Of a stretch of 64,000 nt of DNA, positions 1 to 64,000 are shown piece after piece. The notes below the pieces were generated by a model that was not told where the DNA came from, ran no database searches, and worked only from the letters and a program-made list of their open reading frames with translations. Position numbers and translations under genes: made by a program. The DNA is from Gemmatimonadota bacterium (GTDB lineage: Bacteria; Latescibacterota; UBA2968; UBA8231): assembly GCA_038153405.1 (NCBI GenBank), contig JAYOYH010000004.1, positions 32,001-96,000 on the forward strand, in the 5' to 3' direction. Within the stretch, counting starts at the first letter, position 1, and each line of letters starts with the position of its first letter.

Positions 1-1
1 C

Positions 2-1339
2 GCCGACTAAGCAGATAACGGCGGCGCGATAAGACATGATCTCATCGCCATCTTCCACTTGTGGCGCTCGTCCCAGCGCTTTGGCAAAGACGTCTCTCAG
101 GTGGTCGCGTCCCACCCACAAACCCAGCAGCACCATCGCCAACAGCGCGCCCCCACCCTGATAGGCTAGCAGCGGTTGGTCCGCTACGCCGTAGACGAAT
201 TTGCTCGTCGACTTTAAACCGGCCACGGCGATAAACTCGGCTTCTATCTTGGACAGCAGGTGAAAGATCCAAATGCCAGCCGCCACCTGCGTGCTGATGA
301 GATAGGAAAAGCCCAGCAGAGCAAAGCTGATGCGGTACTGCAGTTGCTGCGAACCAAAGAATTCGCCTGTCCAAATGAGGTTGACTACCGGCACGGACGG
401 ATCGTAGCGATGCAAGGCCGTCAGCGAACCAAAGAAGAGGGGAATGGCAACGCCACACCAGAGGGCCGGTCGGCGCAAAAAGCCATTCAACAGGTTCTTT
501 TCGTCTTCCCCGGCGACCATGGCCAAGCCAACTTGAGTCAGCGGATAGGCCAGGCGCTCGCGCTCCATCCACTGGCGGCGCAGGATGACCGCCGTGGCCA
601 CCATCGCCGCGTAGAGGGCGAGCAGAAAGATCGCCCACCACAGCAACGGCCCAATCCACGCGACGTAGGGCACTTCGGCAAGGCCGCCTTCGTAAAACCC
701 CACGCTCTGCTGTCCATCGTCAAAGAGCACGCGCTCCGAGCGCAGCGGCACCAGCTTTTCAATCCACTTGTTCTCGGGCGTGGCGTAGTAGAAAAACGCC
801 GTAATGGTCGGCAATAGCTGCTGCGTCATGCCCATTGTGCACAGTGACGAAACGACCATCAACATAACGTAGACGAGCACGAGTTCAGCACGGTTGAGCG
901 CCAGGCTGCCACCGCGCTGCACGATGGGCACGCTCATCCACAGCGAGGCAACGACAAAAGACGCCAGCCAAAAACCGGGTTTGTAGATATCAATGGCACC
1001 GACGTGTAGATAGTGGGCGATGTAGGCCAACGCCGTTGTTGCAGCTACCCCCGTGCACAGCGCGGGGCTGCGCGCCACCCATTTGAAAAGCGCATTGATC
1101 AGTCCAATCAGAACGAGGAATAGAAATATGGCACCCGGCGTATTGAAGTCGAAGGACATATTGCTGGCGCGCATGGCCATATTGGCGTAGGGCGAGCCGA
1201 TAGCCAGCAAAAAACTGAGAAAGGAGCCCACCCAAAATCCGCGCGCCGACAGGCCGGCGCGCGCGCTGGTGCCGCCCAACGAAGCCTCCTGACGGCTGGC
1301 TAAATACTCGTCGTAAATGAGTGGGATATGTCTGTTCAA
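2..1339 (-). CDS. DUF6785-type polytopic membrane protein (putative transporter); 3' end runs off the window
   Basis: Absent from the ORF track because no stop lies in the window. Manual translation from TTG 1339 (AAGGAG RBS upstream) gives MNRHIPLIY...FDFNTPGAIFLF...YYATPENKW...LRRQWMERERLAYPLTQVGLAMV, a clear paralog of 47726..49882. Confidence 0.85.
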   Translation of the reverse strand, partial: MNRHIPLIYDEYLASRQEASLGGTSARAGLSARGFWVGSFLSFLLAIGSPYANMAMRASNMSFDFNTPGAIFLFLVLIGLINALFKWVARSPALCTGVAATTALAYIAHYLHVGAIDIYKPGFWLASFVVASLWMSVPIVQRGGSLALNRAELVLVYVMLMVVSSLCTMGMTQQLLPTITAFFYYATPENKWIEKLVPLRSERVLFDDGQQSVGFYEGGLAEVPYVAWIGPLLWWAIFLLALYAAMVATAVILRRQWMERERLAYPLTQVGLAMVAGEDEKNLLNGFLRRPALWCGVAIPLFFGSLTALHRYDPSVPVVNLIWTGEFFGSQQLQYRISFALLGFSYLISTQVAAGIWIFHLLSKIEAEFIAVAGLKSTSKFVYGVADQPLLAYQGGGALLAMVLLGLWVGRDHLRDVFAKALGRAPQVEDGDEIMSYRAAVICLVG

Positions 1340-1572
1340 AATACTCCTTACGGCATTAAAACGGGCTCCCTAAAAAGCGCGTTGACCGCGCCAACAGCAA
1401 GGGATCAAGAGAAATTCTACGGCGCATACGGCGCGGTAAGGCCGTGCGAAAAACACTTGTCTTCAGGAGGAAAATAACGAGGAGCTCATGCAGGTGGGGC
1501 GAGCACATCCAATCCGACAGCGGCGTTTGATCGGAGCCGACGTGAACACACCGCGAGTGCTTGGCGCATCCC

Positions 1573-1989
1573 CTACCAGTGCTTCTGTTCGACAATCGTT
1601 CCATCTGCCCCCACGCGCAGCGTTAACTGGCCGGGGCCACCGCTGCCGGGAAAGGCGTCATACCAGATCGTATACCAGCGCGTCTGGCGCAGCCGATGTC
1701 CCTCTGGAGCGAGCGAATAGCCGCGGCGAAACTGGCGCAGCGATGCCGGCGGCACGCCAAATGCCCGACCGATGGCGCTAACGTCGACGACGGGCAGTTC
1801 ACCTACCGACACTGTGCGCATGGGCTCGATGCAAGCATCCATCTGCGCCATTTCGTGCACGAGCAGACGCTGACCGGCGCGACTTCGATCTACGCCACGG
1901 CCCCAGACGGCCGCGTGGACAGCCCACGCACAGCTCAGCGCACACAGCACAAGCAGAATAATCCGACCCAGCAAGATGCCCTCGTCCAT
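1573..1989 (-). CDS. Hypothetical protein with N-terminal hydrophobic anchor
   Basis: Part of ORF 1573..2136. Probable start MDEGILLGRIILLVLCALSCAWAV; co-oriented with both neighbours. Confidence 0.5.
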   Translation of the reverse strand: MDEGILLGRIILLVLCALSCAWAVHAAVWGRGVDRSRAGQRLLVHEMAQMDACIEPMRTVSVGELPVVDVSAIGRAFGVPPASLRQFRRGYSLAPEGHRLRQTRWYTIWYDAFPGSGGPGQLTLRVGADGTIVEQKHW

Positions 1990-2065
1990 TTCGATTGCAC
2001 AAACGCGCAGCTCTCTTACACCTATCGGCGACAGATCGAGCGAATTAAATCGGAGTGCAAATAAA

Positions 2066-2896
2066 TCACCGCTCGGCGTATACTCTGGCGCGCAGTTCCC
2101 GCAAATAGGCCAGCGTTTTGGCCGTTTCTCTGCCAAAGTCTAAATTGCCGCCTTCTGTGCTAACCCATGCGCAGGCACACGAGACGCCTCCCTCATACCC
2201 CGCATCGCGCAAAATGCGAAAGAGGCGCTCGTAGATGGGCTCGCGCTCGCCCGAACCCGGCTGCCCTCCACCTTCGGCAATATGCACGTGAGCGCACCAC
2301 TCCGGCTCCTTTGCAATATCTTCGAGCGGCTGGTCTAACTTCAAAAAATAGTTGAGATCGGCCATCACCTTGATCGACGGCCGATCTACTCTCTTGGCAA
2401 ACGAGATGCTGTCGAGATAGCGCGGAAAGAGCGTCGTCAAATCCGAAAACGCCTCTAGTGCCACAACAATTCCGTGCGCTTCGGCATGGTCGGCTAGCAG
2501 GTGGCAAAAACGCACGGCCTGCTCTTCGGCCTCGCTACGAGCAAACCCCTCGGGCACCGCAAAGAATCCGCCGTAGATTCCAGCGACTTCTACGCCGATA
2601 TCGGCTAGCCGGCGGAAGGCGCGCCGCGTCCAAAACTCCAACTGTTCCCAATCGACATCGGGACCAACCGCCTTCAAACCCCAAAACTGCAGGAAATGGC
2701 TGGCAACGCGCACGGGAGGCAAACCCCAAGTCTGTATCTCTGCCTTTTTCGCCGACCAAATGGCCTCGCTCTCAAAGGGCTTAACCTGCAGCGCCACGGG
2801 AATTTCACATAGGTCCCACGCATCGCCGATCTGCTCGGGCGGTCTGATTTCCGGCTTGTCGCCAAATAAGATGCACAGCTTGAACGGCTCTTCCAC
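2066..2896 (-). CDS. Sugar phosphate isomerase/epimerase (xylose-isomerase-like TIM barrel)
   Basis: Motifs VALEA, VMADLNY, HVHIAE, PGSG, LRDAGYEG. Confidence 0.8.
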   Translation of the reverse strand: MEEPFKLCILFGDKPEIRPPEQIGDAWDLCEIPVALQVKPFESEAIWSAKKAEIQTWGLPPVRVASHFLQFWGLKAVGPDVDWEQLEFWTRRAFRRLADIGVEVAGIYGGFFAVPEGFARSEAEEQAVRFCHLLADHAEAHGIVVALEAFSDLTTLFPRYLDSISFAKRVDRPSIKVMADLNYFLKLDQPLEDIAKEPEWCAHVHIAEGGGQPGSGEREPIYERLFRILRDAGYEGGVSCACAWVSTEGGNLDFGRETAKTLAYLRELRARVYAER

Positions 2897-3148
2897 TGAG
2901 TCCTCCGCATTTTTTTATGATTTGTCGTCCACGTGTAGGGGACTCGATTTACCCATCGAGCCGCGTCCCCAACTGCACGCGGTGAACAGTAAAAATAGCG
3001 CAACGCCAGCCGCGTCTCAACTCAACTTGGCCACACCCCAGCCTTGATGCGCGCAGCCGGCCGCCGTAGTGTATGCTGCGTCTTGGCCGTTCATTTCGAG
3101 CCGGCACACGCGCGGCTGCCGGCTCTCTCCCTGCGGGATAAAGCCCTT

Positions 3149-4036
3149 ATGACACTCCGATCAGCACAGATTGAAGCATTCCACCGCGATGGGTATCTCG
3201 TCGTCGAAGACGCCCTCGCCGACGATACACTAAACGCCCTGACGGCCGATTTTGAAGCGCTGATTGAAGAGATCGCCCAGCGCCTCTACGCCGAAAAACG
3301 CATTGACGATTTGTGCGCCGATGCGCCGTTCGACCAGCGCATTGCCCTGCTGACGCAGCAGGCAGGCCAGTCGCTGCAAGCCGATCTGTCGTTTCCCAAC
3401 AATCTCCGCCGCGCTCTCTACGACTTTCTCTGCGCACCGGAGTTGCTCGATATCGTAGGCGATATCGTCGGACCGGAAATTTTTTGCAATCCCACGCAAC
3501 ACGTGCGTCCCAAGCTACCCGAAGCGCTCTTACCGGCTGGATTTGACCACTGGATACAGCAATCGCCCTTTCATCAAGACGCCGCCGTGCTCCTGCCCGA
3601 AGCCGACGACACGCTAGTCGTGACGACCTGGATCCCCCTGGTCGACGCCGACGTCGACAACGGCACGCTCCACCTCTTTCCGCGCTGTCACCAGGGCGAT
3701 ATTTTGCGCCATGTGCGCTGTCCCTACGGCTGGACTATCGACCCCCAACTCGTGCCAACAGGCAATCCCCTCGCCCTCCCCGTGCGGCGCGGCGGACTTG
3801 TATTGCTGCACGGCCGCACGCCGCACGGCTCGCTGCCCAACCGCAGCAACGCCGTGCGCTGGAGCCTCGACCTGCGCTGGAACGACGCGCGCAAGCCCTG
3901 CGGTCGTCCGCTTCCCGGCATACTGGCGCGCAGCCAAATGGGCGCGCCGACGACGTATGCGCAGTGGCTCGAGGCCTGGAGAGCAGCCAACGCCGATACT
4001 TGCCCGCGCGCGTTCTACCGCTGGCCCACAAATTAG
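3149..4036 (+). CDS. PhyH-family Fe(II)/2OG dioxygenase
   Basis: FHRDGYLVVEDAL, FHQD, TWIPLVDA, NGTL, PHGS..N, RWSLDLR. Confidence 0.9.
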   Translation: MTLRSAQIEAFHRDGYLVVEDALADDTLNALTADFEALIEEIAQRLYAEKRIDDLCADAPFDQRIALLTQQAGQSLQADLSFPNNLRRALYDFLCAPELLDIVGDIVGPEIFCNPTQHVRPKLPEALLPAGFDHWIQQSPFHQDAAVLLPEADDTLVVTTWIPLVDADVDNGTLHLFPRCHQGDILRHVRCPYGWTIDPQLVPTGNPLALPVRRGGLVLLHGRTPHGSLPNRSNAVRWSLDLRWNDARKPCGRPLPGILARSQMGAPTTYAQWLEAWRAANADTCPRAFYRWPTN

Positions 4037-4088
4037 CCGACGGTGCACCGCGCCGCGAAGAAAATTAATGTTCATTGCGAACGTTTTA

Positions 4089-4097
4089 TGGTATAAT
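4089..4097 (+). promoter_or_regulatory. Extended -10 promoter element upstream of cheV
   Basis: TGgTATAAT about 40 bp before the ATG at 4136, in an AT-rich stretch. Confidence 0.55.
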
Positions 4098-4135
4098 TAT
4101 TTGATACTTGTATATAGCGATTAGCGAGGATAACC

Positions 4136-5059
4136 ATGAACGAACACTCCGGCATTCTTTTAGAGTCGGGCACCAACGAACTAGAAGTACTCGAACTGCT
4201 TATCAGCGGCCAGTTATTCGGCGTCAACGTGCTCAAAATCAAGCAGATTATTTCCTACGACCCGCAAAAGGTGGCCACGCTCCACGCACCCGATATCCAC
4301 CCGGCTATTAAGGGTACCTTCCTATTCCACGAAGTGCCGATTTTGCTGACCGATCTCAACCGCTATCTGTTCCCGGAAAGAAAACCCGTTCAATCTTCGT
4401 CGCCCCAGGTCGTCGTCGTCTGCGAATTCAACAACTCGCACCAAGGTTTTCTCATCGATGCGGTCGATCGCATTTTTCGCTGCAGTTGGGATCAAATACA
4501 GGCGCCGACGTCGATCATAACAGAAGGTGATTCCATGGTTACTGGCATCGTTAGCGCCGAGGGCAACGACGTCCTGCTCATCGATTTCGAAGCCATCATC
4601 GACGATATAAGCGGCGGCAGCGAGCTGGAAGAGGCGGAAAACATTGTGCGCAATTTATCGAGGGAAGAGCGGGCAATTCGACAGCGCACGAAGATTTTAA
4701 TAACTGATGACTCACAAATGGTCCGCGAGCAGACCGAGGCCCTGCTCGCCCAGCAGGGCTTTTTCAACGTGACTATTTGCGACGACGGTGCCACGGCCTT
4801 TTCAGCTATTGAGGCCAACCGCGCCACGCCCTATGATATCGTCATCTCCGACATAGAAATGCCACAGCTCGATGGTCTGACGCTCTGCCGCAAGCTCAAA
4901 GAGAGCAAATCGCCGAGCAAAGTCATCATTCTTTCGTCGATGATTTCCGAACAAATAGCCGTTAAGTGCAAACAGGTCGGCGCCGACGCGTATCTATCCA
5001 AAGAGCAGATACGCGAGCTACCCGATATCATCATACAGCAGTTGGGTATGGGCCGGTAA
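4136..5059 (+). CDS. cheV: Chemotaxis protein CheV (CheW + receiver domain)
   Basis: ILLESGTNELEVLE, FGVNVLKIKQII, C-terminal REC domain (ITDDS, ISDIEMPQLDG, GADAYLSK). Confidence 0.92.
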   Translation: MNEHSGILLESGTNELEVLELLISGQLFGVNVLKIKQIISYDPQKVATLHAPDIHPAIKGTFLFHEVPILLTDLNRYLFPERKPVQSSSPQVVVVCEFNNSHQGFLIDAVDRIFRCSWDQIQAPTSIITEGDSMVTGIVSAEGNDVLLIDFEAIIDDISGGSELEEAENIVRNLSREERAIRQRTKILITDDSQMVREQTEALLAQQGFFNVTICDDGATAFSAIEANRATPYDIVISDIEMPQLDGLTLCRKLKESKSPSKVIILSSMISEQIAVKCKQVGADAYLSKEQIRELPDIIIQQLGMGR

Positions 5060-5093
5060 TCGTCCGCACCCGGCGCATTTTCTACTACGCTGC

Positions 5094-5129
5094 AAAAGCG
5101 GGGCACCCCATAGAGCGGGCGCCCCGCTT
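5094..5129 (-). terminator. Intrinsic terminator between convergent cheV and the fusion gene
   Basis: Minus strand AAGCGGGGCGCCC-8 nt-GGGUGCCCCGCUU, followed by UU. Confidence 0.65.
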
Positions 5130-5150
5130 CCATGTACAGAAGATATCGGC

Positions 5151-7805
5151 CTAATTCCTCGGGCGGATATTCGGTTTGACCTCGCACGCCGGACAGGCGC
5201 GGCGCAGCTGTTCGCGTCGCACCCGCCACAGGTCGCGTGCCAGCACCAATTCGGCCGAGGCCTGGCCAACCCGACCCCGTTGCTGTATGTTGCGCCGGTC
5301 GAGCGCCGCCTCGAGCGCGTCGATGGAGACGGGACATTCTCCGCTGCGAAAGGCCAATCCGGGCACTGTACGCACGCGGCCATTAGCGTCGACAATGCGA
5401 TCCTCGTTGGCAAAGGAGTCGATGCAGCCACAGGGCACAGACAGTTCGGCTACGTGGTAGGCCGTCGACGTCCAATGCGTCGTACCCAGCGCCAGAATAT
5501 AGCCACCGCCGTGCACCAATTTGCCAATTGGGCTGCGCGCATCCCAAATGCCCACTTCCAGATGCTCGCCGCAGTAGTCGGCCGCGCGCGCGCCAACGGC
5601 CGCAACCGCATGCGTTGGATGCACGCTGCGCTCGGCCTGCGGCAAGCGCCATAGCGCGTCGGGTATGGCGCCGTTGGTCGTTGGCGTCGTCATCGGGTTG
5701 TACACAGCTGCCGCGCGATGATTAAACGAAGGCATGAGCAGCGTTCCGCTGCGCCCGACCGCGTCCAGTAGCGCGCTGACGACCGCATCCGCGCCACCCT
5801 GCACGCGTCCTATGGCGCCCAGCGAAGAATGCACCATCAGATCCATACCCTTTTTCACGCCCAATGCCCGCAGGTCTTTTACCAGACGCGCCTTGCTCAA
5901 CAAATCGCGCGGATCGAGCAATTCGACATAGCCCAGTTCGGCATGTGCGGCAAAATAGTCGATGGCTTTTGCCACATCGACCGCGCGACCGCGCGTGCGA
6001 CCGCCGCCCACGCTGGCCGTCTCTTCGCACTCGACGCGCTCGACAATTTCGGCAATACTGCGCTTGCCATCGGCCCAGAATAGCGCCCACGAAGGCAAGC
6101 CCGCTCGGCCAATGCGCTGGCCAATCTCGCGCGGCGCATTTTCAGGGGTGGGCGAAAGGAGCGCCGTGCGCCGCGGTATATGGCCCGCCCCTGTCGGCAG
6201 CGCTCCCTTTCTTTTGACGGCGCGCACTGTGCCGCACAGTTCCGCCACCTCGCGCTCGGCATCGTCCAACTCAGACAGTATGGCGCGGCGATCGCCGCCC
6301 CATAGAAACCGCCGCAGGCGCGCATTGCCCTCGCGATGCACGTCGCGCAGGTAGTCAGCCTCTTTGCGCGAGGGCGCTCGTCCAACTAGCTGCACGGCGT
6401 GTGCCCGCTCCATGCGGCCTACTTCGAGCACTTCGCGGCTGCCCATATTGGCTAGGTAATAGAGGTACGCCGCCATAGACGCCGCACACGTTTCCAAGCC
6501 CTTAGCACTGAGCAACGCGAGCTGGTCGGCCGACGAATGATAGGCATCAAAACCGCTGCCAGAGCGCTTGTGATGCGTCGTAATCCAGGGACAGGGAAAG
6601 CCGTACTGGGGATCGCCGATCAGCGTATCGGAGGTCGAGACAAACGGCTCCAAGTGCAGTGCATAACCGGGCTTATGACGGCGCAGGGCAGCGCGCAGCA
6701 CGGAGGCGCCGATGCGGTCGACGAACGAGGCCGACATGGGGATGGTCGAGTGCCACTCCAAGCGCCCACCGCAGTGCGTCGGCTTGAGACCCAACGTATC
6801 AATACAAACGCCAGCCAGCGGCGTTTGCAGGCGGCGCGTTCGCTCCAGATAGCCAAAAAAGCCGTAGCACTCGTAGGCATTTAGCAGGCGTATGCTGCGC
6901 CGCGGTCTGGCCAACTGACCGCTGGCAATCAGCTGTTCTAGCACGTGGGCAATCTCCAACGTGAGCGCAACGCCCGAAGCGTTATCGGTCGCACCGGGTT
7001 CGGCGCTATGGGCAATTGCCCACACTTCATCCTGCGGATCATCGGCGCCGCGCACGATGCCACTTACGACGTCGTGGTGACCGACATACTTGCGGATATC
7101 CGCTTTGAGCAGGAGCTGCAGCGAACCAAATTTCTGCAGCTTCTTTCGCAGCGCTTCGCCCTGGTGCTGCGAAAGGACAAAACCGACGAGGCGGGCGGTA
7201 GCATGCCCCATTGGAATCGCGCCCCAACCAAATTTGGTCCACGCCAACGCGCGCGGATAGTTCGGCACTGGTCGATCGCCAATGACGCCGATGGCACCCC
7301 GATCGGCCAGCAGTTCCATAAGCGCGCGCGGATCGCCGTTGGTCAGGACGATTTTGTTGCGCAGCCGACCCGCCGGCATGCGCTCTATAGCCTCGCGCGT
7401 GTCCAGTACAACGAGCTCTGCGCGCAGGCCACCGGCTGGCGTAGCCGCACTCCACTGCACGACGTGCCAAGGATTCTCAGCGTAATCTAGAACGCGCTCT
7501 TTGAAGGGATGCACTACGTCGACCGTCGCGCTGCGCACATCAGCGGCTTCTTGAATAATCCACCGTCCGCTGCCGATCTGTCCTCCCGTCTGCAGGGCTT
7601 CCACTTCGGCGATGGCGCCCGCCTCCCTGTAGTAGCGCACGAGCTTTTCCGTAGTGCGGTGAAAGTGATCAAAAGAGTTCCAGCGATCGCTTTCCACAAT
7701 GTCGGCAACGCGCGCCAGCATGCGCTTGCCGCTGCTTTGGCGCAGCATTAGGGGCAGGCTCGTTCGGCATAGCGCGCTCAGCGATAGAGGCGTGGGGATA
7801 GCCAT
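5151..7805 (-). CDS. DUF4910/peptidase-M28-like protein fused to a C-terminal AAC(3)-family N-acetyltransferase
   Basis: N-part: IAHSAEPGATDNASG, AYECYG, YHSSAD, winged-helix-like ALFWADGKRSIAEI. C-part from about 5900: LGVKKGMDLMVHSSLGAIG, GTLLMPSF, RSVHPTHAVAAVG, TAYHVAE. AGGAG RBS before ATG 7805. Confidence 0.88.
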   Translation of the reverse strand: MAIPTPLSLSALCRTSLPLMLRQSSGKRMLARVADIVESDRWNSFDHFHRTTEKLVRYYREAGAIAEVEALQTGGQIGSGRWIIQEAADVRSATVDVVHPFKERVLDYAENPWHVVQWSAATPAGGLRAELVVLDTREAIERMPAGRLRNKIVLTNGDPRALMELLADRGAIGVIGDRPVPNYPRALAWTKFGWGAIPMGHATARLVGFVLSQHQGEALRKKLQKFGSLQLLLKADIRKYVGHHDVVSGIVRGADDPQDEVWAIAHSAEPGATDNASGVALTLEIAHVLEQLIASGQLARPRRSIRLLNAYECYGFFGYLERTRRLQTPLAGVCIDTLGLKPTHCGGRLEWHSTIPMSASFVDRIGASVLRAALRRHKPGYALHLEPFVSTSDTLIGDPQYGFPCPWITTHHKRSGSGFDAYHSSADQLALLSAKGLETCAASMAAYLYYLANMGSREVLEVGRMERAHAVQLVGRAPSRKEADYLRDVHREGNARLRRFLWGGDRRAILSELDDAEREVAELCGTVRAVKRKGALPTGAGHIPRRTALLSPTPENAPREIGQRIGRAGLPSWALFWADGKRSIAEIVERVECEETASVGGGRTRGRAVDVAKAIDYFAAHAELGYVELLDPRDLLSKARLVKDLRALGVKKGMDLMVHSSLGAIGRVQGGADAVVSALLDAVGRSGTLLMPSFNHRAAAVYNPMTTPTTNGAIPDALWRLPQAERSVHPTHAVAAVGARAADYCGEHLEVGIWDARSPIGKLVHGGGYILALGTTHWTSTAYHVAELSVPCGCIDSFANEDRIVDANGRVRTVPGLAFRSGECPVSIDALEAALDRRNIQQRGRVGQASAELVLARDLWRVRREQLRRACPACEVKPNIRPRN

Positions 7806-7908
7806 ATACACTCTCCTATTTAGCCAATCTATATGTGATTAATACGGTCCGCGTACTGTTCTCCATCTAAGCTAGGCCATCGGTTCAGCGGCAACATACA
7901 CACCTCTT

Positions 7909-9810
7909 TCAAGCCGTCAGGGTCTCTTCTTCCAGCGCGTTGGCCAAGGCCTCCCACTCCTGCCACAGGGCCTGCGAAGCGGCCTCCAATTCGGCGTACT
8001 GGTCTCCAAGCGTCCGCACCATATCCAAGTCTTGTTCCTCACCGGCCTTGCCGATGCGCACGCTCAGGGTCTCCATGCGCTCCTCAAGACTGGCGATCTC
8101 CTCCTCTACCGCGCGCTGGCGTTCTTCCATCTTCTCGCGCTGTTTGCGTTCGCGCCGCGCCTCGCGCTGCGCTTCGCGATGGTCCTGGCGCGTAGTCCCT
8201 GCAGCGATGGCAGCGGCTTCCTGGCGCGCGCTGCGCCAGGCCATATACTCGTGCCAACCCCCTTCCAATACGTGCAGCATGCCCTCTTCAATAGCCCATA
8301 CGTGGGTGGCCAGCGCCTGCACCAGATAGCGGTCGTGGCTGACTAGGAGAAAGGTGCCATCAAAGTGGTGCAGCACATCTTCCAAGACCTCCTGCGAAGC
8401 GATATCGAGGTGATTGGTCGGCTCGTCGAGGATCAGTACGTTGACTTCCAGCATGGCCAAGCGCGCCAGCGCAACGCGACTGCGCTGTCCACCGCTCAGT
8501 TCGCCGATGCACTTGAAAACGTCGTCTCCTTTAAATAGGAAACTGCCCAGCAGCGAGCGCACCTGTTCGGAGGGCACCTGCGGCTTAACTTGGCGCACGG
8601 CACCGAGCACATCCTGCAGGGGATCTAAGTAGTCATGCGCCTGCGACAGGTAGCCGAGTTCGACATTGGCGCCGTTTTTGATTTCGCCTTCCAGCACGGC
8701 GAGTTCGCCGAGAATACTGCGCACCAGCGTCGTCTTACCAGCACCGTTGGGACCGACGATGGCCACGCGCATGCCGCGCCGCAGTTCCATATCGGAAACC
8801 CGCACCAACGGCTGGTCATATCCCACGCCGACGCCGGAAAAGCTCAGCACAATATCACCGCTGCGCTTGGGCGGATTTAGCCGCACGCGGATTTGCTGGG
8901 CGCGCTGCGGCTTTTCAATGGCCTCGTCGCGCAAAAAGCGCTGCAGTCGCGTCCGACGCCCCTGCGCTTCCTTGGTGCGCTGACCGGCGATATGGCGGCG
9001 AATAAAATCTTCCGTCTTCTCGATGTGTTCGCGCTGCTCACTCCACTGCTTGAGTCGAAAGACATAGCGCTCTTCGCGCTGACGAACGTAGTGGCTGTAG
9101 TGGCCGCGGTATGTCTCGAGGACACCAAAGGCCATCTCCCACGTGCGCTCGGTAGTCGCATCGAGGAAATAGCGATCGTGTGAGACGACGACCAGAGCTC
9201 CCTTGAACATCTGTAAAAAACTTTCCAACCATTCGACGGCATATACGTCGAGGTGGTTGGTCGGCTCGTCGAGTAGTAACAGGTCCGGCGCATCGAGCAG
9301 CAGGCGCGCCAGCAGCGAGCGCGTCTTCTGCCCACCGCTTAGCTGATCCAAAGGCTGGGCATACTCGTCCTCTGCAAAACCCAATCCGCTAAGCACCGTG
9401 CGAATACGCGTTTCATAGGTGTAGCCCTCGCGTCGCTCGAACTCCACCTGCAGCGCGCTGTACTGCTCGAGCACTGCCCCATCGCCTAGGTCGGCAGAGA
9501 GGGCATTGAGTTCGGCCTCCATCTGGCGCACATCGGCAAAGACATCGAGCATGGAGTCCCACAGCGTCTTGTCGGTTGACGCCGGCGGATCCTGAGGCAA
9601 ATAGCCCACGCGCAAGCCGCTCTTGTAGTGTATCGCACCCACTGTTGGCTCGTCGACGCCGGCCAGCAGGCGCAGCAGCGTCGTTTTGCCCTCGCCGTTG
9701 GGACCGACTAGGCCAATTCGGTCGCCGTGCTCTATGCTGAACCGCACATTCTTAAACACGTCGAAGTCGCCGTAGGATCGCCCGACGTTTGTACCCGTTA
9801 CAATGGACAT
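7909..9810 (-). CDS. ABC-F family ATPase
   Basis: Two NBDs (GPNGEGKTT/LSGGQ/DEPTNHLD and GPNGAGKTT/LSGGQ/DEPTNHLD), no TM segments, C-terminal coiled coil. Start taken at MSIVTG. Confidence 0.93.
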   Translation of the reverse strand: MSIVTGTNVGRSYGDFDVFKNVRFSIEHGDRIGLVGPNGEGKTTLLRLLAGVDEPTVGAIHYKSGLRVGYLPQDPPASTDKTLWDSMLDVFADVRQMEAELNALSADLGDGAVLEQYSALQVEFERREGYTYETRIRTVLSGLGFAEDEYAQPLDQLSGGQKTRSLLARLLLDAPDLLLLDEPTNHLDVYAVEWLESFLQMFKGALVVVSHDRYFLDATTERTWEMAFGVLETYRGHYSHYVRQREERYVFRLKQWSEQREHIEKTEDFIRRHIAGQRTKEAQGRRTRLQRFLRDEAIEKPQRAQQIRVRLNPPKRSGDIVLSFSGVGVGYDQPLVRVSDMELRRGMRVAIVGPNGAGKTTLVRSILGELAVLEGEIKNGANVELGYLSQAHDYLDPLQDVLGAVRQVKPQVPSEQVRSLLGSFLFKGDDVFKCIGELSGGQRSRVALARLAMLEVNVLILDEPTNHLDIASQEVLEDVLHHFDGTFLLVSHDRYLVQALATHVWAIEEGMLHVLEGGWHEYMAWRSARQEAAAIAAGTTRQDHREAQREARRERKQREKMEERQRAVEEEIASLEERMETLSVRIGKAGEEQDLDMVRTLGDQYAELEAASQALWQEWEALANALEEETLTA

Positions 9811-9980
9811 CTCGCTCGCATCCGTTTTGCCCACTAAAAAAGGGGGCGAAAGGCAAAATGACAACTGCAGCGCGCGGACCACGCCGAACCGACGCGCTAT
9901 CGACGCCGAGCGCAGCTTGCCGAAGGCCCTTGCAGCGACGTTACTTTTACAGCGCACTGCCGTACCGCTATCCCTCATAG

Positions 9981-11336
9981 ATGCAAAGCATAGGCATGCC
10001 CTACGTCGATCTCGACATCGCCGCACTTGTGCGGCCACATAGTGCATCCATCCACACGCGCCACTTCTGCGTTGCTCAGGGTGCCCTGGCACGCGCCAGT
10101 GACGTTCTTCGCGCCGCGCTACCGGCCGGGCGCTGGCACCTAGTAGCCGACGCAACGACCTGGGCGCTGGCCGGACCGGCGCTCTCAGCCCAGTTGCGCA
10201 ACGCCGGCATCTCTCATGTCCTGCACGTAATGGACGACGCGCGGCCCGCGCCGACGATGGAAGCCGTCGAAGCCCTGCACGCCGCTCTCGATGGATCGAC
10301 CGCCGCCCTCGCGCTGGGCGCCGGCACGATCAACGACCTAGTCAAAATGGCTGCCCACCGCGCCGGCATCCCCTATGCCGCCGTGGCGACGGCTCCGTCG
10401 ATGAACGGCTATACCTCGGCCATAGCCGCACTGCTCGAAGACGGGGTCAAAACCACTCGGCCCTGCACGCCGCCCATCGCCGTAGTAGCCGATATCGACC
10501 TGCTGGCCGCCGCGCCCTACCGCATGATCGCCGCAGGCTTTGGCGACCTGATTTCCAAACCCGTTAGCCAGGCCGACTGGCTGCTAGCCCACCACCTGAC
10601 TGACGCGCCCTACTCCGCGCAAGCCGCTCAGCTCATCGATGCCAGCGCAGCACTACTCGACGGCATGGCAACCCAACTGCCCCAACGCGCGCCCGAAGCC
10701 GTCGGCCGGCTCGTCGGCAGCCTGCTGCTCTCCGGTCTGTCCATGGCCGTGGCCGGCTCGTCGGCCCCATCCAGCGGCGGCGAGCACCTCATCAGCCACT
10801 ACTTCGACATGACCCACTACGCCTTTGGCCAGCCCAACGACCTGCACGGCTGTCAGGTCGGCGTGGCCACTGCGACAACGGCGGCGCTCTACGAAAAGCT
10901 GCTCGCGCTCGACCCGGCGCACATCGACCGGACGGCGCGCACCGCGGCACTCCTGCCTTGGGCGATCTATCGGCGCACAGTAGAAACGCACTTCGCACAG
11001 TTGGCACCCGCTGTCTTGCCCCATGCCGAGCAGGGCTACCCCAGTCGCTCAGAGCTAAATGAGCGGCTACAGCGCCTGCAGGCGCACTGGTCGGAGATCG
11101 TCGCTGCGCTCGCTGCGACCCTGCGCCCTGCCGCCGACATCATTGCCGACCTCACTGCCGCTGGCGCCCCTACCACGTTTGCCGAACTGGGCGTACTCCC
11201 CCAGCGCGTGCGCTGTGCCCTGCTGCACGGCAAGGACATTCGCGCCCGCTACACTATCCTGCATTTGCTGAGCGAGTTGGGCGTGCTGGAAGACTGGTCG
11301 GATAGCGCGCTGGAGGAACGCGCGCTGTTATACTGA
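9981..11336 (+). CDS. sn-glycerol-1-phosphate dehydrogenase-like protein (AraM/EgsA family)
   Basis: LGAGTINDLVK, TAPSMNGYTS, AGFGDLISK, SGGEHLISH, LHGCQVG. Confidence 0.85.
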   Translation: MQSIGMPYVDLDIAALVRPHSASIHTRHFCVAQGALARASDVLRAALPAGRWHLVADATTWALAGPALSAQLRNAGISHVLHVMDDARPAPTMEAVEALHAALDGSTAALALGAGTINDLVKMAAHRAGIPYAAVATAPSMNGYTSAIAALLEDGVKTTRPCTPPIAVVADIDLLAAAPYRMIAAGFGDLISKPVSQADWLLAHHLTDAPYSAQAAQLIDASAALLDGMATQLPQRAPEAVGRLVGSLLLSGLSMAVAGSSAPSSGGEHLISHYFDMTHYAFGQPNDLHGCQVGVATATTAALYEKLLALDPAHIDRTARTAALLPWAIYRRTVETHFAQLAPAVLPHAEQGYPSRSELNERLQRLQAHWSEIVAALAATLRPAADIIADLTAAGAPTTFAELGVLPQRVRCALLHGKDIRARYTILHLLSELGVLEDWSDSALEERALLY

Positions 11337-11374
11337 CTTTCACGCGCACAGCATATTCATATAAACAAGGGACC

Positions 11375-12598
11375 CTATTTGCGCGGCGGCGTCGCCCACA
11401 GCGCCAGTAGCGCCAGGGGCACGCACAGGCCGGCGCAGCACCACAGCACCTGAGCAAAAGAGCCGAATAGATCGTATCCAACTCCCATCAAGAAGGGGCC
11501 CAAACCCGAGGCCGCCACGCCAATCGTCGATACCAGCCCGCGGATTCTTCCCAAATGAGCCCGGCCGTAATAGCGCACCCAAATCGTCTCGCTAACCGCC
11601 ATGAGTAAACCGCTGCCAAGGGCAAAGACCACGGCATATACATAGGGCAGCAGCGGCGCAGGCGCAGCAACGAGGAAGGCCAACCCCACGCCTTGAAAGA
11701 CCATCGACAAAGCGGTCAATCCGTTCAGCGGCACCTTGTCGGCCAGCGCGCCTCCAACTAGGCGCGCGCAGGCAATCACCGCGGCGTAGAGCGAAAACAT
11801 CACCGCGACCGGGCCGGCGCCCAGCCCGCGTTCGGCAAAGATCGATACGACGTGGAACTGCGCCCCCGTGCCGCTCATCGACCAGGACGCCATACAAACC
11901 ACGGCAATCCAGTAGCTGCGCGAACGCAGCACTTGATCCATCGTAAACGAACGCTCAACTACCGTTGCTACAACGGATTCTCTGTTCTCTTTTCCTCCGT
12001 CGAGCTCTTGCCCCATATCTTGCGGGTGATCGCGGAATACAAAAAATAACAGGGGCAATATGAGCGCCCATATGCCCACCCCAAATGCCGTGTAGGCACC
12101 GCGCCATCCGTAGGCATCGATCAGAGCAAAACCCAGCGCCGGTACCACACCGACGGCAGCGGCCATGCCAATATTTGATAGGCCGCTGACAAAACCCAGT
12201 CGGCGTTCAAACCACATGGCCAGCGCGTTACGCGCCAGCATGCTCATGGCCCCTTGGCCGAGAAATCGCAAAAAGAAAAAGGCGACGAAAAGCGATGCCA
12301 ACCCCGACACGTAGCGCATGCCGATGCAGGTCGCCCCAAAGAGCAACACAACGCCGATCAACACCCTGCGCGGACCGTGGCGATCCATCAGCGCGCCAAC
12401 CCAGAACAGCGGCAGCGAAGCGAGCATGGTGCCCACCATATAAGCCCCGCTAAGCTCTGAACTAGACAGACCCAGCGCCTCTTGTATATAGGGATTAAAA
12501 ACGGAAATGCCGAACGTCTGACCCGGTGACGTGCAGATCGATACGAGCATGACGGCCGGCACCATGATCCAGCCATAGAAGAAGGGCAGGCGGCTCAT
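11375..12598 (-). CDS. MFS transporter
   Basis: FFYGW start, GALMDRHGPRR (MFS motif A), WFERRLG, YYGRAHLGRIRG, about 12 hydrophobic segments. Confidence 0.9.
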   Translation of the reverse strand: MSRLPFFYGWIMVPAVMLVSICTSPGQTFGISVFNPYIQEALGLSSSELSGAYMVGTMLASLPLFWVGALMDRHGPRRVLIGVVLLFGATCIGMRYVSGLASLFVAFFFLRFLGQGAMSMLARNALAMWFERRLGFVSGLSNIGMAAAVGVVPALGFALIDAYGWRGAYTAFGVGIWALILPLLFFVFRDHPQDMGQELDGGKENRESVVATVVERSFTMDQVLRSRSYWIAVVCMASWSMSGTGAQFHVVSIFAERGLGAGPVAVMFSLYAAVIACARLVGGALADKVPLNGLTALSMVFQGVGLAFLVAAPAPLLPYVYAVVFALGSGLLMAVSETIWVRYYGRAHLGRIRGLVSTIGVAASGLGPFLMGVGYDLFGSFAQVLWCCAGLCVPLALLALWATPPRK

Positions 12599-12639
12599 GC
12601 AAGCACCTGCCCTCGTCCGATATGCGCGTCCCCCCCCAC

Positions 12640-13455
12640 TTAACCCTTGATCGCTCCCGATGTCAGACCGCTGATAAACTCCTTTTGCAGGAAGAAAAAT
12701 AGCAGCACGACGGGCAGTACGGCAAGGAGCGTGCCAGCCATCATCGCCCCGTATTCCTGTGCATAGAGACCAACCATCTGGTTGAGTCCAATCGGAAGGG
12801 TGAAGCGCTCTTGGCTGTGTAGAACAATCTGCGGCCACAGGAAATTATTCCACGATCCCATAAAGGCGATCAGACAAAAGGCGCCGATCATCGGGCGCTG
12901 CACCGGCAGTACGACGTCCCAATAGAGACGCAGTTCGGTGCAGCCGTCCATGCGGCCGGCCTGTAGCAAGTCGTCGGGCAGATCGAGCATGGACTGGCGA
13001 AAGAGGAACATGCCGAAGACGCTCACCGCCCCGGGAACGATCAGCCCAACGTACGAATCGACCAGCCCCATGGCGTAAATGAGCTCGTACATCGGCGCCA
13101 GCATCACCTGTGCCGGTATCATCATCGTCGTCAGCATAAGCACCATGATAACGCGCTTGCCCACGAACTCGTACTTGGCCAGTGCAAAGCCGCCCAGCGA
13201 CGAAAAAAACAGCTGCACCAGCACCGTCGCGCCGGAGACAAAGAGGCTATTTATCATAAAGCGCACATAGGGGATTTGCTCGAATAGCTGGCGAAAATTG
13301 TAGAGCGAAAAGCGCGAAAGCGGAGCAAAGAATAAGTAGTGGAAGAGGTCGTCTGGCCCCTTGACGGCGGCGGCGACCAGCCACGCCATGGGCGTCAGCA
13401 TAACGACCGCGCACAGCATCAGCATCGCGTAGAGGGAGGTGCGCTGCCAACCCAT
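12640..13455 (-). CDS. Carbohydrate ABC transporter permease (MalG-like)
   Basis: LPDDLLQAGRMDG EAA loop, WNNFLWP, FISGLTSGAIKG. Confidence 0.95.
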   Translation of the reverse strand: MGWQRTSLYAMLMLCAVVMLTPMAWLVAAAVKGPDDLFHYLFFAPLSRFSLYNFRQLFEQIPYVRFMINSLFVSGATVLVQLFFSSLGGFALAKYEFVGKRVIMVLMLTTMMIPAQVMLAPMYELIYAMGLVDSYVGLIVPGAVSVFGMFLFRQSMLDLPDDLLQAGRMDGCTELRLYWDVVLPVQRPMIGAFCLIAFMGSWNNFLWPQIVLHSQERFTLPIGLNQMVGLYAQEYGAMMAGTLLAVLPVVLLFFFLQKEFISGLTSGAIKG

Positions 13456-13456
13456 A

Positions 13457-14356
13457 TTACGACTCCTTCTTCCAGGTGCCGGTTAGGCGCATCTGCGCCA
13501 GCGAAATGACCAGCACGCCCATCGTCAGCGTCCAGCCAATAGCCGAGGCATAGCCCAGATCGCCGGCGATAAACCCATTTTGGAATAGATACATCACCAC
13601 CGTCAGCCCGGCGTTATCGGGACCGGCCGTATTGCCCAGCATCACGTAGGGCAGCTCAAATAGCTGGAACGATCCGATGGTGCTGAGCACCGTGACGAAT
13701 ACGGCCACCGAGCGAATGCCGGGCAACGTGACGTGCACGAACTGCTTAAAGGCCCCCGCCCCATCGACCTGAGCCGCCTCGTAGAGCTCCTTATCAACCG
13801 CCTGTAGCGCCGCGAGAAAGTAGATCATGTTGAAGCCGACGTACATCCACAGCGAGGTAAGCACGAGCGCTGGCATAACGAGTTCGGGACTGCCCAACCA
13901 CTTGGTGTCGATAGCCGTTCCCACCAGCGCATGCAGCACGCGATTGAGCAGGCCGAACTTAGGAATAAACACGACCGAAAAGAGCACGGCGACAAAGACC
14001 TGGCCGACCAAATGGGGCGAAAAAAAACTAAAGCGAAAAAAGTCGCGGCCCTTCACCAGGCGGCTGTTGAGCAACAGGGCCAATCCCAAGCTGAGCGGCA
14101 GTTGCAAAAAGACCGAGCACAGCGCATACACGCAGGTATTTTTTACCGCTTTGTGAAAAGCCGGATCGCCCCAGAGAAAGCGGAAGTTGTCCCAGCCGAC
14201 AAATACCTGCGACTTGGGCCCGTTGGTAATGTAAAACGACAGCAGTATGCTCTTGACAATGGGGTAGAGCGTAAAGGTCAGGAAGAGCACGACGAAGGGC
14301 GCCACGAAGAGGTAGGGCGCATAGCGGTGCTGCAGGCGAAAAAAGAGGGTATTCAA
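13457..14356 (-). CDS. Carbohydrate ABC transporter permease (MalF-like)
   Basis: FVGWDNF, LYEAAQVDGA, LGYASAIGW. Confidence 0.95.
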   Translation of the reverse strand: MNTLFFRLQHRYAPYLFVAPFVVLFLTFTLYPIVKSILLSFYITNGPKSQVFVGWDNFRFLWGDPAFHKAVKNTCVYALCSVFLQLPLSLGLALLLNSRLVKGRDFFRFSFFSPHLVGQVFVAVLFSVVFIPKFGLLNRVLHALVGTAIDTKWLGSPELVMPALVLTSLWMYVGFNMIYFLAALQAVDKELYEAAQVDGAGAFKQFVHVTLPGIRSVAVFVTVLSTIGSFQLFELPYVMLGNTAGPDNAGLTVVMYLFQNGFIAGDLGYASAIGWTLTMGVLVISLAQMRLTGTWKKES

Positions 14357-15696
14357 TAGGGATTTCTCCCGATGTAGCGGCGCACTTCTTCGGCGGCACT
14401 GCGCAGGCGCTGGCGCGCAAAGTCCTCAAAGCCGACCTCGCCGTGCTGGCGGTAGTAGGCGGCACAGGAGGAAATGACGCCAGCCATTTTGCTCTTGGCC
14501 GTCTCGATAAACGGACTGGCGTACTGCGGCGGCACATCATCGGCCAAATCGGCGTAGATTCGACCCAGCTTCTGCCCAGACCAGTAGGGCCGCGGCTCGT
14601 CAAAAGCCGGATGCTCCCAGGCATCTTTGAGCGGCGGCAATATATTGGTTTCGCGAAAGCGCTCGGCCAGTTCGGCCTTGTCAAAGTACATGTGCTCGGC
14701 CACCTGCCAGGCCAGTTCGGGGTCGGGACACGCCTTGGTAATGCCCAACATAGTGCCGCCCCACGTGCTGGTCCGTCGCCCACCTACCTCTACCGCGGGC
14801 AGCGCCATCAGCGCCATCTTGCCCCCCATCCGCGGGATGTCGGTCTCGGTGCCTTTGCTGCGCCAGTCCGGACAGATAAAGGAGAGAAAATAGCCGCTCT
14901 CTACGGCCTGCGTAAACAGGCGGCTCGAGCCCAAATCAGAGCCGATGCGCTCGGGCCCGGCGACGAGCGGGATAAAGAACAGCAGGGTTTCCAACGCCAC
15001 TTCGTCGTCCATGATCAGTTGGCCATCTGCATTGAAATAGCCCCCGTCGCGCTGGAAGAGAAACATCTCGAAATGTCCGGCGTTATTATCCGATAGCTCG
15101 ATCATATAGCGCTCACCCGGCACGCTAACCTGGCGGCCAATGCGCACGAAATCCTCCCACGTTTCTATCTGATCTACGTCGATGCCCAACGCCTCGAACA
15201 AGTCGCGGCGATAGGCCAGCACCACCGGGTGCACGTCGTGCGGCAGCCCGTAGATTCGCCCGCGGCTGCGATAGGGAGCAAAGCGCGTTTGCACAATGCG
15301 CTCGTAATAGCCCGTGCGCTGCAAGATGGGCATCAGATCGATAAAGCCAACGTCGTCGATTGGACCGCGAAAAAAGGATCCGGCGCGGCTGATCTCCACT
15401 TCGACCAAATCGGGCACGTCGAGATCGGCCCAGAACGCGGCGCGCAGACGGCTGTTTACCGCATCGCCGTGCACCAGCTGCACCTCCAACTCGACGCCTG
15501 GATGCTTGGCTTCAAACGAGGGTATGGCCTTCTGATAGGGCGTGGCGTGATTGCTGGCAAAGGTCCACAGACGCAGCGTCGCCGTCGACTTTTCAACGGG
15601 ATGGACCAGCAGATACAGTCCGGCGAGCACCGTGACAACTAGGATGAGCGTCGGCGCCTTGCCGAAGGGCAACCCGTGCGCAAATAGGCGGGGCAT
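14353..15696 (-). CDS. Sugar ABC transporter substrate-binding protein
   Basis: N-terminal hydrophobic segment, VPDLVEVE, GRIYGLPHD, TWEDF, WGGTMLGITK; 4-bp overlap with the permease. Confidence 0.9.
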   Translation of the reverse strand: MPRLFAHGLPFGKAPTLILVVTVLAGLYLLVHPVEKSTATLRLWTFASNHATPYQKAIPSFEAKHPGVELEVQLVHGDAVNSRLRAAFWADLDVPDLVEVEISRAGSFFRGPIDDVGFIDLMPILQRTGYYERIVQTRFAPYRSRGRIYGLPHDVHPVVLAYRRDLFEALGIDVDQIETWEDFVRIGRQVSVPGERYMIELSDNNAGHFEMFLFQRDGGYFNADGQLIMDDEVALETLLFFIPLVAGPERIGSDLGSSRLFTQAVESGYFLSFICPDWRSKGTETDIPRMGGKMALMALPAVEVGGRRTSTWGGTMLGITKACPDPELAWQVAEHMYFDKAELAERFRETNILPPLKDAWEHPAFDEPRPYWSGQKLGRIYADLADDVPPQYASPFIETAKSKMAGVISSCAAYYRQHGEVGFEDFARQRLRSAAEEVRRYIGRNPY

Positions 15697-15731
15697 GCTC
15701 GCTCCTTGAGCAAAGGAATAAAACGTGTGCT

Positions 15732-15760
15732 ATAGTATGCAATTTGAGTGGAAAAACCAA
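15732..15760 (-). promoter_or_regulatory. Putative sigma70 promoter of the ABC operon
   Basis: Minus strand TTGGTT-N17-TACTAT. Confidence 0.45.
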
Positions 15761-15791
15761 TAGAGCGCGCCGCTTATCCACTCAGTTGCAT
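15737..15791. repeat. Imperfect inverted repeat in the divergent intergenic region
   Basis: ATGCAATTTGAGTGGA-N24-TCCACTCAGTTGCAT. Confidence 0.6.
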
Positions 15792-15903
15792 GCGCATTCT
15801 GCCTGCATGCGGCAAAATTTGCAGAAAAACACAGTAAAGAGACAAAAATTGCTTTCACCCCGTCAAATTTAGCTTATTTTAATGGCCGTTCACCCATTTA
15901 CAT

Positions 15904-17877
15904 ATGTGCGATGCAATCATGGCTCAAGCCACAATGCCCATAGTGCTGCACGTCGGCACGGGGCGCAATGCCTTCCCCACGTTAGAAGGGGCGCGCGACT
16001 ACCTGCGCTCGATGCGCGACCGAGTGCCAGCACGCGTCGTCGTAGACAGCGATCTCGTCGCAATGGACCAGAGCTTTGCACTCGGTCCAGCCGATTCGGG
16101 CACGGCTGAGGCGCCCATTACCTACTGCGCCGCCAAACTCGGCGGCACGCGCCTTCTCGGGGGGAAAATCCTATCCGCCTTCACCGCGATTGAGGACGAG
16201 CGCACGCGAGCCCGTCTGCCCGCTGCAGCGCGCGACCACGCCGTGCAATTCGACCTGCGCGCGCACGGCATCAAAGACTTCGGACAGCTCCGCTCGCGCG
16301 GCTTCAGCCGCCCCATCACGCCCGCCCATATGGAGCTATTCTTCAACGGCAAGCGCATGCAGCTTGCGCGCTGGCCCAACTCGGGATGGGCACAGATCGA
16401 CCGACCGGCCGACCCCGGTGACGACGAGCACGGCGGCCAACTGGGCGACCTGCAGGCAGGCTTCTATTTCGACGAGCCGCGGCTCGATCGCTGGCAGGAC
16501 CTCGACGACGTTTGGATGCACGGGTATTGGGGCTGGGACTGGGCCAATTCCTACGAGGCTGTCGCATCGCGCGATCCGCACAGCGGGCTGATTCGCACTC
16601 GGCCTCCGCATGGGCTATACGGCTTTCGCGCCGGCGCCCGCTTCTACTTTCTCAACGTGCTGGAAGAGCTGGCCCAGCCCGGCGACTACTACGTCGACCG
16701 GCGCCGTGGCCTGCTCTACTTCTGGCCCCCGGCAGCGCTCGATGCAGCCGAAGTGGCCGTCTCCGTCCTGGAAGATCCCATCCTGTGCATTGACGGTGCT
16801 CGGCACGTGCGCATCGAGGGTTTCACCCTTGAGTACGGGCGCGGCAGCGGTGCGTCAATTGCCGGCGGCGAATGCATTGTCATGGCCAAGTGCACCGTGC
16901 GCAACGTCGGCAACCACGGCATCGAAGTGGAGGGAGGCCAGCGCTGCGAAATCGTCGACTGCGACGTGCACCACTGCGGCGATTCGGGCATCGTCCTAGC
17001 CGGCGGCGACCGGCAGACGCTGCAGCCGGGACGCCATCGCGCCGCCGACAACCACATTCACCACATGGGCGAATGGTCGCGCTGCTACCAGCCGGGCATT
17101 CGCGTCAGCGGAGTAGGGCAGCGCCTCGAGCACAATCTGATACACGACGGACCGCACAACGGCATCCTGCTCAGCGGCAACGAGCACATCATCGAGTACA
17201 ACCACATCCACCACGTCTGCCAAGAGAGCGGCGACGTCGGCGCATTCTACATGGGACGCGACTGGAGCGAATGCGGCAACGTGCTGCGCCATAACTTTTT
17301 CCACCACACGCAGGGCGTCGGCATGGGGTCGATGGCCGTCTATCTGGACGACTGCGCCTCGTCGACCACGGTGTTCGGCAATATATTCTACCAGTGCACG
17401 CGCGCCGTCATGGTCGGCGGCGGGCGCAACAATCGGGTGGAAAACAATATCTTTGTCGACTGCGATCCGGCCGTGCACATAGACGGTCGCGGACTCGACC
17501 CCAGTCCCGTTTGGCGCACCATGGTCGATCGCACGATGAGAGAGCGCCTCGATGCCGTCGATCACCGCAATCCGCCCTATAGCACCCGCTATCCGGACTT
17601 GCGCCAGCTCGATCCATACTATGCAGAGGGCGTGGGCATTCCGCCGGAGGGCAACCTCATCGTGCGCAATATTTGTCGCGGGGCCTGGCTGGATATTCGC
17701 TGGAACGCCAATCCCAAAATGATCGCGGTGCAGAACAACATGGTTGACGAAGATCCGCTATTCGTTGACGCAGACGGCATGGACTTTCAACTGCGCATCG
17801 ATTCGCCAGCCTATGAACTAGGCTTTAAACGCATTCCCGTCGACGCCATCGGTCCGCGGCGCACCATCACTCTCTAA
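15904..17877 (+). CDS. Right-handed parallel beta-helix protein (candidate glycan-active enzyme)
   Basis: LFFNGKRMQLARWPN, GYWGWDWA, LEELAQPGDYY, repeated N-x-I-H strands, DVGAFY, AVYLDD. No obvious signal peptide; alternative start at 15919. Confidence 0.8.
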   Translation: MCDAIMAQATMPIVLHVGTGRNAFPTLEGARDYLRSMRDRVPARVVVDSDLVAMDQSFALGPADSGTAEAPITYCAAKLGGTRLLGGKILSAFTAIEDERTRARLPAAARDHAVQFDLRAHGIKDFGQLRSRGFSRPITPAHMELFFNGKRMQLARWPNSGWAQIDRPADPGDDEHGGQLGDLQAGFYFDEPRLDRWQDLDDVWMHGYWGWDWANSYEAVASRDPHSGLIRTRPPHGLYGFRAGARFYFLNVLEELAQPGDYYVDRRRGLLYFWPPAALDAAEVAVSVLEDPILCIDGARHVRIEGFTLEYGRGSGASIAGGECIVMAKCTVRNVGNHGIEVEGGQRCEIVDCDVHHCGDSGIVLAGGDRQTLQPGRHRAADNHIHHMGEWSRCYQPGIRVSGVGQRLEHNLIHDGPHNGILLSGNEHIIEYNHIHHVCQESGDVGAFYMGRDWSECGNVLRHNFFHHTQGVGMGSMAVYLDDCASSTTVFGNIFYQCTRAVMVGGGRNNRVENNIFVDCDPAVHIDGRGLDPSPVWRTMVDRTMRERLDAVDHRNPPYSTRYPDLRQLDPYYAEGVGIPPEGNLIVRNICRGAWLDIRWNANPKMIAVQNNMVDEDPLFVDADGMDFQLRIDSPAYELGFKRIPVDAIGPRRTITL

Positions 17878-17887
17878 CTGAGCCCCA

Positions 17888-19867
17888 ATGGAAAACGACA
17901 ACGAAACATCCGACCAATCTCCAGATGGCGCCACACCCGATTTGTCGGCCGACGACGATGGGCAGCTGCGCTTTTCCGAGGCCAAGTATAGGGCCCTCAT
18001 AGAAGGGGCCTCCGACTTTATCTACGTGCTCGACAAGGAAGGGCGCTTTATTTTTGCCAACCGCGAAGTAGAGCATCTGCTCGGCTATAGCCCGGAGGAA
18101 ATGCTGGGCAAGCATTTTTCCGAGGTCATGCACCCCGACGACGTCGAATCGCTCGGTCCCTCGTTTGCCGAGCGCCGCACCGGCCAGCGGGCCACCAATC
18201 GATTGGAAGTGCGACTGGCGTCGCGCAGCGGCAAGGTGCGCAACGTCGAAATGGATATTCGCCACCTTGCCCTCAGTTCCAGCGGGCTGTACCAAGACGA
18301 CCATTTTATCGGCACGCACGGCGTCGTGCGCGACGTAACGGCGCGCAAGTACAGCGAGACCAAGCGCCATGCGCTCAATCAATTGGATCGCGCCATCTGG
18401 AGCATGGCGCGGGCCGACGACATCCATATCGTTCTCGAAGGCATACGCAGCGCGCTGCAAACGGTAGACCTACCCTATGCCGAACTCGGCGTCTCCGTAA
18501 TCGATATGAACGAACCGCCGACGGTGCAGTTTTACAGCACCTATAAGAGCGAGTGCATTGAGCGCAAAGCGCAGTGGATGGTCGGCGATACCCAGAGCCT
18601 CGCCGAGACGATCATCGATACATGGCAGCGCGGCAGCGCGGTCCATACCTCCTCGCTTAGCGAGGCCAGCTCCGAGCAAAACCCGCTGGCACTAGGCGAG
18701 CTGTACGGGCCAATAGAGTCGATTATCGACGTCCCCTTTTCACACGGGGTGCTCACCATTACCACCAGCGATACGCCCTTCTCAACGCGCGATCTCGACT
18801 TTATCGACGAGCTGTCGAACGTGCTATCCGACGGCTTTCGCCGCGTCGAAGACCTAATCGACCTGACGCTTTCCGAGCAGCGCTATCGCCGCATCGTCGA
18901 AACGCCTAATCTGCTGATCCTCCTATCGGACACGGCGGGCAACTTCCTCTATGTCAGTCCGCAAATCAACCCCTGGCTCGGCTACGCTCCGCAGGATTTT
19001 TACGACGATCCCACCCATTTTTTAAATATCGTCCACGCCGACGACAGAGAGGCGGCAACGCATCTGCTGACGTCGCACGTACCCAGCGACAGCGTAGAGT
19101 ATCGCTGGCTCAATCGCGACGGAGACTACCGATGGGCGAGCGCTTCGTCCTTTCCCATCTTCGAAACGGACGGCGATGCGCAAATCAACCGACCGAGCTT
19201 GATACAGATCGTGGTGCAGGACGTCGACGATCGCAAGCGAGCCGAGGATACCATCAGAGCGTCCCTGGCCGAAAAGGAAGTACTGCTCAAAGAAATTCAC
19301 CACCGAGTCAAAAACAACCTACAGATCATTTCTAGCCTGCTCGACCTGCAGAGCCGTCGTCTGCCGAGCGAATTGCGCAACGTCTTCGAAGACAGTCAGC
19401 ACCGCATTAATTCGATGGCCCTGATACACGAAGAGCTCTATAACTCGGGCGATCTGGCGCGCATCGACTTCTTAACCTATGCCCACAGCCTGACCAACAA
19501 TCTGATGAGGACCTATAGCCCCGTCGGTGTCTCGTTAGAAATACGCGTTAATGCCCAGCCGCTGACGCTAGAGAGGGCCATCCCCATGGGACTGATCATG
19601 AATGAATTGGTCTCCAACGCCCTCAAATACGCCTTTCCGGAGAATCGCCCGGGGCGCATAAACATCGAGCTGACGAGCCATAGCATTGACGATTTCGTTT
19701 TCACGGTGAGAGACGATGGGGTGGGTATGAAAGAAGATGTCGACCAAAAGACCACGAACAGCCTGGGCCTGAAATTGGTCCATACGTTGGCCATGCAGCT
19801 GCAGGGGCGGGTCGAAGTGGACCGCGAGGGCGGCACCGCGTTTTCCATTATCCGCGGCCCCTCCTAA
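17888..19867 (+). CDS. Cytoplasmic PAS-(GAF-like)-PAS histidine kinase, HisKA_2 type
   Basis: Two PAS domains, LLKEIHHRVKNNLQIISSLL, NELVSNALKYAF, VRDDGVG, SLGL. Confidence 0.93.
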   Translation: MENDNETSDQSPDGATPDLSADDDGQLRFSEAKYRALIEGASDFIYVLDKEGRFIFANREVEHLLGYSPEEMLGKHFSEVMHPDDVESLGPSFAERRTGQRATNRLEVRLASRSGKVRNVEMDIRHLALSSSGLYQDDHFIGTHGVVRDVTARKYSETKRHALNQLDRAIWSMARADDIHIVLEGIRSALQTVDLPYAELGVSVIDMNEPPTVQFYSTYKSECIERKAQWMVGDTQSLAETIIDTWQRGSAVHTSSLSEASSEQNPLALGELYGPIESIIDVPFSHGVLTITTSDTPFSTRDLDFIDELSNVLSDGFRRVEDLIDLTLSEQRYRRIVETPNLLILLSDTAGNFLYVSPQINPWLGYAPQDFYDDPTHFLNIVHADDREAATHLLTSHVPSDSVEYRWLNRDGDYRWASASSFPIFETDGDAQINRPSLIQIVVQDVDDRKRAEDTIRASLAEKEVLLKEIHHRVKNNLQIISSLLDLQSRRLPSELRNVFEDSQHRINSMALIHEELYNSGDLARIDFLTYAHSLTNNLMRTYSPVGVSLEIRVNAQPLTLERAIPMGLIMNELVSNALKYAFPENRPGRINIELTSHSIDDFVFTVRDDGVGMKEDVDQKTTNSLGLKLVHTLAMQLQGRVEVDREGGTAFSIIRGPS

Positions 19868-19910
19868 CGCATACTAGGACGGAGCCCCGTGCAGAAAGCA
19901 GGCCTTCGCC

Positions 19911-20195
19911 CTATGCGGCGTGCCGGTCTCCTTTCGATTTGCGCAGCAGTTCCAACTCAATCATCCAGCGGGTTTCGTACTGGCGCAGCGCGCGATGCCA
20001 GGCGCGTAGATCGGCCTCGCCGCGCAGCAGTTGGCGAGCGACTTGGTCGATAGTCCGTTCGGCCTGACGAATCGAAGGCCGGGCAGCAAAGGCTCGCATC
20101 GAGTGGGATCCAAAGGCAAGCCGCACCCGATTGATCACGGCGCAGATATCCGAGCTAAGGCGCGCTATCGACGGGCGGTTGGTGCGAATGTTCAT
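19911..20195 (-). CDS. Small basic hypothetical protein (94 aa)
   Basis: AGGAG RBS before ATG 20195, fills the gap between genes, has its own -35 element upstream, ends in RHAA. Confidence 0.6.
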   Translation of the reverse strand: MNIRTNRPSIARLSSDICAVINRVRLAFGSHSMRAFAARPSIRQAERTIDQVARQLLRGEADLRAWHRALRQYETRWMIELELLRKSKGDRHAA

Positions 20196-20257
20196 GCGAC
20201 AATCTCCTGGGGAAACGCCGGTTGGGGGCAACCGGAGTGGACGCTGCAGGAAAAAGC

Positions 20258-20307
20258 TATACTTATGTGCACTATAAAAATAAACTGCACTTATGTGCAG
20301 CTGTCAA
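20258..20307 (-). promoter_or_regulatory. Promoter with tandem palindromic operator upstream of the small ORF
   Basis: TTGACA on the minus strand at 20307-20302; CTGCAC-TTAT-GTGCAG at 20285-20300; degenerate copy TATAC-TTAT-GTGCA at 20258-20271. The -10 element is poor. Confidence 0.6.
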
Positions 20308-20321
20308 GCACTTTTTCTCCC

Positions 20322-20349
20322 TTGACGCACCGCGCCGATTTCCTATCCT
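20322..20349 (+). promoter_or_regulatory. Putative promoter of the aldo/keto reductase gene
   Basis: TTGACG-N16-TATCCT. Confidence 0.45.
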
Positions 20350-20389
20350 ACAGGGTCTTTTACCTGAACGTAATTTCACACGAGGCACC

Positions 20390-21289
20390 ATGAGCGCGAT
20401 AGAAGAGCGAGCCATCGGCAAGACCGGTATGACACCCAAGGCGCTGGGCATTGGCTGCGCGTGGTTCGGCAGCGACAAGAGCTCGGACGCCGACACTATC
20501 GCCGGCGTGCGCCGGGCCATTGACCTGGGCCTGAACTACATCGATACCTCGGCCGGCTACGGCGAGAGCGAACGCCGCGTCGGGCTGGCGCTGGCCGGCG
20601 GCTATCGCGACAAAATTTACCTACAGACCAAAGCCGGCACGCACCCCGAGCACCGCGGCGACTACCGCGCTAAAACCATTCGCTGGAGCGTGGAAAACAG
20701 CCTGCGCCTGCTGGGCACAGACTATTTGGACTCGGTCCTCATACACGACCCGTCCGACATAGAGGTACCCTTGGCACCGGGCCATGCGCTCGACGAGTTG
20801 CTCGAGATGAAAGAGGAAGGCCTTATCGGCCACGTTGGACTCGGCGTGCGCCAGCACGAATTTCACCGCCGCGCTATTGAGACCGGGCTGATTGAAATCG
20901 TCCTGTCTTTTTTAGACTACACGCTGCTCGACCAGTCGGTCGCCCGCACTACGCTGCCGCTGGCGCGAGAGCGCGGCGTGGGTATCATTTTGGCTAGCGT
21001 CTTTGCCATGGGCACGCTGACCGGCGTCGAGCCCGATGCGGAGACGGAGCGTCGCCGCAACCCAAACGGCGAACCGCGGGCCCACCAGATGTGGTCCTGG
21101 TGTCGACAGCGCGGAGTTAATATACGCCATCTAGCTATGCAGTTTTGCCTGGCTGCACCCATCGACGGCATCGTCATGGCCGGTCCCTGCAATGCGGCCG
21201 AAGTCGACGATGCCTTTGACGCGGCAACGGCCGACGTCCCCGAAGAGATCTGGACTGAGTTCAAAAGGGAATTTGGCGTGGGGGTCTGA
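20390..21289 (+). CDS. Aldo/keto reductase
   Basis: GLNYIDTSAGYGESERRVG, LQTKAG, SVENSLRLLGTDYLD, LIHD. Confidence 0.93.
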   Translation: MSAIEERAIGKTGMTPKALGIGCAWFGSDKSSDADTIAGVRRAIDLGLNYIDTSAGYGESERRVGLALAGGYRDKIYLQTKAGTHPEHRGDYRAKTIRWSVENSLRLLGTDYLDSVLIHDPSDIEVPLAPGHALDELLEMKEEGLIGHVGLGVRQHEFHRRAIETGLIEIVLSFLDYTLLDQSVARTTLPLARERGVGIILASVFAMGTLTGVEPDAETERRRNPNGEPRAHQMWSWCRQRGVNIRHLAMQFCLAAPIDGIVMAGPCNAAEVDDAFDAATADVPEEIWTEFKREFGVGV

Positions 21290-21879
21290 TGGAGTGGAGC
21301 GGCCTACTGCTCGACCTTGCGCCGCTGGCCGTCTTCGCCATCCTCGACAGTGCGGGCAACGTGCGCTATGCCTTGATCGGCGCCGCCCTAGCCGCAGTGC
21401 TCGAGCTGGCCTACAGCCACTTCTTTCTCGGCGGCATCGACGCCTTCTCGCTCTTGTTTTTTGCCCTGATTATCGCCTTTGCCGCGCTGGCCTACTACTT
21501 CAAAAACCCACTATTCTTCAAGCTCAAACCCGCCGCCATCGGCTGCTGCACCGCGCTTATTATGCTCCTGACGTCTGCCATTGGCCGCCCCGCCATGCTG
21601 GAAATGACCGAACACTACGCCGCCGCAATGCCCGCATCGCTGCAAGCGCAGTTGGCACAGGACGGCGTGCGCGCCATGCTCGCGCGCGCCAATTTACACC
21701 TAGGCATCGGGCTTTTAGTCTACGCCGCCGCCTGTGCATGGGCGGCGCTGCGCCTGAGCCGCTGGTGGTGGTTGGCCATCAGCGGGCCCGGACTCTACTT
21801 AGTCGCCTTGATCAGTGCTGTGCTGGCCATGCCCGCGCTCTACAGCGGGTTCATCAGAACATTGTTCCAGCGGTTTTAA
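21289..21879 (+). CDS. YciB/IspZ-like inner membrane protein
   Basis: LLDLAPLAVF start, YFKNPLFFKLKPAAI, several TM segments; translationally coupled to the AKR gene. Confidence 0.7.
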   Translation: MEWSGLLLDLAPLAVFAILDSAGNVRYALIGAALAAVLELAYSHFFLGGIDAFSLLFFALIIAFAALAYYFKNPLFFKLKPAAIGCCTALIMLLTSAIGRPAMLEMTEHYAAAMPASLQAQLAQDGVRAMLARANLHLGIGLLVYAAACAWAALRLSRWWWLAISGPGLYLVALISAVLAMPALYSGFIRTLFQRF

Positions 21880-22986
21880 CCGTATATTTCCGTTGAGCGT
21901 GTGCAACCGAATAACGCCATTGGCCTCGGTGCCCAACTGACCGATTAACTGCGTGCGCTTGGCGAGCTCGACCCGGTGCATGGGCAGCATAGAGTCGACC
22001 GATCCATTGGTCGTACGCGCGTCGATTCGGGCCGGATACGCATCGGGCAAGTGCACCTCGAGCTGTCCATTGGTCGAACTGACCGTTAGGGCCGCATCGC
22101 CGGCGGCAATATGCGCATGTATATTGCCGTTTTGCGTGCTGAATAACCCCTCCTCATGCAGCGCGTCTATGCGCGCTATAATATTGCCGTTTTGCGTGCG
22201 CAAATGCGCCGCACCGCGCACCCCGTCCACCCTAAGATTGCCGTTGGTGGTCTGTGCGCGCACCGCGGCTTGGCTACCGCGCGCCTCGACCTGACCATTT
22301 ACCGCACACAACTCCAGATCGATACCAGCCGGTCCTTCTATGGTGTAGCTCACTTCTACGCTGTGCCCTTTGGGCAGCGGCATATGCTGCTTGTCGATGC
22401 GCACCACATCGCCGTCGCGCAGCACGTCGACCTGCACCTGGCCGATCAGGGCGACGGCTTCGGCGCGACTGTGCGCCTTCACCTTTTTATGCACCGTTAC
22501 CGTTATCCCATCTTGCGGCCCTGCGGTAAAGCGCACGTCGCCGCTGTCGGTGGCTGCGTGGATGGCCAACAGCGCCTTACTGTCCAACGTCCACTCGCAG
22601 TCCTCTACCGCCTCTTCGCGGCCAATAGATGCGTGTTCGACGACTTCATCGATGACGTCGCGCACCTGATCAACTACCTTGTCGACCATCCGCCCCATGT
22701 CCATTCGCTGCACGCGATGCACGGCCTCGTCTATTTCGCGCCGCACGACATGGCCCATTTCGCCCCCTTGCACCGCCGCCACTGCCCGGCGCACCTCTTG
22801 ACCAATCTCACCTAGTATTTCGCCGAAATCCCCAGCGCGGACCGATCGACCGCGCCGCGTCGCATGCCCGCTCTCGCCCTGCGGCGCCTCGTCGTCGCCC
22901 AGTGCTTTGAGCAGCGTCTCGGCCTCTTCTACGCTGATCTTTCCCTCGGCCAGCATCCGCAGAATGGTGACTTTCTCTTCGCTCAT
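21799..22986 (-). CDS. SHOCT-like N-terminus plus DUF4097 beta-repeat protein (YvlB/LiaX-like)
   Basis: EEKVTILRMLAEGKISVEEAETLLKAL; repeated T-x-N-G-[NQS]-[ILV] strands. Confidence 0.85.
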   Translation of the reverse strand: MSEEKVTILRMLAEGKISVEEAETLLKALGDDEAPQGESGHATRRGRSVRAGDFGEILGEIGQEVRRAVAAVQGGEMGHVVRREIDEAVHRVQRMDMGRMVDKVVDQVRDVIDEVVEHASIGREEAVEDCEWTLDSKALLAIHAATDSGDVRFTAGPQDGITVTVHKKVKAHSRAEAVALIGQVQVDVLRDGDVVRIDKQHMPLPKGHSVEVSYTIEGPAGIDLELCAVNGQVEARGSQAAVRAQTTNGNLRVDGVRGAAHLRTQNGNIIARIDALHEEGLFSTQNGNIHAHIAAGDAALTVSSTNGQLEVHLPDAYPARIDARTTNGSVDSMLPMHRVELAKRTQLIGQLGTEANGVIRLHTLNGNIRLKPLEQCSDEPAVERGHGQHSTDQGD

Positions 22987-22998
22987 TGCTGCACCTCG

Positions 22999-23385
22999 CT
23001 ATTTAATTTTGGTCAACTCGCGCGCGGCGCTAGCCGCATCCAATTCGCCGCGGTTCAACTGTTCCAATACCGCCCGGCGCCGACGCACCAAATCGCTTCC
23101 AGCCTCTTCCTCGTCACTGCCAACATCAAAACCCATTTCGCCAATAATGCGGTTCAATCGCTTGCGCAAATCTTGATAGGGCTCACCCAGTTCGCGCTCC
23201 ATTTCCTTTAGATTGCCACGCTTGCGCACAAAAACCTCCAAAAAGCGCAGGCTCTCGGCCGAGAGGCGGTCAAAAGCGCTCAGAGCAAAGCGACCCTGGA
23301 TTACCGTATCGCACTGGCAGCAGCTGAGCTGACTGGCGCAAAGCCCCCCGCCGCAGGCCGGACACGTCGCCAATATACTGTGCAC
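22999..23385 (-). CDS. DUF2089 family protein (Zn ribbon + HTH + SHOCT-like tail)
   Basis: CPACGG, CCQCDTVIQGRF, RGNLKEMERELG, VLEQLNRGELDAASA. Confidence 0.88.
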   Translation of the reverse strand: MHSILATCPACGGGLCASQLSCCQCDTVIQGRFALSAFDRLSAESLRFLEVFVRKRGNLKEMERELGEPYQDLRKRLNRIIGEMGFDVGSDEEEAGSDLVRRRRAVLEQLNRGELDAASAARELTKIK

Positions 23386-23447
23386 AGTTCATCTCCTTTC
23401 GCCATACGCATTGAACTTGACTATTGCAATTATTTATAAGTATACCA

Positions 23448-23520
23448 AAATATTTAGCGCGTTGGGGGAATTTATTTCAAATATTTTTGATTTTCTCAAA
23501 ATATTTTTATTTTCTCAAAA
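23448..23520. repeat. AT-rich repeated AAATATTT boxes upstream of the DUF2089 operon
   Basis: AAATATTT at 23448, 23479 and 23499; near-tandem unit TCAAA(A)TATTTTT(G)ATTTTC. Confidence 0.6.
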
Positions 23521-23551
23521 AAAGCGCTCGCACTGCCACGGTGCGAGCGCT
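23517..23551 (-). terminator. Intrinsic terminator after zapA
   Basis: Perfect 11-bp stem AGCGCTCGCAC/GTGCGAGCGCT with a 7-nt loop and a U-run on the minus strand. Confidence 0.85.
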
Positions 23552-23575
23552 GCAAAAGACGGCGTAGACGCGCAC

Positions 23576-23929
23576 TCAGTAACGCGCCGACTCCGCCTTC
23601 CACTCTATCCATTCGCTCGTCATGGGCAGCAGCGCTGAGCGCTGTTCGACCAACGCATTGAGTCGCTTTATTTGTCCGTGCGCCTGCTCTAAGAGCATCT
23701 CGCGCTCTTCGCGTAGCGCTAGCAATTCGGCGGCCAGTTCCATAGCAGCCAGCACAGCGACCTTGCCGCGGCTCACATCTCCGACGCGCGCTTGCACTGC
23801 CCGCATCTGCGCATCGACGCACGCTGCAACGCGTCGCGTGACCTCTGCCTCCAGCGGGCTGGCAATGCAGTATTCCTCATCGCCGATAAGCACGCGCGCC
23901 GTGTTCTGCACCTGTTCCATAGTGACCAT
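23576..23929 (-). CDS. zapA: Cell division protein ZapA
   Basis: RVLIGDEEYCI, RVAACVDAQMR, KVAVLAAMELAAELL, C-terminal coiled coil. Confidence 0.88.
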   Translation of the reverse strand: MVTMEQVQNTARVLIGDEEYCIASPLEAEVTRRVAACVDAQMRAVQARVGDVSRGKVAVLAAMELAAELLALREEREMLLEQAHGQIKRLNALVEQRSALLPMTSEWIEWKAESARY

Positions 23930-24097
23930 CCTCTCGCGGTCGCTTCTACCCTCAATCCCTGCCCGTCTACCCTCACCACCCAGTCTACGAAGAAAACGCC
24001 GCACGGTCCGACTCAGTTCCTACCCAGTTCGGCGAGCGCGGGGAATTATCTTATATTGAGTACTCCGCCCGATGTATACCCCTTCCGGAGCGATCCT

Positions 24098-24529
24098 ATG
24101 CGATCCGTTTTCATCCTGCTGTTGAGCACCGTGCTCGCATCCTGCGGCACCGATAAATCCACCGATATGGTATTCGATCCCAACAGCGAGGGAGAACAGG
24201 ATGCCAACCAGAGCGTCGAAGCCACGTTCGCGTTTATTCAGGAAACCATTTTCGACCGCTCCTGCGCTACCAGCGGCTGCCATGTGACGACCTATCCCAA
24301 CCTCTCGGCCGGACAGTCCCATGCCGCCATCGTCAACGGCGCCAGCAGCGCGGGCCCCAACCAGCCGCTGATCAAACCGGGCGACCCGGAAAACAGCTAT
24401 CTATTCCTCAAGATAACCGGCGCATCCAGCATCCTGGGCAACCGCATGCCGCTGGGACGACCGGCCCTGAGCGATGCGTACATCGCGGCCGTGCGCACGT
24501 GGATCGAACGAGGCGCTCCCAATGATTAG
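24098..24529 (+). CDS. Lipoprotein with cytochrome-c-like CX4CH motif
   Basis: Lipobox VLASC, IQETIFDRSCATSGCH, IKPGDPENSYLFLKI, RMPLG, TWIERGA. Confidence 0.8.
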   Translation: MRSVFILLLSTVLASCGTDKSTDMVFDPNSEGEQDANQSVEATFAFIQETIFDRSCATSGCHVTTYPNLSAGQSHAAIVNGASSAGPNQPLIKPGDPENSYLFLKITGASSILGNRMPLGRPALSDAYIAAVRTWIERGAPND

Positions 24530-25112
24530 GTTCGCTCTCTCCATCGCGCTAGTGCTGCTAACCGCAACGGCGCAGGCCGGCGAGTGGCACGTCGATGCCG
24601 AGCACGCTGACAACCGGGTCCTCTTCACTTCCGAAGTAGTGGCCCTCAGCTTTGATGGGGTCACGCGCAAGATAGACGGCTATACCTACTGGGAGGGCGA
24701 GGCCCTCTTTGAGCAAAAGAGCCAGTTTTTCTTTGAAGTCGACATGGCCTCTTTCGACACGGGGATTGGCAAGCGCGATCGCGATATGCGCGAAGTCCTC
24801 GGCACCCGAAAGTGGCCTAAGGCCCATTTCGAAGGCGCCATCGCAACGGTCGCCCCCGACACCAGTGCTCCTCATAGCTACACGGCCTTAGCCAAGGGCA
24901 TTTTTTCGCTGCACGGCGTCAAGCGCCCCGTCGAAATGCCCGTGGCCATCACCGTCGGCGATACCCATTCCACAATAGCCGCCGACTTTGCCATTCGCCT
25001 GCAGGACTACGGCATCGAAGCACCCAGCCTGGCCGCCTTTATCAAAGTGAGCGAAATGGTCGACGTTTCCGTGCACTTCCGCATGCGGCACATCGCACAG
25101 AAGAAAGAGTGA
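24522..25112 (+). CDS. YceI family protein (exported)
   Basis: Signal peptide AQA|GE, FDTGIGKRDRDMR, FSLHGVKR, LQDYGIEAP. Confidence 0.88.
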   Translation: MIRFALSIALVLLTATAQAGEWHVDAEHADNRVLFTSEVVALSFDGVTRKIDGYTYWEGEALFEQKSQFFFEVDMASFDTGIGKRDRDMREVLGTRKWPKAHFEGAIATVAPDTSAPHSYTALAKGIFSLHGVKRPVEMPVAITVGDTHSTIAADFAIRLQDYGIEAPSLAAFIKVSEMVDVSVHFRMRHIAQKKE

Positions 25113-25116
25113 GAAC

Positions 25117-25995
25117 ATGTTCCGCAACGCCCTGATCACCGTCCTCCTATGCCCCCTTACCGCGTTGGCACAGCCCACGTGGAAGCGCGATACTGCACCG
25201 GTACCAGCCCCCCCCGTCGAAGTATTTCGCGCCGTTATGACGGCCAATTTACCGACGGCCACCACGCTCTACAGAGGCGACTGGCACTACGAAATTTCGC
25301 ATCGCTTTCATCCGACCATCGGCGACGGCTATGACGCCCATTTCGGCCTCGACGGACCGGCCAGCATGCGCATGGCTTTTGGCTATGGACTGAGCGATAA
25401 GTCGATGGTTACGCTGGGCCGCAGCAACGTGCTGGACAACCTAGACCTGCAGCTCAAACGCCGGCTGTGGGCCGCCGAGCACGCGTCGATGGCCAGCGCG
25501 CTAGCGCTGCAAATCGGCCTGGCGTGGAATACCGATATGAGCGCCATTCGCCCGTTTTCCGCGCGCAGTCGCAGCGACGGGGCCAACGTTCAGTACTGGG
25601 CACAGTTGGCCTACAATGCCCGATTACTCGACGGCAAATTGGCCGTGGGCATCGTGCCATCTTACCTCTATAACAGCGCCATCTTTAGCGTCGAGCCGCA
25701 GCACACCATCACGCTAGGCACGTACTATCAGATCTACTTTAACGATATGTGGGGCCTCTGGCTCGAATACAGCCCCGCGCTATCGGGCTACCAGGGCGTT
25801 CTGCTGCCCGGAGAAACCGACCGTTCGCACAACCCGCTGGCGTGGGGAATTTCCATCGAGACGGGCGGCCACGTATTTTACTTTTTCGCCACCAACAATA
25901 CGCGCCTCAATACGGCGCAGTATCTGGTCGGTGCACCCCATTCGTCGGGCCCGTCCAATTGGCGCCTCGGCTTTGCGATTACGCGCTATCTGTAG
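25117..25995 (+). CDS. DUF5777-type outer-membrane beta-barrel protein
   Basis: Signal peptide, ISHRF, FGLDG, GISIETGGHVF, RLGFAITRYL end. Confidence 0.8.
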   Translation: MFRNALITVLLCPLTALAQPTWKRDTAPVPAPPVEVFRAVMTANLPTATTLYRGDWHYEISHRFHPTIGDGYDAHFGLDGPASMRMAFGYGLSDKSMVTLGRSNVLDNLDLQLKRRLWAAEHASMASALALQIGLAWNTDMSAIRPFSARSRSDGANVQYWAQLAYNARLLDGKLAVGIVPSYLYNSAIFSVEPQHTITLGTYYQIYFNDMWGLWLEYSPALSGYQGVLLPGETDRSHNPLAWGISIETGGHVFYFFATNNTRLNTAQYLVGAPHSSGPSNWRLGFAITRYL

Positions 25996-26034
25996 GGCCG
26001 TCCCGCATAGAAGAGAGAGAAGAGAGAGCGGCAT

Positions 26035-26787
26035 ATGTTCAGGGAAGAAATGAAGGCGTTCTATGAAGCCAACGGCTATCTCGTAGTCAACGACGTCTTT
26101 AGCGCAGGCGAATTGGAGGCCATCCGCGCGCAGATTGACGCCCTGCTGGCCGATGCCGACCATCCGCCGGACGGCGTCACGATCGGCCGCGAGGGCAATA
26201 CGACCGCCGACCGCACCAGCGCGGACGCGCGCAACGACGCCATCCGCGGTGCCGCCTTCCTCGTGCGCTTTATCCCCTTTTTTCAGGGCGTGGCGCGCCA
26301 GCAAAACCTGCTGTCCTGCGCGCGGGGCCTGCTGGGCCCGCGCGTCAAAGTGTTCCGCGACCAGGCCTTGTTTAAACCGCCGGGCGGCCAGGCCAAACCG
26401 CTACACCAAGACCAGAGCTATTTCCGCGTCGAGCCCATCGACGATCTGGCCACCGCGTGGATCGCCCTTGACGACGCCACGCTCGACAACGGCTGCATGC
26501 ACTACGTGCCCGGTTCGCACCGGCACGGTATCTTTGCCGTCGATGCCGATCCAGAACGTCCAGTCCACCACGTGCCGCGCACCGGCGACCTCGACTTGCC
26601 GTCACCCGTAGCCTGCCCGGTGCCTGCCGGATCGGTGATCTTCCACCACGGCTGTGCGCTGCACGCCAGCGCCGCCAACCACAGCGACACCTGGCGCCGA
26701 GCCATTATATTCCACTACGCCACGACCGACGCGCGCTCGCAGAACGAGTCGCTCAACGAGCAGATCTCACTGGAGATTGACGTCTAA
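26035..26787 (+). CDS. PhyH-family Fe(II)/2OG dioxygenase
   Basis: FYEANGYLV, LFKPP, LHQDQSY, AWIALDDATLDNGCM, LHASAAN, RRAIIFHY. Confidence 0.93.
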   Translation: MFREEMKAFYEANGYLVVNDVFSAGELEAIRAQIDALLADADHPPDGVTIGREGNTTADRTSADARNDAIRGAAFLVRFIPFFQGVARQQNLLSCARGLLGPRVKVFRDQALFKPPGGQAKPLHQDQSYFRVEPIDDLATAWIALDDATLDNGCMHYVPGSHRHGIFAVDADPERPVHHVPRTGDLDLPSPVACPVPAGSVIFHHGCALHASAANHSDTWRRAIIFHYATTDARSQNESLNEQISLEIDV

Positions 26788-27732
26788 AGGCCAGCGCCTT
26801 GCGCGCCCCGCCTGCATCGCCTCGGCCACTTCCACCGCCCGCAGACCATCGCGCAGCGTCGGCCACCAGCCGCCCTCGCGCAGGTAGCGCAGAAAGGCGC
26901 GCGTCTCATCGAGCGCACCGTTTCTTTCCCACTCCGGCACCGCCTCATCGGCCGACCAAGCCTCCACCGTCTCGCCCCGATCGGCAATGGTCAGCGCACA
27001 GCGCCCCACGTCGACGTCTATGCTATAGTCCTCGCCGACAATTTCCATTCGCTCGCTGACCGTACCGCTGGTCGGCGCCACGACAAAGGTGGCCGCCCCG
27101 CCTGCAAAGCGCACGCGCGCGTCGAAGAAGGGCGTGCCGCGCGCGCCCACGGCAACGGTTTCGACGACCATCTCGAGCGGCGGTCCCATCACGGCCAGCA
27201 CGTTGTCGATCGCGTGAATAGCCGTGCCAGGGGCAAAGCGCTCGTCGTAGCGGGCGTGCCGCAGCATGCGCGATGCAACGAGCAGCGGGGGCCGTTCGGC
27301 GTTTTGCGCCATCCAAGCGCGTGCCCGGGCAAAGGCCGGACCAAAGCGCCGATTAAACGAAACCATATGCGGCGCGTTCAGCGCATCGGCCAGATCGGCC
27401 AGACGGCGCGCCTGCACCTGGTCGGATCCGGGCGGTTTTTCCACTACCAGCGGTATTGCGCGACGCATGATCTTTTCGGCGACGGCCTCGGTGTGCTCAA
27501 TGGGCGTAACGGCGACGATGCCGTCGGGCCGTTCACATTCGATCATTTCGTCGAGGTCTTTATAAGCGCGCGCAAAACCAAAGTCGGCCGCATAGCGCTC
27601 GGCCCGATCGCGCTGCAGATCGCATACGGCCACCAGCGCCAGAGAAGCGCCCATTTCCTCTTTGCAGCGCCTGAGAGCGGGCCCGTGATTGGTGCGCGAG
27701 TGGGCGCCGGCGCCGACGACGGCAACCTTCAT
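26767..27732 (-). CDS. Gfo/Idh/MocA oxidoreductase
   Basis: KVAVVGAG, VVEKPP, VSFNRRF, AIHAID. Confidence 0.9.
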   Translation of the reverse strand: MKVAVVGAGAHSRTNHGPALRRCKEEMGASLALVAVCDLQRDRAERYAADFGFARAYKDLDEMIECERPDGIVAVTPIEHTEAVAEKIMRRAIPLVVEKPPGSDQVQARRLADLADALNAPHMVSFNRRFGPAFARARAWMAQNAERPPLLVASRMLRHARYDERFAPGTAIHAIDNVLAVMGPPLEMVVETVAVGARGTPFFDARVRFAGGAATFVVAPTSGTVSERMEIVGEDYSIDVDVGRCALTIADRGETVEAWSADEAVPEWERNGALDETRAFLRYLREGGWWPTLRDGLRAVEVAEAMQAGRARRWPLDVNLQ

Positions 27733-27742
27733 CTGCTCCTCC

Positions 27743-28720
27743 TCACGCGGCAAAATCGGCATCGATGACTGCCTGCAGGCGCGCCAGCGCGGCCTCGGGC
27801 AACGGTCCGCGCTCCACCGCCGCAAGCGCCTGTTCGAGATGCTCTAACTCGGCCATGCCGACGACCACGCCCGACACGCCGGGATTGCTCAGCGCAAAGC
27901 GCACGGCCACCTGCGCGCGCGGCCCCTCTCCAGTCCCCACCGCCGCCAAGAGTTGGGCCGCTTTGCGTTCGTTTGACTCGACGTCGGCGTTGGGAATAAT
28001 CTCGCCCTCGCGCCCGTGCCGCACGTCGGTTGCCAATACGCCAGCGGCCAGCGCGCGGATCACCAGCACGCCAACGCGCTCGGCGCGACAGGTCTCAATC
28101 AGATTGCCAAAGTCGTGTGCCGACCACTGCGTCGGAACCGCACAGCCAGCGCTCGGGTTAATCATATTGTAATACACCTGTGCCGACTCGTAGAAACCGC
28201 TCTTGACGACCGCGTGCAAGGCCGCCCTCTCGCCGTTAGCAGTAAAGCCGATGTGGCGGGTAAGGCCGGCACCGCGCACGCGCTCCAACCCCTCGCGCAC
28301 CGGCCCCAGCATATCGTCCACGCTCAGACCATTGCCCTGTCCGCGCCGCTCAAAGACCAAGTTGTGCACCTGCAGCAGGTCTACCGAGTCCATCTGCAAA
28401 CGGGACAAGCTCTCGCGCACGCTCCGCTCTACCTGACCGGCCAAGTCATCCACCGTCGGGTCGAGCAGCGCTTTGGTCGCAACGTAGGGGCGTTCGGCAG
28501 CCGGTATTTCGCCCAACAGCCAGCCAATGGACTCTTCCGAGGCACCCTGCCCGTACATCGGCGCCGTGTCGATCCAGTTGATGCCCGCTTCCAGCGCACG
28601 CGCCACGGCGCGCCGGCGGGTGTCGTCGTCGCCGCGTATCAGCAAACCGCCTACGGCGCCGCCGCCAAAGACGATCTCCGAAACGCGCAGTCCCGTCTTA
28701 CCCAACGTGCGATAGTTCAT
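27743..28720 (-). CDS. Aldo/keto reductase
   Basis: YRTLGKTGLRVSEI, INWIDTAPMYGQGASE, VATK, DLLQVHN. Confidence 0.93.
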   Translation of the reverse strand: MNYRTLGKTGLRVSEIVFGGGAVGGLLIRGDDDTRRRAVARALEAGINWIDTAPMYGQGASEESIGWLLGEIPAAERPYVATKALLDPTVDDLAGQVERSVRESLSRLQMDSVDLLQVHNLVFERRGQGNGLSVDDMLGPVREGLERVRGAGLTRHIGFTANGERAALHAVVKSGFYESAQVYYNMINPSAGCAVPTQWSAHDFGNLIETCRAERVGVLVIRALAAGVLATDVRHGREGEIIPNADVESNERKAAQLLAAVGTGEGPRAQVAVRFALSNPGVSGVVVGMAELEHLEQALAAVERGPLPEAALARLQAVIDADFAA

Positions 28721-28731
28721 ATGCGCTCCTC

Positions 28732-30672
28732 TCAGCCCATAAACGAGCCCAGTGCATTGCCGTTCATACCCGTGAAATAGTCGATGATTAACCAAAAACC
28801 CGCCGGCACAATTTCGCCGAGAATCATGCCGAGAAAAAACGGCACCGTGTTGCGATAGAGCTGCGGTCCGCCGTATTTGAGCACGTATCCCTTGAGCAAA
28901 TAGGCGATCAATACGCTGAACCACATGCCGCCAAAGGCCGCGCTGATGGGAAAGCCCAGCGGGTGGAAGGGCCACCAAAAAAAGCGATAGTGCATCAGCT
29001 CCAGCGCCGCCATAATGGCCGCGCCCACACCCACCTGAATCCAGCCGTCCCAGTGCGGTCCCTGCGGATAGGAGACGACGATATCCATAAAGCGATAGGG
29101 ATATTGCGCCGCATTGTCGGCATAGAATGGATTGAGATTAATCGCCCCGTGCTGGTAGGCCACTTCGAGCCGTATCCACAGCGCCGAGCAAATGGATAGG
29201 GCGATGGTCGCCATAATCGCCCAGAATAGCCGCCGCTTAGCGTGCAGAAACTCGTCGGCCAATTTCAGGCCGTTGCTGCAGGAGGTCATCAGCAGCACCA
29301 ACACATCCGTGCCCCAAACATAGGTGGTCGTCAGCGCCGCAGCACCCTTGGCCCCCAGCGCCGTAGTGCCTAGCGCGGCGCTGGTAAAGTCGGGGCCGGT
29401 AATCGGCGGGAACATCACCGCTACGCCGCCTTCGACGACCACGCGCGTAATCGTGAGAAAGAGCGCAAAGCAGATAAAGAGTAAAAAGGGCACGACCCAC
29501 GGCGGCAACCCCGCTATCCACAGCCAGGTGCCCATGGCGACCGTGCCCAGCAGCAGCGAAAACACGGCAGCGCGGTAGGACATCATCTCGTCGCTGTCGT
29601 CGACGCGCTCGTCGCCGATAAATGCCTTGCGCAGCACGTCGGCCAAATGGGCGCGCGCGTTCCACAGGCCCGCCAGCACCAATACCAACATGCCTCCCAT
29701 CGCCTGGTAGATGATAATCGGCTGGGCATAGTGGCCAAAAGCGCCGACCGGACCGGCGTCGATTTTAATCCCCACCATGCGAAAATAGCCCTGCTCGCAC
29801 ACATTGAGCAGATAGAAAAACACCAGTCCGGCAGCGATGTTGCGGTTGATCAAATAGGAGAAGCCCAGCATGGTAAAGCTCAGGCCAAAGCCGATGGTCA
29901 CCGAGTTGCGAAAGAGCGCTACGGAGCCAAAGCTGGTCGAAATGCTGGGAAAGAATTCGTAATAGCTATGCAGCGCGTTGGCGTTGACGATCATGCAGGG
30001 CAGCAAAAAACCAAGCCACATCGCCCACGAGCGGAAAAAGGGCTTGCGGCCTGCCGCATCTTCGCGCAGCATGTGCTGCGGCAGCTGCATCATGGGGTAT
30101 ACCAAGCGCTCGCGCTCGACCCACTGGCGCCGCAGGATAACGGAGATGGCAATCATCACCAAATACATCGCCAAACCGAAAAGCAGCCAGGAGGCCAGCG
30201 GCGCAAACCATATGTCCCATGGCACGCCCATGCCACCCTCTGCTCCCTCGTAGTAGTGACGCACGGCGGCTTCGTCCTGCACCGTTGCCCAATCCGGCAA
30301 GTACGGCCACACCTGCTCTTTCCAATTGTTCTCTGGCGTCGCGTAGTAAAAAGCCCCGGTGGCCACAGCCGGTACGTAGGCGGCAAATCCGCGCGCTGGC
30401 AGCGTATTGGCGATCAGCAGCATGATGTAGATTACCGCCAGTTCACCCGGATCGAGCGCCCACGGCCGATGCACGGCACCGACCAGCCCATTGGCGATAG
30501 CCACGACGACAAAGAACAGAAAAATGGAACCCGGATTGGTATTCCACACCCCCATCTGCGAGCCCTTGATGATCATATCACCCCAGGGAATCGCGATGCT
30601 CATAAAAGCCACCAGCGCCAAACCAATGGAGATCGCGCGCAGCGAACAGCCTCTATATACTTTATTGCCCAT
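28732..30672 (-). CDS. DUF6785-type polytopic membrane protein (putative transporter)
   Basis: YYATPENNW, LRRQWVERERLVYP, DDSDEMMSYR, TRVVVEGG, WWPFHPLGF, LKYGG. Confidence 0.85.
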   Translation of the reverse strand: MGNKVYRGCSLRAISIGLALVAFMSIAIPWGDMIIKGSQMGVWNTNPGSIFLFFVVVAIANGLVGAVHRPWALDPGELAVIYIMLLIANTLPARGFAAYVPAVATGAFYYATPENNWKEQVWPYLPDWATVQDEAAVRHYYEGAEGGMGVPWDIWFAPLASWLLFGLAMYLVMIAISVILRRQWVERERLVYPMMQLPQHMLREDAAGRKPFFRSWAMWLGFLLPCMIVNANALHSYYEFFPSISTSFGSVALFRNSVTIGFGLSFTMLGFSYLINRNIAAGLVFFYLLNVCEQGYFRMVGIKIDAGPVGAFGHYAQPIIIYQAMGGMLVLVLAGLWNARAHLADVLRKAFIGDERVDDSDEMMSYRAAVFSLLLGTVAMGTWLWIAGLPPWVVPFLLFICFALFLTITRVVVEGGVAVMFPPITGPDFTSAALGTTALGAKGAAALTTTYVWGTDVLVLLMTSCSNGLKLADEFLHAKRRLFWAIMATIALSICSALWIRLEVAYQHGAINLNPFYADNAAQYPYRFMDIVVSYPQGPHWDGWIQVGVGAAIMAALELMHYRFFWWPFHPLGFPISAAFGGMWFSVLIAYLLKGYVLKYGGPQLYRNTVPFFLGMILGEIVPAGFWLIIDYFTGMNGNALGSFMG

Positions 30673-30883
30673 TAGACCTTTCCAATTAACAGATGGGGTA
30701 ATCTAAGCCAAATGGCGCGCCTTTCCCACCGCAGGCTTGGCGCAGCAAGCCGGTCGTTGCTGAGCGAGCGCAAACAGGCTACCTTGTACTGCCTGAAACA
30801 GCAGACGCTCTGGCCTCCACAATCGCGTAACTCCGTGCTCATACTGGCGGCCTGAGCGCACACTCTACCAAACGCAGAGCGCT

Positions 30884-32209
30884 ATGAAACACGAAGGAAA
30901 AAAGATACTCGCCGTAGACGATCAGCCAGAAAACCTCGGCTTGCTCAACCGCATACTCGAAATGGCCCTGTTCAGCGTGCGCACGGCCACCAGCGGCCAA
31001 GCGGCCCTGCAGGCGGCGCGCGCCGATATACCCGATCTGGTCCTGATGGACATTTCCATGCCCAGCATGGACGGCTTTGAGGTGTGCAAAAAACTCAAAG
31101 CCGACCCCAAAACCCAGGGCGTCCCGGTTATTTTCCTCACCGGTCGCAGCGATACGGAATACTTGGTAAAGGGGTTTGAACTCGGTGCCGTCGACTATAT
31201 CACCAAGCCGTTTAACAACACCGAATTGCTGCATCGCATCAACACCCACCTCGAGCTGTCTCAGCTGCGCAAGGGCTTGGAAAGCCAGGTCGCCGAGCAG
31301 AGCGACGAAATCAGCGCGGCCAACTCTAGAATGGAAGAGGCCAACCGCATCTTTAGCGCCTTCGTGCCGCAGACGTTCATCAACCTGCTGGAACGCGAGG
31401 ATATTCTCGATATAAAGCTCGGCGATCACGCGGAGATGGAAATGGCCATTCTCTTTGCCGACATCGTTCAGTTTACCGATCTAGCGGCTAAGATGGGACC
31501 GGAAGCCAGCTTTCGCTTTATCAATGCCTATCTCAGTTGGATCAGCCCGATCATACGCATGAACAAGGGACTGATCGACAAATACGCCGGCGACACCATC
31601 ATGGCCATCTTTCCCGATTCCGTCGGCGATGCCCTGCAGTCGGCCGTGGAAATGCAGCAGGCGATGCAGCGCTTTAACGAACAATTTATTGCCGCCGGCA
31701 TCCCGCCCATCCGCATCGGCATTGGCGTGCATTGGGGCAAGCTGATGCTGGGGATCGTCGGCGAGGCAGAGCGCATGGCGACCAATGTCATCTCCGATGC
31801 CGTCAACGTCGCCGCACGGCTCGAACGCCTGACGCGGCGCTATGACGTGGGTATCGTCACCAGCGGCGTCGCGCTCGAACACCTGGACGACGACCATCCT
31901 TATAGCGCACGCCTCATCGACCGAATCAAGGTAAAAGGACGGAGAGAAACGACGAACGTATACGAGATATACGACGGCGACAGCGCCGAACGAAAAGCGC
32001 AGAAAGAGGCCACGCACAACGAGTATACCGAGGGGATTGAACTCTACTACGAACGCCAGTTCACAGAAGCCAACTTGCGCATCGCGCGCGTCCTCTCACA
32101 GACGCCCGACGACAAGGTCGTTCGCCAATTTCAGCAGCGCATCGCCGCGGCCATTGCCAATGGAGTCGCAGCGGATTGGACCGGCGTCGAACTACTCGAT
32201 GCCCAGTAG
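30884..32209 (+). CDS. Response regulator fused to a class III adenylate/guanylate cyclase
   Basis: REC (AVDDQ, LMDISMP, YITKPF); cyclase (LFADIVQFT, IDKYAGDTIMA, SDAVNVAARLE, VKGR). Confidence 0.93.
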   Translation: MKHEGKKILAVDDQPENLGLLNRILEMALFSVRTATSGQAALQAARADIPDLVLMDISMPSMDGFEVCKKLKADPKTQGVPVIFLTGRSDTEYLVKGFELGAVDYITKPFNNTELLHRINTHLELSQLRKGLESQVAEQSDEISAANSRMEEANRIFSAFVPQTFINLLEREDILDIKLGDHAEMEMAILFADIVQFTDLAAKMGPEASFRFINAYLSWISPIIRMNKGLIDKYAGDTIMAIFPDSVGDALQSAVEMQQAMQRFNEQFIAAGIPPIRIGIGVHWGKLMLGIVGEAERMATNVISDAVNVAARLERLTRRYDVGIVTSGVALEHLDDDHPYSARLIDRIKVKGRRETTNVYEIYDGDSAERKAQKEATHNEYTEGIELYYERQFTEANLRIARVLSQTPDDKVVRQFQQRIAAAIANGVAADWTGVELLDAQ

Positions 32210-32218
32210 CAAGGTGCT

Positions 32219-32833
32219 CTAACCTGCCAAGAAAAAGACCGCCAGCAGCACCGCCCAAACCCAGGCCAGAAAGTGCCAGTACTGCGCGCAGATCTGCGCG
32301 AAAGGCACGTGTGCCCGCCCCAATCCTCCTGCGCGCGTCTTCCAAAATAGCACCCCCATGGCCACCATACCCCCAACCACGTGCAGCGCGTGCAGCAAGA
32401 TGAGGGCAAACGCAATGCCATAGACGCCGGCGCGGCCATCGTCGACATAGACAAAGTGGACGCGCAGCAGTTCGGCCAGCGCCGGGCCCTGCACAAAGAC
32501 GAAGAGCAGCGACAGCGCCCATACCCAGCGCAGGCGACGCCCCATCTCGACATAATCGTCGCGCCGGGCCGCCTGGCCCATCGTGCGCATCCACCACCCG
32601 GTCAACAGCAGCAACGCCGTAGATAGCCACAGCGCCCACGGCAGGTAGAGCGGATCCATACCCGCCGAAGCCGAACTCGCATAGCGGTAGAGCAGGAAAC
32701 ACACCACGCCAACGGCAAAGAACATCCCCAGCGCCACCATGAAAATGACCATTCCCAGGCGGTTGTGCCCCGTGCTGTCAGGGCCCTGCCACGAAGCCAA
32801 TACGGGCTGTTGATCTGCGCGTTCGCGCTCCAT
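32219..32833 (-). CDS. Heme-copper oxidase subunit III-like protein (short, about 5 TM)
   Basis: RLGMVIFMVALGMFF, LSTALLLLTG, LILLHALHVVGG, QYWHFLAWVW. Confidence 0.85.
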   Translation of the reverse strand: MERERADQQPVLASWQGPDSTGHNRLGMVIFMVALGMFFAVGVVCFLLYRYASSASAGMDPLYLPWALWLSTALLLLTGWWMRTMGQAARRDDYVEMGRRLRWVWALSLLFVFVQGPALAELLRVHFVYVDDGRAGVYGIAFALILLHALHVVGGMVAMGVLFWKTRAGGLGRAHVPFAQICAQYWHFLAWVWAVLLAVFFLAG

Positions 32834-32835
32834 AG

Positions 32836-33642
32836 CTAACCCCAGCGATATTCGGGTGGATCGAAAACGAAACCGTGAAAGAATGCGCGATGCTCGGGGC
32901 CGAGACTCTGGAAAAAGTTCGCCCCGTACCGCCACTGCTCGGCGCAGGCCAGCATCCATGGGTGTTCGTAGCCGTAGTAAAGCATGGCCCGCTGACCGGA
33001 CGACCGCGTCCACGGGCCGGCCGTATGCCACACGGCGTTGTGAAAGAAAAAGGCCGTCCCCGGCCCGCCGCACACCTGTACGGCGCCGGGAAAGAGATGC
33101 GGATTGCGCAGGTCGCCGGCCGCTGGATCGACGCGCGACCGGTGGCTGCCCGACAACAGTGTGAGATTGCCCTGTCCTTCCTCGCGCATATCGCTCAGAT
33201 AGTAGCCAACCTTGAACTGCATCAGCGGTATGGGCCAACCCAAATTGCGAAAGCCGTCCTGAATTCCATCGATGTGCCAACCAGCGCCGTGGTAGTCTGC
33301 CCTTTCGACTTCCCAAAATGCGTCCGTCGAGTGCAGGTGGGGCATTTCGTTAAACAGAGCGCGCACGTAGGCCATCATCGGTTCGTAATTGAGCAGGTCG
33401 AGAAAGAGCGGATCTTCGTCGAGCAGGTGAAAGATGCGCGCATTAGGCCCCTCTAAGCGCTCGGGAAACGCCGGTTCGCGCGCGCGCACATAAGCGGCGC
33501 TGCGGCGGCGTTCCACCGCCTGTTCCACCGCTGCCCGCAGCGCTTCCACGTGGTCTGGAGGCAAAAAATCATCCAATATCAGATAGCCATTCACATCAAA
33601 GAAAAATCGCTCTGAATCAGTCGGCGATGCGCTCTCGGCCAT
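32836..33642 (-). CDS. PhyH-family Fe(II)/2OG dioxygenase
   Basis: FFFDVNGYLIL, GWHIDG, YYLSD, GSHR, VWHTA. Confidence 0.9.
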   Translation of the reverse strand: MAESASPTDSERFFFDVNGYLILDDFLPPDHVEALRAAVEQAVERRRSAAYVRAREPAFPERLEGPNARIFHLLDEDPLFLDLLNYEPMMAYVRALFNEMPHLHSTDAFWEVERADYHGAGWHIDGIQDGFRNLGWPIPLMQFKVGYYLSDMREEGQGNLTLLSGSHRSRVDPAAGDLRNPHLFPGAVQVCGGPGTAFFFHNAVWHTAGPWTRSSGQRAMLYYGYEHPWMLACAEQWRYGANFFQSLGPEHRAFFHGFVFDPPEYRWG

Positions 33643-33679
33643 ATCCTCTTCTCTCTGCAAAGATTCTACCACTAAGACT

Positions 33680-33743
33680 AGTATACCCGCCCGCGTCCAC
33701 TGGGGCAATCCCCTTGCCGAACGACGACCCGGCAGCGTAGATT
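33680..33743. promoter_or_regulatory. Back-to-back sigma70-like promoters
   Basis: Minus strand TTGCCC-N17-TATACT (33708-33680); plus strand TTGCCG-N18-TAGATT (33714-33743). Confidence 0.6.
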
Positions 33744-33770
33744 TGCACATCCAGCAACCGGAGATAGCGC

Positions 33771-34952
33771 ATGGAAAACGTTCGTATAACCGATATCCGC
33801 TTAATGGCGCTAGCGCCCTACGGCAACGACGTCGGCCTGTGGAACCTCATTCGCGTCGACAGCGACCAGGGCGTTTGGGGGCTGGGCGAGGCCTATTGGG
33901 GACCGGGCTTCCGCCCCGTCATTGACGCCCTGCTCAAACCGCTCTTCGTCGGCGAAAATCCCTTTGACGTCGACCGCCTCTTCACCCGCGCCTATATGCG
34001 CATGGCCGGCGCCCATACCCAAAACGGGCTGGTAATGACCGCCCTCAGCGGCATTGAAATTGCCCTTTGGGATCTAGCCGGCAAGCTGTGCGGACTGCCG
34101 GCCCACCGCCTGCTCGGCGGGCGCTTTCGCCAGCGCGTGCGCCTCTACCGCACGGGACTGCCTCCCCATTTAGAGGACTACGCGGCCTGCGAAGCATACG
34201 CCGCACAGACGCGAGCCGAGGGCTGGACCGCCATCAAGACGCTCGACGTCGATTCGATGTATGAGCGCTACGATCGCACCTTTGCCGAACCGGGGCACGA
34301 ACCGCTGGCACGCACGCTGTCGGCAGCCGATCTGACGCGCAGCGAAAAGATCATGGCCAACCTGCGCCGCGCCTTTGGCGACGAATTCGACATCGCCGTC
34401 CACTGCCACTGGGCGCTGGACCTGCGCGACGCCCTAGCCCTGGCAGAGCGCATCGCGCCCTACCGTCCCATCTGGTTGGAAGATCCGCTCCCGGTGGCCT
34501 TTTCGCCAGCCTGGCGCGAACTAAAACAGCGCTCGCCCGTGCCCATTTGCACCGGCGAGAATCTCTACAACCGCCACGAATTTCGTCCCTTTATAGAAGA
34601 GGGCGGAGCCGATATCGCCCACGTAGACGTGCCCAAGTCGGGCGGTCTATTGGAGGCCAAGCGCATTGCCGACCTAGCCGATCTACACTATATGAAGACG
34701 GCTATGCACTGCGCCTCTAGCATCGTCGGGCTGACCGCTTCGGCGCAGGCAGCAGCCAGCATGCGCGGCTTCTCCATGTTGGAGCGGGCCGGCGGCGACT
34801 TCGACTGGTATGAAAAGCTAGTGGACAGCGACGTTCCGCTCATCCGCGATGGCTATCTCGAAGTCCCCGAGGGACCCGGCCTGGGACTGCGCCTCAATGC
34901 AGACGTAGCGCGCGCCCATTTGGCGCCGGGCGAAGTCTACTGGGGCGACTGA
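33771..34952 (+). CDS. Mandelate racemase/enolase-superfamily enzyme (acid-sugar dehydratase-like)
   Basis: GLGEA, ALSGIEIALWDLAGK, WLEDP, CTGENL, VPEGPGLG. Confidence 0.9.
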   Translation: MENVRITDIRLMALAPYGNDVGLWNLIRVDSDQGVWGLGEAYWGPGFRPVIDALLKPLFVGENPFDVDRLFTRAYMRMAGAHTQNGLVMTALSGIEIALWDLAGKLCGLPAHRLLGGRFRQRVRLYRTGLPPHLEDYAACEAYAAQTRAEGWTAIKTLDVDSMYERYDRTFAEPGHEPLARTLSAADLTRSEKIMANLRRAFGDEFDIAVHCHWALDLRDALALAERIAPYRPIWLEDPLPVAFSPAWRELKQRSPVPICTGENLYNRHEFRPFIEEGGADIAHVDVPKSGGLLEAKRIADLADLHYMKTAMHCASSIVGLTASAQAAASMRGFSMLERAGGDFDWYEKLVDSDVPLIRDGYLEVPEGPGLGLRLNADVARAHLAPGEVYWGD

Positions 34953-34970
34953 GTTGCTAACCCATCACGC

Positions 34971-35007
34971 AAAGCGGCCCCGCGGCGTTGGATCACCGCA
35001 GGGCCGC
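34971..35007 (-). terminator. Hairpin/terminator between convergent genes
   Basis: Minus strand GCGGCCCUGCGGUG-6 nt-CGCCGCGGGGCCGC followed by UUU (14 bp with 2 G-U pairs). Confidence 0.6.
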
Positions 35008-35031
35008 CCACATGCATCCGATCGCATTCGC

Positions 35032-35886
35032 TTACGCTTCGGCGCGCCAGGTGCCGTCGTAGCCGGTATAGCCCTCCATATACGTCTGTAGGTGCTCGGG
35101 CAGCCGCGCGCGCAGGGCCTTGGCCGTATCGGGCAGCGGCCACGGCGCGGCGATCTTCTCGCGCTTGGGCCGGAAGCCCAAGCCACAGGAATAGCGCCGC
35201 TCGTAGGTGGCCATATTGGCGTGGTAGGTCAACGCTGCAAAGCAAATCAAATCGCCGGGATCGGCCACGATCGCAATACAGCCGGGCACATCCATCTGGT
35301 TCCAACGCACGGATTCATCCGACCCTATGGGGCGAAAGCCGCCGCGGTCTTCCGTCAGTTCAAAGCCCTCCGGCCCGGTCCAATCGGGTTTGTTCGACTT
35401 TTCGATTACGGCAATGCCGCTGCGGTCAGGATGGCTGCCGTTGAGATAAAACCACGACCCACTCGGCATGGAAAAGCGGTTGAGCACGTCGTTGGCAATG
35501 CGCGGCTTAGCTATGTGCCCACGGTGGTCGGTGTGCCAGGTGCCCATGCCTTCGTCCGGGGTACGCAAAATGGCCGCCGAGCGGTGCAGACAGACCTCGT
35601 CCGTGCCGTGCACGGCCCGCACGTAATTCAGGTAGGGCGCGTGCTCGGCTAGGCGCCACAGGGCCTGGCTCGATTCGGCGAACATCATGTGATAGCGATT
35701 GGACGCCTCGGCCAGGTCGCGCTGCGGGTCGAGCGCCCCGTCGATTTCCGCTTTGAGCTCTTCGACCCAATCGCCGTCGATCATCCGGCGAATCACGCAG
35801 TAGCCGTATTCATCGAGACAGCGCAGCGCGTCGTCGATCTGTTCGCGCTCGAAATAGACGTTATAGTCGGGCTGGTAGTCGCTCAT
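35032..35886 (-). CDS. Divergent PhyH-like dioxygenase
   Basis: LDEYGYCVIR, TWHTDH, PGDLICF, TYHAN, RRYS. Confidence 0.75.
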   Translation of the reverse strand: MSDYQPDYNVYFEREQIDDALRCLDEYGYCVIRRMIDGDWVEELKAEIDGALDPQRDLAEASNRYHMMFAESSQALWRLAEHAPYLNYVRAVHGTDEVCLHRSAAILRTPDEGMGTWHTDHRGHIAKPRIANDVLNRFSMPSGSWFYLNGSHPDRSGIAVIEKSNKPDWTGPEGFELTEDRGGFRPIGSDESVRWNQMDVPGCIAIVADPGDLICFAALTYHANMATYERRYSCGLGFRPKREKIAAPWPLPDTAKALRARLPEHLQTYMEGYTGYDGTWRAEA

Positions 35887-35896
35887 ATATCCTGCC

Positions 35897-36175
35897 TCAG
35901 CTGCGCTCGGTGACCTCCAACAGGTGGTAGCCAAACTGCGTTTTTACCGGCCCAAGCACAGTGTTGAGTTCGCCGCTAAAAACCACCTCGTCAAATTCCT
36001 TGACCATTTGCCCCGGACTAAATGTTCCCAACTCACCGCCCTGACGCCCCGACGGACAGGACGAATGCTGACGCGCCACGTCGGCAAAGTCGGAACCGCC
36101 CTCAATATCTGCCTTCAGCTCCAAGCACTTCGCTTCGCTATCTACCAAAATATGTCGCGCACTTGCACTGGCCAT
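35897..36175 (-). CDS. ppiC: Parvulin-type peptidyl-prolyl isomerase
   Basis: ASARHILV, HSSCPSGRQGGELG, QMVKEFD, VKTQFGYHLL; 92 aa. Confidence 0.95.
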   Translation of the reverse strand: MASASARHILVDSEAKCLELKADIEGGSDFADVARQHSSCPSGRQGGELGTFSPGQMVKEFDEVVFSGELNTVLGPVKTQFGYHLLEVTERS

Positions 36176-36311
36176 TGTATCCCCCTCTATCGTTGATATG
36201 CTGCGTTTTTCATCTACGCCACGGCGTCGCTCGCCCCAGCATCTCACCCGTTAAAGTAGGCGCTTTGGCATTTTTTACCACCTCTGCATGCCAGATTGCC
36301 GAGCGCCTACC

Positions 36312-37205
36312 CTATTGCGCCAGCCCATATAGGCGCACGGCGTTGTCGTGCAGGATGAGGCGTTGGTCGTCCTCACTATAGCGGGAGACGATCTGGCGCA
36401 GAACCCCAATCCACTCGCCCAGCGGCGCGCGCAGGGTGCACACCGGCCAGTCGCCGCCGAAGACCACGCGCTCGACGCCAAAGGACGCGATGCAGTGCTC
36501 GACGGTCGGCGCCAACGTTTGGGCACCCCAGCTGTCGGGCGCGCGCGCAACGATGCCCGACAGTTTGCAGACGACATTTTCGCACGCGCCAAGCGCCTGC
36601 ATATCGTCGAGCCACTGCTGGCGCTCGTGCGCGAAGGGATTGTCGAGGTCGGGCTGCGCAGCCCCACTGACGATCTGCGGATCGGCGTTGCCGCAGTGAT
36701 CGACGATAAAGAGCGTATCCGGACACTGCTCGACCAGCGCGACGGCATCGGCTAACTCCGAAGGGCGCATGCACAGATCAAAGCACTTGCCCATGGAGCC
36801 GAGCAGCTGTATCCCCTCGACAAAGCGCGGCTCAATGCAGGTCCCGCGCGCCGCAGCGGGCACGTGCAGGACCTGGCGCACGCCTTTGACATAGGCGTTA
36901 TTGGCAAAGTGCGCCATATAATCGGCGAAGCCCACATCGCCTGGATTGCCGGAAATCACCGCGCCGGCCATCGGGTTGTCGTCGCGCGCGCTCAGTTCGC
37001 AGACAAAATCGACCTCGGCCAAGCGCTGTGCGGGTGCCACGTCGACCTCCATATACACCGTCTTGGCCACGCTGCTGTTCGAAGTTTCGCGCAGGTAATC
37101 GTCCATGCGGTAATTGTTGTTGAGCGCCTCTACGTCGGCCAACCACGGCAGCGAAAATTGACCCAAGTCCCACAGGTGCTGATGCGTATCGACAATAGGA
37201 ATCAT
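36312..37205 (-). CDS. Amidohydrolase-2 family protein (sugar-lactonase-like)
   Basis: IVDTHQHLWD, VKGVR, IVDHCG, CKLSG, VFGGDWPV. Confidence 0.88.
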   Translation of the reverse strand: MIPIVDTHQHLWDLGQFSLPWLADVEALNNNYRMDDYLRETSNSSVAKTVYMEVDVAPAQRLAEVDFVCELSARDDNPMAGAVISGNPGDVGFADYMAHFANNAYVKGVRQVLHVPAAARGTCIEPRFVEGIQLLGSMGKCFDLCMRPSELADAVALVEQCPDTLFIVDHCGNADPQIVSGAAQPDLDNPFAHERQQWLDDMQALGACENVVCKLSGIVARAPDSWGAQTLAPTVEHCIASFGVERVVFGGDWPVCTLRAPLGEWIGVLRQIVSRYSEDDQRLILHDNAVRLYGLAQ

Positions 37206-37217
37206 TTCTCCACTCCT

Positions 37218-37988
37218 TTATGGAAGACAGAATTGGTCGGAAAGCCAGTCGGAGACAAAGGCGTGCGCCGGCGCGTGGGCGATCAAGAGGCCAATGCGCG
37301 AGCGCAGCGCCGCCCACTGCGGCGTGACGCCACAGCCCCAAAATAGAGCTATCTGCCCCTCGGGTATGCACTCCAATGGCGGTCCTACAATGGGCGTTGT
37401 CAAATCGATCCCAATTGCTTCGGGATCGCCCATGTGCAGCGGTGCGCCGTGATGGTAGACAAAGCGTCCGGTGAGCTGGCAGGCAACGACGGCCTGAGCC
37501 GGCGTCATCAGGCGCATGGTGACAACCATCGGTCCAGTGAAACGACCGGCGCGTTCCGTTTCGATATGCGTCTCGTAGAGCCAGGTCTGCCCTTTGGGCA
37601 CGCCGGCCCGCTCTAGGGCATCGTCAAAACTCGTGCCTGAACCAATTAAGAAAGCGACGCTGTCTTTGCGCCAAAGCTCGGTTATATCCGTGCGCTCTCC
37701 CTCGAGTTGACCGTCCCGATACACGACATAGCGCGATAGATCGGTGCGTAGATCCGCTCCCGGGGCAGCGCGCTTGGGTTCGGGATCGCCGGGATCGGCA
37801 ACCTCCAGCAGCGGGCAGGGCTTGGGGTTGCGCTGGCAGTAGACGAGAAAGTCGTAGGCGTCGTCGCGGGGCAGCACGACGAGGTTGCACTTGACATAGC
37901 CCGGCACGGAGTGCTTGGTAGGCCCCGTCCACTCGCCGCGTCGCATCGCCAAACGGGCGGCGCGTGCAGGATGGTCACAAGACGTCAT
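37218..37988 (-). CDS. DUF1445 family putative hydro-lyase (D-glutamate-cyclase-like)
   Basis: CQRNPKPCPLL, ADLRTD, GPMVVTMR, HGAPLHMGDP, FWGCGVTPQ. Confidence 0.9.
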   Translation of the reverse strand: MTSCDHPARAARLAMRRGEWTGPTKHSVPGYVKCNLVVLPRDDAYDFLVYCQRNPKPCPLLEVADPGDPEPKRAAPGADLRTDLSRYVVYRDGQLEGERTDITELWRKDSVAFLIGSGTSFDDALERAGVPKGQTWLYETHIETERAGRFTGPMVVTMRLMTPAQAVVACQLTGRFVYHHGAPLHMGDPEAIGIDLTTPIVGPPLECIPEGQIALFWGCGVTPQWAALRSRIGLLIAHAPAHAFVSDWLSDQFCLP

Positions 37989-38018
37989 AGTAGAATTCCC
38001 ACACTCTCGTCGCCGCGC

Positions 38019-38927
38019 TTAGCGCACACCGGTCCACTTGACCTTGTAATACGGTTCCAGATGGGTCATGACCTGTTCCAGCTCGTACTCGTCCTCCGCG
38101 TCCATGCTCACCGATCCCGGCGTGCGCATTTCAGCGCTGCTTAACACGCCGCGGCGCACGAGAATTTCCTTGCATACGCGCAGCCCTAACAGCAGCAGCA
38201 AATTAATCTGCGGCAGCAGCGCGTTGAAAATCTGCCGCGCGCGCGCTTCGTCTCCCGACTGAAAAGCGTCCCATATCTGCACGTGGATATCGACCGCTTC
38301 GACGGCCGGCATAAAACCAGTGGCCCCGCGCCGCAGCTCGGACAGCATCCAGCGACCGTGCCCGCCACCAAAGACGCCCAAACAGCCCTCCTGCACCTCC
38401 CTCACCACGGCGCTGATTTGGTGCGCGCTGGGCATTTGCTCCTCTTTGAGGTAGGAAATGTGCTCCACTTCGGCAAAGAGATCGCGCATAAAAGAGGCCG
38501 TCAGACCGCCGGAGGTATGCTGGAGAAAGACGGGGCGCTGCGCCGCGGCGGCAATCGCCTCGTAGTAGGCGCGCACCTCATCGGGCGTACCGCCCGACAG
38601 ATAGGGCGGCAGCGCAATCACCGCATCGGCTCCGGCCCGCACCGCCCCCTTTGTGCAGGCGACGGCTACTTCCTTGCTCGGACCGGCCACGCCGGCCACG
38701 ACCGGCAGCCGCCCGGCCGCCGCGTCGACGACTACGCCGATCAACTGCTCGCGCTCGCCCTCGCTCAAATACTGGAACTCGCTGCCCAACACCGGGAAGA
38801 CCAGACCGTGCGCACCGCCTTCGACGCAAAACTCCACTTGTTTCTGCATTCCCTCCACATCGAGCCCACCGTCCGCCGTCAGCGCCGTCTGCATCACCGG
38901 AAAAATGCCCTGCATTACCTCACTCAT
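38019..38927 (-). CDS. DapA/DHDPS-family aldolase or dehydratase
   Basis: GIFPV, VLGSEFQYLS, PVVAGV, GADAVIALPPY, YLKEE. Confidence 0.88.
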   Translation of the reverse strand: MSEVMQGIFPVMQTALTADGGLDVEGMQKQVEFCVEGGAHGLVFPVLGSEFQYLSEGEREQLIGVVVDAAAGRLPVVAGVAGPSKEVAVACTKGAVRAGADAVIALPPYLSGGTPDEVRAYYEAIAAAAQRPVFLQHTSGGLTASFMRDLFAEVEHISYLKEEQMPSAHQISAVVREVQEGCLGVFGGGHGRWMLSELRRGATGFMPAVEAVDIHVQIWDAFQSGDEARARQIFNALLPQINLLLLLGLRVCKEILVRRGVLSSAEMRTPGSVSMDAEDEYELEQVMTHLEPYYKVKWTGVR

Positions 38928-38931
38928 TTCC

Positions 38932-39960
38932 CTACTCCATATAGTCGGCAATCCGCTTGGGATGGCCGTCTTCCGTTACCTGCATCGCCGCGATGACCAT
39001 GCAGAAGCTCTCGATATTATCCTGTATGCGCGTAGCCATCGGCGACCCGCCCTCGAGCCAGTCGACAAACTCGGTGAGCAGATACTCGTGGCCAGCCATT
39101 TCGAGAGCCGGTGCCTCATACGCGCATACCTCTTGACCGACCTTGTGCACCGTCACCTCGTTGCCCTCGGCAATTTCGACCGTGCCCCCTTCAAACTCGG
39201 CGCGATAGTACTCGCGGTGCCAGCAGTTGGTTATGCCGGCCGCCGATGAATTGCCCTCATAGGCCGCATGCACGCCGTTGTCCATGCGCATGACGTAGAA
39301 TCCGCTGGAAAAGTGCTTGAAACTCGACCACGATGGGTTCCATCCAAAGCCCTGTAACATTTCGCAGTTGCCACCCGAGAGAAAACGCAGCATGTCAAAG
39401 TGGTGCACCGAGCCCTCAAAGAGCAGGCCAAAGTCCATATCGTGGCGCCAGGTTTTGCCCCACGAACCGTATTGGCGGTAGTCGCAGGCGTAGCGCCCGA
39501 CCACGTGCTGCAGACGCCCTAGCTCGCCCGAGGTGCGGATGCGCACCAGTTCCTGTTTGTTGGATGCATAGCGATAGTTCTGAATAATGCCGCAGGGCAG
39601 TCCCGTCTCATCGGAAACGCGCAGCATGGCCAAAGCGGCCTCCAGTGTATGGGCGATTGGCTTTTCGCACAGCACGGGCAATCCCGCGCGCATAGCCGCA
39701 ACCGCCTGATCGCTGTGAAACTGCGGCGGCGTGCAAATTGCGCAAAAGTCGGCCTCGACTTCGGCTAGAGCGGCATCAAAATCGGTGAAGAGCGCATCCT
39801 CTCCCAGACCCAACTTATCCCTCTGCGCCTTCAGCACCTCTTCGTTGACGTCGACCAAGCCAACGATCTGCACGCGCTGGCCCAGCGCACCCTGCCAGAG
39901 GTTAATCCAATGAGCGGCCATGCCGTTGCCGCCCACCATTAAGCAGCGCTTCGTCGCCAT
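38932..39960 (-). CDS. Gfo/Idh/MocA oxidoreductase
   Basis: MVGGNGMA, TPPQFH, LCEKP, QNYRY, SVHHFD. Confidence 0.9.
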   Translation of the reverse strand: MATKRCLMVGGNGMAAHWINLWQGALGQRVQIVGLVDVNEEVLKAQRDKLGLGEDALFTDFDAALAEVEADFCAICTPPQFHSDQAVAAMRAGLPVLCEKPIAHTLEAALAMLRVSDETGLPCGIIQNYRYASNKQELVRIRTSGELGRLQHVVGRYACDYRQYGSWGKTWRHDMDFGLLFEGSVHHFDMLRFLSGGNCEMLQGFGWNPSWSSFKHFSSGFYVMRMDNGVHAAYEGNSSAAGITNCWHREYYRAEFEGGTVEIAEGNEVTVHKVGQEVCAYEAPALEMAGHEYLLTEFVDWLEGGSPMATRIQDNIESFCMVIAAMQVTEDGHPKRIADYME

Positions 39961-39974
39961 ATTTCCTCTCCGTC

Positions 39975-41405
39975 TTAACGTATCGAACCGTCGGGCGCAA
40001 TGCGCCGCCGCTCCGCTTCCACTTCCTCAAACCAGTTTTCCAACTCCATCAGCATGCGCGCCGTGCGCGCCGCTTCACGCTCGGCCAGATTCACCTTTTC
40101 CAGCGGATCGTCTTCCAGATTGTAGAGCTCGACGGGGACCGGCGGCGGCACAATTACCTCGGGATCGGGATCATCCATCAGCGCGGTCACTTCGTCCGGA
40201 TGATACTTATACTGGATGTCCATCTCTACATAGCGATCCATGCGCCGCTGGTCCTCCTCGGTCGCCGGCAGCAGGCGCTGCTGCGGCCGCACGAGTTTCC
40301 ACGAACCGTCGCGCATGGCCGCGTTGATCCAACTGACGGGCTGGTAGGGATTGAGCTGCCAGAAGCGCGGCGGCGGCTCTTGGCTAGCCTCACCGCGCAG
40401 CGCAGCCAGCGCATTCCGTCCGTCTAGAGCCCGGCCTTCCGGTCGCTCAATGCCGGCCGCTGCCAACAGCGTCGGCAGCCAGTCGACAAAGTGCACCTGT
40501 TCGTCAATGGCCTGCCCTTCCGGCCAGCCAGCCGGCCAGCGCGCGATCATCGGCACGCGAATACCGCCTTCGTAGACCGACCCCTTTTGTCCATTCAAAC
40601 CACAGTTGTAGCGCTGACAGTTCGTATCGTAACCGGGCGGCACCTGGTCTGGACGCAGACTAAAGGCCGGGCCGTTGTCGCTGGTAAACAGCACTATGGT
40701 GTCGTCGCGCAGACCCAACGCGTCGAGCGTTTCCAACAGGCGCCCGACGCCGGCGTCCATAACCTCGTTCATCGCATAGGTAATGCCTACGCCCGGACTA
40801 AGACCCGTCTCCAGATAAGAACGCACTACGTCGTCGGGGGCCTGCAGGGGCGAGTGTGGCGCATTATAGGTCACACACAGCAGAAAGTTCTCGCGCTGAT
40901 GGCGCTGTAGAAAGGCGACGGCCTCCTCGGTAAAAACATCCGTTAGGTAGCGGCCATCACTCTCCCAGCGCACCCCGTTGCGCTCGATGCGCCAGTCGAA
41001 ATAGTCCATCCACCCGCCGCGAAAACCGCAGAAGGTATCAAAGCCGCGCGCGTTGGGATGGTAGCGATCGTCGAGCGCCCCATTATGCCATTTACCAATC
41101 AGCCCAGTGGCATAGCCGGCCGCACTAAAACAATCGCCTAGCGTCACTTCGTCGAGGGCGATGCGATCCATACCGCGCACCTCCATCGGGTTCAGCGCAC
41201 CCGTGCGATGCGGATAGCGACCCGTCAGCAGCGCCGCACGCGACGGCGAACACACCGGCGCGCCGGCATAGTGCTGCCCCAGGCACAGCCCCTCTGCCGC
41301 CAGCGCGTCCAAATGCGGCGTGCGCGCCGGTCCGTCGTTAAAAAGTCCAACGTCGCCGTAACCCATATCGTCGGCGACGAAGATCAGTACATTCGGCTTG
41401 CGCAT
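39975..41405 (-). CDS. Sulfatase (S1, formylglycine-dependent)
   Basis: PNVLIFVADDMG, CSPSRAALLTGR, GKWH, TSDNG, KGSVYEGGIRVP; no signal peptide. Confidence 0.95.
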   Translation of the reverse strand: MRKPNVLIFVADDMGYGDVGLFNDGPARTPHLDALAAEGLCLGQHYAGAPVCSPSRAALLTGRYPHRTGALNPMEVRGMDRIALDEVTLGDCFSAAGYATGLIGKWHNGALDDRYHPNARGFDTFCGFRGGWMDYFDWRIERNGVRWESDGRYLTDVFTEEAVAFLQRHQRENFLLCVTYNAPHSPLQAPDDVVRSYLETGLSPGVGITYAMNEVMDAGVGRLLETLDALGLRDDTIVLFTSDNGPAFSLRPDQVPPGYDTNCQRYNCGLNGQKGSVYEGGIRVPMIARWPAGWPEGQAIDEQVHFVDWLPTLLAAAGIERPEGRALDGRNALAALRGEASQEPPPRFWQLNPYQPVSWINAAMRDGSWKLVRPQQRLLPATEEDQRRMDRYVEMDIQYKYHPDEVTALMDDPDPEVIVPPPVPVELYNLEDDPLEKVNLAEREAARTARMLMELENWFEEVEAERRRIAPDGSIR

Positions 41406-41415
41406 GCGGGCTCTA

Positions 41416-42216
41416 CTAGCGTGAGCGGCTGCTGTAAATCAGCGGATTGAGCTCGTCGTTATCGAGCACATCGCCCTCTTTCAGCGTGGCCATATACGCA
41501 TCCGGCAGCACGTTTTTCTGCCCGTTGAACACTTCGCCATCGGGCATATAGGCACAGGTCATGGCGCGGCGGCGGCCCGGCGTCATATTGGCGCCGGCCC
41601 CGTGTGCGAGCAGGCCGTTGTGAAAAGAGCAATCGCCCGCCTTCATCGGCGCGGCCATGGCCGAGCGCTCCTGCCACTGCGGGTAGACGCGAAAGAGATC
41701 GGCCATTTGCTCGGTAATACCCGAGCTGTCAAACGTCGCCTCCCGGTGCGTGCCCGGCATAAAGTACAGACAGCCGTTGCTCAGCGTCGCATCGTCGAGA
41801 GCCACCCAGATCGAAATGGCGTTGCGCGACGAAAACGACCAGTAGGGATTGTCTAAGTGCCAAGCGGTGGGATTGGCCCAAGGCTCTTTGATCAGCGCCT
41901 GGTCGTGCCAGATGCGAATGCCCTCAACCCCGGCCAGTTCGGCGGCCATCTTGCCGAGACGCTCGTCGAGCATTAGCTCGCGCATCCCATCGTGGTCCAT
42001 CCACAGGTTGAGGCGCTGGGTAAAGACGCGATCGTAATAAGAATCACCGCTCTTCCAATCGCTATTGGCCATCTTCCGATCCTGGCGATTGGCCACCGCT
42101 TCGTCTACGCGCGCGCGCCACGTTGCCAACTCGTCGTCATCGAGAAAGCCTTCTACGACCAGCACGCCGTCGCGCTGATACTGCGCTATTTCTTCGCCAC
42201 TCAATTCACTTCTCAT
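41416..42216 (-). CDS. PhyH-family Fe(II)/2OG dioxygenase
   Basis: YQRDGVLVVEG, LIKEP, WHLDNPYW, IWVALDDA, AHGAGAN, RRAM. Confidence 0.93.
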   Translation of the reverse strand: MRSELSGEEIAQYQRDGVLVVEGFLDDDELATWRARVDEAVANRQDRKMANSDWKSGDSYYDRVFTQRLNLWMDHDGMRELMLDERLGKMAAELAGVEGIRIWHDQALIKEPWANPTAWHLDNPYWSFSSRNAISIWVALDDATLSNGCLYFMPGTHREATFDSSGITEQMADLFRVYPQWQERSAMAAPMKAGDCSFHNGLLAHGAGANMTPGRRRAMTCAYMPDGEVFNGQKNVLPDAYMATLKEGDVLDNDELNPLIYSSRSR

Positions 42217-43154
42217 GTTATTCTCTCCAGTTCTGCAATGGCAATTCCCCGCTCTCCGGCTACCGAATAGAGCAGATAGAGCCGATCGCCTTCGATGTAG
42301 ATGGCCGGATCGCGCAGCTGGTTGACCGCGCCCTTGGCCAGGCCCATGCGCGAGGGTTCGATCGGCAAATGGCCCCCTTCCCAATCGCGCTGCGGTGCCA
42401 GCAGCCGTTCCGGCTCGGCAAAGGTCCACTCTCGCCAGTCGGCACGCAAGTCCGCCCACGTGTAGAGCAAGCTCTCGGGGGCATCCTCGCTGCGCGAAAA
42501 CACTAGGTGCAACACGTCACCCTCCTGCCACAGCGCCGTGTGACGGCAGCGCGGCAGGTGTGTAGGACCTCGTTCGAAATTGCTCAGGCCATCCGGCGAA
42601 CGGTAGGAAATACCCTTGGCGAAGGCATAGTGCCAGCCGCCGTGCGCAAACACGCGAAAGTAGAATGCCCCGAGTATAGACGGCTCGACGTCAAAATGCA
42701 GTCCGTCGGCCGAATGGGCAACAAACGAAACCTGATTGAGATGCGCCTGGCAAGCCGGCGCGGGTTGGTGAAAATACATGCGCAGCTGGCGCCGCTCGAG
42801 ACAGACGTGCACATCGGGACTGGCAATATGCGCGCGCCCCGGGGCCCGATCCACGTGCAGCACGCCGGGTTCATACACCGTCCACGGCCCGCTCAACGCA
42901 TCGGCGTAGGCCATGCGAATATAGGCGCCGACGTGGTGGGCAAAATAGAGATAGTAGCGCCCCAGCGCGCCGTCGATCCAATCGGGTACGCGCACGAGCG
43001 AGGGTCCGTTTATATTCTCGCCCCGTTCGCCCTCTAAGCCGGTCATGTCTGGGTGAATAATTGGCGCGTCGAGCAGCCGCCTCACCGCAAAGCGCGTGCA
43101 TGCGCGCAGCGGCCTTCCCCCATCCATCGGTGCTTTGACAGTGCCGCATGCCAT
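42213..43154 (-). CDS. Five-bladed beta-propeller glycosidase-like protein
   Basis: NINGPSL, YYLYFAHH, GPWT, HIASPDV, LRDPAI, YLLYSVAGE; tightly coupled to both neighbours. Confidence 0.7.
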   Translation of the reverse strand: MACGTVKAPMDGGRPLRACTRFAVRRLLDAPIIHPDMTGLEGERGENINGPSLVRVPDWIDGALGRYYLYFAHHVGAYIRMAYADALSGPWTVYEPGVLHVDRAPGRAHIASPDVHVCLERRQLRMYFHQPAPACQAHLNQVSFVAHSADGLHFDVEPSILGAFYFRVFAHGGWHYAFAKGISYRSPDGLSNFERGPTHLPRCRHTALWQEGDVLHLVFSRSEDAPESLLYTWADLRADWREWTFAEPERLLAPQRDWEGGHLPIEPSRMGLAKGAVNQLRDPAIYIEGDRLYLLYSVAGERGIAIAELERIT

Positions 43155-43155
43155 C

Positions 43156-44481
43156 TTATAGCTCGGGTAATGCGAATACGTCGCCGGTATCGTCGACCCA
43201 CTGCGCCAGGCGCTCGTGCAGCCGATGACGTTCGCTGCGGTAGCGCGTATTAAAGGCCAAATTGACCTGCTCGTAGGGATCTTCGTTGAGGTTGTAGAGC
43301 ATCCACGGCTGCCCTTCCAAGGCGACGTATTTCCAGTTGTCGCGCGTGGCCACCCCGCGCCAGGGCCGGTCAATGCTATCGCCGTGCCCGGTGGGCACGA
43401 CCAGCTGTAAATAGGCCGAGTCGGGATCCGCGACGGCGGCTACCTTGCGCAGGCGATGGTGCGAATAGTCGGTACCGGGCATCCAGTCGGGTACCTCAAT
43501 ATCGCACAGCCCCAGTGAAGTCGGTCCTATGTCGACGTGGTTGATCGGCGCATCGCAGCGCGTGCCGGCCTTCATCTCGTAGCGGCGCCCACCGCCCAGC
43601 ACAAACGGCACGCGCACCGCCTCTTCCCACGGCGAGGTCTTGAGAAACTGCCCCTGTGATCCGTGCATATCGCCGTGATCGGAAAAAAATACAATATGCG
43701 TGCGGTCGTACAGACCGCGCGCGCGCAGCGCTTCGATTACCCGCCCGACGTTCCAATCGAGATTTTCAATCATGGCGTAGTAACCGGCTAGCTCGCGCCG
43801 GGCGCGCTCGCGCACCCCGCTAACGTTCGGCACATTGGGCCGCAGCTGCACGCGCTGCGGCGTATGCCGCCCCATCCACTCCGCCGGCGCCACGTAGGGG
43901 TTGTGCGGTGGCTGTGCGCTCAGTGCAGCGAAGAAAGGCTGATCCACTGCATCGCGCTCCTCTATGTGTCTGAGCAACAGATCCGTCAGCGCATCCGTTT
44001 CGTAGCCGTCGAGGCGATGGGACTCGACTTCCTCTTCACCTACGTGACCGTGTAACCAGGTATCGTACTGCGCGTTGTTGTTTTCGTAACCCAGCCAGGT
44101 ATCAAAGCCACCGCGGCGCGCGCGCGGCACGCGGTGAAATACGGCGCGGCCTTCGCGCTCTTGGAAACCATCTAGGTGCCACTTGCCGAAGTAGGCGGTG
44201 TGATAGCCGGCCGCGCGAAAGGGCTGCGCAACAGTCAACAGCTCCGGCGGCAGACGCATCTGATGCCCGGGCACGGCGCGGTGCGGATAGCGTCCCGACA
44301 GCAGCGAACCGCGATAGGGGCAGCACAGTGGACAGCCGGATACCGCGCGCGAAAACGTCACGCCGTCGGCGGCCAGCGCGTCGATGTGCGGCGTGTGCAG
44401 ATTCGCATCCCCCATACAGCCCAGCGCCTGGGCGCGGTGTTGGTCGCCAAAGATCCAAACTAGATTGGGGCGCTCGCTCAT
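43156..44481 (-). CDS. Sulfatase (S1)
   Basis: PNLVWIFGDQHR, LCCPYRGSLLSG, GKWHLDG, FSDHGD; GGAGG RBS before MSERP. Confidence 0.93.
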   Translation of the reverse strand: MSERPNLVWIFGDQHRAQALGCMGDANLHTPHIDALAADGVTFSRAVSGCPLCCPYRGSLLSGRYPHRAVPGHQMRLPPELLTVAQPFRAAGYHTAYFGKWHLDGFQEREGRAVFHRVPRARRGGFDTWLGYENNNAQYDTWLHGHVGEEEVESHRLDGYETDALTDLLLRHIEERDAVDQPFFAALSAQPPHNPYVAPAEWMGRHTPQRVQLRPNVPNVSGVRERARRELAGYYAMIENLDWNVGRVIEALRARGLYDRTHIVFFSDHGDMHGSQGQFLKTSPWEEAVRVPFVLGGGRRYEMKAGTRCDAPINHVDIGPTSLGLCDIEVPDWMPGTDYSHHRLRKVAAVADPDSAYLQLVVPTGHGDSIDRPWRGVATRDNWKYVALEGQPWMLYNLNEDPYEQVNLAFNTRYRSERHRLHERLAQWVDDTGDVFALPEL

Positions 44482-44740
44482 GCATGTCCTCCTGATGCGG
44501 CTGCCGTGCGACGGCAGCGCGTTCGACTTGTGGTCCCGCGCGGCGTCGCTGCCGTGCGGTAGACTTTCCGTTACCGGTAAACGCGACCCGTCCTCGCCCT
44601 CAATATAGTGGTCGAGCGCATCGACTACCACCTGCATAGAGGCCCGTGTTGACACCCGTCGGGCGAACGCTACTTTACCCATAGGCCGCTAGCCAGCCTC
44701 TCCCGCCGGCCGCTGCACCCCTTGGGCCCGAGTTTGCCAC

Positions 44741-45310
44741 ATGTCACTTCGCTATCTGATCGCCGCCGCACTGCTGCTTGCCGCAGCCGGACTGGTGCTA
44801 TTCCACGACGGCGCCAACGCCTTTGATTTGGACGGCCGCCCATTCGACCCACTTGCTACCCGCGCGGCAGCCACCGCCCTGATTTTTGTCGGCCCCGATT
44901 GCCCGATTTCCAACCGCTACGCACCTGAAATCCAGCGCTTATCTGCCCGCTATGAACGCGACGGAGTGCTGTTTTTTCTGGTCTATCCCGATCCACAATT
45001 GAGCAGCGCCTCCATTCGCCAACACCTGGCGCAGTTTGCCTATGAGCTACCCGCCCTGCGCGATCCGCAGCACGCCCTCGTCGACTTAGCCGAAGCCGGC
45101 GCAACCCCACAGGCCGCAGTCTTTGACGGCGCGGGCGCGCTGGTCTACAGCGGCCGCATAGACGATCGCTATATAGACTTTGGCAAGCAGCGTCCCACCG
45201 CGCGCACGCACGACCTGGATGAAGCGCTGCAGGCTACTCTCGCCGGCAGGCGACCTGCCACCGCGCGCACACCGGCCGTGGGTTGCTATATCGCCGACCT
45301 GAAAGAGTGA
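44741..45310 (+). CDS. Exported thioredoxin-fold redoxin (AhpC/TSA-like)
   Basis: Signal/anchor segment, PDCPISNRYAP, ATPQAAV, YSGRIDD, AVGCYI. Confidence 0.85.
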   Translation: MSLRYLIAAALLLAAAGLVLFHDGANAFDLDGRPFDPLATRAAATALIFVGPDCPISNRYAPEIQRLSARYERDGVLFFLVYPDPQLSSASIRQHLAQFAYELPALRDPQHALVDLAEAGATPQAAVFDGAGALVYSGRIDDRYIDFGKQRPTARTHDLDEALQATLAGRRPATARTPAVGCYIADLKE

Positions 45311-47010
45311 TGCAAATCCGATTATTACGCCGCGCACGCGGCCTCGCTGCCCTACTGCTCGCTCTCTGCGCCTGTCAGCCCGCTGCGCGCGAGGACGCAG
45401 TGCCGACATTTAGCCGCGATATCGCTCCCGTCGTCTTTGCCAACTGCGTGCCTTGCCACCGTGCGGGTGGTCCCGGTCCCTTTCCCTTTACCACCTACGA
45501 TGAGGTCGTCGACCACGCCGGTCAGATTGCCGAGGTAACGGCCAGTCGCTATATGCCGCCCTGGCAGCCGGCAGCCGACTATGGGCGCTTTGTCGGCGAA
45601 CGCAGACTAACAGATGCCCAAATCGACCTAATCGCGCGCTGGGTAGAAGGGGGAACGCCCGCCGGAGATCTGACGCAGCTACCGCCCCTACCCGAATTCT
45701 CTGAGGGATGGCAGCTGGGCACGCCGGATCTGGTCGTCGCCATGGATGCGCCCTATCTCCTGCCGGCCGAAGGCGCTGACCAGTTTCGCAACTTTGTCCT
45801 GCCCGTGCCCGGAGACGGACCGCGCTACATCGAAGCGGTCGAATTCCAAACCGACAACGCGTCCGTTATCCACCACGCTGTGATGATGTTTGATCGCAGC
45901 GGAGCCGCGCGCAAGCACGACGCACGCGAAGAGGGCCCAGGCTTTGACGGCATGGTCTTTGGCCAAGCACAGGGACCCGACGGCCATTTCCTCGGCTGGA
46001 CGCCCGGCAAGCAGGCCTATCGCGACCCGGCGCTGGCCTGGAAGCTGGAACCGGCCACCGATCTGGTCGTACAGCTGCACATGCTGCCTTCGGGTCGACC
46101 CGAAAACGTCGCCGTGCGCGTCGGCTTCTACTACGCCGACGGACCACCGCAGCGCACGCCGGCACTGCTGCGCTTAGGGCGCAAGGACATCGACATTGCC
46201 GCAGGCGATGCCGACTACGCGCTGCGCGATGCCTTTACGCTACCGGTCGACGTCGACGTCGTCGGCATCTATCCACACGCCCACTACCTAGGCAAGCGCA
46301 TGGCCGTCTACGCCGACCTGCCCGACGGGCGCCGCGAGTGGCTGATTCGCATTGAGGAATGGGATTTTAACTGGCAGGACGACTACCGCTACGCCGAACC
46401 GGTCGCGCTGCCGCGCGGCGCGACCATCGTCATGGAGTACACCTACGACAACTCGGCGGCCAATCCGCTCAACCCGCACGATCCACCCCGCCGCATATTC
46501 TACGGCCTGCAGTCGAGCGACGAGATGGGCGATATGACGATGCAGGTCGTTCCGCGCAATGACGACGATCTTAAAACGCTGCAGCAGCACTATGCGCGCA
46601 AGTGGGTCGCGCAGGAAATCCAAGGCTACCAAACCATGCTCTTGCAGGATTCGACCCACGCGGAAAACCACCATACGCTGGCCATGCTCTATCTGCGCAC
46701 CCGACAGAGCACGCAGGCGCAAAAGCACTTTGAGCGATGCATACAGCTGCAGCCCGACTACGCCGAAGCGCGCGTCAACTACGCGATTGCCCTCAGCGCT
46801 GCGCGCAATATTAAAGGCGCAATCGACCAGCTATATGCCGCCGTAAGCAGCCAGCCAGACTACGCCGATGCCCATTTTAATCTGGCCATGGCCCTGTTTC
46901 AAACCGGGCAGCAAGCGGCGGCCAAGGAGCACTTCTCCCACGCTGCACGCCTGCGTCCGGAAATGGCCGAGGCGATCCATCGCCAACTGCAGCGCCTGCA
47001 GCTGCACTAG
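45310..47010 (+). CDS. Cytochrome c + copper type II (PHM/DBH-like) monooxygenase + TPR protein
   Basis: Lipobox-like LCAC, CVPCH, MPPW, VIHHAV, QLHML, PHAHYLG, WDFNWQ, DEMG, C-terminal TPRs (PDYAEARVN, PDYADAHFNLA). Confidence 0.85.
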   Translation: MQIRLLRRARGLAALLLALCACQPAAREDAVPTFSRDIAPVVFANCVPCHRAGGPGPFPFTTYDEVVDHAGQIAEVTASRYMPPWQPAADYGRFVGERRLTDAQIDLIARWVEGGTPAGDLTQLPPLPEFSEGWQLGTPDLVVAMDAPYLLPAEGADQFRNFVLPVPGDGPRYIEAVEFQTDNASVIHHAVMMFDRSGAARKHDAREEGPGFDGMVFGQAQGPDGHFLGWTPGKQAYRDPALAWKLEPATDLVVQLHMLPSGRPENVAVRVGFYYADGPPQRTPALLRLGRKDIDIAAGDADYALRDAFTLPVDVDVVGIYPHAHYLGKRMAVYADLPDGRREWLIRIEEWDFNWQDDYRYAEPVALPRGATIVMEYTYDNSAANPLNPHDPPRRIFYGLQSSDEMGDMTMQVVPRNDDDLKTLQQHYARKWVAQEIQGYQTMLLQDSTHAENHHTLAMLYLRTRQSTQAQKHFERCIQLQPDYAEARVNYAIALSAARNIKGAIDQLYAAVSSQPDYADAHFNLAMALFQTGQQAAAKEHFSHAARLRPEMAEAIHRQLQRLQLH

Positions 47011-47017
47011 CGATGGA

Positions 47018-47701
47018 TCACCATTTCATATTCATCGCCAGGCGCGGATAGTCCGTCACATTGCGGCTGCCCGAGTGGGCGCAGAACACGTGATAGAACA
47101 GCACGTCGCCCCGCCGGGGCACGACCTCCACGCATTCGCCGATATCCGCTTTGTTCAGCTCGCCGCCTAGCACCCACATTGGGCGATAGTAGTCGGGCTG
47201 GCTGCGCGCCAGCGCTGCAATCTTGCGGTGCGAACCAGGCCATACCACCGTGCCTCCGCCCTGCGGCTTGACGTCGTGTAGGAACGTCATCGACGCCACG
47301 CGAAAGGCGTGTGGAAAGGTCTCGTGCCCGTGTTCCTTGATCGAGTGGTCGATGTGCGGTCCGTGCGGCGCCCAGGGCTCTTGCGTTGGAAAGATATTAA
47401 TCGCATAGCCGCTCTTGGGCGCGCGAAACTGGCCGCGGTCCAGCGCGCCTTCGCTCAGCTGCCAAGCTGCCGTGAGCAGCTGCTCGGTATACACGGCCGT
47501 CAGCTCGGCATCTTCGTAGCCGGTGTGGCCGCTCGCGCGCTCCTTCCACGAAGCCGGATCGCTGCGATCCAGTCCCATGCAGCGCCACATCGCCGCCTCG
47601 GCGCGCTCCGCTACGTCGGTGGGGATTAAGCCCGATACGAGCAGGTAGCCGTTTTCGATATACGCTGCCACCTGCTGCTGCGTCAGCACGGGTTCCGTCA
47701 T
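47018..47701 (-). CDS. PhyH-like dioxygenase
   Basis: YIENGYLLV, PHIDH, FLHDV, GGTVVWPGSH, GDVLF, AHSGSRN. Confidence 0.88.
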   Translation of the reverse strand: MTEPVLTQQQVAAYIENGYLLVSGLIPTDVAERAEAAMWRCMGLDRSDPASWKERASGHTGYEDAELTAVYTEQLLTAAWQLSEGALDRGQFRAPKSGYAINIFPTQEPWAPHGPHIDHSIKEHGHETFPHAFRVASMTFLHDVKPQGGGTVVWPGSHRKIAALARSQPDYYRPMWVLGGELNKADIGECVEVVPRRGDVLFYHVFCAHSGSRNVTDYPRLAMNMKW

Positions 47702-47725
47702 GGCACACTCCTCCTGTATGGCGTC

Positions 47726-49882
47726 CTAGCCAAGTATGAAAATAATATTGCGCGTCTGTCCGGTGATGTAGTCGATGACGATCCACAGCCCGTTGCACAG
47801 CGCTTCACCCGCTATCAGGCCGAGAAAAAAGCGCTGACTGCGCAGATAAAACGCCGGGCCGCCGTAGCGCATAACCATGCGCTTTAGCGCCCAGGCGATA
47901 AAGATGCTAAACCAAATTTTATTCATCAGGTGGTTGGCCGCCACGGCAAAACCAAGCGGATGCAGCGGCCACCACAATAGGTGCTGGCGCGCCCAGGTCA
48001 GCAGCAGCATTACGACCCCGCCAAACGCGAAGAATCCCAATTCCCCCCAGGCAATACCGGCTGGTTCCAGATTGCGCACGGCCGTATCGTAGACCACAGC
48101 GGGACCGCCCTTAAAAAACCAGCCGACTAAATTGATACCGCCGTGCTGATAGGCCATATGGAGCACCATCCAGCACGAACCAAAAGCGCCAATGCACACG
48201 GCCAAATAGGCGCCGTAGAGCACCAGACGTCGGCTGCGGCGATCCATATCTTCAATGAGCTTGAGTCCATTGGCCATCAGCGCGAGAATAAAAATGCGGA
48301 TGTCGGCCGCCCATATATAAGCCAGCGACATGTTGAGCACGCCCCCCGACCCCACTAGCGTCGAGCCCAGACCCTGCACCACTAAGTCGGGTGCGATCAT
48401 CGGCGAGCGCACCGCAGCAAGTCCCGCCTCAGCTACCACGCGACTGATACCGATAAAAATGAGCAGCGCCAAGACGACAAAGAGCAGCGCGACCCACAGC
48501 TTAGTGCCCATCAGCCACAGCCAGCCGACGACGATGGCGCTGCCGCCGACCAAGCCGCACAGCGCACCGCGGTAGGAGGCGACCTCGTCGCTATCGTCTA
48601 CATCGGCTGCTCCGGTCAGCGCCTTGCGCAGCACATCTTTGAGATGCTGGCGGCCCACCCACAGGCCCATCAGCACCATGGCGATGAGTGCACCACCGGC
48701 CTGGTAGGCCAGATAGGGCTGCTCGGCAATGCCGTATACAAAATTCTGCGTCGAGCGCAGACCGGCCAGCGCCAGCGCTTCCGATTCGGCTTTGGCCAGC
48801 AGGTGAAAAAACCACAGGCCGGCGGAGATATGCGTGTTGATCAAATAGGAAAAACCGATAATCGAAAACACTACGCGCAGCTGCAGCGTCTGTGTGCCGA
48901 TATACGAGGCAGCCCATGACAGATTCAGCACCGGATAGGCTGGATCGTAGTTGTGCAAGCCCTTTAACGCGCCAAAAAACAGCGGAATGGCCGCACCATA
49001 CCACATCGCTCGACTTTTGAAGAAGGCGTTGACCAACCCTTTTTCATCTTCGCCGCGCACCATCGCCAACCCCACCTGCGTCAGCGGGTAGGCCAGCCGC
49101 TCGCGCTCCACCCACTGGCGACGCAGGATCACCGCCGCTGAAATCATCGCTACATAGAGCGCCATCAGCAGCAGCCCCCACCACAACAGCGGCTCCACCC
49201 ACGCCTCCCACGGCACCGCAGCCTGCGCGCCCATACCCTCGTAGAACGTTTGATTATCGGTGCCGTCGTCGACCAATATCGAATGCCGCGGCAGCAGCGG
49301 CCCCAGCTTTTCTGCCCACTTATTTTCCGGCGTAGCATAGTAGGCCAGCGACGATATGATGGGCAGCAGCTGCTGGCTCATGCCCATCGTGCACAGGGCC
49401 GAAACCACCAACAGCATGATATAGACCAGCACTAGGTCGGCGCGATTGAGCGCCAGCGTCGAGCCGCGCACGGTAAGCGGCACGTTGGCGACGGCCGAAG
49501 CGATGAGAAAGGCGATCAGCCACAGACCTGGCTTAAGCCAATCAACCTCCTGTCCCGCGTAATAGCCGGCGGACAGGATCAGGGCGAAGGCCGCCAAGCC
49601 GAGGGCCATAGGCACCGAACGAGAGGCCACCTTAAACAGCGCATTGAGCAGGCCGATCAACACGATAAAGAGGAATATGGCACCCGGCGTATTGAAGTCC
49701 CACGCCATAAAGGTGGCGTGCATCGCCGTATTGGCATAGGGCGCGCCAATGGCCAAGAAAAAACTGAGAAACGCGCCGGTCCAAAAGCCGCGCCAGCTTA
49801 TGGAAGCCCCTTGACCAAAGACCAAACCATCGCTGCGCTCGTCGAGGTGCAGGGCGTATTCTTCAGGTATCTCTCTATTCAA
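47726..49882 (-). CDS. DUF6785-type polytopic membrane protein (putative transporter)
   Basis: DFNTPGAIFLF, YYATPENKW, LRRQWVERERLAYP, SRVVAEAG, WWPLHPLGF, MRYGG. Confidence 0.85.
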   Translation of the reverse strand: MNREIPEEYALHLDERSDGLVFGQGASISWRGFWTGAFLSFFLAIGAPYANTAMHATFMAWDFNTPGAIFLFIVLIGLLNALFKVASRSVPMALGLAAFALILSAGYYAGQEVDWLKPGLWLIAFLIASAVANVPLTVRGSTLALNRADLVLVYIMLLVVSALCTMGMSQQLLPIISSLAYYATPENKWAEKLGPLLPRHSILVDDGTDNQTFYEGMGAQAAVPWEAWVEPLLWWGLLLMALYVAMISAAVILRRQWVERERLAYPLTQVGLAMVRGEDEKGLVNAFFKSRAMWYGAAIPLFFGALKGLHNYDPAYPVLNLSWAASYIGTQTLQLRVVFSIIGFSYLINTHISAGLWFFHLLAKAESEALALAGLRSTQNFVYGIAEQPYLAYQAGGALIAMVLMGLWVGRQHLKDVLRKALTGAADVDDSDEVASYRGALCGLVGGSAIVVGWLWLMGTKLWVALLFVVLALLIFIGISRVVAEAGLAAVRSPMIAPDLVVQGLGSTLVGSGGVLNMSLAYIWAADIRIFILALMANGLKLIEDMDRRSRRLVLYGAYLAVCIGAFGSCWMVLHMAYQHGGINLVGWFFKGGPAVVYDTAVRNLEPAGIAWGELGFFAFGGVVMLLLTWARQHLLWWPLHPLGFAVAANHLMNKIWFSIFIAWALKRMVMRYGGPAFYLRSQRFFLGLIAGEALCNGLWIVIDYITGQTRNIIFILG

Positions 49883-49975
49883 CTGTTTCTCCGCTCCGCA
49901 GCCATCACACCATGCCCTTACCCTCAGTAAACAAGCGGTCGACGACCAACCGATCTCCTCCCTGTCGTAGCGTAA

Positions 49976-51082
49976 CTAGTGGGCAACCGAGCCATCGACC
50001 TGAAAGTGGCCCGTAATCGGCACCCGCTTCTGCGCATAGTCGGCGACCAAGCCCTCATCGATCTCAACGCCAATGCCCGGCCGATCGGAGACAATGCGGT
50101 AGCCGTTCTCTATCCGCATCGGCTCGTCGACGACGACCGCACCCGCCGCATTGCTCTCCATGAGCACGTAGTTGGGTATGGCCGCGGCAAAGTGGGTAAA
50201 GGCGGCGTTGTTGACGGCACTGCCCATCAGATGGGGAAAGATGCCGACAAAGGCCGACTCGGCAATGGCGGCGATCTTCTTTATTTGCGTAAAACCGCCG
50301 GCCAGCGAGACGTCCGGCCGGATCAGACTGACCAGCTTGCGGTCGATCAGATCCTTAAACTGCTGGATGCTGTAAAAGCGCTCGCCCGTGGCCACCGGCA
50401 AACGCACGCTGCGCGCCATAATTTCCAAGCCCTCGACGCTCTCGGGCGCCAGCGGATCTTCGTAGTAGAGCATGCGGTAAGGCTCCAATTCGCGCGCCAG
50501 CACGATCGCCTCCTCTATGCGTAAATTGCGGTGGATTTCCAGCCCCAAATCAATGCCGTAGCCAATGCCCTCGCGCACGCCAGCCACCATGGCTACCGCT
50601 TCGTCGATGACCTGACTAGCCGGCTTTTGCTCGAAACCGCTGTAAAATGGCGTCATCCGCAGCGAGGTATAACCGTTGGCGACGTGGCTGCGCGCACTGT
50701 CCACGCGCGCGGGCAGCGTTTCGCCGACGATATTTTCAAACACCTTCACTTTGTCGCGACACTTGCCGCCGAGCAACTGGTAGACGGGCAGTCCAACCGA
50801 CTTGCCGAGAAGATCCCACAGGGCGATATCGATAGCGCTCAGTGCGGCACTCAGCACCGCGCCGGCAAAGTGGGTCTGACGCGAAACGACCTGAAAGTGG
50901 TGTTCAATGCGGCGCGCATCTTGGCCGACATAGTACTCGGACAGTTCGTCGATGGCCGCCTTAACGACGCCGTGATGAGCCCACAGACCCGCCTCGCCGT
51001 TGCCGATAATACCGGCATCCGTATAAACGCGTACTAGCAGGTAGCGGTCGACCAGAAAGCTGCGAATTTCCGTTATCTTCAT
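49976..51082 (-). CDS. Enolase-superfamily dehydratase (galactonate dehydratase-like)
   Basis: MKITEI, ALSAIDIALWDLLGK, YQLLGG, YYEDP, ATGER, IRPD, FPH. Confidence 0.9.
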   Translation of the reverse strand: MKITEIRSFLVDRYLLVRVYTDAGIIGNGEAGLWAHHGVVKAAIDELSEYYVGQDARRIEHHFQVVSRQTHFAGAVLSAALSAIDIALWDLLGKSVGLPVYQLLGGKCRDKVKVFENIVGETLPARVDSARSHVANGYTSLRMTPFYSGFEQKPASQVIDEAVAMVAGVREGIGYGIDLGLEIHRNLRIEEAIVLARELEPYRMLYYEDPLAPESVEGLEIMARSVRLPVATGERFYSIQQFKDLIDRKLVSLIRPDVSLAGGFTQIKKIAAIAESAFVGIFPHLMGSAVNNAAFTHFAAAIPNYVLMESNAAGAVVVDEPMRIENGYRIVSDRPGIGVEIDEGLVADYAQKRVPITGHFQVDGSVAH

Positions 51083-51104
51083 GTGTTTTCTCCTGGCTAA
51101 GACC

Positions 51105-51854
51105 TTAGTATAGCCCCAACAGCCCCTCTGCACCCGGCACACCCCGCTTTTCGAACGCCTCGCTAAGCCAGCGCGCACGCGAAGGCAGGCCCGGATTGCG
51201 ATAGGCATAGACCACCGCCCAGCGCGTGTCGCTGCCGGCCCTGCGCGGGCTGACGGCGTGGGCAGCGTGCGTCCACATCAGCACGACCGATCCTTCGGGG
51301 GCTGCCAGTTCTTCGATCTCAAGTGGTCGACCGGTGGCCGGATGCACCTTGTCTATGATCCAAGCGGTGCGCAGTTCCTCGTCGGACTCGGCGCGAATGC
51401 CCTCGTCTCTGTAGAGGTGGCTGCCGCGCACGACCTTGAGCGCACCGTCTCCCAGCACAAAACCGTTGACGTAAAAAAAAATGCGCACAAAGCCAAGATC
51501 TGGACGCGCCGCGCCGTATTCGTGGCTGTGCCAGTGCGCTCCCCCATTGCCGCCCGGGCGATTGAGCGATACGCAGTGGTCATAGCGAATGTCTCGACCC
51601 AATACCCAACGAGCCAATTCGACCAACTGCGGATGGCCGATCAAGCTGGCTAAATAGGCGTTGTACTCGGCGGCGTAGTGGTTGGGCCGATAGGCTTCGT
51701 CACCCGGCATAAGCGACTGAATGTGGCTCAGCGCCTCGACCAGTCGCTGTCGCGTTGGAGCCGTCAATAATTCGGGCAGGACCACGTGGCCGTCTCGGTC
51801 TAGCTCGGCCCGTTGGCTATCTGTCCAAATATCGTCGGCAAAGATCGCTTCCAT
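51105..51854 (-). CDS. PhyH-like dioxygenase with an atypical HxH metal motif
   Basis: LDRDGHVVL, HWHSHEY, FFYVNG, GALKVVRGSH, GSVVL, AAHAV, RWAVVYAY. Confidence 0.8.
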   Translation of the reverse strand: MEAIFADDIWTDSQRAELDRDGHVVLPELLTAPTRQRLVEALSHIQSLMPGDEAYRPNHYAAEYNAYLASLIGHPQLVELARWVLGRDIRYDHCVSLNRPGGNGGAHWHSHEYGAARPDLGFVRIFFYVNGFVLGDGALKVVRGSHLYRDEGIRAESDEELRTAWIIDKVHPATGRPLEIEELAAPEGSVVLMWTHAAHAVSPRRAGSDTRWAVVYAYRNPGLPSRARWLSEAFEKRGVPGAEGLLGLY

Positions 51855-52172
51855 AGTCTACTCGTCGAAGTAATTTAGTGCTGCATTTTCAGCCGCCCAC
51901 AGTTCGTAAGACATCGCACCGATCGCGTGCCGCGGCAGCGGCGAGGCCGTTGAGCGCTCGTCTCGGGCGAAACACACCGCATGGCACCGCTTTGCCTACC
52001 CCCAGATTAGACGGTGGGCGTGCGTCGAGCAAGCCGATGGGCCGTCGGCATAATCTGACAGATTTCAGCGACTGAATCAAATCAGCGCAACGACCTGACC
52101 TCGTCTATTTTTACTCTATCGCGCAGTAGACAGCACTGCGCTATTTTCGTATGCTGAACGGAGGAGGATACC

Positions 52173-52955
52173 ATGCTTCTAACCGCGGAACAACTGCGCT
52201 TTTTTAAGCAAAACGGCTACCTCATCGTGCGCGGCGTGCTCGACCCAGAAGCAATGGCCAGAGCGCGGGCGCGCCTGTGGGAATACGCGCCACCGGGGCG
52301 CTCACCCGACAAGCCGGAAAGCTGGATTGGTCCCTTTCTGCCAGAAGAAGAAGACGTGGAAAAGCCCAACCACCGGCGCGGCTTTCGCTGGCAGTACCGC
52401 GAGCCTGGAGGCGAGGACTGGATGGTCAACCTCTTGGCCAAAAATCCAGATATATGGAAAATGGCCGAGCAGATGTTGGGCGCGGGCGAACTGTCCGAAC
52501 CGCAGCGCATTCGCGGCATCTACTGCACTCTGCCCTACGGACAGACGCCGCTGCCTCCGCTGCAATGCCACTGCGACGCGCACCCATTTCACCTCGGCGT
52601 AGTCGGCTATATTGACGACGTGCCGCCCAACGGCGGCGGCTTTGCCGTCTGGCCGGGCAGCCATGCCCCCTTCTATCGCGCCTATACATCGCAGTACCGC
52701 AACGAACCAACGGAAGAGTACGACGCCATTCGCCAGCACTACAACAGATTGGAACCGGTAGACTGCCATGGCCGGGCAGGCGACATCGTGTTCTGGCATC
52801 ATCGCCTAGGCCATATGGCCGCACCCAACGCCTCGGAACAAATTCGCCAAGCCGTGCTCTACGACTACGTGAAGAGGGATATCGAAATAACGCAGGAAGA
52901 GGGTCCGCAGGCCGATATGTGGCGCGATTGGTCGGAGGCCATGCGCACCGCCTGA
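52173..52955 (+). CDS. PhyH-like dioxygenase
   Basis: FFKQNGYLIV, CHCDA, YIDDV, GGFAVWPGSH, AGDIVFWH, GHMAAPN; GGAGGAGG RBS. Confidence 0.88.
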   Translation: MLLTAEQLRFFKQNGYLIVRGVLDPEAMARARARLWEYAPPGRSPDKPESWIGPFLPEEEDVEKPNHRRGFRWQYREPGGEDWMVNLLAKNPDIWKMAEQMLGAGELSEPQRIRGIYCTLPYGQTPLPPLQCHCDAHPFHLGVVGYIDDVPPNGGGFAVWPGSHAPFYRAYTSQYRNEPTEEYDAIRQHYNRLEPVDCHGRAGDIVFWHHRLGHMAAPNASEQIRQAVLYDYVKRDIEITQEEGPQADMWRDWSEAMRTA

Positions 52956-52997
52956 GAGACACTGCCCAACGTTTCCAACGAATAGTCGATTAAATCT

Positions 52998-53201
52998 ATG
53001 AGCGAAGACATTCAGCGTCGCACCTGCAGGGCCTGCGGCCAGTCCTACGACTACCCCGGCCACCAGAGCATGGCCACGCGCACCTACTGCGAGACCTGCG
53101 TGGAACTGCCCGAAGCGGCGCGGCGCAACTTCGAGCGCATGCGCCGTCGACTCGATCGCCTAGAAAAAGCGGTGGAAGCGCTCAAGGACCAGCGCACCTA
53201 G
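52998..53201 (+). CDS. Small Zn-ribbon/coiled-coil protein
   Basis: CRAC...CETC followed by a heptad-like RRLDRLEKAVEAL; its stop overlaps the next start. Confidence 0.7.
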   Translation: MSEDIQRRTCRACGQSYDYPGHQSMATRTYCETCVELPEAARRNFERMRRRLDRLEKAVEALKDQRT

Positions 53202-53764
53202 TGGCGGATAACGAATCCAATCGCCGCGCCTTTTTTCGCGAATTTTTTAAGCGCGTCGTCGATCCGGTAGCCGCCTACGCCGAGCATCGCCTGCCGCAGG
53301 AACACACGCTTTTACGGCCGCCCGGCGCCCTGCCCGAACGCACATTTTTAGACACCTGCTATCGCTGCGGCAACTGCGCCGACAGCTGTCCGGTAGAGGC
53401 TATACAGCACAGTCAGAGCGATGACGAGGCGCTGCGCGGTACACCGGTTATCGATCCGGACGCACAGCCGTGCATCGCCTGCGAGGGCCTGCACTGCATG
53501 GCCGCCTGCCCCAGCGGAGCCCTCGTGCCCACACCGCTCGCTCAGATAGCGATGGGCCTAGCGCGCGTAGACGAACAGGCCTGCCATCGCAGTCGTGGAG
53601 AGGACTGTCGCCTGTGTGTCGACGCCTGCCCAACCCCCGAAAAAGCGCTCTCGGTGACTGGAACGGACCCGGTTGTCGTCCACGCTGCGCACTGCATTGG
53701 CTGCGGCCTGTGTCAGCACGTATGCCCAACGACGCCCAAGGCCGTTGTCGTTCGACCTACTTAA
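53201..53764 (+). CDS. NapF/NapG(MauM)-like 4x[4Fe-4S] ferredoxin
   Basis: NRRAFF, LRPPGA, CYRCGNCADSCP, CIAC, CMAACP, CRLCVDACP, CIGCGLCQHVCP. Confidence 0.9.
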   Translation: MADNESNRRAFFREFFKRVVDPVAAYAEHRLPQEHTLLRPPGALPERTFLDTCYRCGNCADSCPVEAIQHSQSDDEALRGTPVIDPDAQPCIACEGLHCMAACPSGALVPTPLAQIAMGLARVDEQACHRSRGEDCRLCVDACPTPEKALSVTGTDPVVVHAAHCIGCGLCQHVCPTTPKAVVVRPT

Positions 53765-53837
53765 AGAGCGCAACGGAGCAAAACCGCACAGAGCGCTCCG
53801 CAGGAAATACCAATTAATCGGCGCAGTGCAAAACGAG

Positions 53838-53871
53838 AAAAAGGCCCGGTAGGTATCCCCGGACCTTTTTT
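53838..53871 (-). terminator. Intrinsic terminator, possibly bidirectional
   Basis: Minus strand AAAAAGGUCCGG-9 nt-CCGGGCCUUUUU with A/T runs on both sides, between convergent genes. Confidence 0.7.
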
Positions 53872-53895
53872 ATCGTTCTGGGCAGGCCGCTCCTG

Positions 53896-55068
53896 CTACG
53901 CCAGCTTTTGCACCGCCTCATGCATCAGTTGACCAATCGGCAGGTTGTGCGGACAGGCCGCCTCCGCCGCGCTAAAGTCAACCCCTTCTATGCGCTTGGC
54001 CTCAGCCGGCAGTTGGGCAAAGAGTTGGCGACCGCGGCGGCGCTCACCGTAGTTCTCATAGTACATGCGGTAGCGCAGCGTCTCGGCGATTTGCAGCGGA
54101 GCGGCCAGCGCCACCTCGCACCGTTCGCTGCAGCCGCGGCAGTACAGATGATCGGTCTCGGCCGCGTATTCGCGCAGCATTTGGCGCTCATCAAAACCCA
54201 TAGCAGGACTGCGCGCCGCCGCCGCATTTTCCTTGACCTGTTTGATATTCTTCATCGCCGATACGGCGCCGGCGATGCGCTCGTCGGCCCATACGGCCTT
54301 AAGGGCAGCTTGGTGCGGATTAAAGCCCTTGGCCTTGAACTTGTCGACACTGTCGGCAAACGAGACAGCGCCGCCCTGCGTCTTCATCGCAATCAGCCCA
54401 ATATTGGCTTTGTGCATTTTGTCGATGGCTTTGTTGAGGGCTGCGTCGTCGTAATCGCGGAAATTGTACTTGAACATGACCGCATCGACGAAGCCCACCT
54501 CGGCGGCTTTTTCCAAAGTGGCTACCATATTGCCGTGGTGCGATGAAAAACCGAAAAAGCGAATCTTGCCCGATTTTTTGAGGTTTTCAGCCGTCTTCAT
54601 CATCTCTGCATCAAGGCGATCGGGATTGCCCAAGTTGTGCAGGAAGTAGAGGTCGACGACGTCCATACGCAAGCTCTCAAGCGAACCGTCGAGATTAGCG
54701 ACAAACGACTCCGGATCGTGGTCCGTGCTCTTTGTGACGATAAAGCACTCTGAGCGTCGCCCACTTTTCTCGAGGATGTTGCCCACCATTTTTTCGCTCT
54801 TGCCGCCGACATAGCTCTGCGCCGTATCAATGTAATTGATGCCTTCAGTCAGCGCGGCATTGAGCAGGGGGGGCGTTACGGGCAGCGCCGTACCCATGGT
54901 CAGAATGGGGATCTCGACCCCGGTCTTCCCTAGTATGCGCGTGGGCATCGACTTGTCTTCTGCTGCTTCGGCTCGACCAACGGCCGAGGCCAGCACGGCT
55001 CCTGCTCCTATGGCACCGCTCGCGGCGATAAACTCGCGCCGCGTCAGCTTCTTGTCCTTATTGCGCAT
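53896..55068 (-). CDS. Tat-signal aldo/keto reductase with C-terminal Cys cluster
   Basis: TRREFI signal ending AEA, INYIDTAQSY, IVTK, YFLH, IAMKT, CRGCSERC...ACP. Confidence 0.9.
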   Translation of the reverse strand: MRNKDKKLTRREFIAASGAIGAGAVLASAVGRAEAAEDKSMPTRILGKTGVEIPILTMGTALPVTPPLLNAALTEGINYIDTAQSYVGGKSEKMVGNILEKSGRRSECFIVTKSTDHDPESFVANLDGSLESLRMDVVDLYFLHNLGNPDRLDAEMMKTAENLKKSGKIRFFGFSSHHGNMVATLEKAAEVGFVDAVMFKYNFRDYDDAALNKAIDKMHKANIGLIAMKTQGGAVSFADSVDKFKAKGFNPHQAALKAVWADERIAGAVSAMKNIKQVKENAAAARSPAMGFDERQMLREYAAETDHLYCRGCSERCEVALAAPLQIAETLRYRMYYENYGERRRGRQLFAQLPAEAKRIEGVDFSAAEAACPHNLPIGQLMHEAVQKLA

Positions 55069-55082
55069 GCTCTTTCTCCCCG

Positions 55083-56708
55083 TTAAGCGTTTTCGCTCAA
55101 ATCGATATGCAACAGTCCACTGCGGTCCTTCTGCCCGCCGCTGCAGCCGCACCCGCCTCCAGTATCGCTCCCCCCACCGCAGCAACCCTCTTGTCCACCG
55201 GCCATGCCCAGCAGCAGCGAACGCTCTTTCGAACGCGTTTCCCCGACCGCCGTAACGCGAATCGCTCGGTGATCCTGCACCGGACACTCGTGCTCACAGA
55301 TACCGCAGCCAATGCACACTTCCGGATCGACGTAGGGACGCGTCAGCACCACCTTTTCGCCCCAGCGGTTGGTAATTTCTACTTCGCGCGAGTAAATCGC
55401 TTTGGGCGAGGTCGGACACACCTCTTCGCACACGACGCAGGGCGTGTCCATCGCCCACGGCAGGCAGCGCCCGCGATCGTAGAAAGCCGTGCCCGTCTTT
55501 ACCGGCCCCATATCGGTGAACTGGCCAATGCCCAATTTCTGTTCGATAGAAATTTTCTGGATGGCCCCGGTCGGACAGACTTCGCCGCACAGCGTGCAGT
55601 TCAGTTCGCAATAGCCCGTGCGCATATTCATAATCGGCGTCCAGATGCCTTCTAGCCCACCTTCTAACATAGCCGGCTGCAGCACGTTGCTCGGACATAC
55701 GCGAATGCACTGATCGCACTTGATACAGCGCTCTAAAAACTCGTGTTCGGCCACCGAGCCGGGCGGGCGCACGACCTCTTTCTTAAAGAGCTCGTCGACG
55801 TCGCCGCTGCGCCGCGAAAAGGGAAAGCTCAGCGCGCCGATCAGGCCGGCCATCACCGCGCGACGGCCGCTGATCTGCGGTCCCGTCACTTCGCCCTTTA
55901 TATCGGGCATAAAGTCGAAGGAAAGCGCATCGTGTGGACAGTCGTCGATGCAGTTAAAGCATACAAAGCACTCCGACTTGCGCAGGTTCGTATGCGGATC
56001 GGATGCCCCCTCGCAGCGCTGCAGGCACAGATCGCAGTCGACGCATTTGACCGTATCGCGGTGGATGCGCCACAGCGAAAAGCGCGACAGCAGGCCCAGC
56101 GTTGCACCGAGCGGGCAGAGAACGCGGCAGAAAAAGCGCGGTATGACCAGGTTCATGCCGATGAGAAAGAACAGCAGAAAGCCGACGACCCAACCCAGCT
56201 GGTGGACGTGCGGACGCACGTAAAACCACTCGGTCGGCATGTCCAACGCCGGCAGCACCGCTACAGTAAACGAGCGAAAGAGCAGGCAAATGGGATCGAG
56301 CAAGCCGATCTGCAGCGAGCCAAACAGTGCGGCCGCTCCCATGCCGATCAAGATGTAGTACTTGAGGGCAAAGAGCTTTCGGTATCGATTGCTCTCGATG
56401 TTTTCGGTAATCGTGCGGCGATTAAAGAGCCAGCCCGTAAACTGGTGCAGAATCCCGTACGGGCAGATCCAATTACAGAAAAAGCGTCCGAGAAAGAGCG
56501 TCGGTATGAGCAGGACCAGCGACCAGACGAGCCCCTGATACAGCGTGTGCGTAGTCATGGCCGTCGCAATGGCCACCAGGGGATTTACTTCGAGGAAAAT
56601 CGATACCGGATAGCCTTTTAAGTAGCTGAACTGCGTCACAAAGCAGAAAAAGAGAAACAGCCCCATAAAGAAAATCTGAGTGATCAGGCGAACGATTGTT
56701 ATGCGCAT
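55083..56708 (-). CDS. Membrane polyferredoxin (NapH/MauN-like domain fused to NapG/MauM-like domain)
   Basis: [37 protein letters not shown], then VRPPGS and four further cluster motifs. Confidence 0.92.
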
Positions 56709-56717
56709 AATAGGCTC

Positions 56718-57698
56718 CTATCCGACCTGTATTTCGCGCCAGTTGAGGCGCCGCCAATCCGTCGTGCCCAATCCGCGCTGTGCCGCCTTGTGCAAGTAGG
56801 GCAAATTGGCCGCATCGCGCCCCAGCAGCGAATAGCCATACGTATCGACGGCGACCATATCGGTGCCGACGACCAGCGTATCGCCAACGGCCACGTCGCT
56901 CAGGCTGCCGCCGGTCGGCCCGTTGCGCATCAGCACGCGCGTCGCGTCGAGTAGGACCAGCGTCGGCTTGACCATATGTGGAAAATCGGAGACAATGCCG
57001 TGGATGGCCTGGTGAAACTGGTTGCGGCGACCGCCCAGCATGCCGTACCAGTTCTTCATGGTCATGGAGCCGGAGCACAGGTTGTGGTCCTTACACGGGG
57101 CAATGCCAATCACTTTATCCACCGCGGCAAAGGGTTTGTAAAACGTCGTCCACGTGCCCAATACTTCGCCGTCGATTTTAACCTCTGCAAAAGACGAGTT
57201 CCTGGGTAGCATAAGCTCGGCGCCAACCTCATCGGCAGCGGCCTTGATACCCGACTTGAAAAAGCATCCTTCGGGCTGATTAATCGGATTGTCGGCTACG
57301 ATGATTTTTCGGGCACCGGCTTCGCGGCACAGGACGGCGACGGCCTTGAGCACGCCGGGACTCGTCGTCGCGCCGAGCAGCGGCGCGCGATCAAAGGCGA
57401 CATTGGGTTTGAGCAGCACCGCATCGCCCTTGTTAACAAAGCGCTCAATGCCGCCCATTTCCCCTATCGCAGCGCGCACCATGGCCTCGGCGTCGGTGCC
57501 GTGGGCAATGGCCATGGCCACGGCGTTGGCACCGCGGTCCACGGCAAAAGAAGGCAGCACCTTAGCGGCGGCAATCTGCGCATCGCGAAAGTACTGCCCA
57601 CCGCCGCGCGGATCGTAGAGTAGCCCAGCGCCCAGAGTCGAGCCGGCAACGGCCAGTCCCGTCAGTCCGGCTCGGCGTAGAAAATCGCGTCGTTCCAT
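56718..57698 (-). CDS. DUF362 protein with Tat signal
   Basis: ERRDFL, VLLKPNVAF, ATTSP, CKDH, TMKNWYG, NGPTGG, DMVAVD. Confidence 0.88.
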   Translation of the reverse strand: MERRDFLRRAGLTGLAVAGSTLGAGLLYDPRGGGQYFRDAQIAAAKVLPSFAVDRGANAVAMAIAHGTDAEAMVRAAIGEMGGIERFVNKGDAVLLKPNVAFDRAPLLGATTSPGVLKAVAVLCREAGARKIIVADNPINQPEGCFFKSGIKAAADEVGAELMLPRNSSFAEVKIDGEVLGTWTTFYKPFAAVDKVIGIAPCKDHNLCSGSMTMKNWYGMLGGRRNQFHQAIHGIVSDFPHMVKPTLVLLDATRVLMRNGPTGGSLSDVAVGDTLVVGTDMVAVDTYGYSLLGRDAANLPYLHKAAQRGLGTTDWRRLNWREIQVG

Positions 57699-57789
57699 GG
57701 TTTCGTGCCGTTCCTCAATCGGTGAATGCACGCCGTCGGTCACCCAACGGACCGTCGGCGAATAAACGCATATTCAGCAACTGGTCAAT

Positions 57790-58860
57790 CTACTTACCCA
57801 GTTGCGCGATAGCGCGCAGCAAGTCGTCGGCACCGCGCTCGGCCACCGCGCGCCCTTCGGCCAGATTGACCCCCGCAAACAGGGTGCCATGCTGAAAGAT
57901 CACATCGTAAAACCCGCCGAAGTCTCCGGTAAAAACCTGCGTTCCACCTACCGTGCGCGGCGCGCTCACTTCGCCGTAGTCGCGCAGATAGGCCAGGTAT
58001 TGTTCCATCGTCGCGGCGGCGGCCTCAGGCGTTTCGTGCAGCGACACAAAAGACGTCCACTCGTCGGCCGCGCTGCGATACTTGGCCGTATAGGTTTCTT
58101 TGAGAAAGTCGAGACTCAGCGCATCGCGCTTAAAGTACTGGACGAAGAGCCTATTTTCGCGCGGAAAATGTTCCAGTCCCCACACGCTGCCTTCGCTATC
58201 TGGCAGCCGTGCGACGAGTGTGCGCGCGATCGCTTCGCTGGCCGCGCGCATCGCTTCGCCCATATCGGAAGCGATGATCTGCGCGTAATAGGTGCCCTTC
58301 CAAAAGAAATAGCTGCTCTCGGCGCGATAGCCCTGATCGCCCAGCGCCTGCAGCTCGGCTTCTTCCGGTCGTTCGACGGCGTAGATGCCAAAGGCGTTGT
58401 CCAACGCATCCATATCGTAGACGAATACGTCGATAAACTGGCCATCGCCGCCGGCTAGCCCAACAAAGTCCATGCCCGCTACATCGTAAGCCAGGTATTG
58501 TTCAGCGCGGCCGTTGATTTTTTCATAGAGCGTCTCGGCCGTAAACGACTCGACGGCACCCAGATCGCGCCAACCTTCGGGCGCCAAGCCGCGCAGCGGC
58601 GCAGATTCCACTGCCCCTGCCGCACCGGCAACGCGCCCTTCACCGCTCTCTTCAACCAGCTTGACCTGCTGTCGAACCGGAGCCTCCTGAGACAAAAGGT
58701 TTTGATCTAGCGCAAAGAGATTGGGATCGAAGTGCTGCCCCTTGATATAGGTACCGACGCCGAGGCCGGCGATCAACAGCAGCATCAGGGCGCCGATGCC
58801 CGTCTCCATGCCCGAGATTTCCGTGCGCTCAAAAGCGCGTTTACCAACGCCGCCAAACAT
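57790..58860 (-). CDS. DUF6599-type membrane-anchored protein
   Basis: N-terminal TM, TLYEKINGRAEQYLAY, VFVYDM, NAFGIY, FFWKGTYYAQI. Confidence 0.7.
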   Translation of the reverse strand: MFGGVGKRAFERTEISGMETGIGALMLLLIAGLGVGTYIKGQHFDPNLFALDQNLLSQEAPVRQQVKLVEESGEGRVAGAAGAVESAPLRGLAPEGWRDLGAVESFTAETLYEKINGRAEQYLAYDVAGMDFVGLAGGDGQFIDVFVYDMDALDNAFGIYAVERPEEAELQALGDQGYRAESSYFFWKGTYYAQIIASDMGEAMRAASEAIARTLVARLPDSEGSVWGLEHFPRENRLFVQYFKRDALSLDFLKETYTAKYRSAADEWTSFVSLHETPEAAAATMEQYLAYLRDYGEVSAPRTVGGTQVFTGDFGGFYDVIFQHGTLFAGVNLAEGRAVAERGADDLLRAIAQLGK

Positions 58861-58900
58861 AGAATCTGCCTTCCGTTCTAAAGTTGCTTTCCGCGCTTCG

Positions 58901-59785
58901 TCAGCGGATCAGCCTGCGCGGCCGCTCGATCAGGTTGCGCAGATAGTCGCAGTAGGCGTTGCCCTTGGCCATACCGGCAATTGCCAACAGCTGATCCGCT
59001 CCGATGTAGTTCTTCATATAGGCAATTTCTTCAATACAGCCCACCTTCAAGCCCTGTCGATGCTCAATCGTCTGCACGAAGTTGCTCGCTTCCAACAGAC
59101 TTTCGTGCGTGCCCGTATCCAGCCAGGCAAAACCGCGCCCCAGCACTTCGACGCCCAGTTCGCCGCGCGACAGATAGACTTTGTTCAAGTCGGTGATCTC
59201 TAGCTCGCCGCGCGCCGACGGCTTTAAACTACGCGCGATATCCACGGCCTCCCCGTCATAAAAATAGAGGCCGATCACCGCGTAATTAGAGCGCGGGTTC
59301 TGCGGTTTTTCCTCAATGCCGACCGCTCGCTTATCGGCGTCGAACTCGACGACGCCGTAGCGTTCGGGATCCTGGACGTAATAGGCAAAGACCATGCCGC
59401 CTTCTTCGATCTGGCCGGCGCGCTGCAGCATATTCGACAGGCCGTGGCCGTAGAGAAAGTTGTCGCCGAGAATTAGTGCGCTCGGCTCGTCTCCAACGAA
59501 ATCGGCACCGATTGTATAGGACTGAGCCAGCCCTTCGGGACGCGGCTGTACCGCGTATTGAATATCTAAACCGAGGCGCGAGCCATCGCCGAGCAATTGC
59601 CGGTACAGATCGATGTGCTCGGGCGAAGAGATAACGAGCACTTCGCGGATATCGGCCAGCATGAGGACCGATAGGGGATAGTAGATCATCGGCTTGTCAA
59701 AAACGGGCAGAATCTGCTTTGACAGCGATACGGTCAGTGGATAGAGCCGCGTTCCCTGCCCTCCCGCCAGTATAATTCCTCTCAT
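58901..59785 (-). CDS. rfbA: Glucose-1-phosphate thymidylyltransferase
   Basis: [47 protein letters not shown]. Confidence 0.96.
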
Positions 59786-59918
59786 ATGACGTCCCTTAGC
59801 TAGTCTCCGATAAGTCCATTCGATGCACACGACGCCCGTAGACATACCGATAAGGCGTCGTACATTCTATGCTAATATGGGATATAACTCAATTGGCGAC
59901 CACCCCAAAAGGAGTGCA

Positions 59919-60443
59919 ATGAAGATCGTTCTAGTCGGCTACCGAGCGGCCGGAAAATCGACGCTGGGAAAACGTATTTCAGATAAATTGGCCATGCCGT
60001 ACCTCGATATCGACCGCGGCATTGAGGAACGCATAGGCGAGCAAACGCTGACGGATTTTTATGGAAAAGTGGGCGAAGATGGATTCCGCCCCATAGAAAC
60101 AGAAGTCGTGGTCGAAATGTGCCGCACCGAACGCGCCGTTATTGCCTTTGGCGCAGGCTCTCTGATGCGCGCGCGCAACCAGCAAGCAGCTAAAGACAAC
60201 GCCCTAGTTGTCTACCTCCAGGTGCCGGTCGACGAGCTGTGGCGACGTATCTGCTCCGATCCCAACAGCGGCCACACCCGCCCCAACTTGGCCGGCGGCG
60301 GCCTGCAAGAAGTGGAATATATGCTCGCCCTGCGCGAGCCCACCTATGTGGCCTGCGCCAACCTCGTACTCGATGGAACGCGAGCAACTGAGGAACTGCT
60401 GCAACGCGTAGTGGAGTCGTATCGGGCCGCAGGCGGCGCGTAG
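59919..60443 (+). CDS. aroK: Shikimate kinase
   Basis: GYRAAGKSTLG, DIDRGIE, GEDGFR, VVYL, TRPNL, REPTY. Confidence 0.88.
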   Translation: MKIVLVGYRAAGKSTLGKRISDKLAMPYLDIDRGIEERIGEQTLTDFYGKVGEDGFRPIETEVVVEMCRTERAVIAFGAGSLMRARNQQAAKDNALVVYLQVPVDELWRRICSDPNSGHTRPNLAGGGLQEVEYMLALREPTYVACANLVLDGTRATEELLQRVVESYRAAGGA

Positions 60444-60462
60444 AGCACGGCTGCCGATTGGC

Positions 60463-61350
60463 TTATCCCGCATAGCCAACAGAAGCTACGCCGCGGCTCT
60501 GCGGATCAATTTTGACCAACGATCCAGCCAGTGGCTGCTCTGCCAGCGCCTTTTCGTCCAGCTGTTGGACGGCTGAGGTAACGTACAATTCGTCCATATC
60601 TTCGCCGCCAAAAGCACAGGACGTGACGTTGGCAAAGGGCATGGCATACTCGGCCATCAATTTCCCGCTGCGCGGATCGTAGCGCTTGACCGACCAGCCG
60701 CCATACACGGCAATCCACAGCGTGCCGTCCGCGTCGATGGCCATGCCGTCAAAAATGCCCGCGCCTTCGTTTTCGCATACGACGCGCTCGTTGTCGATGG
60801 CCCCCGTTTCCACGTCGTAGTCATAGGCCCGCACGTTGTTGAGCGGCGAGTCGATGTAGTACATGGTGCGGCCATCGGCAGACCAGACGATTCCATTGGA
60901 AACCGACACAGGCGCCAGGCGCCTGTGCACGCTGTGGTCGACGTCCAGACAGTAGAGCGCTCCGGCATCTTTGGCACCTTTGAATTCCATGGTACCAGCC
61001 CACAGCCGACCAACGGGATCGCACTTACCATCGTTGAAGCGATTGGCCGGCACGCCGCGCTCTGGATCGTCGCCAATCGGCGTCAGCTTTCCGCTATCTA
61101 TATCGATATGGGCAAAGCCGTTATGCAAGGCCACCACCAGCCCTCCGCTCTGCCGTGGAACCACGGTACCGACCGCCTGACAGGTATTCAACGTGCGGTT
61201 GATACCGTTGACCGGATCGTATACATAGACTTCGCAACCGAGAATATCAACCCAGTAGAGCACCTTCTTTTTGCTGTCCCACAGGGCGCCCTCTCCGACC
61301 AGAGTGCGATTCTCCACAACCAATTGAACGTCAACACGCTCTACGGCCAT
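60463..61350 (-). CDS. SMP-30/gluconolactonase/LRE family protein
   Basis: GEGALWD, LYWVDI, RFNDGKCDP, SNGIVWS, DGMAIDADG, TSCAFGG. Confidence 0.93.
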   Translation of the reverse strand: MAVERVDVQLVVENRTLVGEGALWDSKKKVLYWVDILGCEVYVYDPVNGINRTLNTCQAVGTVVPRQSGGLVVALHNGFAHIDIDSGKLTPIGDDPERGVPANRFNDGKCDPVGRLWAGTMEFKGAKDAGALYCLDVDHSVHRRLAPVSVSNGIVWSADGRTMYYIDSPLNNVRAYDYDVETGAIDNERVVCENEGAGIFDGMAIDADGTLWIAVYGGWSVKRYDPRSGKLMAEYAMPFANVTSCAFGGEDMDELYVTSAVQQLDEKALAEQPLAGSLVKIDPQSRGVASVGYAG

Positions 61351-61386
61351 CGCGCTATCCTCTGCATTTTTTGCGCTATTATCACG

Positions 61387-63999
61387 CTAGTGTATCAACC
61401 TGTCCATTTCGGCCAGCAGCGCCGCGGAGCTAAACGGCTTCATAACCAGAGCATCTACAGTCGCCCCTGATGCGATCGCCGGACTCTTTCCATCGGACAT
61501 TTTCAACCCCAAGATAGGCAGGTGGATATCGTGGTGGCTTACCGCCTCTCGCAGCGCAGACACCCACTGCTCTCCCTTGGATTCACTCATATCCATATCG
61601 ACCAACGCGATATCAAAACCATTCGCACCGTCTTCTATCAAGCTGCTTTCACTGGCGCCCAAGACAACGGCCCAACCGGCTTTCTCCAGCATGCCTCCCA
61701 CCAGCAATTGCTGGAATGAATCGTCTGAAAAAAGCAGGGCGCGTCTACCCGACTGTTCTATCTTCTCTCCTGCTCCAGCGGCGACCGCACGAGTATCGCG
61801 ATCTAATCGAATGCTGAAACTAAACGTGCTGCCCTTTCCTACTTCGCTTTGCACATTCATACTACCACCCATCATTTTCACCAATTCAGCACAAATGCTC
61901 AGCCCTAGGCCCGTGCCGCCGAATCGGCGAGTCGTCGAAGAATCCTCTTGTACAAAGGCGTCAAAAATGGTTTGCAGTTTGTCTTCCGCAATGCCGATGC
62001 CCGTGTCCCGAACCGATACATCAACTGCGATGTGATCGCCGTCGAGGCGACTGCCGATGACCAATTCAACCCAACCAACTTCCGTGAATTTGGCAGCGTT
62101 TCCGAGCAGGTTTATCATGATTTGGCGCAGGCGCACGGGGTCGCCGAGTACATTGGCTTCAGAAACGGCCCTTTTATTGTAACGGAGTTCGACTTTGCCG
62201 CTTGTAAAGCGATTCGACATCAGCTTTACGGTGGAGTCGAACTCTAGGAGCAAGTCAAAACTTGTTTGCTCTAAACTGAGCTTACCCGCCTCAATTTTAG
62301 ATAAATCGAGAATATCATTGAGAATATTCAACAGCTGCTTGCCCGCCATTTGCACGATGTCGAGGGACTCGCGTTGATCAATGCTCAACGATGAGTCGAG
62401 CACCAGCTCCGTCATCCCAAGGATGGCATTCATCGGCGTGCGTATTTCGTGGCTCATATTAGCCAAAAATTCGCTCTTAGCTAGGTTGGCTTCATCGGCG
62501 ACTGCGCGCGCCCTTTGTGCCTCTATTAGCGCTTTCTCCATGTTATTTTCGGCACGATCGCGCCTGGACAGGTCCATCAAGCGCAAGCTGGCCACGGAAA
62601 TCTGACTGCACATCTCTACCATAGTCGCTATCAATGATGTATTACAGCCCAACTCGGAGATCAAACCTACGGCCAGTGATCCCTGCACAAAAGGCACGTC
62701 TATAACCAGCGTGGGGCGGTATTTTTCGCCCAGCCCACCATACTTTTCAGCCTCTATATAGCGCTCCCATACTTCGTTGCGCTTCCAGTGCTTAATTAGC
62801 AGGGGGATTTCGCCCGCTTGTATAGAAACTTCTTTGGTTACGACCTGTCCATTCATGTAGTTATACGACGTTACGCGCTCGGTTTTCTCATCAATCAGGT
62901 TGACACCCCAAGCTTGAAAATCGACACCTATCTGGGCGTATCCATCGCCTATTGCACTAACTACGGATTCGAAGTCTTCAACGCGTTGCATTTGCAGGAT
63001 GGCGTTCTGAATGCGTAGCTTGACCGATTGTACGGTCTCCGCAAGATTATGCAGCATATTCTTTCGAAAGCGGAGCAAATCGAATGTGTTCACCCACTCC
63101 CCTACCTCAGCACCGTTCTCGATTGATAAGTCGCCCACTTGGCTCGGATACAAACTCACCGAACCTTCTCCATACAGGGGAACTTCTAATAAGCAGCATA
63201 CATCTTCTATACCCGCTGTGCGCAGACGCTCTCTCTCGACTAAAACCAGATTCCCAGAGCTCCACGCTTCGCTAATCCAAGGTCGATCGGCCAGCCGATT
63301 GGCATCGTACTCAACTAAGAAATTTTTCGCCACATCTCTTATATCGACGTAATAACCGTCGCGCGTAGCGGGAAAATGCACTTCTATCTTGGCAATACGC
63401 CAACCGAGTCTCTGCATCGCACCGACGAACTCTATATCAATTATTCGCTGTTTTTCGACGTAATCGACCGCATCGAGCATGAGTTTTCTAAGGCGGTTCT
63501 GCTCGCGTTGGGTTTGCAGCGCGCGCGACGTCAGTTTTTGCGCATCAATTAACTCCTGCTGAACCACCAACAGCTCGATATTGTGCATCTCCCGCTCGAC
63601 GAATTTGGCCAACTGGGCGAGGGTTAGGTTATCCTCATCGCTAAACGACCGCGGCTCTGTGTCTATAATGCATAGGGTTCCGACGAGTTGCCCATCGGGG
63701 GCCGCTAGCGGCCGTCCTGCGTAGAAGCGAATATGCGGTTCTCCAACCACCAGTGGATTGTCGGCAAATCGGCTATCTTCTAGCGCATTTTCCACGATAA
63801 ATGTGGAAGGCTGATGAATAGCATGTCCGCAGAAAGAAACATCGCGCGAGGTCGATTTGGCATCCAATCCGTAGCATGCCTTAAACCACTGTCGATCGCT
63901 ATCGACTAGACTGACCAGTGCGATGGGTACGCGAAAGATAGACCCTGCCAATCGAACGATGCTGTCAAAGCGATCTTCCGGTTCCGTATCGAGCAGTTC
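61387..63999 (-). CDS. GAF-containing hybrid histidine kinase; 5' end lies outside the window
   Basis: Frame is open to the window edge ([12 protein letters not shown]); GAF (SFCGHAI, IRFYAG), [33 protein letters not shown], degenerate REC. Confidence 0.93.
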
Positions 64000-64000
64000 C

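Follow-up and report, generated by a model that had tools for sequence, protein, structure and literature searches.

A recurrent fusion of an M28-like hydrolase module with an AAC(3)-fold acetyltransferase in uncultured bacteria

A gene that joins an M28-like hydrolase module to a complete AAC(3)-fold N-acetyltransferase domain in a single chain is real and widely conserved in uncultured bacteria, and the fusion of these two partners is recurrent. The copy described here lies within a window of 64,000 nucleotides (the whole stretch of DNA that was analysed, to which all coordinates refer) from a Gemmatimonadota bacterium. Its product may be a self-contained deacylate-then-acetylate enzyme for an anionic amino metabolite, a reading that is given a probability of roughly 40%. 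No paper on the fusion was found in the open-access literature. Work on the related CA_C2195 family mentions gene fusions “in some cases” with unnamed partners (PMC4000134), and the 32 “aminoglycoside” passages of its supplement 2 contain no such fusion, which might be present there without that label.

The fused gene and its domains

As the original prediction of a single-chain fusion had it, one uninterrupted open reading frame spans 5151-7811 of the minus strand. The ATG at 7805 is the likely start: it follows an AGGAGAG motif by 5 nt, and its position is shared with the starts of the closest relatives. Residue numbers are positions in the 886-residue translation of the reading frame, of which the gene product from ATG 7805 comprises 884 aa. 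The features are as follows:

5151..7805, minus strand: whole fused gene, 884 aa; ATG at 7805, stop at 5151-5153
7811..7817, minus strand: Shine-Dalgarno-like AGGAGAG, 5 nt before ATG 7805, from sequence
7548..7805, minus strand: N-terminal part of the M28-like domain, residues 3-88, with a conserved DRWNSF motif
7089..7547, minus strand: PA / DUF2172-like inserted lid domain, about residues 89-241 (approximate boundaries), from the AF2 model and Foldseek
6447..7088, minus strand: M28-like metallo-amidohydrolase core, with predicted metal ligands H268, E271, D276, D338 and H425
6222..6446, minus strand: helical domain, about residues 456-530, from the AF2 model; lowest conservation of all parts
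5916..6194, minus strand: circularly permuted winged-helix domain, about residues 540-632, matching 3k9t 353-434
5154..5915, minus strand: complete Antibiotic_NAT / AAC(3)-fold N-acetyltransferase domain with C-terminal Cys cluster
5445..5465, minus strand: catalytic TxΦHΦAE motif, T783-A-Y-H786-V-A-E789, present in 117/120 relatives

Read coverage over the junction had been proposed as a check for an assembly artefact, and this explanation can be rejected. Of 80 related genome loci, 78 carry the fusion, as do 119 of the 120 closest proteins. The junction has a fixed length (120 of 121 rows have 18 residues between the anchors), and independently assembled contigs span it without a gap; they come from runs X5/X6, apparently a single data set, and X7. 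Together with the fixed junction, the AF2 model of 856 residues (pTM 0.89) is compatible with a docked unit, inter-domain docking being judged from this single-chain pTM alone. Purifying selection acts on both halves, with dN/dS of about 0.03-0.10 in both catalytic cores, and almost all of 120 close relatives preserve both catalytic sites, which are intact here. A promoter and terminator scan of the sequence returned no promoters and two terminator-like sites, no more than expected by chance. One RNA run contained a 198-nt piece only, which gives no support for expression.

The M28-like metal motifs recognised at the outset are found in the translation as AHSAEPGATDNASG (H268, E271, D276), AYECYG (E314, the predicted general base) and YHSSAD (H425), and D338 joins them as a further predicted ligand. 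All six residues are invariant in 120/120 close relatives, and the His, E314, D338 and H425 are invariant in 72/72 unfused distant members. Canonical M28 enzymes hold two zinc ions with five ligands, including an EE motif; this motif reads E314-C315 in the fused protein, and E271 may substitute for the missing second Glu. The module is predicted to bind metal and would presumably act as an amidase. The hydrolase core is the best-conserved part of the protein in this clade (0.82 vs 0.76), with a dN/dS of 0.03-0.06.

The module had been described as DUF4910/M28, and the M28 half of that label stands: Pfam Peptidase_M28 (PF04389) scores 31.8 bits against a cut-off of 21.3. DUF4910 (PF16254) scores close to its cut-off of 26.6 (24.0 bits for the protein, 26.8 in the genome search), and the module belongs to an uncharacterised sister subfamily of ~600-680 aa rather than to the canonical DUF4910 proteins of ~430 aa. 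Its top Foldseek matches are the PA-containing M28 peptidases 2ek8 (E 4e-19) and 3iib. With these and other PA-M28 aminopeptidases and glutamate carboxypeptidase II (6hc6, 4ngr), it shares the M28 core, the PA insert and the sequence order His, Asp, Glu, Asp, His; unlike them (13-17% identity), it has Cys as the second residue of the EE motif, a conserved Glu three residues past the first His, and C-terminal winged-helix and AAC(3) domains.

The fused protein also has the architecture of the CA_C2195 family (PDB 3k9t; DUF4910 + DUF2172 + HTH_47; PMC4000134), namely an M28-like core, a PA-like insert and a permuted C-terminal winged helix. Model residues 1-435 superpose on 3k9t with Z 21.9 and rmsd 2.6 over 339 residues at 20% identity. 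The suspected winged helix, folded alone, has the C-terminal permuted wHTH of 3k9t (353-434) as its best match of 48,161 chains (Z 7.2, rmsd 2.1, 68 residues); matches to the RiPP recognition elements PbtF (Z 5.2) and PqqD (Z 4.6) are weak. The fused module differs from CA_C2195 in its length (about 630 vs 434 aa), in an additional helical domain, and in retaining the acids E271, E314 and D338, whereas CA_C2195 is reported with three ligands of one zinc only and its catalytic Asp/Glu replaced (PMC4000134). The original prediction missed the PA-type insert and the helical domain.

The AAC(3) domain is complete and Cys-rich at its end, as first supposed, and matches Pfam Antibiotic_NAT (PF02522) with 149 bits (cut-off 25) over residues 659-869 and model positions 1-231 of 232. 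Its model aligns with AAC(3)-IVa (6mn3) and AAC(3)-IIIa with Z 28.7, the top AAC(3)-fold Foldseek match is FrbF (32% identity), and AAC(3)-IVa is the closest characterised relative (32%). With AAC(3)-IVa it shares the fold, the TxΦHΦAE motif as defined in PMC8956665, the C-terminal CxxC and a Cys equivalent to C189. Among the Cys motifs CGC (C794/C796), GECP (C826) and CPAC (C873/C876), residues C796, C826, C873 and C876 are kept in 116-117 of 120 relatives and are predicted to form a zinc site; C826, C873 and C876 align with C189, C247 and C250 of AAC(3)-IVa, whose Group 1 of Antibiotic_NAT proteins has a C-terminal C3H1 zinc site, and C796 may be a fourth ligand.

In contrast to AAC(3)-IVa, the fused protein carries the 630-aa N-terminal module and lacks W63 and the aminoglycoside-binding acids D67, E185, D187 and E249 in the alignment, where the E185/D187 positions fall in a gapped loop that reads FRSGECP. 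Instead, H698, R699 and R822 are conserved, the domain has a net charge of +7 vs -8, and the two proteins do not group together in a tree of AAC(3) domains. Since the binding acids are not kept, a role other than antibiotic inactivation, as originally suggested, is likely. FrbF, YokD and BA2930, which have the same fold and catalytic motif, show no aminoglycoside activity (PMC8956665); unlike the fused protein, they stand alone without a hydrolase.

Recurrence of the fusion and its genomic setting

Fused members branch at some six points of the N-module tree, and a single clade of their AAC(3) halves is rejected (AU p=0.0004). For example, protein P0128 joins a near-kin N-module to a different AAC(3) lineage, and a cluster of 97 members fuses canonical DUF4910 and DUF2172 to AAC(3). 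At locus L135 the N-module and AAC(3) form a split adjacent gene pair, and at L255 a related AAC(3) is fused to a ceramidase-like domain (a weak Pfam match). In a set of 301 planctomycete genomes, the presence of an unfused N-module goes together with that of AAC(3) (15/25 vs 27/262), an association that may reflect a shared lifestyle among kin. The Rosetta-stone argument of the original prediction is thus strengthened by the recurrent fusion, the split pair and the co-occurrence across genomes. Coupling is not obligatory everywhere, since the hydrolase ligands are lost in 5 of 19 distant Pfam-confirmed fused representatives (P0132, P0141, P0151, P0191, P0221); P0132, P0141 and P0221 retain the AAC(3) His/Glu pair.

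N-modules stand alone at 22 of 30 planctomycete loci, the neighbourhoods of distant stand-alone members being taken from genome searches. Some have signal-peptide-like N-termini, and two of four genomes tested from this group gave no AAC(3) match. In the same family as the window, N-module matches in 55 of 63 genomes show the behaviour of a stable chromosomal gene, and four genomes without a match have 3-5 AAC(3) genes each.

The polysaccharide-locus setting that had been anticipated did not materialise. Among 81 recurring neighbour families (clusters in at least 2 loci, of 224 in 80 loci; first 330 residues against NCBIfam, for ORFs of 150 aa or more and so without ACP), no glycosyltransferase, nucleotide-sugar or FkbH model matched at E<=1e-25, and an FkbH query found nothing within 1.24 Mb around the 80 loci. 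No conserved operon was seen by eye in 20 planctomycete regions. Neighbours of the fused gene are unconserved and often catabolic, and none names a substrate. In one clade of 13 loci, the gene has a malate/lactate/ureidoglycolate-dehydrogenase-like gene on one side and a class III aminotransferase on the other, and acetamidase/formamidase genes adjoin related AAC(3) genes in 7 of 80 loci. The genome's own AAC(3)-ACP-FkbH cassette lies elsewhere (C1:153703-156639), with no DUF4910 match alongside and an AAC(3) that is 31% identical to the fused one over 150 residues. The CA_C2195/Cj1295 family likewise partners AAC(3)-fold genes, which are frequent neighbours of its members (PMC4000134 supplements); the present proteins differ in being fused rather than adjacent, outside polysaccharide loci, and away from FkbH.

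A possible acyl exchange and its alternatives

Amide transacylation/deacylation (PMC4000134) and acetamido cleavage (PMC3068675) have been proposed for the CA_C2195 family, of which C. jejuni Cj1295 is needed to replace the N-acetyl of pseudaminic acid with dimethylglyceroyl (PMC3068675). By analogy, the fused protein would mirror, in catabolism, what has been proposed for Cj1295. Its target would be a small amino metabolite, probably anionic, that arises when glycans are broken down. The M28-like module would cleave an N-acyl or N-aminoacyl amide on it, and the neighbouring AAC(3)-fold domain would acetylate the liberated amine from acetyl-CoA. Plain acetyl would take the place of an unusual acyl group on an amine obtained from nutrients, giving an ordinary N-acetyl form usable by core catabolism or salvage. 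The two-step amine reaction of the original prediction is retained in this form, with donor, step order, channelling, substrate class and coupling of the halves as we infer them; the absence of a nearby FkbH gene favours CoA over a carrier protein as donor. The reading draws on the intact, conserved sites of both halves, the fixed junction, the recurrent fusion, the kinship with CA_C2195, the pairing of related AAC(3) genes with amidase or ceramidase-like partners, and the positive charge of the acetyltransferase domain. Against it count the dead hydrolase sites of some fused relatives, stand-alone N-modules with signal-peptide-like N-termini, planctomycete genomes in which such a module has no AAC(3) match beside it in the genome, AAC(3) genes in genomes with no N-module match, and conserved neighbours that name no substrate. 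Rhizomucor RmNag (PMC4680927) follows a similar logic in joining a catabolic hydrolase to an amino-sugar N-acetyltransferase, and is an analogy only: it combines GH3 with a GNAT glucosamine N-acetyltransferase, and its hydrolase is a glycosidase rather than an amidase.

The same two activities could instead serve opposite ends of a pathway, as in ArgA/ArgE and DapD/DapE, with the AAC(3) domain acetylating an amine at the start, the M28-like module deacetylating it at the end, and the middle steps performed elsewhere. M20/M28-clan deacylases are established in such pathways, and this precedent, both intact sites and the flanking dehydrogenase-like and aminotransferase genes of the 13-locus clade lend the idea some weight; it is nonetheless unlikely, as candidate middle enzymes are not conserved as neighbours across clades and the fixed junction suggests hand-over rather than two distant steps. 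A rather improbable alternative concerns peptides: the M28-like module would shorten a peptide gripped by the PA lid and the winged helix, and acetylation by the AAC(3) domain would follow, either at the newly exposed N-terminus or on an amine set free, detoxification of a peptide-linked antimetabolite being one conceivable use. PA-M28 aminopeptidases as top Foldseek matches, the resemblance of signal-peptide-bearing stand-alone members to ordinary secreted hydrolases, the likeness to RiPP recognition elements, and the peptide recognition proposed for this permuted wHTH (PMC4000134) would suit it, but the RRE matches fall below 3k9t, at a level usual for common folds, neither a precursor nor a biosynthetic cluster is found repeatedly, and E-C replaces the M28 EE motif.

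Acyl exchange in trans of the Cj1295/CA_C2195 type, with a nucleotide-activated sugar destined for a surface glycan as its substrate, corresponds to the reading of the original prediction and is also improbable. Homology to CA_C2195 across the whole structure, an acceptor pocket whose positive charge would suit a nucleotide sugar, and the published DUF4910-AAC(3)-ACP-FkbH neighbourhoods (PMC4000134 supplements) speak for it, and the absence of glycan-biosynthesis neighbours and the separate, divergent FkbH cassette against it. The dead hydrolase sites of the five distant fused proteins, three with an AAC(3) His/Glu pair, would be explained if the N-module were a binding or oligomerisation scaffold, or if fusion merely co-expressed two unrelated activities; the strong conservation of the hydrolase core in this clade and its repeated pairing with the same fold, which argues against chance, make this a distant prospect. 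Finally, the aminoglycoside-resistance enzyme of the database names is the least credible candidate: AAC(3)-IVa is indeed the closest characterised relative and shares the catalytic motif and CxxC, but scores fall far under the NCBIfam cut-offs for AAC_3_IV (129.6 vs 420 bits) and AAC_3 (107.5 vs 270), the substrate-binding acids are missing from a positively charged domain, the gene behaves as a stable chromosomal one, and FrbF, YokD and BA2930 provide precedent for the fold without this activity.

Implications for AAC(3)-fold proteins

Public databases label such proteins “aminoglycoside 3-N-acetyltransferase”, and resistome counts from marine and sediment metagenomes may therefore be inflated. 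With both partners in one soluble chain, the protein bears on what most AAC(3)-fold proteins natively do and on how the DUF4910 clan works chemically, and it is the easiest system for testing deacylation followed by reacylation, an idea put forward in 2010 and 2014. More speculatively, it is tempting to suggest that the proteins form a stand-alone N-acyl editing family in glycan-degrading uncultured bacteria. Exotic N-acyl groups would be stripped from amino sugars or nonulosonic acids released from the surface glycans of other organisms, and the reactive free amine passed straight to the acetyltransferase, yielding N-acetyl sugars. If this is true, a main role of the AAC(3) fold in nature would be amide editing in partnership with several amidase folds, and antibiotic resistance would be an offshoot of it.

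Architecture and authenticity of the fusion

The fused gene occupies a single reading frame.

5151–7811, minus strand: open reading frame of the fusion

Translation most likely starts at ATG 7805, which lies 5 nt downstream of a ribosome-binding-like AGGAGAG and is equivalent to the position at which relatives begin; residues are numbered here on the 886-residue translation. Every motif listed in the original prediction, a DUF4910/M28–AAC(3) fusion, was found in this translation. Pfam returned an Antibiotic_NAT match at residues 659–869 (149 bits), a Peptidase_M28 match (31.8 bits), and a DUF4910 match marginally below its cut-off (24.0 bits). An AlphaFold2 model of 856 residues (40-row alignment; pLDDT 87.9, pTM 0.89) was matched by Foldseek to PA-containing M28 peptidases and AAC(3)-fold proteins. 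Model residues 1–435 align with the DUF4910 structure CA_C2195 (3k9t) over 339 residues (Z 21.9, rmsd 2.6, 20% identity), and several M28 and transferrin-receptor entries equal 3k9t in Z at lower identity. The segment previously described as winged-helix-like (residues 520–634) proved, when folded separately, to be closest among 48,161 chains to the permuted winged helix of 3k9t, at a middling Z of 7.2. The predicted domain order runs from an M28-like core with a PA insert through a helical domain and a permuted winged helix to AAC(3).

The fusion is real and not an assembly artefact, as 78 of the 80 genome loci kept (of 120 found) are fused and the junction is spanned gaplessly by contigs from sequencing runs X5/X6 (apparently one data set) and X7. 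One unfused locus (L065) has a stop codon past the winged helix, and the other (L053) is broken and extends to the contig end. A protein search with the M28/DUF4910-like N-module yielded 395 relatives out of 7,993 scored candidates; 119 of the 120 listed carry AAC(3), and the junction anchors stand 18 residues apart in 120 of 121 alignment rows. Record titles are chiefly Latescibacterota or Gemmatimonadota MAGs, with some Planctomycetota and Poribacteria and one Fimbriimonadaceae. Of 151 genomes belonging to the window's phylum, 96 yielded the N-module, and within the window's own family the figure was 55 of 63. In the four unsaturated pairs of five, dN/dS was 0.03–0.06 in the M28 core and 0.08–0.10 in AAC(3).

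Hydrolase and acetyltransferase sites

M28 peptidases carry an EE motif at the metal site. In the fused protein, E314 is the predicted general base and E271 a candidate replacement for the second Glu of that motif. H268, E271, D276, E314, C315, D338, D395, H425, and D429 are unchanged in all of the best 120 of 395 relatives; the 72 unfused distant members likewise show no change at H268, E314, D338, or H425, with D276 retained by 71 of them and E271 by 67. Since these residues are kept while CA_C2195, in excerpts of PMC4000134, is reported to retain just three ligands of one zinc and to lack the catalytic Asp and Glu, the N-module subfamily looks the more complete hydrolase. Separately, five fused proteins (P0132, P0141, P0151, P0191, P0221) lack the M28 metal ligands; P0221, named from a Spirochaetia MAG, apparently lacks the PA domain too.

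The AAC(3) domain preserves the catalytic TxΦHΦAE motif described for these enzymes in excerpts of PMC8956665, and its C826, C873, and C876 align with C189, C247, and C250 of the resistance enzyme AAC(3)-IVa. However, W63, D67, E185, D187, and E249, to which the same excerpts assign aminoglycoside binding, are not retained; H698, R699, and R822 are conserved instead. By a crude whole-domain count, net charge is +7 versus −8 for AAC(3)-IVa. The missing binding residues, together with scores far below the NCBIfam resistance cut-offs, make an aminoglycoside-resistance enzyme highly improbable.

Genomic context, partners, and origins

Neighbors in the window, and two related loci on contigs C1 and C40 of the same genome, are as follows.

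1–1339, minus strand: DUF6785/DUF6784 membrane protein, by resemblance
7909–9984, minus strand: ABC-F ATPase, directly upstream of the fusion on the same strand
9981–11336, plus strand: iron-containing alcohol dehydrogenase family gene (PF13685), resembling glycerol-1-phosphate dehydrogenase
28732–30672, minus strand: DUF6785/DUF6784 membrane protein (Pfam)
C1:153703–156639: AAC(3)-family gene, then ACP-like ORF, then FkbH-like gene (L083)
C40:32143–35395, opposite strands, ~1 kb apart: third, stand-alone AAC(3) gene and distant 476-aa PA/M28-type gene (L081, L086)

A convergent CheW/receiver gene also adjoins the fusion. The ABC-F family occurs at 12 of 80 related loci, and its adjacency is therefore lineage synteny and not a general partnership. 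Neighbors differ by clade (ABC-F ATPase, DUF6785-type membrane protein, dehydrogenases, class III aminotransferase, microcompartment genes), and in planctomycetes include heparinase-like and GH4 genes. Many relatives also carry a member of the DUF6785/DUF6784 family on the downstream side of the fusion. The DUF4910–AAC(3) partnership is already published, and the premise that it belongs to glycan loci holds for canonical DUF4910 but not for the fused protein: glycosyltransferase, nucleotide-sugar, and FkbH models matched none of 81 recurring neighbor families, and 1.24 Mb surrounding fusion loci gave no match to an FkbH query. The C1 genes form the AAC(3)-ACP-FkbH cassette known from DUF4910 loci; their AAC(3) is distant from the fused one, and no DUF4910 match lies beside them. 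Sulfatase, enolase-family, and SDR genes surround the C40 pair.

Among 301 genomes of a second phylum (titled Planctomycetota), 39 have the N-module, 14 of these as the fusion, and 56 have an AAC(3) gene. A separate AAC(3) occurs in 15 of 25 genomes with an unfused N-module versus 27 of 262 without one, a co-occurrence that is suggestive only because kin are not independent and genomes are incomplete. The sister AAC(3) clade (80 metagenome loci) includes three fusions, seven loci with a nearby acetamidase/formamidase gene, and one adjacent pair that is the split form of the fusion. There (L135:3095–6879), acetamidase, a stand-alone N-module (589 aa), and a stand-alone AAC(3) are consecutive, flanked by GH123 and DUF5107 genes. 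Elsewhere (L162:5992–9077, L169, L187, L191), AAC(3) recurs in a run with acetamidase/formamidase (PF03069) and a D-serine-dehydratase-like PLP enzyme, a candidate amino-sugar-acid catabolic unit; three of the four loci also have a lactonase gene upstream. A candidate second amidase–acetyltransferase fusion (L255:1402–3414, 670 aa, same-family genome) joins AAC(3) to a neutral-ceramidase-like domain at a Pfam E of 1.5e-4, below cut-off. In another family of the phylum (L118:3700–10512, L120, L127), stand-alone N-modules are arrayed in tandem, two or three at a time; their N-termini resemble signal peptides, and URO-D-family and rhamnose-symporter genes adjoin them.

Clustered at 50% identity, the hits of the N-module profile search number 1,985, of which 472 reach E ≤ 1e-30; the best 150 are chiefly stand-alone proteins of ~600–680 aa. 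PF02522 was carried by 19 of 39 representatives scanned, picked by length or closeness. The ESM Atlas holds three such fusion clusters (51, 80, and 51 members) and, as a lead, a 97-member cluster of 721-aa DUF4910+DUF2172+AAC(3) proteins (score 0.88). A FastTree of N-modules (125 included, 28 fragments left out) scatters the fused members over about six separate places, and a tree of 74 AAC(3) domains splits the fused ones into three or more groups. Monophyly of the fused AAC(3) set was rejected (AU p = 0.0004; 27 versus 46 rows, one long branch excluded and four short "single" rows inside the fused clade grouped with the fused set). In general, the trees fit repeated fusion or repeated fission alike. 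The AAC(3) domain of P0128, a fused protein, sits within stand-alone proteins, and its pairing of a near-kin N-module with an AAC(3) from elsewhere in the tree suggests that one event, if not more, was separate.

A proposed two-step enzyme

No paper on this N-module subfamily or on the fusion was found in the open-access literature. Because the gene travels unaccompanied and preserves two active sites, the most fitting interpretation of its product is an enzyme that carries out two steps by itself. Excerpts of PMC3068675 report that Cj1295, the C. jejuni family member, is required for dimethylglyceroyl-pseudaminic acid and hypothesize cleavage of the 5-acetamido group followed by re-acylation. 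Tentatively (probability about 0.4), the fused enzyme may perform the mirror reaction, swapping an unusual N-acyl for acetyl on an anionic amino metabolite. RmNag (PMC4680927) offers an analogy only, built on different folds.

The same two sites could work in the opposite order, AAC(3) acetylating an amine for protection and the M28-like module later removing the acetyl, which is rather unlikely. A peptide trimmed by the M28-like module and capped by AAC(3) at the released amine would suit a peptidase fold but is distinctly unlikely, and acyl exchange in trans on an activated sugar for a surface glycan, given neighborhoods free of glycan-biosynthesis models, is a long shot. That the N-module mainly supports binding or oligomerization of the acetyltransferase, or that fusion merely co-expresses unrelated activities, is improbable beside its conserved site.

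In the preferred acyl-exchange reading, the unusual N-acyl group would be removed from the anionic amino metabolite and the amine would then be acetylated from acetyl-CoA. Channeling between the two sites would be of use if the free amine were unstable, as is that of free neuraminic acid.

Follow-up and report, generated by a model that had tools for sequence, protein, structure and literature searches.

Among described enzymes, those nearest to the locus reported here are the two-copper monooxygenases peptidylglycine monooxygenase (PHM, the core of PAM; PDB IDs: 1sdw, 1opm, and 1phm) and dopamine beta-hydroxylase (DBH), the latter grouped with tyramine beta-monooxygenase and MOXD (PDB ID: 4zel); in animals, enzymes of this kind carry out hormone amidation and noradrenaline synthesis. 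In this copper type II, ascorbate-dependent class, the ligands make up two copper sites that face each other across a cleft, about 11 A from one another. In PHM, the glycine carboxylate of the peptide is gripped by Arg240, Asn316, and Tyr318 (PMC12164859, section 7), and both the electron route to CuM and the role of ascorbate beyond reduction are described as still debated (PMC12164859). As for their taxonomic range, PHM and DBM are placed under eukaryotes only in Table 3 of a 2020 review (PMC7435645), a 2022 paper describes PHM as widespread in eukaryotes (PMC8812541), sponge DBH-like genes are presented without a bacterial homolog in the accessible text of PMC12665527, and that of PMC6529398 does not mention bacteria. 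For another copper enzyme, a bacterial LPMO, it is described that a c-type cytochrome (CjX183 of Cellvibrio japonicus) can replace ascorbate as the reductant (PMC8981238), though the LPMO has one copper and a different fold, and the cytochrome resides on a separate protein.

Like PHM, the enzyme at the present locus displays, in its model and alignment, a two-domain fold, six candidate copper ligands in register, and equivalents of Q170, Q272, and E313, and is predicted to be exported; it differs in being bacterial and in having a fused haem c domain, a lipoprotein anchor, a TPR tail, a redoxin partner, and no linked PAL, and it lacks R240, N316, and Y318, with 83 of 110 copper cores in the family free of any Cys. 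DBH, the best Foldseek match, shares the ligand pattern and an extra N-terminal domain ahead of the core, though here a cytochrome c motif domain takes the place of DOMON (for which the protein gave no Pfam match), and there are TPRs and no C-terminal dimerisation domain. Since the PHM substrate-site residues are not retained and DOMON is missing, we do not regard the enzyme as an ortholog of PHM or DBH. The eukaryote-only picture of PHM/DBM is changed by a bacterial family of this size in which all six ligands are combined with a predicted haem of its own.

Gene layout and the predicted two-copper core

The locus (Table 1) lies in a Gemmatimonadota genome, within the window, by which we mean the whole 64,000-nucleotide stretch of DNA that was analysed. 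Here, the locus is flanked by a sulfatase gene (divergent) and a gene of the PhyH family (convergent), between which the redoxin and main reading frames are the sole long ones on the plus strand; both flanking genes are common to close relatives only, and in related loci no conserved neighbour other than the redoxin was found. The TGA of the redoxin gene (45308-45310) has one base in common with the ATG at 45310, and no significant promoter or terminator signal was found at the unit. In the main protein, C22 sits within LALCAC at the end of a hydrophobic leader, with a Cys conserved at the same place in the 32 closest relatives listed, and from these features a membrane-tethered, exported lipoprotein is predicted. 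The main gene is single copy, with no paralog in its genome (4.86 Mb, 93% complete), and the closest named records belong to Gemmatimonadota (89% identity) and Ca. Latescibacterota (52-54%). In one metatranscriptome, three contigs of about 150 bases fall inside the two genes at 99% identity or more, and the flanking parts of the 5-kb stretch gave no match as good; this is too thin to count as evidence of expression, DNA being a possible source. Elsewhere, the window is rich in PhyH-family dioxygenases and sulfatases, and at 47726-49882 (minus strand) it encodes a 718-residue membrane protein with DUF6785 and DUF6784.

Table 1. Features of the redoxin and copper-enzyme genes (window positions; assignments of function are predictions)
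Feature	Position	Strand	Remarks
Redoxin gene, 189 aa	44741..45310	+	Exported PRX-like1-type, N-terminal hydrophobic leader, CxxS, C-terminal Cys
C54-P-I-S57 (CxxS), likely nucleophilic Cys	44900..44911	+	C54 invariant in 38/38 and in 113/113 fusions
C182 in C-terminal GC motif, likely resolving Cys	45284..45286	+	Invariant in 38/38, 51/51, and 113/113
Stop/start overlap TGATG	45308..45312	+	1 bp shared; likely translational coupling
Main gene, 566 aa	45310..47010	+	Lipoprotein signal, cytochrome c, PHM/DBH-type two-copper core, TPRs
Predicted signal peptide, lipobox-like Cys22	45310..45375	+	Read from sequence; Cys conserved among close relatives
Mono-haem cytochrome c domain (predicted)	45400..45684	+	C46, C49, H50 (45445-45459); likely axial M82 (45553-45555)
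CuH domain	45709..46137	+	H188, H189 (45871-45876), H257 (46078-46080); Q255 = PHM Q170
CuM domain	46162..46554	+	H323, H325 (46276-46284), M406 (46525-46527); Q356 = PHM Q272, E405 = PHM E313
Three TPR helix pairs and capping helix	46648..47007	+	After long linker helix (418-446)

The six candidate copper ligands occur in the motifs VIHHA (H188 and H189), QLH (H257), PHAH (H323 and H325), and DEMG (M406), and align one to one with H107, H108, H172, H242, H244, and M314 of rat PHM (numbering from PMC12164859, section 7). Together with M82, they are invariant in 150 of 150 alignment rows, in 110 of 110 relatives, and in 113 of 113 fused relatives, and in a wider set that includes distant paralogs they are present in 143-144 of 144 rows (a few genes being in this set twice). 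Moreover, the second-sphere residues Q356 (149 of 150), E405 (148 of 150), and, to a lesser extent, Q255 (109 of 150) are conserved. A search of the PDB with the single copper-core sequence gave no match, and PHM was reached only by way of the family profile and the fold search; in fact, a profile of 110 copper cores matched rat PHM by sequence alone (E 1.8e-6). In the fold comparisons, the identity to PHM is 13-16%.

An AlphaFold2 model of the 566-residue protein, built from the query and 149 of the 150 representatives (one tandem duplicate was excluded), reached a mean pLDDT of 94 and a pTM of 0.88. In Foldseek, DBH and PHM accounted for all of the matches listed among ranks 1-30 (best E 7e-12). 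Superposition on PHM, proposed in the first-pass annotation, gave in the VIA fold comparison a Z of 20.4 and an rmsd of 3.2 over 263 residues for 1sdw, with a Z of 20.0 for DBH. Taken with the ligand register, which agrees with the six PHM/DBH ligands listed in that annotation, the modelled fold supports a PHM/DBH-type core. Automatic annotation sees this domain in part: the protein scores 16-17 bits with PF03712 and PF01082, under the curated cut-off of 23, PF03712 is matched at E<=0.1 by 98 of the 110 relatives and above the cut-off by one fused relative (31 bits), and in the nearest Atlas clusters 27-37% of members carry it. The main protein and its relatives are not named by any NCBIfam model.

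Putative haem domain and redoxin partner

Ahead of the copper core, a CVPCH motif at residues 46-50 is followed by an MPPW motif, whose M82 is, judging from the alignment, the likely sixth haem ligand. All of the 100 domain sequences compared have C46, C49, H50, and M82, and CxxCH is found in 149 of 150 rows, the remaining row having a gap there. Solved cytochromes are matched weakly (E 0.03-0.9), as is Pfam Cytochrome_CBB3 (E 0.016), with cytochrome c6 (E 0.19) placing M82 on the Met of its MP motif. The N-terminal domain of the model is helical, and although no cytochrome c fold appears among the fold-search matches listed for whole proteins, other domains filled these lists, and its absence is no evidence against a cytochrome c. 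An N-terminal CxxCH, a distal Met, a helical N-terminus, and an export and maturation system all point to a class I cytochrome c; the genome carries cytochrome c assembly genes and a haem-copper oxidase. The mean conservation of the putative haem domain (0.62) equals that of CuH (0.62) and approaches that of CuM (0.63), as against 0.38 for the TPRs. The earlier description of a cytochrome c motif behind a lipoprotein-like signal, and of an upstream exported redoxin overlapping by 1 bp, was accordingly accurate in its sequence features.

The redoxin motif is CxxS (C54 and S57) with a C-terminal Cys182, and not CxxC; of 113 fusions, 3 have a Cys at the second CxxC position, and of 51 sequences, 49 have a Ser there. 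The CxxC active site of classical thioredoxins (TlpA, ResA, or CcmG) is thus missing. The Pfam AhpC-TSA and Redoxin matches are under the cut-off, and the PDB matches are 2ywi, 2cvb, and 3u5r (E 4e-9 to 2e-7), which are titled hypothetical or probable and form the fold group that we take to bear the name PRX-like1 in CDD. As in these proteins, a CP cysteine and a C-terminal GC cysteine are found on a Prx-like fold, though the present redoxin is exported, lacks the upstream Cys of CNHCP, and is dedicated to, or fused with, a copper enzyme.

This pairing is seen in several ways. Of 63 host-family genomes, 36 have both the close-type enzyme (E<1e-110) and the partner redoxin (E<1e-67), and the other 27 have neither; 27 of the 36 that have both belong to one genus, so they are not independent, and in one of the 36 the two genes are on different contigs. 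Of 80 wider loci, 68 include at least 1 kb upstream. In 28 of these 68 the redoxin gene immediately precedes the enzyme gene, in three it lies downstream, in one it is fused, and in 36 it is absent; 23 of the 28 upstream redoxins overlap the enzyme gene by 1 or 4 bases. The fused redoxin is of the same family as the one here (hhalign probability 100). Moreover, in 113 fusions, gathered by similarity to a Cys-bearing query, both redoxin cysteines are conserved throughout (113 of 113), the second lying 25-38 residues ahead of the haem Cys. A model of one relative's natural redoxin-cytochrome-copper fusion gave a pLDDT of 92 and a pTM of 0.87, with a Z of 23.1 to 3u5r for the fused redoxin form. 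From the pTM values of this fusion and of the 566-residue protein (0.87 and 0.88), we infer that the domains, including the redoxin on the core, may be packed in a fixed arrangement. By co-occurrence in the host family, gene overlap, and natural fusions, the redoxin is a genuine partner of the enzyme, and the dedicated, coupled redoxin of the first reading holds. Among Acidobacteriota, a redoxin is near 2 of 30 loci in five genomes (1.5-kb flanks), a different exported partner protein is found in 12 of the 30, and two of these genomes, rich in paralogs, contain 27-28 copper-core matches each against 0 and 1 close partner redoxins. Because the redoxin is missing at about half of the wider loci and for most paralogs of these two genomes, it is not the obligatory donor of the family as a whole.

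Proposed reaction, substrate, and rival readings

In our preferred reading, to which we assign a probability of about 0.5, the main protein is an exported, haem-fed PHM/DBH-type monooxygenase that hydroxylates a substrate other, probably, than a glycine-ended peptide, with the redoxin most likely re-reducing the haem. The lipid-anchored enzyme would take electrons into its own His/Met haem c, these would pass to CuH and on to CuM, and O2 bound at CuM would be used for hydroxylation of a C-H bond, with haem electrons replacing ascorbate. The coupled two-cysteine redoxin would likely feed the haem, and a DsbD-type protein, the domain of which is carried by the genome, may recharge the redoxin. 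We are quite confident of the haem-fed two-copper oxygenase core in this scheme and, such a core being granted, consider it fairly probable that the redoxin is its catalytic electron feeder. We know of no standard biological pairing of a two-electron thiol donor with a one-electron haem, which counts against the scheme, as do the redoxin-free loci (36 of 68, and 28 of 30 in Acidobacteriota), the different partner at 12 of those 30, and the separate contigs of the two genes in one relative. In such an enzyme, where the haem would act as an internal reporter and the core has hardly any cysteines or none, the electron route to CuM and the role of ascorbate beyond reduction would become directly testable.

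The strong rival retains the haem-fed monooxygenase and makes the redoxin a helper instead of a donor, acting in the removal of peroxide, in the reduction of a hydroperoxide product, in the upkeep of a reduced CxxCH in the apo-protein, or in copper loading (in the manner of CcmG, ResA, or TlpA), with the respiratory chain or a PQQ dehydrogenase as the electron source. A CxxS with a distant Cys on a PRX-like fold would suit such work, the nearest characterised folds of the redoxin type include ResA, DsbE, Bcp, and TlpA, and TlpA itself is described as reducing ScoI and CoxB ahead of their metallation (PMC6696091). The partner is, moreover, exchangeable or absent in the family, and 5 of 80 loci contain PQQ dehydrogenases, with such a gene sharing an apparent operon with the pair in two related genomes. 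However, a maturation factor need not stay fused, yet fusions with both cysteines are common; the genome already has a general cytochrome c assembly system; and the putative copper ligands are His and Met, in cores that mostly lack Cys. We consider a peroxide-removing or maturation role rather less likely than haem feeding.

Improbable, in our estimation, is a protein that is not a monooxygenase, but one that oxidizes a substrate and passes electrons out via the haem, or serves as an O2 or peroxide reductase, a copper store, or a sensor. Periplasmic dehydrogenases typically have a class I cytochrome c fused to them, the identity to PHM is low, and the roughly 20 paralogs in some genomes could suit binding or sensing. 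Nonetheless, an asymmetric His3/His2Met set is conserved along with the equivalents of Q272, E313, and Q170, and the distribution is confined to lineages with haem-copper oxidases: family matches occur in 73 of 140 genomes of the host phylum, COX1 is found in 69 of these 73 (the other four being fragmented assemblies), and the enzyme is in 0 of 16 genomes from five COX1-less families, which as kin are not independent. One aerobic family (COX1 in 20 of 21 genomes) has the enzyme missing from 20 of 21, which counts against the preferred reading.

The first-pass annotation had also suggested that the TPRs recruit a peptide or protein substrate, possibly for bacterial peptide hydroxylation or amidation. 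Such a reaction on TPR-recruited, glycine-extended peptides, whether alpha-hydroxylation or amidation, now appears very unlikely. In its favour, PHM is the closest sequence match of the copper-core profile, 3 of 80 loci include PAL-like NHL proteins (E 3e-39 to rat PAL), 3 of 80 have an M28 peptidase gene after that of the enzyme, and TonB-dependent receptors often adjoin the unit in Acidobacteriota. Against this, the equivalents of PHM Arg240, Asn316, and Tyr318 are Y321, D408, and T410, and over 144 rows the first position is Arg in none, the second Asn in three, and the third Tyr in six. The genome (93% complete) offers only NHL-type matches of 26-31% identity to a PAL-like query, none fused or adjacent, and no plausible precursor ORF was found in the unit. 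The TPRs are indeed at the C-terminus, as three helix pairs (helices at residues 451-548), but conservation is limited to generic repeat positions, the tails vary from 123 to 631 residues, many paralogs are without TPRs, and the genome has 93 TPR frames. Since the three PHM residues are absent, with no close PAL, no precursor ORF, and only generic TPRs, neither amidation nor recruitment by the TPRs is supported; the latter are likely a variable add-on for scaffolding or localisation. We consider a small molecule, or an envelope protein, that reaches the periplasm to be the most likely substrate.

A TonB-dependent receptor is directly adjacent in 13 of 80 loci (L030, L032, L049, L054, L060, L065, L086, L092, and five more), 12 of them among the 52 loci titled Acidobacteriota, and is not adjacent to the gene described here. 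Five sampled Acidobacteriota genomes have 6-56 TonB-dependent receptor matches each, by estimate about 1% of genes or less. These adjacent receptors hint at imported substrates in the acidobacterial lineage.

Least likely of all is a cofactor-forming or maturation oxygenase, for which MauG provides the analogy, modifying its own partner or another exported protein: clade-specific, tightly linked partners (the redoxin here and, at 12 of 30 loci from Acidobacteriota, an exported protein that is PKD-like) and the TPR tail would fit, but many copies have no partner, and the redoxin cysteines suggest redox work of their own.

Family distribution and architectures

Counted as clusters at 50% identity, relatives of the core number 14,804 with E<=0.001 and 9,080 with the stricter E<=1e-10, and the family loci are titled Acidobacteriota, Gemmatimonadota, Latescibacterota, Planctomycetota, and Verrucomicrobiota. 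Database titles are limited to 'TPR protein', 'peroxiredoxin', or 'redoxin domain-containing protein', and no published account of the bacterial family was found in the open-licence literature, in agreement with the first-pass remark that no assigned function was known. The architectures include forms with TPRs, forms with a front-fused redoxin with or without TPRs, forms with a short Ca-binding-like or EF-hand tail, the bare core, and a distant clade. Two Vicinamibacterales genomes (G147 and G148, those of loci L064 and L074) have 27 and 28 matches, with about 20 paralogs each. The copper-core tree (144 rows) has no eukaryotic outgroup and no support test, and so we draw no claim of ancestry from it.

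More speculatively, and a little short of even odds in our judgement, the enzyme could be a self-contained oxygenase wired from thiol through haem c and CuH to CuM, a single clade within a family that comprises thousands of clusters, reaches some 20 paralogs in a genome, and swaps its partners. It would be an ascorbate-free form of the animal enzymes for hormone amidation and noradrenaline synthesis, perhaps also the pool ancestral to them, with a new means of C-H hydroxylation in the bacterial envelope. The family also suggests that abundant uncultured bacteria carry out copper oxygenase chemistry that has gone unnoticed.

Several variants merit description. Redoxin, cytochrome c, copper core, and TPRs are joined in a single chain in four-part fusions (L033:7308-9716+, P0286, P0287, and P0293), and two cores occur in tandem in L079 and P0123. 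At L060:3039-3896+, L059:12256-13221-, and 12 of L153-L182, TPR-less acidobacterial paralogs pair with an exported protein of about 300 residues that replaces the redoxin and bears the motif FEGWxxNxDG...GYxNRN; PKD-like is annotated on 13% of one Atlas cluster, this partner matches no Pfam or NCBIfam family, and it is absent from the genome studied here. FG-GAP/ASPIC-UnbV proteins are within 15 of 80 loci. An apparent operon at L023:1212-9671+, seen also in L024, encodes a TPR protein, a PQQ dehydrogenase with ankyrin repeats, a tryptophan-halogenase-like flavoprotein, the redoxin, and the copper enzyme.

The distant fourth clade (L144:5942-7321-, L139:13302-14693+, L149, L150, and L151) comprises putative haem c and PHM-like lipoproteins with the motifs GSHH, NSHY, SHAH, and DEMM, and in one genus sits next to an amidohydrolase gene, separated by 5-6 kb from the TPR-type gene. 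In L139-L145, which represent a single genus, genes for a sigma factor, an anti-sigma-like protein, and a periplasmic adaptor-like protein lie divergent from the pair, with hemA and a cytochrome c assembly-like gene nearby, these neighbours being named by reading their sequences.

Follow-up and report, generated by a model that had tools for sequence, protein, structure and literature searches.

A conserved operon that may encode an exported nickel-pincer dehydrogenase with an iron-sulfur conduit

Four genes of a Gemmatimonadota bacterium (GCA_038153405.1; GTDB Latescibacterota; UBA2968; UBA8231) form a conserved operon that may encode a membrane-attached nickel-pincer dehydrogenase of the periplasm that delivers electrons to iron-sulfur clusters and quinone, a reading to which we give about an even chance (probability near 0.5). 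This would be the first predicted nickel-pincer enzyme working outside the cytoplasm, likely exchanging electrons with respiration. The window analysed is a 64,000-nucleotide stretch, positions 32,001-96,000 of contig JAYOYH010000004.1; the features below are numbered from its first letter.

57790..58860, minus strand: DUF6599 protein, 356 aa (PF20244, E=6e-43; hydropathy)
56718..57698, minus strand: DUF362 protein, 326 aa, with twin-arginine signal (PF04015; TIGR01409)
57012..57086, minus strand: DUF362 His205-x9-Lys215-Asn...His229 motif, invariant in 99-row and 57-row alignments
55083..56708, minus strand: polytopic polyferredoxin, 541 aa, a NapH-NapG fusion (NapH and NapG profile matches)
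55860..55865, minus strand: internal twin-arginine pair R282-R283 of the polyferredoxin (homologue alignment)
53896..55068, minus strand: aldo-keto reductase (AKR), 390 aa, Tat signal with AEA cleavage motif (profiles, alignments)
54382..54540, minus strand: AKR segment from His177 to Lys229 (profile alignment to PDB 9YEB)
53953..54141, minus strand: AKR C-terminal Cys310/313/317/372 tail, invariant in a 109-row alignment
53838..53871 (approximate), no strand: hairpin between A and U tracts (folding against shuffles)
53201..53764, plus strand: convergent NapF/NapG-like 4Fe-4S ferredoxin, 187 aa (sub-cut-off NapG matches)

The four minus-strand open reading frames, encoding DUF6599, DUF362, polyferredoxin and AKR proteins, are separated by gaps of 91, 9 and 14 bp, and ORF, profile and folding analyses confirmed the co-oriented layout, gaps, twin-arginine signals and terminator described by a first-pass annotation of this DNA. 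The 66-nt stretch containing the hairpin folds at -27.5 kcal/mol (z = -3.94; 0/200 shuffles were equally stable), and the hairpin, which lies between the operon and the convergent ferredoxin gene, is likely an intrinsic terminator acting in both directions, although a simple terminator scan did not report it. Immediately upstream of the operon the minus strand showed no promoter-like match, and a search of RNA data yielded a single run (share 0.07) together with five short pieces, which is uninformative on expression or co-transcription. The best profiles for the convergent ferredoxin were NapG and MauM/NapG, every match falling under its cut-off, and in 6/80 loci, one of them from a Planctomycete, a homologue follows the AKR on the opposite strand, suggesting a possible accessory whose membership in the module is uncertain.

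The operon is conserved across Latescibacterota-like, Planctomycetota and Proteobacteria genomes. DUF6599 lies upstream of DUF362 in 62 of the 65 loci with room for it, and the polyferredoxin is present in 67/74 loci. Of the 42 long loci, 13 have no AKR next to the core, and the genomes of these AKR-less loci, which are incomplete, have such an AKR elsewhere in only three cases and none of its type in the other ten, arguing that DUF362 is not merely a chaperone for the AKR. Since the AKR is optional, DUF362 is the constant partner. The original suggestion was that the AKR and/or DUF362 form the catalytic head; the module does not require the AKR. When all ORFs from 80 related loci were clustered, the largest cluster beyond the module genes and shadow frames covered at most 14 loci, and the 22 largest shared clusters contained no molybdoenzyme, hydrogenase or amine dehydrogenase subunit, in agreement with the earlier annotation; napA and mauAB catalytic genes were likewise found neither in these clusters nor in positions 44000-64000 of the window. 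A literature search found no description of this operon or module, and no title or abstract in the DUF362 literature concerned it. These results support its interpretation as a conserved, undescribed exported redox unit with a NapH-NapG-type conduit and no known catalytic head.

Both putative heads are likely exported enzymes, judging from their N-terminal twin-arginine signals, which scored 18.4 and 17.0 bits against a TIGR01409 cut-off of 16.7. Each signal has an RRxF motif and a hydrophobic stretch, and tatC is present in the genome. The arginine pair of DUF362 is invariant in the 99-row alignment; in the AKR, R10 is kept in 108/108 and R11 in 107/108 homologues.

The AKR has the fold of its superfamily (Z up to 29.5) and the complete catalytic tetrad Asp81/Tyr86/Lys113/His144, found in 37/37 locus AKRs. 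In a profile alignment to PDB 9YEB, whose chain numbering is that of the paper plus 3, His177 and Lys229 align with His144 and Lys200 of NphT, respectively the nickel ligand and the thioamide tether of a nickel-pincer-mononucleotide hydride transferase of the AKR superfamily, reported in 2026, that only dismutates (PMC13524815). Further aligned pairs are Met228 with NphT Ile199 and Ser175 with Thr142, and the two tetrads also correspond. His177 and Lys229 occur in 108/108 homologues and in 36/37 and 37/37 of the operon AKRs; only 5 of the 27 AKRs in this genome have both, and in the four NAD(P)-type AKRs displayed beside the NphT alignment either both are absent or the alignment ends before them. 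9YEB itself was not among the matches listed in the AKR fold searches (library to April 2026). The AKR also retains Glu280-Asn281 (35/37 and 37/37 locus AKRs), a pair that NphT is without and that contacts adenine in NAD(P)-binding AKRs, and no counterpart of NphT Trp218/Tyr219, contact residues of an enzyme whose capped cofactor cavity leaves no room for AMP, was seen in a bridged two-step alignment; a dinucleotide form of the pincer, as reported for an ornithine cyclodeaminase (PMC13524815), is possible in this enzyme. The C-terminal tail reads C310-x2-C313-x3-C317...C372-P373, its cysteines being kept in 36, 36, 34 and 36 of the 37 locus AKRs and the proline in only 12/37, and is predicted to hold one 4Fe-4S cluster.

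The DUF362 structural model (pLDDT 93) matched five LarA-family chains strongly and nothing else (PDB 5HUQ, 8EZF, 9EIA, 7S91 and 9Q3J; Z 15.2-17.2, rmsd 2.9-3.3 A over ~207 residues; next Z 5.8), and the top 10 Foldseek matches were all LarA-like, making this a candidate nickel-pincer protein whose modelled fold is that of the cofactor-binding domain at the N-terminus of LarA. His205 and Lys215 are in register with LarA His174 and Lys184 (counted from the 8EZF alignment) and are kept in 19/20 divergent DUF362 proteins, while the invariant His229 falls one column off LarA His200, 14 rather than 16 residues past the lysine. Profile comparison with hhalign gave a probability of 94.6 (E=7e-8), the unrelated controls reaching 0.5 and 0.2, once one LarA row and one off-frame row had been removed from the deeper DUF362 alignment, which with these rows gave 97.7-98.5; the narrow alignment gave a probability of only 0.3. 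PF04015 was the sole Pfam match, no PDB match was found at the sequence level, and none of the four cysteines is invariant or part of an Fe-S motif. Membership among the LarA racemases and epimerases is opposed by the lack of a Lar_N match, by I139 at the position of the second catalytic histidine, His108, following a conserved D136-N137-P138, and by the missing C-terminal substrate-binding domain, the match stopping near LarA residue 270 of 433.

LarB, LarE and LarC are established families of pincer synthesis, and this genome encodes all three above cut-offs. The lar genes are on other contigs than the operon (larC on contig C8, the operon on C4), and three LarA-like genes and four further AKRs with the His/Lys pair could account for their presence. 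The NphT paper considered genes within 20 ORFs of larC; no such proximity is seen here, but it occurs in loci L051, L061, L172-L174, L182 and L183. Directly adjoining lar genes, upstream or downstream and in at least four orders, were found in nine loci (L051, L061, L172-L176, L182, L183), of which L172-L176, L182 and L183 were chosen for their close coordinates; unselected, lar genes were in view in only 2/80 loci. Because larC is common in the host phylum (124/131) and in Planctomycetota (167/201), its presence in 49/50 operon genomes says little, and the Planctomycetota comparison (31/32 vs 136/169) has too high a background to inform. In the order of genome G036 larC is rare (15 of 151 genomes), and there all 12 DUF362 genomes and all seven with this AKR type have larC. 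Across the phylum of G036 (n=301), larC occurs in 46/50 DUF362 genomes vs 10/251 others, where the 49 non-seed DUF362 matches fall on every fourth handle, are probably one class, and include kin that are not independent. DUF362 genomes without larC numbered 4/50 and 2/31, these genomes being incomplete, and the control Synechococcus elongatus has larB, larC and DUF362 and no Lar_N match. DUF362 may be a missing pincer client in genomes with larBCE and without larA. larE was searched for in this genome and the fetched loci.

These observations bear on the cofactor originally proposed for the AKR, a tightly bound NAD(P) recycled through the Cys4 cluster, which would make the lar association incidental. 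The glucose-fructose oxidoreductase of Zymomonas is Tat-exported with tightly bound NAD(P), the AKR finds its best sequence and fold matches among NAD(P) enzymes, L-galactose dehydrogenase being one, its Glu-Asn pair is retained, and DUF362 occurs in the control Bacteroides thetaiotaomicron, which has neither larC nor larB. Against this stand the invariant NphT-type histidine and lysine, the repeated clustering with larBCE in differing orders, and the 12/12 and 7/7 co-occurrence with larC at a 10% background. The module also lacks a flavoprotein, and direct reduction of 4Fe-4S clusters by NAD(P)H requires a flavin. We regard this version as improbable; the idea of a bound rather than free cofactor survives, but the His/Lys motif, the LarA-fold DUF362 and the tracking with larBCE indicate that the cofactor is probably something other than NAD(P)H.

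The polyferredoxin is a member of an already described family, the dual Sec/Tat NapH-NapG fusions (PFD). Its matches run from NapH (residues 2-266) to NapG (309-487), below the NapG, NapH and MauM cut-offs, and 28 conserved cysteines, each present in 64-65 of 65 homologues, predict seven 4Fe-4S clusters. A third twin-arginine motif of the module, R282-R283, lies inside this protein ahead of the fifth hydrophobic segment, with basic residues after it, and is RR in 60/65 homologues and KR or RK in three; by analogy it is predicted to be a Sec-to-Tat handover that exports the NapG domain, and Tat-dependent export of the PFD C-terminal domain was demonstrated experimentally for a member from MLMS-1 (PMC5449189). 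DUF6599 has a single N-terminal hydrophobic segment and no cysteine by hydropathy analysis, and no invariant histidine in its alignment columns. Its fusion to the polyferredoxin C-terminus in loci L180 and L185 (Pfam) and L188 points to a probable role for DUF6599 in the periplasm, as a scaffold or accessory subunit for the polyferredoxin. A profile search found no solved relative of DUF6599, and the Atlas matches of a homologue were DUF6599 clusters only.

In the mechanism we propose, the lysine-tethered nickel-pincer nucleotide (NPN) would be made in the cytoplasm by LarB, LarE and LarC, encoded elsewhere in the genome, and, judging from the aligned invariant residues, attached to Lys229 of the AKR, with nickel on His177, and to Lys215 of DUF362, with nickel on His229. 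The folded holoproteins would then leave through Tat, and export of a cofactor-loaded folded protein would explain both the Tat route and a hydride carrier that works without a free periplasmic NAD(P) pool. If the chemistry follows that of NphT and LarA, either the AKR tetrad residue Tyr86 or DUF362 His205 may deprotonate an aldose, aldehyde hydrate or hydroxyacid, passing hydride to the pincer. The reduced pincer would be reoxidised in single electrons through the AKR Cys4 cluster and the four clusters of the NapG domain in the periplasm, a two-electron step that the metal centre could split, unlike free NAD(P)H, which needs a flavin for it, and the NapH half could pass the electrons to quinone, as in NapGH with the direction reversed. 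DUF6599 would likely dock the heads onto the polyferredoxin, DUF362 serving as the constant head and the AKR as an optional second one. A complex prediction of AKR 40-390, DUF362 45-326 and NapG domain 300-500 scored 0.21 (mark 0.32) and is evidence neither way.

It is possible that electrons move the other way through the same nickel-pincer proteins, the polyferredoxin oxidising quinol and driving periplasmic carbonyl reduction as an electron sink or detoxification. NapGH normally carries electrons outward as a quinol dehydrogenase (PMC5449189), AKRs and NphT reduce aldehydes, and the residue and linkage evidence is all compatible with either direction. Reduction of a pyridinium-type carrier by menaquinol or ubiquinol would be uphill on general thermodynamic grounds, although the three cytoplasm-side clusters could provide lower-potential electrons; overall we judge this direction unlikely. 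We rate as decidedly unlikely a scheme with no net redox, in which the heads work in the periplasm as LarA- or NphT-like epimerases, dismutases or transhydrogenases, or DUF362 is only a cofactor carrier or relay, and the Fe-S wire does no more than reset the redox state of the cofactor. Known pincer enzymes, as described in PMC13524815, catalyse redox-neutral reactions only, and DUF362 has neither the LarA substrate-binding domain nor an Fe-S motif of its own, but racemisation needs two bases, of which one is gone with His108, and a seven-cluster membrane wire in 67/74 loci would be a large investment for occasional repair.

Among surveyed genomes, about 15% produce the nickel-pincer cofactor yet have no larA (PMC11796402), and the known nickel enzymes number only a dozen (PMC13524815); the module supplies two concrete candidate clients, each with single residues to mutate. 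If the proposed wiring is right, pincer chemistry would extend from redox-neutral isomerisation to energy metabolism, Tat substrates would gain a cofactor class, the orphan Sec/Tat polyferredoxin would gain partners, and a function would be indicated for DUF362 and DUF6599. More tentatively, DUF362 might be a large new nickel-pincer family, and the module the first exported, respiration-coupled pincer dehydrogenase, its pincer performing net redox chemistry and splitting hydride to single electrons for an iron-sulfur wire without flavin.

Among known systems, the LarA family (Pfam clan CL0471, PMC11770544) shares the N-domain fold and the His174/Lys184 pair with DUF362, whose His229 falls one column from His200, whereas DUF362 has 10-14% identity, no His108, no C-terminal domain and its own Tat signal; it appears in the accessible text of that paper as an outgroup only, with no activity or cofactor reported. 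NphT (PDB 9YEB; PMC13524815) has in common with the AKR the TIM barrel, the tetrad, the nickel-ligand histidine, the tethering lysine and larBCE in the host, but the AKR differs in its Tat signal, Cys4 tail, Glu-Asn pair after strand 8 and neighbouring membrane polyferredoxin. The main text of the NphT paper does not mention DUF, iron-sulfur, 4Fe, periplasm, Tat or signal peptide, and DUF362, PF04015, PF12801 and DUF6599 were not found in 10 of its 12 supplementary text files, the list of families near larC, which may name DUF362, lying outside those files. The polyferredoxin resembles PFD Q1NSB0 of delta proteobacterium MLMS-1 (PMC5449189) at the level of architecture, both being NapH-NapG fusions with five hydrophobic segments, an RR pair before the fifth and seven predicted clusters, but Q1NSB0 is known for membrane assembly alone, and the main text of that paper uses none of the terms operon, genetic context or DUF. 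Finally, the NapGH quinol dehydrogenase and MauMN are homologous Fe-S conduits linking the quinone pool and the periplasm; in contrast to these, the polyferredoxin is one fused chain, with no nitrate reductase or amine dehydrogenase adjoining it.

The four genes of the minus-strand operon are separated by gaps of 91, 9 and 14 bp, and the operon ends in a stable hairpin flanked by A and U tracts.

58860-57790, minus strand: DUF6599 gene (Pfam/NCBIfam)
57698-56718, minus strand: DUF362 gene (Pfam/NCBIfam), Tat signal above cut-off
56708-55083, minus strand: polyferredoxin gene, NapH then NapG (Pfam/NCBIfam)
55068-53896, minus strand: aldo-keto reductase (AKR) gene (Pfam/NCBIfam), Tat signal above cut-off

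The first-pass annotation had described these genes, gaps, family assignments, paired Tat signals and closing terminator from the sequence alone, and all were borne out; the genome also carries tatC. The conservation survey it proposed, a genome scan with DUF362 as query, yielded 80 loci, for which Gemmatimonadota/Latescibacterota, Planctomycetota, Armatimonadota, deltaproteobacteria and Gammaproteobacteria were named, and the core was kept across several groups. DUF6599 lay upstream in 62/65 loci with enough room and polyferredoxin was present in 67/74, compared with AKR in 29 of the 42 loci whose length would reveal it; the core is therefore DUF6599-DUF362-polyferredoxin, and the module can do without AKR but not without DUF362. 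Three of the 13 loci with no adjacent AKR come from genomes, themselves incomplete, that have such an AKR elsewhere, and a few loci hold two or three. Loci L180, L185 and L188 have DUF6599 joined to the C-terminal end of the NapG domain, an arrangement that puts DUF6599 on the NapG side of the membrane and suggests a partnership with polyferredoxin. Locus L010 (8001-10520) encodes DUF362 and polyferredoxin as a single 839-aa frame that lacks about 20 residues at the junction; this one case may reflect either a genuine fusion or a deletion in the assembly.

A NapF/NapG-like ferredoxin (window 53201-53764, plus strand) converges on the operon and probably shares its terminator. It is likewise placed in 6/80 loci, one a Planctomycete, and is possibly an Fe-S maturation helper. 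Three ORFs of similar appearance (47018-47701, 51105-51854 and 52173-52955), one confirmed as phytanoyl-CoA dioxygenase-like, lie near a sulfatase-like and an enolase-like ORF; none of this group was tied to the module in other loci.

The window polyferredoxin is of an already known type. Excerpts of PMC5449189 describe a fusion of NapH to NapG that crosses the membrane in five segments, carries a twin-arginine motif internally, just ahead of the fifth, and has seven clusters; reporters fused at that point were exported Tat-dependently, and the paper is silent on partners. The window protein follows the same plan, including 28 conserved Cys (kept in 64-65 of 65 homologues) and the internal RR (60/65), which predicts a periplasmic location for the four C-terminal clusters, on the same side as the two Tat proteins. 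Its Gly/Cys-rich low-complexity tail (window 55083-55200; CC, CGC), which only one homologue in four or so shares, is a possible extra metal site. A second NapH-NapG polyferredoxin (G000:C2:181749-183566, where G000 is the window genome) has no DUF362, DUF6599 or AKR homologue adjoining.

Both candidate catalytic heads resemble proteins that use the nickel-pincer nucleotide (pincer). The predicted DUF362 model (pLDDT 93) matches five chains of the lactate racemase (LarA) family at Z 15-17, with no other match above 5.8; Foldseek, a check proposed in the first-pass annotation, agrees, as does the placement of DUF362 and LarA in one Pfam clan in the portion of PMC11770544 consulted. LarA Asp163...His174...Lys184...His200 (counted on 8EZF) corresponds to DUF362 Asp194...His205...Lys215...His229, and in a cleaned profile-profile alignment (probability 94.6; controls 0.5 and 0.2) His205 and Lys215 match their LarA counterparts column for column, with His229 no more than one column off. 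DUF362 keeps the LarA tether Lys and a likely nickel ligand. It lacks LarA His108 and the C-terminal domain, however, so it is not a LarA and is probably no two-base racemase. Elsewhere in G000 are four further divergent DUF362 proteins and one Lar_N/DUF362 protein (C46:21127, C13:36638, C41:40140, C69:4111 and C32:9451). The four have no RR signal, keep a K-x-H-x9-K-N...H motif and are possible cytoplasmic pincer clients; the remaining protein matches Lar_N and DUF362 alike and may be an evolutionary bridge.

The main text of PMC13524815 presents NphT (PDB 9YEB) as an AKR tethering a pincer mononucleotide via Lys200, with His144 on nickel, and describes characterised NAD(P) AKRs as having no such His/Lys motif. 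When the window AKR is profiled together with 108 homologues, its His177 aligns with the NphT nickel ligand and Lys229 with the tethering Lys, with the catalytic tetrad in register. Both residues are invariant among the 108 and recur in 15/15 rows from two later genome sets (some rows being the same gene twice), and the motif discriminates, as only 5/27 AKRs of G000 have both. Unlike NphT, the window AKR has Glu280-Asn281, and no counterpart of NphT Trp218/Tyr219 was found in it; its cofactor may therefore be a dinucleotide pincer, with NAD(P) possible but less likely. Its Tat signal and four-Cys tail, a predicted 4Fe-4S site, have no parallel in that main text. G000 encodes a second Tat-signal AKR with the motif, lacking the Cys tail (C5:130973-131914), and three motif-bearing AKRs without RR signal (C4:20183-21088, C31:51354-52313 and C21:34744-35637), likely cytoplasmic NphT relatives; for the first two, 9YEB was the sole PDB match at E<1e-20.

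The pincer is made by LarB, LarC and LarE, whose genes lie in G000 on three contigs other than that of the operon. Among 50 operon genomes tested of the 80, larC occurs in 49 and larB in 48, which for larC is weak by itself because background in those phyla is 83-95%. The order of genome G036, where larC background is low (15/151 genomes), is an informative sample: larC occurs in 12/12 DUF362 genomes and 7/7 with the window AKR type (Fisher p ~2e-14 and ~2e-7 with the seed excluded, both overstated as kin are not independent). Across the phylum sample the counts were 46/50 DUF362 genomes versus 10/251 others, nearly all DUF362 matches seemingly being of one class. Adjacency is a stronger link, occurring in 7/18 fetched regions, several of them picked for nearby larC. 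Across linked loci as a whole, gene order is larC-larE-larB-DUF6599-DUF362-polyferredoxin-AKR in L051, L174 and L183, AKR-DUF6599-DUF362-polyferredoxin-larC-larB-larE in L173 and L182, larB-larC-module in L061, and larC-larE-larB-DUF362-polyferredoxin in L176. As counter-evidence, B. thetaiotaomicron has a DUF362 but neither larC nor larB, and use of the pincer may therefore not extend to all DUF362 proteins. In a region without the module (L178, G129:C1:4866000-4882000), larC-larE-larB lies ~4 kb from a divergent protein with weak matches to both LarA and DUF362 profiles.

We consider it quite probable that at least one head binds the pincer, and somewhat less so, though still probable, that heads and polyferredoxin exchange net electrons. 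The pincer would be loaded onto the heads before Tat export, and hydride would be taken from a carbonyl or carbinol substrate; reoxidation would proceed in one-electron steps via the AKR Cys tail and NapG clusters, with electrons then delivered to quinone. The module has no flavoprotein, and the pincer metal could bridge two- and one-electron steps. A tethered pincer would also resolve the puzzle, raised in the first-pass annotation, of a hydride enzyme where no NAD(P) pool exists. For the full oxidative reading, a periplasmic pincer dehydrogenase feeding Fe-S clusters and quinone, we estimate a probability of about 0.5.

The combination of parts was not found as a module in the literature searched, which covered supplementary data in part. 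The module is real and conserved, and every part has a known relative. Lys and His bind the pincer in NphT (PMC13524815, main text) and LarA, and NapGH is a quinol dehydrogenase (PMC5449189, excerpts). Set beside these systems, the module is a new form of the NapGH-type conduit whose kind of head is probably unprecedented.
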